Assembly (NCBI GenBank): GCA_963840455.1
Contig: CAWIYV010000006.1
Location: 1 to 22,627, forward strand
Source of the DNA: Nitrospirota bacterium
GTDB lineage: Bacteria > Nitrospirota > UBA9217
DNA: 22,627 nt
Direction: 5' to 3'
Part shown: positions 1 to 22,627 of the stretch, piece after piece
Position numbering within the stretch: the first letter of the stretch is position 1
Layout: the number at the start of each line of letters is the position of its first letter
Position numbers and translations under genes: made by a program
Notes under the pieces: generated by a model
Told to the model about the DNA's origin: nothing
Databases searched by the model: none
The model's input: only the letters and a program-made list of their open reading frames with translations

Positions 1-127
1 AATATTAGCAAAGGTTCCTGCGAGAAAACCCCTGCCCGGTGATGAGTTGTAGTAGCATGAACGAGTCGTTCGAGTACTCGTCGTTCTCCCCTCGCTCCGC
101 GACGAGAGAACGCCTTCTAGAGTCAAT

Positions 128-668
128 ATGCGAATCGCCATTTCAGGTACTCATTTTTCAGGCAAGTTGTCGCTGGTCCAGGCGCTGTCCGAAGCGCTAC
201 CGAAGTATACGACCGTAGATGAACCATACCACCTCTTGCAGGAGGAAGGGTATGAGTTTGCCGAGCTACCCTCTATCGAGGACTTCGAACTACAGCTTGA
301 GCGAGCCATCGAGAGCCTGGATGAGACCTTATCGAATGTCATTTTTGACCGATGTCCTGCAGACATTCTATGCTACCTGCTTTCGCATACCGACGCCGAA
401 GCATTTAACCTCGAGGAGTGGCTACCTCGCGTTCAAACTGCGATAAAGAAACTGTATTTTAGTCGTTTTCTTACCTATCGAAGAGCCAGATCGGATAGTG
501 CTCCCGCTGTCGCAGGACGCAGTGTACAGGCAGCGTGTGGACGAAAAGCTACGAGAGGTTGTCCTGGAGAATATATTCGACTTCGAGGTGGATGTGCTGG
601 AGGTTTCAGGCAATCCGCAGACACGCGTTGAACGAGTCTTGGCCTATATCGCTAACGAGGGCGCTTGA
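128..668 (+). pseudogene. Frameshifted AAA/NadR-type (AAA_28-like) P-loop ATPase/kinase
   Basis: Starts MRIAISGTHFSGKLS (Walker A lacking the S/T directly after K) and has VIFDRCPAD. Removing one T from the run at 457-460 restores a plausible C-terminus LVVFLPIEEPDRIVLP...VDVLEVSGNPQTRVERVLAYIANEGA ending at TGA 666-668. Confidence 0.8.
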
Positions 669-690
669 CGTTGTTACCGCAGCTCAGTCG

Positions 691-722
691 GTAGGTCGCG
701 TAGAACGCAGTGAAACCCAGCA
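691..722 (+). repeat. Degenerate GTAG-type REP-like element
   Basis: GTAGGTCGCGTAGAACGCAGTGAAACCCAGCA: a GTAG tetranucleotide followed by an imperfect palindrome, lying between convergent genes. Single copy in the window. Confidence 0.5.
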
Positions 723-793
723 ATGATTCTAACGAGGCGGGTCCACAGCGGCGCACCAAAGGCGGCGCGTCAGCCGCATGTTCACCCTCTCCC

Positions 794-1300
794 TTATCGC
801 TTCTTCGGCCACCACTCGGTCTTTTCCTGGAACTTGCCCACATGCATGCACCGGCTGATCGTCACGAGCATCAGGGCGGTCGTTGGTGCGGCGATGAATG
901 CTTCAAGCTCCTTGTGCTTGCTCGCCAGGAGCGTGGCCAGCGCCGCCCATCGAGGCCCTTCCTTGATCTCCTTCGCCCTGCCGAAGATGGTCATGGCCTC
1001 GGCCTTCAGATAATCTCGCCTGTTATTCTCCCGCGTATCGATCAAGAGCGAGACTTTGCTGTCCTTCTTCATGTTCCGGTACTTTGCCGTGGATGTTGGC
1101 GTCGCGAACACGATGCCCTTGCTGTCTTTCGTCAGCACAAAGGCGACGAGGCTCACCAGGGGGCCGGTCCTCCCTGTTGTCGCAAGGACCGCATGGCGCT
1201 GTGCCCGGTCGAGCCGCTTGAGCCGCGCGGGAACGTTCGCAGTTCCCTTGCTCGTACTCGCCGGGACAGGTCCGCCTCCGGGCAAGACTTTTCGCCTCAC
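794..1300 (-). CDS. Pyridoxamine 5'-phosphate oxidase-like (split-barrel flavin-binding) protein
   Basis: HAVLAT...PLVSLVAF...IVFATPTSTAKYRNMKKDSKVSLLID matches the PNPOx-family pattern. Start moved to GTG 1300 because the longer ORF (1381) begins inside a repeat element; start is uncertain. Confidence 0.8.
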   Translation of the reverse strand: MRRKVLPGGGPVPASTSKGTANVPARLKRLDRAQRHAVLATTGRTGPLVSLVAFVLTKDSKGIVFATPTSTAKYRNMKKDSKVSLLIDTRENNRRDYLKAEAMTIFGRAKEIKEGPRWAALATLLASKHKELEAFIAAPTTALMLVTISRCMHVGKFQEKTEWWPKKR

Positions 1301-1322
1301 TGTCCCAACTCGTTTGCCATTG

Positions 1323-1439
1323 TTGAAGCTCCCTGCAGCAAGCTGCAGGGAATCTTCGATCCTCAAGGTAGTATTATTCATTCTAATCGCTCGCTAACCC
1401 CGCAGCAAGCTACGCGGAATGCGCTCGCTCCTGGATTCA
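1323..1439. mobile_element. Non-autonomous twin-hairpin element (IS200/IS605-end-like or MITE-like)
   Basis: Ends TTGAA...TTCA. Contains two related hairpins, CCCTGCAGCAAGCTGCAGGG and CCCCGCAGCAAGCTACGCGG, and CGCTCGCT twice. A shortened second copy lies at 12896-12943. Confidence 0.7.
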
Positions 1440-2813
1440 TTTCAATCCCTTCACGTAGGCGATATAGGCTCTCACGTCGAACTTCGATTGACATCCCTTC
1501 TCGCTCATGTACCTGACCATACCAAAAACCTTGCGTTCGCCCCAGGGCCGGTCGTGCACGCCGCCGATGCTCCAGGCGATGCCGGCGTAGCCGTTCGGAT
1601 CACGTCCATCAAGCTCGTATTTGTCGTTCAGATAGATCGCGGTCTTCATAGCTCCCGCAGGCGATCGACTCCACTCAAGGATCTTCTTTGCCCAGTACAT
1701 CCGGAGATAGCCATGCATCTTGCCCCGCTTCACCATCTCGAGCTGGGCGGCATTCCAGAGGTCGTCGTGGGTCCGCGCCTCTTCGAACTCCTTCAGCGTA
1801 TATACCTGTTCGCGCTTGTCCCCCAGGTGCCGAGCGAGCGTCCTCTGTGCCCAGGCCGGGAACCCCTTCGGACCATCATAGTCGGGAGCATAAAAACAGA
1901 AATTGTCCGAAAGCTCCCGACGGACAATGAGCTCCTCGAGAAATGCCTCCCGTGATGTCTCGCGCACATCAGCACGCAGCACCTCCAGCGCGACGCGTTG
2001 GGCGGACAGCTGGCCGAAATGGAGGTAGGGAGACAGGTTGGACTGGCCGCCCCGGTTCGGATCGTTCCGGTCGTCGTCGTACCCGTCCAGCGTCGTGGCA
2101 ATGAACCGCTTGAACGCCCGTAGCGCGGCCCGCTCACCGGGTATGATCCAGCTCACCTCACCTGCTGAGATGTCGAGCATACGTCTTCGGTGGACCCTGC
2201 TCCAGTCCGTTTTGACGGTGCTCACCGGCCAAAGGTGCGGGTGTTTTTTGATACGCGGGAGGTCGGTAAGATAAGAAGAAAGAAGTCTCTGCAGCCTGGG
2301 CCGAAGGGTGTACGCTCCGTATTCCATTTTCGGCGATGCGGTCCAGCAGGGAACGATATTGTGAGCGTCGACCTCGTGGAACGGAAAGCGAATGGCGCGG
2401 GCCACAGAGTTCTTCCATGCGCGCTTGATCTTCAAGGGATCGAAGTCGGCTACGAGAAGACCCGCTTTGTTCTTGTTCAGGAACGCCGGCAGCACCGTAC
2501 GCGGCTCTCCCGTTAGAAGGAAGAACGGGATGCCCTTCGCTGCGAGACCATGCTCCACCTCCTCCAATCCCCGCAGCATGAACCCATACTGGCGGGCCGT
2601 TGCACCAAGGAACTCGGGCACCAGACAAAAGGCCACGGCGAGCGGGGCACGGTGACGCAGCGCCAGGTCCTGGGCATGGAGGAGCGCCCAATTGTCGCGG
2701 ACACGCTGGTCCCTGCTCATCCAGTAGACCACAGGGCCGGCAGCCGGATCGCCGGGCCGGAGGATGCGAACGCGTGAAGGATCAACGAGGCTGGGGTTGA
2801 AAGGAGGGTTCAC
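1437..2813 (-). CDS. phrB: Class II deoxyribodipyrimidine (CPD) photolyase
   Basis: VVYWMSRDQRVRDNWAL, SNLSPYLHFGQLS, EELIVRRELSDNF, GKMHGYLRMYWAKKILEW, DGRDPNGY, GVHDRPW. GTG 2813 chosen as start because it lies 6 nt after a -10 box. Confidence 0.95.
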   Translation of the reverse strand: MNPPFNPSLVDPSRVRILRPGDPAAGPVVYWMSRDQRVRDNWALLHAQDLALRHRAPLAVAFCLVPEFLGATARQYGFMLRGLEEVEHGLAAKGIPFFLLTGEPRTVLPAFLNKNKAGLLVADFDPLKIKRAWKNSVARAIRFPFHEVDAHNIVPCWTASPKMEYGAYTLRPRLQRLLSSYLTDLPRIKKHPHLWPVSTVKTDWSRVHRRRMLDISAGEVSWIIPGERAALRAFKRFIATTLDGYDDDRNDPNRGGQSNLSPYLHFGQLSAQRVALEVLRADVRETSREAFLEELIVRRELSDNFCFYAPDYDGPKGFPAWAQRTLARHLGDKREQVYTLKEFEEARTHDDLWNAAQLEMVKRGKMHGYLRMYWAKKILEWSRSPAGAMKTAIYLNDKYELDGRDPNGYAGIAWSIGGVHDRPWGERKVFGMVRYMSEKGCQSKFDVRAYIAYVKGLK

Positions 2814-2819
2814 CAGGAC

Positions 2820-2848
2820 ATTGTAGCGTATGGGCCTGATGGAATCAA
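2820..2848 (-). promoter_or_regulatory. Sigma70-type promoter of the photolyase (leaderless candidate)
   Basis: TTGATT-17 nt-TACAAT, then 6 nt to GTG. Confidence 0.7.
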
Positions 2849-3075
2849 TCCCGTAATCCGAGCGACAGGACAACGATAGTTCTTAATAGGCTTTTAAAAG
2901 TGATCAAGTCTGATAGGAGTCGGATTACCTCGAATTATTCTTCAGGAGGCAGTTCATAGGGCAGGTGAATTTTTACTAAAGACGTTATACGCTTTTATCA
3001 GGCTAGCAATCCCTTTCTCACGTGTCCATATGACTTTTCCAGGATGATGGCATTTAGGGACCGGGCCGGACAAGT

Positions 3076-3128
3076 AAAAGGCGGAGCACATCAGCGCCTC
3101 TCAGGGCTACTTTCATATGCTCCGCCTT
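3076..3128 (-). terminator. Long stem-loop, probable intrinsic terminator downstream of the MshEN-like gene
   Basis: On the minus strand GGCGGAGCATAT pairs with ATGTGCTCCGCC, followed by TTTT. Confidence 0.55.
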
Positions 3129-3168
3129 CCTTTACCATGCACGCGCATGGCATGTGCTTCGCGGCAGT

Positions 3169-3405
3169 TTACCGCTTGGTCATTTTCTTCTGGATATCCA
3201 GCACCTGTTCAAGTTCCCTGGGCTCCACAGCGCCGATGCGAACGAGGATCTCTCCGATGAGCCCCTTGCTGTGCTTCTGGTGCTCCAGGGCGAAATCGAG
3301 GTCCTGCGGAATGATATATTCTTCCGCCATCAGCAACGAACCGATCGGTGGGACCCCTGATGGGTGCGACATATTGTCCTTGTTGTCCTTGCTCTGAGCT
3401 GACAT
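3169..3405 (-). CDS. Stand-alone MshEN-like (c-di-GMP-binding type) small protein
   Basis: Two tandem 24-aa repeats, PIGSLLMAEEYIIPQDLDFALEHQ and LIGEILVRIGAVEPRELEQVLDIQ, fit RLGxxLLxxGLIxxxxLxxxLxxQ except for the Arg. GGAGG RBS and a consensus promoter upstream. Confidence 0.8.
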   Translation of the reverse strand: MSAQSKDNKDNMSHPSGVPPIGSLLMAEEYIIPQDLDFALEHQKHSKGLIGEILVRIGAVEPRELEQVLDIQKKMTKR

Positions 3406-3471
3406 ATTTTATCCCTCCCTGTGTCCCCGGACGAGCCGGGAAGTTAGACCACATAAATCTGTATTACGCAT

Positions 3472-3500
3472 ATTATAATGTTTTGCATTCGCCTTGTCAA
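3472..3500 (-). promoter_or_regulatory. Perfect-consensus sigma70 promoter
   Basis: TTGACA-17 nt-TATAAT with an AT-rich upstream region extending to about 3610. Confidence 0.85.
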
Positions 3501-3664
3501 GTAATTTATGTTATTACTAAATATAATGGTTTTTTTAACCAACACAATAAAGTGAGCATGCGGAAAACGGCATTAACATATTGATTTATAACTATTTTAT
3601 TTTATTTACGGTGTGGAAAACTGGTAGGAAAAAGACTGGGGTCCTCATTTCTATTGCTGTTCCA

Positions 3665-3770
3665 TCACGGTTTCTTCTCTTTTTTCGGCCTGTCGTTGTT
3701 CTCGTCCTTCTTCTTCTCCTGCTTTTTGTCCTTCTCCCCCCCCTGCTCGTCTGCCTTGCGCTCCTTCTCT
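3665..3770 (-). pseudogene. Orphan fragment homologous to the 3' end of the Lon-like gene
   Basis: Translates KADEQGGEKDKKQEKKKDENNDRPKKEKKP* versus KADEKGEKDKEEKKKEENNDVPKKEPERP* at 6310-6399. No in-frame start; upstream in-frame stop at 3800-3802. Confidence 0.75.
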
Positions 3771-3897
3771 ATTTCACCGCGCTGCCGTAGCCGCCGTCGT
3801 CAGCGATCATCCCTTCATGCAGCGTACAAACACTTTCCCGGCGACCGGTCCGATCCCCTCTCATTTGCTCATACACGTGCTCGATCACCGCGTCCCG

Positions 3898-4884
3898 CTA
3901 CTGCGACAGCACGGAAGCAGCCTCCTGCGCGAAGATACCGTGAACCACCATTGTTGGATGGATGCCGTCCCAAAACAGATAGTCGTCAGGCGTCTTGCAA
4001 TCAAAAGGCGGGATATTGGGCGTCACGCATGCCGCGTCCACCACATCGAGTCCGTAAGCTTCGGGATCTGCCACCAGATCATTGACCTTCTTGAAGGCGT
4101 CAAGACGCTTGATCTCGATTCCCGGAAGCACCGAAAGAGAGACGAGGACATTATCGAGCCAGTAGTTAAAGCCATACCCTAAGCTTTCGACAGCCGCTCC
4201 GGCGCCGCCGGGAGGGATGCTGTCCAGTATGCGTATCGCCGGTGTCCACTTTAGATTTGGCGTGTTCCATACGAGAAATTTTCTCGCGCCGGCTGCATGC
4301 AAGGCTCCGATGCTCTTGCCGATCTGTTCGACCGCTTCATTGATGATCGCGATGGGATTACCACCCGACGCGGCCGCCGCCAGGGCGTCGCGGACGTCAT
4401 TCCCGCCGATCTCGATCACGTAGAGCGCATCGGAGGGCGCCTGGCCGCCTACATCGGCCAGGTACGCGCTCACCTGAACCGACAGATTGGCGTTCTTCCC
4501 GTCCTCGTACGCGCGGGCGCCGCCGACCGCGTAATTGGCTGCCTTGGAGCCGGATCCCTCGAACGCAGGTCGGACGCTCCCTGCCAGCCCTCGGGGCCGC
4601 GCGAACTGCTCGATCCAGGTGGCGCCGTTGCTGAAGTGGTGGCCGCCCTTCGCGTATGGCGCGTCGGGAATGAGCAGCGCGTCAAGCGTGGCATAGGGAG
4701 GCGTGCTCTGTAAGCCCCGCAGCGCGAAGGCATTGCCGGTATCGGACAGGCTGTCCCCGAAGACCACGATGCTGCTGAAGGTCTTTCCTCCCGCGGCCCA
4801 AGCCGGCGCCGCCAGTGCGAGAACAAGCATAACGGCCAAGATCCATTGCAACGCTGATGACTTCCTTAATGAATAGGTAACCAT
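3898..4884 (-). CDS. Secreted SGNH/GDSL family lipase/esterase
   Basis: Signal peptide (..LALAAPAWA), VVFGDSLSDTGN, NYAVGGA, IGGND, FWDGIHP; AAGGAG RBS. Confidence 0.93.
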   Translation of the reverse strand: MVTYSLRKSSALQWILAVMLVLALAAPAWAAGGKTFSSIVVFGDSLSDTGNAFALRGLQSTPPYATLDALLIPDAPYAKGGHHFSNGATWIEQFARPRGLAGSVRPAFEGSGSKAANYAVGGARAYEDGKNANLSVQVSAYLADVGGQAPSDALYVIEIGGNDVRDALAAAASGGNPIAIINEAVEQIGKSIGALHAAGARKFLVWNTPNLKWTPAIRILDSIPPGGAGAAVESLGYGFNYWLDNVLVSLSVLPGIEIKRLDAFKKVNDLVADPEAYGLDVVDAACVTPNIPPFDCKTPDDYLFWDGIHPTMVVHGIFAQEAASVLSQ

Positions 4885-4986
4885 GGTATCTCTCCTTTAC
4901 TGCACATGCAGATCTTTCTTGACTACAGGAACTTCCCCTTGTCTGAGCCGAACGATAGCAACCGCAGGCTTTTGATCCCTGGTTGT

Positions 4987-5030
4987 AAAAGAGAAAGGCC
5001 GATCATTCACAAAGGTCCCATCCCTTCGGC
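4987..5030 (-). terminator. Putative riboswitch expression-platform terminator
   Basis: GCCGA (aptamer 3' end, 5030-5026) can pair with TCGGC (5002-4998), followed by CTTTCTCTTTT. Confidence 0.5.
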
Positions 5031-5104
5031 AGTCCGGCCATCTTGATCGTTTAAGATCCGCAGCTTTCCGTCCCTGCTTCACAGCGGGCTCGGCTTTTCG
5101 GTTA
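5024..5104 (-). promoter_or_regulatory. Cyclic di-GMP-I (GEMM-I) riboswitch
   Basis: Minus strand reads CCGAAAAGCCGAGCCCGCT-GTGA-AGCAGGGACGGAAAGCTGCGGATCTTAA...AAGATGGCCGGACTGCCGAAG: a GNRA-capped P2, the GGGACGGAAAGC junction, P3 and the 3' TGCCGA. It lies in the 5' UTR of the SGNH gene. Confidence 0.88.
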
Positions 5105-5125
5105 CAGCTTTCGTGGGATATTTGA

Positions 5126-5134
5126 AGTATAGCA
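5126..5134 (-). promoter_or_regulatory. Extended -10 promoter for the riboswitch/SGNH transcript
   Basis: TGCTATACT about 20 nt upstream of the aptamer. Confidence 0.55.
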
Positions 5135-5317
5135 CTACAGCAGATTCGAGGATGGGATATTTTAAGGGTATGCAGAATGTTTCCTGATTTTGTGTATGGG
5201 AATGCGTAAAACATTGAGTTCCGCAGAACTACAGGAACTAACGTCCAGAGACGATGTCCTGAACCGCGTAGCTGCGTATCGCTGCCGCCATATTCTCATC
5301 GCCGAACAACGATCGCT

Positions 5318-6157
5318 CTAGAACCGGACTGCCGCCCCGAACACGGTCTCCTTCGTGCTCATGCTCAGATCACCACTGCTGAAAAGCTGATCGACCTCCA
5401 GGTTCATGTTCATGCTGCGCACCTCCGCGAAAAGGTCCAGAAGGGAGAATCGCAGCGACACGCCGAGAAGCCCGCCTACGCCGCTGCCCATCAGATCCGC
5501 CTCGAACGCATTCGTCGTGACACTGCCCGACGGCACAAAGGACAGGGCGATCCCCGCATAGATGTTCACATGTCCATTCGGCAGGGATTCGGTCCGGAAG
5601 AAGCGGAGCCGTACCATTGGCATCAGAGACAATGCAATATAGTCCACGCTCGCAGGGACGGCTCCCGGTCCGCCCGAAACGCCGTCAGCTTGTACAGTGC
5701 TGAACTCCATGGCGATTCCGAGATAGGGATACTTGTCCGCGCCCCACATGCCCCACCGTAATCCCATGACACTGGCGCTATTGAATCGGATATTCGCGGT
5801 TGTTGTCGTCGACCCACTGAACAGGAAGCCGGTCGAGGTGTACGTGGCCGTCGTATTGCCCGCCGATGAGGGTCCTCCGAAGAAGGCGAGATACTGCTCC
5901 AGCGTCTTGTGCCGACCCGTATGCCCTTTGTCATCGGTTGTCGGTGGAACCAATGCGGGGACGCTGCTGTCCCGGGCGGACGTTCCGCCTGATTCTCCTG
6001 GCCATAATTCCGCCGGCTGACTCGACGTCCCAGCGTCTTCCCGTTTCTCCTCCGCCAGGGCACTACCGGAGATTGAACCCGAGTGGATTCCAGGCAAGAA
6101 CAAGAACAGAAGGACAAAAGTGGACCAGCCAAATGTGCGCATCTCATTGTCACGCAT
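5318..6157 (-). CDS. Putative outer-membrane beta-barrel protein
   Basis: N-terminal signal peptide (..SALA-EE), a low-complexity linker, alternating hydrophobic strands and C-terminal ETVFGAAVRF (terminal Phe). Start is ATG 6157 or 6142. Confidence 0.72.
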   Translation of the reverse strand: MRDNEMRTFGWSTFVLLFLFLPGIHSGSISGSALAEEKREDAGTSSQPAELWPGESGGTSARDSSVPALVPPTTDDKGHTGRHKTLEQYLAFFGGPSSAGNTTATYTSTGFLFSGSTTTTANIRFNSASVMGLRWGMWGADKYPYLGIAMEFSTVQADGVSGGPGAVPASVDYIALSLMPMVRLRFFRTESLPNGHVNIYAGIALSFVPSGSVTTNAFEADLMGSGVGGLLGVSLRFSLLDLFAEVRSMNMNLEVDQLFSSGDLSMSTKETVFGAAVRF

Positions 6158-6309
6158 GAACGACAGGATCGAACTCCTTCCGCTCACAAAGGACAGGGCG
6201 GCAGTTCGTACGCACATTCACGTCGTGCTCCCTGCGCGCGTATCACGTTGCAGCAATCGCCTTTGTACGACGACCTCACTTGCTGCTGGATATGCTTCCT
6301 CCTGCTCCG

Positions 6310-8766
6310 CTACGGTCTTTCCGGCTCTTTCTTCGGCACGTCGTTGTTCTCTTCCTTCTTCTTCTCCTCCTTGTCCTTCTCGCCCTTTTCGTCGGCCTTG
6401 AGCTTCTTCGCCATCTCTTTCAGCCGCTTGTCCACGAGGAAGTTGAAGGTGCCTTCCGGGAAGGACCCGTCCGCCCGCCGTTCGCCCGCCGGCATGCCCG
6501 CGAGGATGGTGACAGCTTCGTCAACGGTGGTGATTGCATAGATCTGGAACTTGCCGTCCTTGACCGCCCGGACAACCTCCTTCTTGAGCATCAGGTTCTT
6601 CACATTGCTCTTCGGGATGACCACGCCCTGGCTCCCCGTGAGGCCCTTGGCCTTGCAGACCGCGAAGAATCCCTCGACCTTCTCGTTCACGCCGCCGATG
6701 GGCTGGACCTCGCCCTTCTGGTTGAAGGAGCCCGTGATGGCCAGGTCCTGCCGGACCGGCACTCCGGCAACGGCCGACAGGAGCGCCATCAGCTCGGCCG
6801 TGGACGCGCTGTCCCCCTCGATGTCGCTGTAGCTCTGCTCGAAGGCGAGGCTCGCCGAGAGCGACAGGGCCTTGTCCTGAGCGTACGTGCCGCCCAGGTA
6901 GTGCGAGAGGATGAGCACCCCCTTGTTGTAGATGCGGCCCGAGAGCTTGGCCTCACGCTCGATGTCCACCACGCCTGCCTTGCCGATATAGACACGGGAG
7001 GTGATCCGCGACGGCTTGCCGAAGGAGAAATCGCCGAGGTCGTAGACCGACAGGCCGTTCACCTGGCCCGTGACCGCGCCCGTGGTGTCCACCATGATGG
7101 TGCCGTCGGTCAGGAGCTCCTGGATCCGCTCCTCCAGCAAATTCGCCCGGTAGACCTTCTCGTCCAGCGCTTTGTCCACGTGCCCCGTTTCCACAGTGCG
7201 CTTTTCCTCGCGCCCGGCCCAGAAGGACGCCTCGCGCACCAGGTCGGAAAGATCGCTGAAGCGGAGCGACAGCTTGCCCTTCTTCTCGGCTAGCCGGGCC
7301 GCATAATCGATGACCTCCGCCACCGCCTCGCGGCTGAAGGGCAGCAGTTTCTCCTCCGCGGCCATGGCACCGATGAAGTTGGCGTACCGCGCCTTCTCCT
7401 CGCGGGACACGTCCATCTGGGTGTCGAAGTCCGACTTCACCTTGAAGATGCTCCGGAACTCCTCGTCGTAGTAATACAACAGGTAATAGAGCCAAGGGCT
7501 GCCGAGCATGATTATCTTCAGAGAGATCGGGATGGGCTCGGGCTTGATCCCCGCGGTGGCGATCCCGTAGAGCTCGCCAATGTCCTCGATCTTGACCTCG
7601 TTCTTCTTGATGATTCGCTTGAGCGCGTCCCAGGCAAAGGGGCTCCGAAGCACGTCCATGGCGTTCATGATGAGGTAGCCGCCGTTCGCCTGGAGCACGG
7701 ACCCGGACTTGATCATCATGAAGTTGGTGAAGGCCACCCCGAGCCGCATCTTGCGCTCAATGCGGCCGACGAGGTTGTTGTAGGTGGGATTTGCCTCCTC
7801 TACCACCGGGCCGCCCTTCGTCTTCGAATTGTCCACCAGGACGTTCACCCGGTACCGTTCCAGGAAGCTCGCCCGGTCCATGCCTTCGATGTGGAACGGG
7901 AGCTCCGGCGTCTGTCCGAGAAACTCCTTGAGGTTCCCCAGGATGTCCTCCTCAACCTCGACGAGGTAGTCGGGGATGCGGGGGTTCGCGCGGTACTTCT
8001 CCTTCAGGTCATCAAGCTGGTGACCCATGGCGAAGTGGGCGACCTTGCGGTTCAGTTCGTGGATTCTCTCGCGCGCCTCCTTGTCGAGCTGGCGTGCCTT
8101 GGACAGAAAATCGCGGATCTCGGTGTCCACCTTCTTTTCCCGGTCGTCCATCTCGAGCCGCTGCTCCGCGGAGAGATTCTCCACGTCCTCGGCCTGGAGC
8201 GGCTTGCCCTTGAAGAGCGGGACCTTCACGATCCCCGTGCGGGTCACCGAGAGCTGAAAGCCCATTTCCTTCGTCTTGCGGCCCGTGTCCTCGAAGAGGA
8301 CCTCCTTGGCGCGCTCAAGCTCCTCCTGGATGCCGGTCTTCTGCTCCTCGTACTCCTTGGACTCGAAGACCTTGGGGATCTCGCTCAACATGAGCTCGAT
8401 GAACTTCTCCATGTCCTGCTGGAGCTCGCGTCCGCTGCCCGGCGCAAGCTTGACCGCGAGGGGCCGGTCCGGGTCCTTGAAATTGTTGATGTAGCACCAA
8501 TCCTCGGGCACGGGACGGTCGAGCGAGATGCGCTTCACAATGGACTTGACGATCGTGTTCCTGCCGGTGCCCGGGACGCCGGACACGAATATGTTATAGC
8601 CGTGGTTCCGGATAGAGAGGCCGAACTCGATGGCAGAGACGGCCCGAGCCTGGCCGATCACCTCTTCGCGGGGCTTGAGCTCCTCCGTCGTGGCAAACGG
8701 GAACTCTGCCGGGTCGCAGGCATGCCGAAGCTCTGCAAGGGGAACGACGAAATCCTTGATATCCAC
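6310..8766 (-). CDS. Lon family (S16) protease, LonC-like
   Basis: VIGQARA, GVPGTGRN, a coiled-coil insertion, EANPTYNNLVGRIE, and Ser-Lys dyad motifs IEGDSAS and PIGGVNEK. GTG start with AAGGAGG RBS. Confidence 0.95.
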   Translation of the reverse strand: MDIKDFVVPLAELRHACDPAEFPFATTEELKPREEVIGQARAVSAIEFGLSIRNHGYNIFVSGVPGTGRNTIVKSIVKRISLDRPVPEDWCYINNFKDPDRPLAVKLAPGSGRELQQDMEKFIELMLSEIPKVFESKEYEEQKTGIQEELERAKEVLFEDTGRKTKEMGFQLSVTRTGIVKVPLFKGKPLQAEDVENLSAEQRLEMDDREKKVDTEIRDFLSKARQLDKEARERIHELNRKVAHFAMGHQLDDLKEKYRANPRIPDYLVEVEEDILGNLKEFLGQTPELPFHIEGMDRASFLERYRVNVLVDNSKTKGGPVVEEANPTYNNLVGRIERKMRLGVAFTNFMMIKSGSVLQANGGYLIMNAMDVLRSPFAWDALKRIIKKNEVKIEDIGELYGIATAGIKPEPIPISLKIIMLGSPWLYYLLYYYDEEFRSIFKVKSDFDTQMDVSREEKARYANFIGAMAAEEKLLPFSREAVAEVIDYAARLAEKKGKLSLRFSDLSDLVREASFWAGREEKRTVETGHVDKALDEKVYRANLLEERIQELLTDGTIMVDTTGAVTGQVNGLSVYDLGDFSFGKPSRITSRVYIGKAGVVDIEREAKLSGRIYNKGVLILSHYLGGTYAQDKALSLSASLAFEQSYSDIEGDSASTAELMALLSAVAGVPVRQDLAITGSFNQKGEVQPIGGVNEKVEGFFAVCKAKGLTGSQGVVIPKSNVKNLMLKKEVVRAVKDGKFQIYAITTVDEAVTILAGMPAGERRADGSFPEGTFNFLVDKRLKEMAKKLKADEKGEKDKEEKKKEENNDVPKKEPERP

Positions 8767-8799
8767 GCTGTGCCTCCTTGGTTACCGTTGCCTGATTAG

Positions 8800-8828
8800 A
8801 TTGTAGGGACAGATGAAGGTTCTGTCAA
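8800..8828 (-). promoter_or_regulatory. Sigma70 promoter of the Lon-like gene
   Basis: TTGACA-17 nt-TACAAT. Confidence 0.8.
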
Positions 8829-9515
8829 GGCAGGCGTCACACCGTTCATGACCGAAAAGGAGCAAATCCCTTTTGCTGGGACCGTCAGCCGCCCTTTTTA
8901 GGCAAGAGTGCATGGGAAAAGCGAACCATGTAAGACTCCTCCTCAGAGGCCCCTGCATCCCGTGAACAGGGTCGCGCACAAGCATGCCCGGAACAAAGCT
9001 GATAAACCACCGGTCATGCCTGCGCGTGCGCAGCGAAAGCGCACATGAATCGCCATCGTTGCAGGTTAAAGCAGAAGACGCCTGGCATGCCTGCGCGGAC
9101 CTATGAACCGGGGTGCAGAAAGAAATAAAATCTTTTTTTTGGGCAGCCCGGTGCAACGCTGTGCTAAGCATGCCGAACATTGAGTGGTGTTCCAGGTCAG
9201 TCCGGCGAATCCGGCAGCGCTTCCCCTGCGGACGCGCTGCTTTCCGGTCGGTGGTCGTTCCCTGCCTGGCGGGGCATGCATAACGCACAGTCGTCGCAGC
9301 CGGGCAGCCCTAGGTATTGGTAAAAGCTTCAGACCAATTCAAATATGAACCCACTCGATGGGGAGATGAACCATTTCGAAGATCATGCCTGCTCTTCATC
9401 ATAACAGAGGCAAGGGACGCTCTCCGCAGCATGTTACCGATGACAAACAGCCATTCCCGGAACCAATTGACGAAAAGTGACCGCTCTGCAACAGACCGCA
9501 ACCGCTAAAATTGTG

Positions 9516-9544
9516 TTGATTTCTTGGAGAGCGGACCCTATAAT
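9516..9544 (+). promoter_or_regulatory. Sigma70 promoter of the large regulator
   Basis: TTGATT-17 nt-TATAAT. Confidence 0.75.
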
Positions 9545-9594
9545 CGCCGCCATAGGTTTTTCCGGCGCGCTCACCCATCAGAGAGGAGCACGGC

Positions 9595-12500
9595 ATGAAC
9601 CGTTCGAAGTTCCTGGCCCCCCAACCGACCAATGTCCTGGCGCGGGAACGTCTCATCAACAGGCTCGGCGCGTGGGATGACAAGAAGCTGGTGATCATTC
9701 ATGCGCAGGCGGGCCAGGGTAAGAGCACGCTTGCCGCCGGGTTCGCAGCGTCGCTCCCCCTACCGACCGTCTGGTATACCATGGATGCCGGAGATGATGA
9801 TCCCGCGGTGTTCCTCTCCTGCCTCGCGCAGGCCCTTCAGTCCGCCCTGCCCGAGCACTTCCCGAAGTTCCTACCGCCTCCCCGCATCCGCTATGGCGCT
9901 CGCGGATCGGAACAGGCCGTCACCCGCTGGATCGGGCAGATGTTCGGAGGCATGAACAGCTCCTGCCTCATCGTGTTCGATGATTACCACTTGACTGCTG
10001 CTTCATCGGCGCTCCGTTCCATCCTCAAGACACTCTTCGAAGGAACGCCTGCAGCTGCTCGTTTCATGCTTCTTTCCCGTACCCGGCCGGAACTTGATAT
10101 CGCAAAGCTACGCTCGCGGCGAAGCGTTGCCGAGCTGCGGGGAAGCGATCTCAAGTTCAGCGATCAGGAAGCACAGGAACTCTTCGGCGGGGTCTTCGGG
10201 ATGCCCCTCGCGGAGGCCGAAGCAGCCGCGGTCAATCGCACCGCAGAAGGATGGCCGGCCGGGCTGGTTCTGCTGCACGGTTTCCTCATGAACGTTCCCC
10301 GTCAGGACCGCCTCGCGGCCCTTGCCGGACGCCAGCAGCTGGAATTTCGCACGCACATCTTCGACTACCTTGCCCAGGAGGTCTTCTCGCATCTCCCGCA
10401 GGACCTGCAGGACTTCCTGCTGCATACGGCGGTGGCCGATCACCTCACCAGGCCATTGATGTCGGCCCTGACCGGCCTCCCGGAGACCGCCCCCGACGGC
10501 AAGCCCTCGGTCTCCACGCTGGTCCGGGAACTTTCCGCCCGGAACCTTTTCGTCTCTTCCGTTGACGCCGATGGTTCGGTCATCCGCTTTCACGCCCTCT
10601 TCCGCGAGTTCCTGCTGAGGACGTTCCAGGCGAAGCGCTCCTCCCGGGAGGTCAACAAGCAATTTGCGGCCGCTGCACGCTGGTTCAAGACCGCGGGAGA
10701 CCCGGTGCGGGCGATCGATCTCTGGATCGGATCGGGCCAGGAGCAAAAGGCTCTCCGCGAGATCGAGTCCTGCGCACAGCACCTTATCGCAGTCGGACGG
10801 ACCCAGACGCTCCTCCGGTGGATGCATGCCCTCCCGAAGGCCGCTGCGCGCAGGCCCTGGTTCGAGTTCATCCAAGCCGTTGCCTGCCGTTATACCGAGC
10901 CGGCGGCGGCGCTGATGCTCTATGAGCGGGCATACCGGGGATTCCATCGGGGCCGGTGCGTTCCCGGGCAGATGCTCGCGCTCAGCGGCATCATCGAATC
11001 CTGTTTCCACATTGGGGGCGATTTCGCGCGGATGGGCCGCACGGCTGCACTGGCACAGGCGCTCCTCGCACGGAGCCGGAGGGAAAAGCGCGAAACAAGG
11101 GCCCGGCTGCTCCTCGCCATAGGCACGGCATGGTTCTTCATCGGCAGGCTCGAGCAGGGCGCCGGCGCGCTCCGGCAGGCTCTTGAGCTCTTCCGGAAGC
11201 AGGGGAACCACTTCTATCAGATCACCAGCGCCATCTACCTCATACCCTGCGCGCTCTACCAGGGCGATTTTCCGCTGGCACGGGAGGCCGTGAACAGGGG
11301 ATTCGAGGCGTCGGACGCAATCCCCGAAGAGACCGCCGGCCGGGCGGGGCTTTTCCTGACCAGGGCCATGGCGGCTTTGTTCGAGGGAAATTTTGCCGAA
11401 GCGCAGGACTGCATCGACCAGTGCAGGAGCCTTGCGGACACCCATGCGCTCGAATCGATCGGGTTCCTTTCCCTCGATATCGGGGGATGGCTCAAGATCG
11501 CGCAGGGCGATTACCGCGGCGCGGAACGCCTTCTTGCGGAGTGCAAACGCAGGGGACAAGAGGCCCGGAACGCCTTCTTCAGCGCCTCGGCGTCCCATCT
11601 GCTCGCGATCGCCTTCCTGTTCCAGGGAAGGCTTGACCGGGCAAAAAAGGAGTCGGACGCCGCTTTGGCGCTCCAGCAACGTTCGGGGAGCAGGCTGTTC
11701 CACGCGATCTACCTCATCGCGAGCGGAGCAATTTCACTGAAGCTGGGCAGGGTCCGCCGGGCGGAGAGGGAACTGCAGAGCGCCCTCAGGATCCTCAGCC
11801 AGGTCCAGGCCGCGCAGCAGGAAGCGAACGCCCATCTCCTGCTCGCGTCCCTGAACCTCGCACGCAACAACGAGTCAGCGGCCCGGAAGCACCTGGCAGC
11901 CGGATTCGGCATCGGCGAGGAACGGGGCTTCACCTATTACGCTCTGCTGACGCATGACGAGCTTTCATCCCTCGCAGCGGAGGCGGCCGGCCGTGACATC
12001 GAGCCAGACTACTGCCGCCGCCTCATCGCAGGGCCCTCGCTGCCGCAGGCGCGTCCGCTCATCAGGATATTCTGCCTCGGCGAGTTCCGGGTCCTGCGGA
12101 ACGGCCTCCCGATCAGCGACGGGGAGTGGAAAAGCAAGCTGGCAAAAACGCTGGTCAAGCTCATGGCCGTCCGCGGCGGTCAGAAGCTTACTCGCGATGA
12201 AGCAGCTGAAACGCTCTGGCCCGATGCCGATGCCTCCCGGAAGCCGCTGCTGATGAACAGCCTTCTTCACCGGACCAGGAGCGTCCTTGAGCCGGACGGA
12301 TCTCCGTCCCGGAGCGATTCCTGCATCATCCAGGACAGCGGCCTGCTCTCTCTGAACCCGTGTAGGGTCTGGACGGATGTCCAGGAATTTGCCGCGCTCC
12401 ATGCAACCGCCCGGCAGAAGCGGATTTCCCGTGAGCATGACCCCGGAAAGACCTTGGCGCTCTACGACCAGGCGTTCAGCCTGTACCAGGGAGATATCCT

Positions 12501-12825
12501 GCCCGGAGACCTGTACCATGACTGGGCGCAGGGGCACCGGGAGCATCTCAAGAAGATCCATGCCGAAATGCTCATGCATGCCGCTATCCTGACCGAGGCA
12601 CAGAATGACACGAACCGGTCGTTCACGTATTATGAGCGGATGTTCTCGCATGACCCCTGCAATGAGAAGGCGTGCCGCTGGCTCATGGCGTGGCATCTTG
12701 CTGCCGGGCAGCGGAGCGATGCGGTCAGGATCTATGAACGGTGTCAGCTGGCGCTCAGAAAAGAGCTGGACATCGAACCCGATGACCAGACGAGGAGGGT
12801 GTACCGGAGCATCATCGGAGGATGA
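9595..12825 (+). CDS. Large ATP-dependent transcriptional regulator: MalT-like STAND ATPase + TPR + C-terminal winged-HTH/BTAD (SARP-type)
   Basis: Walker A AQAGQGKST, Walker B LIVFDDYH, TAEGWPAGL, IFDYLAQEV, IRFHALFREFL, TPR-like helices, IRIFCLGEFRV, LYQGDILPG, DPCNEKACRWLM; GAGGAG RBS. Confidence 0.92.
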   Translation: MNRSKFLAPQPTNVLARERLINRLGAWDDKKLVIIHAQAGQGKSTLAAGFAASLPLPTVWYTMDAGDDDPAVFLSCLAQALQSALPEHFPKFLPPPRIRYGARGSEQAVTRWIGQMFGGMNSSCLIVFDDYHLTAASSALRSILKTLFEGTPAAARFMLLSRTRPELDIAKLRSRRSVAELRGSDLKFSDQEAQELFGGVFGMPLAEAEAAAVNRTAEGWPAGLVLLHGFLMNVPRQDRLAALAGRQQLEFRTHIFDYLAQEVFSHLPQDLQDFLLHTAVADHLTRPLMSALTGLPETAPDGKPSVSTLVRELSARNLFVSSVDADGSVIRFHALFREFLLRTFQAKRSSREVNKQFAAAARWFKTAGDPVRAIDLWIGSGQEQKALREIESCAQHLIAVGRTQTLLRWMHALPKAAARRPWFEFIQAVACRYTEPAAALMLYERAYRGFHRGRCVPGQMLALSGIIESCFHIGGDFARMGRTAALAQALLARSRREKRETRARLLLAIGTAWFFIGRLEQGAGALRQALELFRKQGNHFYQITSAIYLIPCALYQGDFPLAREAVNRGFEASDAIPEETAGRAGLFLTRAMAALFEGNFAEAQDCIDQCRSLADTHALESIGFLSLDIGGWLKIAQGDYRGAERLLAECKRRGQEARNAFFSASASHLLAIAFLFQGRLDRAKKESDAALALQQRSGSRLFHAIYLIASGAISLKLGRVRRAERELQSALRILSQVQAAQQEANAHLLLASLNLARNNESAARKHLAAGFGIGEERGFTYYALLTHDELSSLAAEAAGRDIEPDYCRRLIAGPSLPQARPLIRIFCLGEFRVLRNGLPISDGEWKSKLAKTLVKLMAVRGGQKLTRDEAAETLWPDADASRKPLLMNSLLHRTRSVLEPDGSPSRSDSCIIQDSGLLSLNPCRVWTDVQEFAALHATARQKRISREHDPGKTLALYDQAFSLYQGDILPGDLYHDWAQGHREHLKKIHAEMLMHAAILTEAQNDTNRSFTYYERMFSHDPCNEKACRWLMAWHLAAGQRSDAVRIYERCQLALRKELDIEPDDQTRRVYRSIIGG

Positions 12826-12834
12826 GGTGATGGC

Positions 12835-13063
12835 GACGCGGAGGCACGGGGAACGTATTAAAGAAAAAAAATAGTCAACGACTCTTGGACACGAATTGAA
12901 GCTCCCTGCAGAAAGCTGGAAAATGCGCTCGCTCCTGGATTCAACGGAATATCAGCCACAAACAACTGCGGCGTAATGCCGTAATTTGACCCTCTTACCT
13001 TCCTGCCTTCCTACCTCCATTCCCTCAATCATTTCCTCTTTTCCTCTGCGTCCTCTGCGGTGA
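12835..13063. repeat. Intergenic repeat cluster (inverted GACGCRGAGG units and 8-nt tandem units)
   Basis: GACGCGGAGG (12835-12844) is inverted to CCTCTGCGTCCTCTGCGGTGA (13043-13063); 8-mers CCCTCTTA CCTTCCTG CCTTCCTA CCTCCATT CCCTCAAT lie between them. Confidence 0.6.
12896..12943. mobile_element. Internally deleted copy of the twin-hairpin element at 1323-1439
   Basis: TTGAAGCTCCCTGCAG...AAGCTG...AATGCGCTCGCTCCTGGATTCA; both ends are identical to the full copy. Confidence 0.75.
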
Positions 13064-13070
13064 AGAGAAG

Positions 13071-13583
13071 CTAGCCCTTCCCCTCCTCGATCGCAAGCGC
13101 CACCGCGCCGGTGGACGGATCGGGAACGCTCCATCGCAATGCCCAACGTGCGACAGGTGTCTGGACCGGCTCGGCGGTGCCGGAGACGCGATAGCTGGCC
13201 CAGGCCGAGAGCTCGAACAGCCAGTTCAAGACCGCGCGATATCCGAACATATGTACCTTGCTGGCGGTCCCGGGATGGCCAGGAAGAAGAAGGTCATACA
13301 CGTCCCAGCTGGCGGATCCGCCGGCTGGGATCGATGATGCAGCCGGGCGAGTAAAGGCGTGGGTGACATCATGGACCGTCCCACCCTCCTGACCAAGAGA
13401 GGCATGAGGCACGAGGTCGATGACTTCTGCAGAGCAGACATTGTTTATCGTCAGGATCGCCCTGCTGAAGGGGATATCCCTGCCGTCGCTGGCCCGAATT
13501 TTTGAGGCAACGGACTGCAAGGAAATCACGAGACAGAGGCCCCTGCCTCCAGGTACCGTGCTTTCGTCAGGGGATTTCAGCAT
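13071..13583 (-). CDS. Hypothetical protein (170 aa)
   Basis: Strong RBS AAGGAGGT and its own promoter; fills the gap between genes; no motif recognised. Confidence 0.75.
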   Translation of the reverse strand: MLKSPDESTVPGGRGLCLVISLQSVASKIRASDGRDIPFSRAILTINNVCSAEVIDLVPHASLGQEGGTVHDVTHAFTRPAASSIPAGGSASWDVYDLLLPGHPGTASKVHMFGYRAVLNWLFELSAWASYRVSGTAEPVQTPVARWALRWSVPDPSTGAVALAIEEGKG

Positions 13584-13619
13584 GACGCTTACCTCCTTCT
13601 CGACATCGAAACTATCCTG

Positions 13620-13647
13620 ATTATAGCATGCCGTGCACCTGAGCCAA
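13620..13647 (-). promoter_or_regulatory. Extended -10 promoter of the 170-aa ORF
   Basis: TGCTATAAT (13628-13620), with TTGGCT 16 nt upstream of the hexamer. Confidence 0.6.
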
Positions 13648-13686
13648 CAGGGACCAGAGGTCCGCGGTCAAGCCTTCGCCTACGCC

Positions 13687-14976
13687 TCACTGGAGGCAGT
13701 GGAACAATCCGGTACACCAGAGGCAGGCGCCGCAGGGGACGCGCTCGATATAGCAATCCTGTTCAAAGTCCGCTTCCGCCACATAGTCGCAGAGAGCGAA
13801 ACCACAGTCAAAGCAGAAGGGGAACTTGTATCCGAGCACGCGCTCCCGGAACGAACGGGAGTCCGTGCTATTCCAAATAGCAAGGATGTCCCGGTCGCGC
13901 AGGCTGCCGAGGACCCACGGCTTGACTCGCTTCTCGATGCCGCCGACATAGCAAGCGTAGCGGTGCCAGAGGAAGTAGCAGGGATGGACGTCGCCGTCCC
14001 ACGAGACGAATGAACCACCCCCTTCCACGAACTCGCACTTCCTCGTGTTCCGCGGCGCCATGCCGGGCAGCGTCAGTTCGACCCCCTGTTCCCGGGCGGC
14101 CTTGCGTGCCTCGACGAACACCCTTTCCGCCGACGCCAGCCACTCATCATCCCGCCTGAGCAACCGTTCCATGTGCAGGGTGATGCCCTGTGCTTCCGCA
14201 TCTCTCCGCATCTTTTCGACGATACCGACGATCTGCTCTTCCTCCGGGGCCATACCTACCTTCGTGATGGTATCGAGATACCGGCGGATGTCCAGGCCTT
14301 CCTGCAGGGCCTTTGCTCTCCAGCGTTCGTAGATGGCAATGGCGGCCGTGGTATTGGTATCGTAAGCGGCCTGTGCTACAAGGTCTTTCTGGTAGGGAAG
14401 CAGCTGGGTGACAATGGCGAAGCTTGCACCCGCCCTGCCTGCCCAGCGGACCGCTTCGGGAAGGTCTGCGAAGTTGCTGCGCATCAGCACGAACTCGATC
14501 CCGATCTTCAGATCGCGCCCTCTGCGCTCTTCCTTGGCCTTGTTCAGGCTCGCGAAAGCTGCGGCGATGCCCTGCAGTTCTCCGCCACTCCGGATCGCGC
14601 GGAAACTTTCGTCCGATATTGTATCGAGAGAGAGGCAGATGCGATCGAGCCCTGCTTCAACGAGCGATCGCGCCCGCTGATCGGTCAGCAGCATGCCGTT
14701 CGACTGAAATCCCACGACTGCATGCTCCGGCAGGATGGACCGCGCCCGGCTGATGAACGCCTCCAGTTGCGGATGGAGCAAAGACTCTCCGATGCCGTTA
14801 AGAATGAGGGCATCAAGATGCGGAAAGGCCGGCGTCAGGGCTTCGAAGATCGCCGACGACATGCTGCCTTCAGGGATCCCGCCAATGCCGTTCTGTTTCA
14901 CACACATATCGCATTGGAGGTTGCACCTGGTCGTCAGCTCGACGAATAGCTTGGATGGATGTTCTTTTGGAGCCAT
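13687..14976 (-). CDS. Radical SAM/SPASM putative metalloenzyme maturase (AOR-associated type)
   Basis: CNLQCDMC radical SAM motif, LNGIGESLLHP, SPASM CEF...SWDGDVHPCY, and a Cys-rich tail CFDCGFALCDY...DCY...PCGACLWCTGLFHC. Confidence 0.9.
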   Translation of the reverse strand: MAPKEHPSKLFVELTTRCNLQCDMCVKQNGIGGIPEGSMSSAIFEALTPAFPHLDALILNGIGESLLHPQLEAFISRARSILPEHAVVGFQSNGMLLTDQRARSLVEAGLDRICLSLDTISDESFRAIRSGGELQGIAAAFASLNKAKEERRGRDLKIGIEFVLMRSNFADLPEAVRWAGRAGASFAIVTQLLPYQKDLVAQAAYDTNTTAAIAIYERWRAKALQEGLDIRRYLDTITKVGMAPEEEQIVGIVEKMRRDAEAQGITLHMERLLRRDDEWLASAERVFVEARKAAREQGVELTLPGMAPRNTRKCEFVEGGGSFVSWDGDVHPCYFLWHRYACYVGGIEKRVKPWVLGSLRDRDILAIWNSTDSRSFRERVLGYKFPFCFDCGFALCDYVAEADFEQDCYIERVPCGACLWCTGLFHCLQ

Positions 14977-14982
14977 GGAACC

Positions 14983-14988
14983 ATTCTA
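14983..14988 (-). promoter_or_regulatory. -10 box, leaderless candidate for the radical SAM gene
   Basis: TAGAAT then 6 nt to ATG; no well-spaced SD sequence. Confidence 0.5.
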
Positions 14989-15082
14989 TCCGTCCTGCCG
15001 CAAAGGGATATGATGCCGGTCATATGCCGGCTTCTGCAGGCGAGGTGGCAGTGGAAATGCATTTCGGCAAAACGGGGAAGTC

Positions 15083-15091
15083 TGGTATAAT
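15083..15091 (+). promoter_or_regulatory. Extended -10 box, leaderless candidate for moaD
   Basis: TGGTATAAT then 6 nt to ATG 15098. Confidence 0.65.
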
Positions 15092-15097
15092 TTCCCT

Positions 15098-15322
15098 ATG
15101 AAAGTGAAGCTCAAGCTTTTTGCCTCATTGCGGCAGTTCGGCCCTGATGAACAGGTAATCGATCTTCCCGAACACACGACGATCGACGATGTTGTGCGTT
15201 CCCTTCACTTTCCCGGAACGATCAGGCTCCTCAGGATCGTCAACGGAGAGCACCGACCTGCGGACCACCTTCTGAAGGACGGCGACGAGCTCGCCCTCTT
15301 CCCCCCCATCGCCGGCGGTTAG
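15098..15322 (+). CDS. moaD: MoaD/ThiS family sulfur carrier protein
   Basis: MKVKLKLFASLR...IVNGE...LKDGDELALFPPIAGG with C-terminal Gly-Gly. Confidence 0.92.
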   Translation: MKVKLKLFASLRQFGPDEQVIDLPEHTTIDDVVRSLHFPGTIRLLRIVNGEHRPADHLLKDGDELALFPPIAGG

Positions 15323-15339
15323 CTTCCCCGGCGTCAGCC

Positions 15340-15966
15340 TTATCCCTGTCCGGAAGATACCGTAAGCATTACCCAGCCTGCTCCTGCCAATCCCGTGTCA
15401 TTCTGCAAGCGTCCGACCTCGATAGTTTTGCCGTCGAGCGTAACGGTGCATCCCTGCTGGAGTTCCTGTGCCCGATCAGCAAGGTAACCGAGAAGGTCTA
15501 CGGCCTCGACGAGAACGCCCTTCCGCAAGAGGCCGGAGCCAAGCTCGGCCATCAGGAGATTGAAGATCTTTATACTCACCCACCCTTCTACGGGCGCGCA
15601 TGCCATTCCCGTTTCGTGGTAGGTGATCGCGCCGCGGAAGGAGGAATAGGCCCCTCCCCGCCTGAGTGTTGCGCCGACCAGTCCGGGCATGGCGGCCGAG
15701 AGCGCGAGGACCGAGCCGTCGTGTATCAACGCCGCACTGATGTCATCGACCGGTTTGCCGTCGAGCATGATGGACTGGATCTTCTCGATCGTCGCAGGGC
15801 TCGCGCCGATCTCTTCCCGCAGGAATGCATCGACGCTGCAGCCGACGCGGCGCCTGATCTTCACCCCCTGCTGGAGCAGCAGGAAGAACCGCGCGACGAG
15901 CGGCAGGTCCACGACGAACACGAGGCGGGGGTACGGTCCGGCTTCAGCTTTCTGCGTATCGACCAT
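15340..15966 (-). CDS. AOR-associated hypothetical protein, probable tandem ubiquitin-like (beta-grasp) domains
   Basis: IMLDGKPVDD...IHDGSVLALSAAMPG resembles the MoaD C-terminal half; the sequence has an internal repeat. ATG 15966 with GAGGTG RBS (alternative GTG 15975). Confidence 0.75.
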   Translation of the reverse strand: MVDTQKAEAGPYPRLVFVVDLPLVARFFLLLQQGVKIRRRVGCSVDAFLREEIGASPATIEKIQSIMLDGKPVDDISAALIHDGSVLALSAAMPGLVGATLRRGGAYSSFRGAITYHETGMACAPVEGWVSIKIFNLLMAELGSGLLRKGVLVEAVDLLGYLADRAQELQQGCTVTLDGKTIEVGRLQNDTGLAGAGWVMLTVSSGQG

Positions 15967-16011
15967 GTTTGCCACACCTCATTGCACCTGTTATGGACAG
16001 GAGCTGCGAAT

Positions 16012-16074
16012 GGACGCGGACCAATGCTGACCTGGAATTGTGGTCTTATCCGTATTCTGCCGTTATCCGCGTCC
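16012..16074. repeat. Inverted repeat GGACGCGGA / TCCGCGTCC
   Basis: Arms at 16012-16020 and 16066-16074; related to the GACGCGG units at 12835 and 18373. Confidence 0.45.
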
Positions 16075-16143
16075 CACTTGCCTGCTCACGTTCATCGATG
16101 CGGCGCCACAGCAACGCGCCCGAATGCATCCCGAAGGACAATA

Positions 16144-16175
16144 AAAAAAGGAGAGACCTGCGCCTCTCCTTTTTT
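16144..16175 (-). terminator. Intrinsic (bidirectional-type) terminator after aor
   Basis: AAAAAAGGAGAG-8 nt loop-CTCTCCTTTTTT. Confidence 0.85.
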
Positions 16176-16192
16176 GAATCGTATCGTCCGGA

Positions 16193-17929
16193 TTACCAGT
16201 TGAAGACCTTGTCCAGGTCCTCGTCCTTCACTGCGAAGGTGACGTTGTGCGGAGCGAACTTCTCGGTCTTGAAGTAGCTCGGCAGCCGGTCGTGCTGCGG
16301 CGTGAAGCCCGCCGCCTTGTTGAAGTCCCGCTCCATCTTCAGGACCTTCTTCCCCAGGTCGGTCACACCGTCGCCCGTCATGTTGATACCGTAAAAAGCG
16401 CTGATCATATCGAGCAGGGCCTGAAAGGTTTCGGGCTGGTCGAGCACCGCAAAAGCGATGAAGAGGCACATGCCGGTGGAATCGATCGCGGCGGTCGCGA
16501 TCTGGAGGTTCCGGGAGAGCTCCACCTGCCCTTCGGGCTTGAGCGCGTTCACGTCGCCGCCAACCTTCAACACGTTCGCGGTGACCGCGTATCCTGCCGT
16601 GTGGTCCGCGCCCATGGGGCTCGTCGCGTAGGTGACGCCGATGCCCTGCACTGCGCGGGGGTCATAGGCCGGCATCGCCTGGTTCTTGACCACCGGCACC
16701 CGCTCGACACCGAAGGCCTTGCCGGTCATGCCGGCTCCATTGCCGAGGATCCTGCCGAGGTCCGTACCCTTGCCGACCTCGTTAATGAATTTTATCGCCG
16801 CGTCGGCGTCGCCGAACTTGGCGAGGCCGGCTTCCATCGCAACAGCGATCGTCGCGCCCATCTCGATCGTATCGATGCCGTAATTGTCATCGAGGAAATC
16901 CATCATGGCGATCTTGTCCAGGTCGTTGATGCCGCAGTTCCCGCCGTGGGCCCAGACCGTCTCGTATTCGGGCTGCTTGGTGAGGAAATGGCCGTCCTTG
17001 TCATTATAGGTGCCCGAGCACTGGATCACGCAGCCGCTATGGCAGCCGTGGGTTGCCAGCCCCTTGCGCTTTGTCTCGGTCTCGGCCATGGTCTCGCCGC
17101 TGATTTTGGCTGCGCCGTCGAACCGTCCCTGCTTGAAGTTATAGGTGGGATAGCCGCCCACCTCGTTCAGGATGTTGGTGAGCACGTTCGTGCCGTAGGC
17201 CGGGAGGCCCTGGCCCGTGACAGGATGCTTCTTCAGGCCGTCGACGAACCGTTTGTTCGCGTCCTGGAACTTTGCAAGGTCCTTGGGTTCCCGTATCTTC
17301 ATGCCGGCGGCATCGAGGACGATTACCTTGATGTTCTTGGATCCCATGACCGCACCCACGCCGCCGCGGCCAGCGTGTCGCGTGGGCCGCTGTTCCATGT
17401 CGGTGAATGCGATGGTCGCGGCGCCCATCTTCATCTCGCCGGCAGGTCCGATCGATATGCATGAGACCTTGTCTCCGTATTCCTTCTTCATCTTCTCGAC
17501 AAGGTCGTAATTGGGGAGCATCTTGAGGCTGTTATCCTTCGTGATCTTGACGCCGTCCTTGTTGATGAACACCTTGTAGAGATCATCGCCCGTCGGTTTC
17601 CCTTCGAGCACGATCGCGCCATAGCCGAGCTTCGCCAGGACCTGGGACGGCTGCCCTCCGGAGTTCGATTCCTTGATACCGCCGGTAAGCGGGCTCTTGC
17701 AGCCCACGGAGATCCGGCCCGACTGGGCGCCTGCGGTCCCGCTCAAGAGCCCCGGAGCGATCACCAGCTTATTTTCCGCCCCGAGCGGATGACAGAGCGG
17801 CGGGACCTCCTTCGAAACGATCGCCGACGTCAGCGCCCTCCCCCCGAACCCTGCATAGTCGCCCATCGGCGTGGTCTTCGCCTTGGGTCCGCCTTCTGCT
17901 CCTACATCGATCCTTAGAATCTTATCCAT
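16193..17929 (-). CDS. aor: Tungsten-dependent aldehyde:ferredoxin oxidoreductase family protein
   Basis: KSPLTGGIKESNSGG, AGRGGVGAVMGSKNIK, GCHSGCVIQC plus DSTGMC (Fe-S ligands), PEYET, DNYGID, PAYDPR; AGGAGG RBS. Confidence 0.96.
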   Translation of the reverse strand: MDKILRIDVGAEGGPKAKTTPMGDYAGFGGRALTSAIVSKEVPPLCHPLGAENKLVIAPGLLSGTAGAQSGRISVGCKSPLTGGIKESNSGGQPSQVLAKLGYGAIVLEGKPTGDDLYKVFINKDGVKITKDNSLKMLPNYDLVEKMKKEYGDKVSCISIGPAGEMKMGAATIAFTDMEQRPTRHAGRGGVGAVMGSKNIKVIVLDAAGMKIREPKDLAKFQDANKRFVDGLKKHPVTGQGLPAYGTNVLTNILNEVGGYPTYNFKQGRFDGAAKISGETMAETETKRKGLATHGCHSGCVIQCSGTYNDKDGHFLTKQPEYETVWAHGGNCGINDLDKIAMMDFLDDNYGIDTIEMGATIAVAMEAGLAKFGDADAAIKFINEVGKGTDLGRILGNGAGMTGKAFGVERVPVVKNQAMPAYDPRAVQGIGVTYATSPMGADHTAGYAVTANVLKVGGDVNALKPEGQVELSRNLQIATAAIDSTGMCLFIAFAVLDQPETFQALLDMISAFYGINMTGDGVTDLGKKVLKMERDFNKAAGFTPQHDRLPSYFKTEKFAPHNVTFAVKDEDLDKVFNW

Positions 17930-18095
17930 GGTTTCCTCCTGATCGCTCCGAGGTTCTTCCAGAACAACCCCCTCGATTGTTTATGAATTTATGTGCGACA
18001 ATGCTGATAGGGCAGCATCTCATGGTAAGTGCCCCGCGACAGCCTGTGAGAGAATGGATGAGTGTGGATCGGAAACAGCAGACCGTGATGTAAAA

Positions 18096-18124
18096 AGCAT
18101 ACCCCCGCAGAGCATGTTCGTCAA
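18096..18124 (-). promoter_or_regulatory. Sigma70 promoter of aor
   Basis: TTGACG-17 nt-TATGCT, implying a 5' UTR of about 160 nt. Confidence 0.7.
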
Positions 18125-18260
18125 GACGCTTTAATATAATTTCCACGTATTATCAACAGGATAACCACAATTGCTGTTCCTGCGTTGTTCCTTTTGGGCT
18201 ATTGCGCTTCTATCGCCTCTTGCGTTCGTTCAAATACTGTCGAGGGGAGTTTATGCGGGA

Positions 18261-18363
18261 CGGTCATGACCGACGAACGATGTCAGCTAGCGCTGAAAAA
18301 GGCACTGGACACCGATCCGGACGGGCAGACAAGGAAATTGTACCAGGGGTTATCGGAGGGTGA
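18261..18363 (+). pseudogene. Orphan fragment homologous to the 3' end of the BTAD regulator
   Basis: ERCQLALKKALDTDPDGQTRKLYQG versus ERCQLALRKELDIEPDDQTRRVYRS (12736-12810). Ends ATCGGAGGGTGA versus ATCGGAGGATGA, with a 1-nt deletion just before. Confidence 0.85.
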
Positions 18364-18372
18364 AGTGAAATA

Positions 18373-18537
18373 GACGCGGGGAATACGGCAGAACATCCAG
18401 AAGTATTTTGACGCAGACGAACGCGGAAAAGACCAGATTACGAAAACTGCAGTTACCATGCCGTGATCTCACCTTCCTGCCTTCTTACCCTCTTAACCTC
18501 ACACTTATCTCCTCGGCCTCCGCGTCCTCTGCGGTGA
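18373..18537. repeat. Intergenic repeat cluster homologous to 12835-13063
   Basis: GACGCGG, AACTGC..ATGCCGT, ACCTTCCTGCCTTC and CCTCCGCGTCCTCTGCGGTGA occur in the same order as downstream of the regulator. Confidence 0.65.
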
Positions 18538-18544
18538 GAAAGCG

Positions 18545-19741
18545 TTATGGTTTGTTTTTCCGAATCAGAAAATACACCTTCCCTTCCTGCTGCATGTACC
18601 CCGCGGCGATCTGAGCGTCGCTCCCTTGCCCCCAGAACAGGTCCACCCTGCCCGGCCCCTTGATGGCGCCGCCTGTGTCCTGGTTCAGCACGAACCGGGA
18701 GAAGTGTTTCCACTCCTTGATCACCCCGTTCTCGATGACCGGCTTCTGTGTTTCGATGATCGCAAGGGCACCCTTCGGCAGGAGCTTGTTGTCCGTGGCA
18801 ATGGAACGGCCAGGCGTAAGCGGCACGCCGATATTTCCGAGCGACGGCCCCATGTCCATTCGGAAGAAGACGTAGCTCGGGTTCTGGTTCAGGAGCGGCA
18901 CGATCTCGTCAGGGTGCTGCCGGAGGTACTCGCGGATCGCGGGCATGGACATGTTCTCCTTCGCGATGGCGCCTTTGTCGATGAGCTGCTTGCCGAGGCT
19001 CTTGTACTGTCTGCCGTTCTGGCCGTCGTACAGAATGCTCACGATGTTCCCGTTGCCGAGGTCCGCCTTGCCCGAACCCTGGATCTGAAGGAAGTAGATG
19101 TCCACGTGATCGTTGCACCACAGCATCTCGAGGTTCCTGTTCGCAAGCGCCTGCTTCTGGTCGATCTCCTCGCGGGAGTAATAGGGCAGGACCTTCCGGC
19201 CCTCGATCCTGGCGCTGAGCTTGTTCCGCGGGAAGTCGTTGCCGAAGAGCGTGAGGTCGATCTCGATGATGTCGTTCGGCCGTTTGTAGAGCGGGTACTT
19301 GTACACGTCGTCGGCATTGACCCGGCAGGAGAGCATCGGCTCGTAGTAACCCGTGACCAGCACCTTCCCCCATCCGTCCGAGCCCACGGACTGGTAGAAA
19401 TCGAACTCCTTCTTAATCTGCTTGGTCTTTTGTTCGTCAGAGAGCGATGCATTCTCGACGATCAACAGGAAGTTCTGGAGCGTCACAACCATGTCGAGCG
19501 CCGTGACCTTCGCTGGCCCGAACGAGAACGCGGTCTCTGGCGGGAGCTTCTTGTAATATTCCAGGCTCTGGCGCGCAGCAGCAGCGATATCTTTGAAGGC
19601 CAGATCATCCTGCGGCGACACAGACCTCCACCACGACAGCGGCTCCAAGGCCATCTCCGGCCTCGTCACCGGCGGCCTCGCGCAGGCTACGAGGGAGAGG
19701 ATGGCCAGCGATATAAAAATTAACTTCTTTAAATTAATCAT
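18545..19741 (-). CDS. mltA: Membrane-bound lytic murein transglycosylase A (lipoprotein)
   Basis: Lipobox LVAC, VTGYYEP, FLQIQGSG, NPSYVFF, 3D domain QDTGGAIKGPGRVDLFWG. Confidence 0.95.
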   Translation of the reverse strand: MINLKKLIFISLAILSLVACARPPVTRPEMALEPLSWWRSVSPQDDLAFKDIAAAARQSLEYYKKLPPETAFSFGPAKVTALDMVVTLQNFLLIVENASLSDEQKTKQIKKEFDFYQSVGSDGWGKVLVTGYYEPMLSCRVNADDVYKYPLYKRPNDIIEIDLTLFGNDFPRNKLSARIEGRKVLPYYSREEIDQKQALANRNLEMLWCNDHVDIYFLQIQGSGKADLGNGNIVSILYDGQNGRQYKSLGKQLIDKGAIAKENMSMPAIREYLRQHPDEIVPLLNQNPSYVFFRMDMGPSLGNIGVPLTPGRSIATDNKLLPKGALAIIETQKPVIENGVIKEWKHFSRFVLNQDTGGAIKGPGRVDLFWGQGSDAQIAAGYMQQEGKVYFLIRKNKP

Positions 19742-19980
19742 TCTGTGAACTACACCTACAGGCTTGTACTATCACTTGATATATAGGAAGCGCAGAATAC
19801 GGGTTGAAAATTGCCAGTAACGCTCCACAACAAGAACCCACAAAATCTATAAGGTCTAACGCTCAACCTGATACGATAAACGGGGGCAGGTCACGTAGTG
19901 AAGATCGAAGAAGTGAAATGATCTCCCTCCTGCGGCAGCCGCAGGGTCCGCCCATCCATCCCGCAGTGATACACCTCGTG

Positions 19981-20508
19981 TTATTGACCGCCTCCCGAGG
20001 ACGAACGGTTCAGCATCCGCTCCACATTAGGAAACAATTTAATATAGACGGTGATCTTGCCGTCCTTCAGCGCATAGCTCACGTTCAGGGGGTCCATCCC
20101 GCCCACGTTGGTGGCCGGATAGCGGGGAAGGATCTCGAACCCGAGCGTTCCGCCGCTGCCGTCCGGGATCCGGTGAACGCGGATCGCCTCCACCGTGCGG
20201 ACGCCACATCGGACGTGTGTATTCGCCTCGGCGAGGGCCTGGTCGGCGGGAAGGCCTCGCTTAACCTTGTAGGACGTGGCCGGAACATAGAACTCCACCA
20301 TGCCCGCCTTGTCAGGCGCTATCAGGAAGGCGGCGTGCTCGATGTCATCGGGGTACCTGCATCCATAGGTGAAAAGATCGTAGGTCCCTTCAATGCCTTT
20401 CGGATCAGCGGTCTCGCTCCGTAATTGCGTGCCAAGGCTGCACCCCTGAATGGTGAATATTACGATCAGCGCTGCAGCAACGTCAAGGATTTGTCTCTTC
20501 GCCTTCAT
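19981..20508 (-). CDS. Hypothetical lipoprotein
   Basis: ATG 20508 with GGAGG RBS; basic N-region, hydrophobic core and lipobox-like IQGC. Confidence 0.8.
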   Translation of the reverse strand: MKAKRQILDVAAALIVIFTIQGCSLGTQLRSETADPKGIEGTYDLFTYGCRYPDDIEHAAFLIAPDKAGMVEFYVPATSYKVKRGLPADQALAEANTHVRCGVRTVEAIRVHRIPDGSGGTLGFEILPRYPATNVGGMDPLNVSYALKDGKITVYIKLFPNVERMLNRSSSGGGQ

Positions 20509-20528
20509 CGTTCTTTCCTCCCTCTCTC

Positions 20529-20543
20529 TCGCCAATTTGGCGA
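20529..20543. promoter_or_regulatory. Perfect 7-1-7 palindrome, possible operator or 5' UTR hairpin
   Basis: TCGCCAA-T-TTGGCGA just upstream of the lipoprotein RBS. Confidence 0.35.
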
Positions 20544-20764
20544 AATTAAGAAAATCCGGGTGCCTTCATGCCCATAATAATACCACATTCATGCCATTGG
20601 CACCGTGCTGTTTAAGAAAGCGCTATAGTCAAATTAAGGAAAAACGAACAGCCTGATATGTGCACTGCATAAGTATGATGACCTGACCCCGGAAACCTGT
20701 ACAACAGCGAGAGTCGGATTATGGTAGCATAACACCAAAAGCAGGACACACTGCTCAATTAAAC

Positions 20765-20796
20765 AAAAAAAAGCCTTACCTCGGATAAGATAAGGC
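20765..20796 (-). terminator. Intrinsic terminator after the carboxypeptidase gene
   Basis: Minus strand GCCTTATCT-loop-AGGTAAGGC followed by a T run. Confidence 0.8.
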
Positions 20797-20891
20797 CATT
20801 CTTATGCAGCGCATATGACATCTTGTAATATGCACCATTAAGGCACTTTCAGCGAGTGCGACCAGCAGGAAGAAGCTTTTGATGCTAGTTG

Positions 20892-21857
20892 TTACCTAAA
20901 TTGTTGCGAAGAGATTCTCAACAACCGGGAAATCTGAATATCTTTTCCGATCGAGTCCTGCTGCATCCCCGCTGTACTGGGTTTGCTCTTCTTGACGTTT
21001 GTCTTGCCGCTGCCGCGTTTCGTATACCGCGTTTCCAGAAGATTCGCCAGTTCAGGATGTGCGCCGACCTCCGCGAGCATGGAGGTGGCTCTCCAGAGGC
21101 TGGTCCGCGACCGGGCGCCGAGCACCGCGGTAAAGACCGGCCCGCTCTCCGTAGCCATCATGCCCACGAAGCAATGACGCGCATTCCCTGTGTATCCAGT
21201 CTTCCCGATGATCATGGCCTGCTCCTGCCAGAGCAGATGGTTTGAGCTTTCCACGAAGATTTCCCTGCCAGCAGTGGTCAGGATTGTATATTCTTTCGTA
21301 GCCAGGATCTCCCTGATGAGGGGATAGGAGAGCGCCGCCTTCATGATGAGCGCCAGGTCGCTTGCGGTCGAGTACTGGGTCCCGCCTTTCGGCAGACCGG
21401 AGGCGTTCGCGAAGAGCGTATCGCGCGCCCCAAGTTCCTGCGCCTTCCGGTTCATGAGTTCGGTAAATGCAGCCTCCGATCCGGCAGTAGCCTCGGCCAA
21501 AGCCACGGCCGATGAATTGATGGACTTCATGAGCGCGAGATGCAGAAGATCTGCGACCGTCATTTCCTCGTCGGGACAGATCCCCGGAGGGATCGTCTTC
21601 ACCCTGCTGGCATTCCAACTGATCCTGACCACATCATCCGGTTTAAGATGATCGAGTGCAACCATGGCGGTCACAAGCTTGACCGTGCTTGCAGGAGCGA
21701 GCTTTGCATTCGGGAACTTTGCGTAAAGCACCGTGCCGTAGGCGTCCATGACGACCGCGGCCTTGGCAGGCACCGTCTTCCCGGGAAGAGCGGCAGCCGG
21801 GGCAGCGGTGATCAGAAAAGAAGATATAATGATCGCAAAAAGACAGCAGTGTTTCAC
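20892..21857 (-). CDS. D-alanyl-D-alanine carboxypeptidase/endopeptidase (peptidase S11, low-MW PBP)
   Basis: SxxK (PASTVK), SxN (SIN), FANASGL, KTG (GKTGYT); signal peptide. GTG 21857 has a GAGG RBS (alternative ATG 21875). Confidence 0.93.
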   Translation of the reverse strand: MKHCCLFAIIISSFLITAAPAAALPGKTVPAKAAVVMDAYGTVLYAKFPNAKLAPASTVKLVTAMVALDHLKPDDVVRISWNASRVKTIPPGICPDEEMTVADLLHLALMKSINSSAVALAEATAGSEAAFTELMNRKAQELGARDTLFANASGLPKGGTQYSTASDLALIMKAALSYPLIREILATKEYTILTTAGREIFVESSNHLLWQEQAMIIGKTGYTGNARHCFVGMMATESGPVFTAVLGARSRTSLWRATSMLAEVGAHPELANLLETRYTKRGSGKTNVKKSKPSTAGMQQDSIGKDIQISRLLRISSQQFR

Positions 21858-21931
21858 GTTTTCCTCGCTGATCATGAAGAGATCGGACTGGAGCAGCCAT
21901 CACATCGGTGCCCGCGTACCGTGTTGCGCGC

Positions 21932-21960
21932 ATTATGAAGTAATTTGACCGTTTTTTCAA
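21932..21960 (-). promoter_or_regulatory. Sigma70 promoter of the carboxypeptidase
   Basis: TTGAAA-17 nt-CATAAT. Confidence 0.6.
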
Positions 21961-22013
21961 CAATTAATTCTGTGCTTTCGATGAAATCCTGGATGGCTTA
22001 TTGTCCGCGGGTT

Positions 22014-22019
22014 TATAAT
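22014..22019 (+). promoter_or_regulatory. -10 box, leaderless candidate
   Basis: TATAAT then 6 nt to ATG 22026; no SD sequence. Confidence 0.6.
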
Positions 22020-22025
22020 ATCGTC

Positions 22026-22544
22026 ATGGTCTTTTCATATTTCAGGAAGCTTTCGGCCGCCCAGAAGCGCATCTACCAGCGAAGCGATTCCATCATTTCC
22101 GTGCCTTTGCCCGGCGCGGAAGCGCTTCAGCCGCTCATTCCCGTGCTTGCCTCAGCATTGATAAAAGAGGACCGGGAACAGGCGGAAGATATCTGCCGGA
22201 AGCTTGCCTTGGGCATCACAAAATGCCTTTCCATCCCGCCGCTCCGCATTAAGATACTGGCGGTCCGTCCCTCAGCTTCATGGGGTGAGTTGCACGGGCT
22301 GTACGAACCTGCTGAAGGACGGGCATCGGCGGTAATCACACTCTGGATGCGCACGGCCAAACACCGCCGCGTCGTGGCGTTCAAGTCCTTTCTGCGCACA
22401 CTTCTCCACGAACTCTGCCACCACCTGGATTATGAACTCTATCGGCTGCCCGATTCCTTCCACACCGAAGGCTTTTACAAGCGTGAATCCAGCCTGTTCC
22501 ATCAACTTATGCCGGAGCAACGGGGATCAGCTGCTGCCGAATAA
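22026..22544 (+). CDS. Hypothetical HExxH zinc-metalloprotease-like (minigluzincin/SprT-like) protein
   Basis: ELHGLY...ITLWMR...TLLHELCHHLD...HTEGFY: HExxH plus a downstream His followed by xxxF. Confidence 0.8.
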   Translation: MVFSYFRKLSAAQKRIYQRSDSIISVPLPGAEALQPLIPVLASALIKEDREQAEDICRKLALGITKCLSIPPLRIKILAVRPSASWGELHGLYEPAEGRASAVITLWMRTAKHRRVVAFKSFLRTLLHELCHHLDYELYRLPDSFHTEGFYKRESSLFHQLMPEQRGSAAAE

Positions 22545-22627
22545 AAAGCCGTCATCATTGAGTGACGGGCTCTGAATCCGGGATGCTGACGATGGACGGA
22601 CCTTCCGTGACCTCGCGGTCACAACAG

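Follow-up and report, generated by a model that had tools for sequence, protein, structure and literature searches.

Integrative elements can insert in the 3' end of a gene and supply a replacement end, as e14 or phage 21 does in icd and as islands do in tRNA genes. Direct repeats on both sides of an insert are also produced by the Campbell-type integration of a circle through a single crossover, where precise pop-out of the circle leaves a single hybrid copy. In addition, displaced ('orphaned') 3' gene ends are described at Rhs, CDI and T6SS effector loci, and in Kirchberger et al. (2017, PMC5361080), whose reference list includes de Vries & Wackernagel 2002 and Prudhomme et al. 2002, they are attributed to homology-facilitated illegitimate recombination (HFIR).

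Here we consider a locus of a Nitrospirota bacterium that lies in a window of 22,627 nucleotides, which is the whole stretch of DNA that was analysed. Between a large regulator gene, called REG here, and the convergent gene mltA there is a five-gene module of about 5.2 kb, with the end of REG and its downstream spacer present on both sides of it (copies A and B). No published description of the locus was found in our literature search, with supplements outside its scope. We propose, with a probability that we put at about 0.72, that the locus is an old, homology-anchored insertion scar in which the module has come to lie between REG and mltA. As such, it clearly exemplifies a known kind of rearrangement, and is not a new mobile element, system or mechanism.

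The arrangement is similar to that of the orphan ends at the Rhs, CDI and T6SS loci. As there, the upstream anchor gene is intact and the new DNA lies directly behind its complete end, the older end has been pushed downstream in the same orientation as a truncated 3' end, there is no recombinase, and relatives have alternative alleles at the same locus, which here are a divergent allele in L043/L044 and a different neighbour in L047, beside the uninterrupted sites in G003, G006, G019 and G011. Unlike at those loci, the cargo here is a metabolic and cofactor-maturation module where those loci have toxin-immunity pairs, one relic stands in place of an array, the anchor end is conserved rather than polymorphic, and the spacer is duplicated as well. 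As with the integrative elements, gene-end direct repeats bracket the insert, the gene remains whole and a pseudo-fragment is what survives of its old end; by contrast, the module genes include no integrase or excisionase, and the repeats, which are very old, have in place of an exact or near-exact att core only 73-76% identity, with 16 nt as the longest identical run. Campbell integration would also give a repeat-bracketed insert, and G003 has a single hybrid copy, but no circle, plasmid or replication gene is seen and the origin of a circle carrying the REG end is unexplained.

The repeat copies, the module and the flanking genes

The coordinates of the features are collected in Table 1. REG, with BTAD (E 5.2e-21), TPR_MalT and AAA_22 matches in Pfam, is represented in 12 other genomes by full-length orthologs (50-93% identity). 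The same-orientation homology around the module that the preliminary description pointed out is borne out by pairwise blastn of the module flanks, with 12722-12841 matching 18261-18379 at 73.3% over 120 nt (E 2e-19) and 12993-13063 matching 18467-18537 at 76.1% over 71 nt (E 2.5e-12). Each copy finishes, as was also said there, right by the end of a convergent gene (stop codons at 13071 and 18545), with 7 nt left between the repeat and the stop codon. When the frame 18185-18373 is translated and compared with the 4.03 Mb genome, it matches the C-terminus of REG at 58.6% over 29 aa (E 1.8e-7), this being its sole significant match genome-wide (the next has E 0.27). In a small-database search the relic in copy B is recognisable across the final 43 residues of REG, at about 18233-18361, and it has a frameshift by a 1-nt deletion near 18347.

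Table 1. Features of the locus, with coordinates in the window
Feature	Coordinates	Strand	Basis
REG regulator, 1076 aa: AAA ATPase, MalT-like TPR region, C-terminal BTAD domain	9595..12825	+	Pfam
Copy A coding part, functional last 43 codons and stop of REG	12694..12825	+	alignment
Spacer A, REG stop to hyp170 stop	12826..13070	.	
Dispersed repeat family member, copy A only	12892..12947	.	blastn against the genome
71-nt intergenic repeat, copy A: CT-rich private part and ~25-nt palindromic half-site end	12993..13063	+	
hyp170, first module gene; predicted Ig-like beta sandwich	13071..13583	-	conserved with module
Radical SAM/SPASM putative metalloenzyme maturase	13687..14976	-	TIGR04311; Pfam Radical_SAM and SPASM
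ThiS/MoaD-like small sulfur-carrier protein, ends GG, opposite strand	15098..15322	+	PF02597, E 6.6e-14
hyp211, conserved module gene	15340..15975	-	67-97% identity in 10 orthologs
Terminator-like hairpin just after the AOR stop	16144..16175	-	14-pair stem, then T run
Aldehyde:ferredoxin oxidoreductase (AOR) family enzyme, 578 aa	16193..17929	-	Pfam
Candidate sigma-70-like AOR promoter (TTGACG, 17 nt, TATGCT)	18096..18124	-	
Copy B coding part, decaying relic of the last ~43 codons of REG	18233..18363	+	
Spacer B, relic to mltA stop; includes 18467-18537 repeat and half-site at ~18510-18540	18364..18544	.	
mltA, membrane-bound lytic murein transglycosylase A	18545..19741	-	Pfam MltA, E 2.2e-56, and 3D domain

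The extent of the homology differs from what was claimed, namely that the two copies have in common the last ~33 codons of the regulator and the intergenic repeats that follow. The homology itself stands, but the relic covers about 43 codons, beginning about 28 nt before 18261, and the intergenic part is only in part particular to the pair. What is essentially private to A and B is the coding part and a CT-rich stretch of about 45 nt (12993-13038 and 18467-18510). The last ~21-28 nt (13039-13066 and 18510-18540) are one half of a palindromic repeat family with 79 blastn-short hits and 30-42 overlapping hits in the genome, and since this family is genome-wide, the presence of its half-site in both copies beside the stop codons is generic. 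The longest identical run between A and B, as read from the alignment, falls within this family with 79 genomic hits, and because no identical run exceeds 16 bases the two copies would now be a poor substrate for RecA. A member of a second dispersed family, which has up to 260 overlapping blastn hits, is present in copy A and missing from copy B, and this accounts for the large gap in the A/B alignment; a related copy of this family lies at 1323-1439 of the window.

The module consists of hyp170, a putative radical-SAM maturase, a ThiS/MoaD-like carrier, hyp211 and an AOR-family oxidoreductase. The maturase scores 602.9 bits against TIGR04311, where the cutoff is 400, and 243.9 bits against the tungsten cofactor maturase equivalog TIGR04317, which is below the cutoff of 380. 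The oxidoreductase belongs to the AOR family by its AFOR_N (E 1.3e-56) and AFOR_C (E 7.8e-82) domains, neither its metal (W or Mo) nor its substrate being readable from the sequence; the block upstream of it that holds the promoter candidate is conserved in G001, G002, G005 and L044. The ThiS-like protein has 73-100% identity across the matching loci and a promoter-like site ahead of its gene at 15064-15091, and the reading frame 14986-15177 on the minus strand was rejected as a shadow of this gene on the other strand. Neither hyp170 nor hyp211 has a match in Pfam or NCBIfam, and in a protein atlas both matched unnamed clusters only. The structure model of hyp170 has a pLDDT of 78.6, and as its Ig-like beta-sandwich matches in the PDB are only weak, with TM below 0.5 (Kir cytoplasmic domain, ApaG), no function is drawn from them; that of hyp211, with a pLDDT of 34.6, is unusable. 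Pfam and NCBIfam scans of the open reading frames between REG and mltA gave no recombinase, integrase or transposase, in agreement with the preliminary description, and the module is free of recombinase and mobility genes in other genera too (G016, G024, G007).

Ancestral order and age of the duplication

In 4 of the 13 ortholog loci compared (G003, G006, G019, G011) REG and mltA converge directly, which covers three other genera and, with G003, the closest relative of the same genus; in G010 the two genes are 2.9 kb apart. The proposal that the ancestral order was regulator-mltA is thus upheld by synteny. Within the genus, five of six genomes have the module between REG and mltA: it sits between the two in G004, it adjoins REG in G002 and G001, and the AOR gene adjoins mltA in G002, G004 and G005 and, after two overlapping contigs are joined, in G001. 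Module genes also lie directly downstream of REG in 11 of the 13 metagenome loci with at least 74% REG identity, and L047 has a third state at this junction, with a different neighbour. The order hyp170-rSAM-ThiS-hyp211-AOR is found again in G016, G024 and G007 beside unrelated neighbours, and because the same five genes occur in these unrelated contexts the stretch of ~5.2 kb is an inserted module, as had been suggested for the AOR cassette. A point against the insertion-scar model is that flanking repeats were absent around the module in the five other loci tested (G016, G024, G007, G023, G004).

Relics of the REG end are also present at the same place in relatives. That of G002 covers 41 aa (E 1e-5), that of L043/L044, two near-identical loci counted as one lineage, covers 63 aa and carries stops in L044, and that of G001, which a small inverted-repeat element interrupts, matches the REG end of the same genome exactly over 14 nt; in G004 and G005 no relic is visible at this place. 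Since relics are common to G001, G002 and L043/L044, the duplication is not a recent local one, on which point the preliminary description was right, and the insertion event predates the radiation of the genus, with the relics decaying independently in different lineages.

The further claim, that the two copies were each selected as gene ends and in separate lineages, finds no support in the substitutions or in the tree. The changes private to copy B comprise about 8 non-synonymous and about 5 synonymous ones, in addition to the frameshift (partly read from the sequence), and its private dN is 0.15-0.17 versus at most 0.063 in functional copies of the REG end, where dN/dS is 0.03-0.08. In the tree, the relics of this genome (G000) and of L044 pair at 95% UFBoot, on long branches, outside the clade of functional copies to which G000 belongs (separated at 87%), and the pair attaches near the root of the genus rather than inside a foreign lineage. 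The two relics have the derived changes CTA, GGG/AGG, CAG and GTT in common, and at the K-L codons they have stayed in the ancestral state, whereas the derived V is found there in all functional copies of the G000 clade, that of G003 among them. The position of the G002 relic, which aligned poorly and has a very long branch, is ignored, and the G001 relic was too short and was omitted.

These data bear on the explanation that the module came from another lineage, along with a foreign end that replaced that of REG, after A and B had both diverged under purifying selection, which we consider unlikely. It would be in line with the deep attachment of the relic pair, and the same mechanism is known at T6SS and Rhs loci (PMC5361080); but both A and B belong to the genus-specific QLALRKELD type, whereas outside the genus the QRAL type is found, with G011 as the exception, and the functional copies of the genus group normally, with no copy A that looks foreign. 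The overall dN/dS of 0.15 between A and B (dS about 1.07) would also fit it, yet this low ratio arises because the path includes the constrained functional (A) branch, which alone predicts it, in a comparison spanning only about 28 codons, and the elevated private dN of B, with the frameshift in the G000 relic and the stops in that of L044, argues against it. In its favour, and against the insertion-scar model, the non-synonymous changes on copy B number about 9, fewer than the ~20 expected under full neutrality since the radiation (a rough estimate). This deficit could come from a period of constraint, from gene conversion by A or from noise in 28 codons, so that copy B may have been under selection for a period.

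The junction in G003 and the exchange of the module

In G003, a genome of 93% completeness and 8% contamination, searches for AOR (E<=1e-100) and for the maturase (E<=1e-40) found neither, and its REG-mltA junction consists of the copy A coding end followed by the copy B spacer. When it is compared with L044, the junction flips sharply from the copy-A type to the copy-B type about 35 nt past the stop codon, while the three-way comparison with the A and B copies of G000 itself, which is less close, is ambiguous in the spacer. Spacer B and the mltA end of L044 closely resemble those of G003, most aligned positions being matches, and therefore spacer B is native in the module-bearing sister lineage. 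The structure of the junction would be identical in a deletion product and in an uninterrupted ancestral site; the phylogenetic distribution, with one derived codon and a few others, suggests a secondary loss of the module in G003 as the probable direction. Similar gene-end relics are seen near lonC, where in G003/L044 they flank an adjoining 3-kb insert and in G021 lie upstream of the gene.

Besides the insertion of the module and its probable loss in G003, its interior has been exchanged. Between G000 and L044, REG is 92.7% and the dacS11 gene 95.1% identical, but hyp170-hyp211 only 78%, and judging from these identities the interior has demonstrably been replaced in one lineage (L043/L044) by a divergent allele.

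The swap, with 78% identity inside against 93-95% in the flanks, agrees with the alternative that the empty site of G003 is primary and that the module and the relic spread horizontally within the genus by recombination in the REG and mltA flanks. So do the last 300 nt of mltA, where G000 and G003 are only 81% identical, no closer than either is to other species, the maturase identities, which are star-like within and between genera, and the third state in L047. However, the functional REG end of G003 has the clade-derived states of copy A of G000 and L044, where the relics are ancestral, its spacer and mltA end are closely matched by those of L044, and the wide occupation of the locus (five of six genomes of the genus, 11 of 13 metagenome loci at REG >=74%) also speaks against this alternative. 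We thus regard this alternative as improbable, and a secondary loss as the better account of G003.

It is very improbable that the relic is all that remains of a second regulator paralog which once flanked the AOR genes in full and has otherwise decayed. While many distant REG-like paralogs, of 24-29% identity, exist in the genomes of the family, the own genome of 4.03 Mb has no second full REG copy or other close paralog, no longer or full-length second copy was found at this place in G001, G002, G004, G005 and L043/L044, and a search of five spacers at E<=1 brought up nothing further that resembles REG. Moreover, G000 and G002 agree in the 5' limit of the relic (about REG residue 1034), where it abuts the conserved block upstream of AOR.

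That the repeat is an artefact, whether from the chimeric assembly of two strains or from generic intergenic repeats that are alike by chance, is hardly credible: the assembly is not clean, since contig C4 ends in a duplicate (98.5%) of window 1-9847, and the intergenic similarity is partly due to genome-wide repeats, but A and B lie in the unique part of the contig, the junctions are bridged by independent contigs (L042, L043, L044, X8 record 31, X5 record 16), and the coding relic is specific genome-wide and has orthologs in other species. Note also that among the joints listed for the contigs of X1, X5, X6 and X8 on 9000-20500 (88% likeness) there was none from A to B, as an excised junction would give, which is uninformative on absence, the comparison being one of contigs and none of the public runs containing more than 0.51 of the words of the stretch.

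Proposed pathway and its meaning

In the insertion-scar model that we prefer, the five-gene module would have been placed, in the ancestor of the genus, between the convergent genes REG and mltA, in an event that would duplicate the last 43-63 codons of REG and the downstream spacer. Copy A is still the working end of REG and now faces hyp170, while copy B would have been shifted across the module to its position beside mltA, where it is decaying as non-coding DNA. The recombination would be anchored by REG homology and proceed with no site-specific recombinase, either by HFIR of a linear fragment or by the single-crossover integration of a circle carrying homology to the REG end. The module would afterwards stay recombinationally active, with the swap of its interior in one lineage, and G003 would lose the whole of it, by which the coding end of copy A would be joined to the spacer of copy B. 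The duplication and its age, the ancestral order, the presence of the module elsewhere, the decay of the relics and the make-up of the G003 junction are shown by the data; what the model adds to them is the mechanism of recombination and the direction of the change in G003.

A homology-anchored mechanism, HFIR or Campbell-type, is the likeliest one, although, as neither a donor nor an intermediate is seen, it is drawn by analogy, in the case of HFIR with the Rhs, CDI and T6SS loci. Both models presuppose a previous genome that had the module beside a REG end, and this first step they leave unexplained.

The locus provides a well-documented natural case of an operon-sized metabolic module entering a chromosome with neither integrase nor transposase. 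Four states can be seen side by side, which are the empty ancestral site, the scarred occupied site, the swapped interior and the lineage with a probable clean loss. It also means that short gene-end pseudo-fragments in annotations are readable markers of insertion history, and that generic intergenic repeats inflate apparent homology. Moreover, the five genes are defined as a co-inherited, horizontally moving module, in which hyp170 and hyp211 merit functional study.

Finally, we note a more tentative idea, which we ourselves think doubtful, that the REG-mltA junction may be a site of recombinase-free exchange of a metabolic module, by pop-out (as in G003), re-acquisition and swap between species through recombination anchored in the tail of REG, and that this may even be a general habit of these genomes, in view of the relics near lonC. 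If this were true, the logic of the Rhs/T6SS orphan arrays would be applied here to a putative tungsten-enzyme maturation operon.

The repeat at the module flanks

The window fills contig C6 of genome G000 (14 contigs, 4.03 Mb), and its relevant genes are tabulated below. The use of tungsten by the AOR is presumed from its family membership. Upstream of the AOR promoter candidate, in a block kept in the congeneric genome G001 and in the metagenome contig L044, there is an inverted repeat, TTATC-N5-GATAA (18130-18175), which may be an operator.

Features of the locus (window positions)
Feature	Position	Strand	Remarks
Lon-like protease	6310-8766	-	
REG	9595-12825	+	regulator, 1076 aa; AAA, MalT-like TPR and BTAD domains
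hyp170	13071-13583	-	
Radical SAM/SPASM maturase	13687-14976	-	TIGR04311, 602.9 bits vs cutoff 400
ThiS/MoaD-like protein	15098-15322	+	GG at end
hyp211	15340-15975	-	
AOR terminator-like hairpin	16144-16175		AOR's own
AOR-family enzyme	16193-17929	-	
mltA	18545-19741	-	

The direct repeat claimed in the preliminary description to bracket the five-gene module (hyp170 to AOR) does exist, as in blastn of flank against flank 12722-12841 matches 18261-18379 (73.3% over 120 nt, E 2e-19) and 12993-13063 matches 18467-18537 (76.1% over 71 nt, E 2.5e-12). We call the working 3' coding end of REG with its spacer copy A, and the displaced REG end with the spacer beside mltA copy B. The sole significant match in the genome of the translated frame 18185-18373 is the REG C-terminus (E 1.8e-7; next match E 0.27), with no second close REG paralog in the G000 genome, and within a small search space the relic at 18233-18361 corresponds to the last 43 residues of REG, its frame being broken by a 1-nt deletion near 18347.

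It is noted that only part of the intergenic likeness between the copies counts as evidence of common descent. The stretch 12892-12947, absent from copy B, is one member of a dispersed family, and up to 260 matches in the genome overlap it. Moreover, while each copy does end right at a stop codon, as described before, this is generic, because the final ~25 nt of both are half of a palindromic family (TTTACCGCAGAG...CTCTGCGnCCTCTGCGGTGAAA) with 79 short-blast matches in the genome, many in spacers near apparent gene ends as judged by eye from the flanks. The dispersed family (1323-1439 and 12892-12947) is ~117 nt long, with dozens of copies genome-wide at 85-97% identity and an additional copy in spacer A of contig L042. 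The palindromic repeats (13039-13066, 18510-18540, ~79 sites genome-wide) have CTCTGCGnC units, GGTGAAA at the end and the inverse arm TTTACCGCAGAG, and may be REP-like or terminator elements.

The left junction is carried by the independent contig L042, both junctions by L043 and L044, and the right one, from the AOR upstream region through the relic into mltA, is bridged by record 31 of metagenome set X8 and record 16 of X5. A chimeric assembly of two strains, which could otherwise have produced the repeat, is therefore unlikely. Note also that window 1-9847 recurs at the 3' end of contig C4 (C4:219953-229808, 98.5% identity), which ends within REG codon 84; the 162 differences (35 indel columns) are clustered in 6000-9540, and the lonC and hyp168 frames are broken in the C4 copy. 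This duplicate may be a strain variant, a tandem duplicate in decay, or an overlap between contigs that was left unmerged because of a poor end.

Ancestral order and insertion of the module

Of the 40 other genomes searched, 12 have a full-length REG ortholog (50-93% identity) and G001, besides these, has a split copy. Among 13 loci compared, four have REG and mltA directly convergent, one in a congener (G003) and one each in three other genera (G006, G019 and G011), which bears out the proposed ancestral order regulator-mltA; in G010 mltA is 2.9 kb from REG, in G004 the module lies between the two, in G002 and G001 it adjoins REG, and the other five loci have too short DNA or neither mltA nor the module visible. 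As mltA adjoins AOR in G002, G004 and G005, and in G001 after joining its two overlapping contigs, these adjacencies together with those of REG and the module place the module at this locus in five of the six genomes of the genus. In metagenome contigs with at least 74% REG identity, module genes come right after REG in 11 of 13, one being too short and one being L047. In the latter (2614-3537, REG 89% identical) an unrelated convergent 181-aa ORF follows REG, with neither module nor mltA, and this is a third state of the REG junction.

The maturase was found in 9 of 41 genomes (E<=1e-40). In G016, G024 and G007 all five module genes occur in the same order beside unrelated genes (an ECF sigma/anti-sigma pair, macro-domain and GYD proteins, DsbA, a POT transporter), with no recombinase beside them; these unrelated contexts, together with the empty REG-mltA junctions, uphold the suggested insertion of the module. 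In these three genomes, G023 and G004 the module is without flank repeats. The nucleotide identity of the maturase is 0.76-0.89 both inside the genus and between genera, while that of mltA falls to 0.61-0.78, by segment, between genera, which suggests that the module has been transferred across genera. Moreover, the divergence between G000 and L044 is 7% in REG and 5% in dacS11, as against 22% across hyp170-hyp211, and thus the module interior has undergone at least one replacement by recombination.

Age and decay of the displaced regulator end

That the duplication is old, as had been supposed, is seen from REG-end relics in several lineages at the same position, behind the conserved AOR upstream block: in G002 (41 aa, E 1e-5, sharing its 5' limit with the G000 relic), in L043/L044 (63 aa, with stops) and in G001, where a stretch of 14 nt identical to the REG end of that genome is broken by a small inverted-repeat element. 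None is visible in G004 (213-nt spacer) and G005. The G001 element (L025 1-130 / L041, between relic and mltA) is ~140 nt long with terminal inverted repeats CAGGCTGTTGAAAAA...TTTTTCAACAGCCTG, a contig break lying inside it. The G000 and L044 relics have derived changes in common and keep ancestral K-L codons at a place where all functional copies in the G000 clade (G000, L042, L044, L045, L053 and G003) have a derived V. In a tree of 120 columns the two relics are grouped together (95% UFBoot), each on a long branch, outside the G000 clade (separated at 87%) and near the root of the genus; the placement of the poorly aligned G002 relic was disregarded.

By Nei-Gojobori over 28 codons, A versus B gives dN 0.166, dS 1.07 and dN/dS 0.15, and functional pairs within the genus give dN of 0.063 or less and dN/dS of 0.03-0.08. 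Polarised by eye against orthologs, the changes private to copy B are ~8 non-synonymous and 5 synonymous plus the frameshift, the non-synonymous ones being fewer than a rough neutral expectation (~20). Copy B is clearly relaxed compared with REG and, at so few sites, indistinguishable from neutrality. From the low A-B dN/dS and these private changes, the synonymous-looking differences noted in the preliminary description largely reflect the constrained functional branch, and the idea that both copies evolved under selection in different lineages is left without support; the data do not require copy B to have had a foreign, selected origin, although one would be compatible with them.

The empty site in G003 and the route of insertion

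In an alignment with L044, a closer lineage, G003 is of the copy-A type over the coding end and ~35 nt past the REG stop, and from there into mltA of copy-B type throughout. Neither an AOR (E<=1e-100) nor a maturase (E<=1e-40) is seen in G003, which is 93% complete. Its junction is the expected product of pop-out between A and B, and an uninterrupted ancestral site would look alike; secondary loss is favoured, because the derived V codon is common to copy A and G003 and because the module is in all other sampled lineages of the genus.

Other gene-end fragments lie nearby. Between lonC and REG, G003 (L013 6394-9893) and L044 (1-3126) have a ~3.1 kb insert encoding an alpha/beta hydrolase together with a 437-aa protein of unknown family, with a lonC 5'-end fragment (residues ~1-18 and 85-134) displaced next to REG, so that this neighbourhood has another gene-end relic adjoining an insertion. 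In G021 (L023 2230-2487), a fragment like REG residues 1-86 (55% identity, one stop) lies across lonC from the intact REG ortholog and ends at nearly the same codon as contig C4 of G000.

The locus has neither a recombinase nor an att core. Its layout, an intact anchor gene followed by cargo and then by a displaced 3' end of like orientation, matches the scars at T6SS and Rhs loci, which PMC5361080 attributes to homology-facilitated illegitimate recombination, and matches single-crossover integration of a circle equally well. We infer that the module would have been inserted by one of these two routes, the route and the first adjacency being conjectural. As a rearrangement scar the locus is instructive, yet it is an ordinary case of a class already known.
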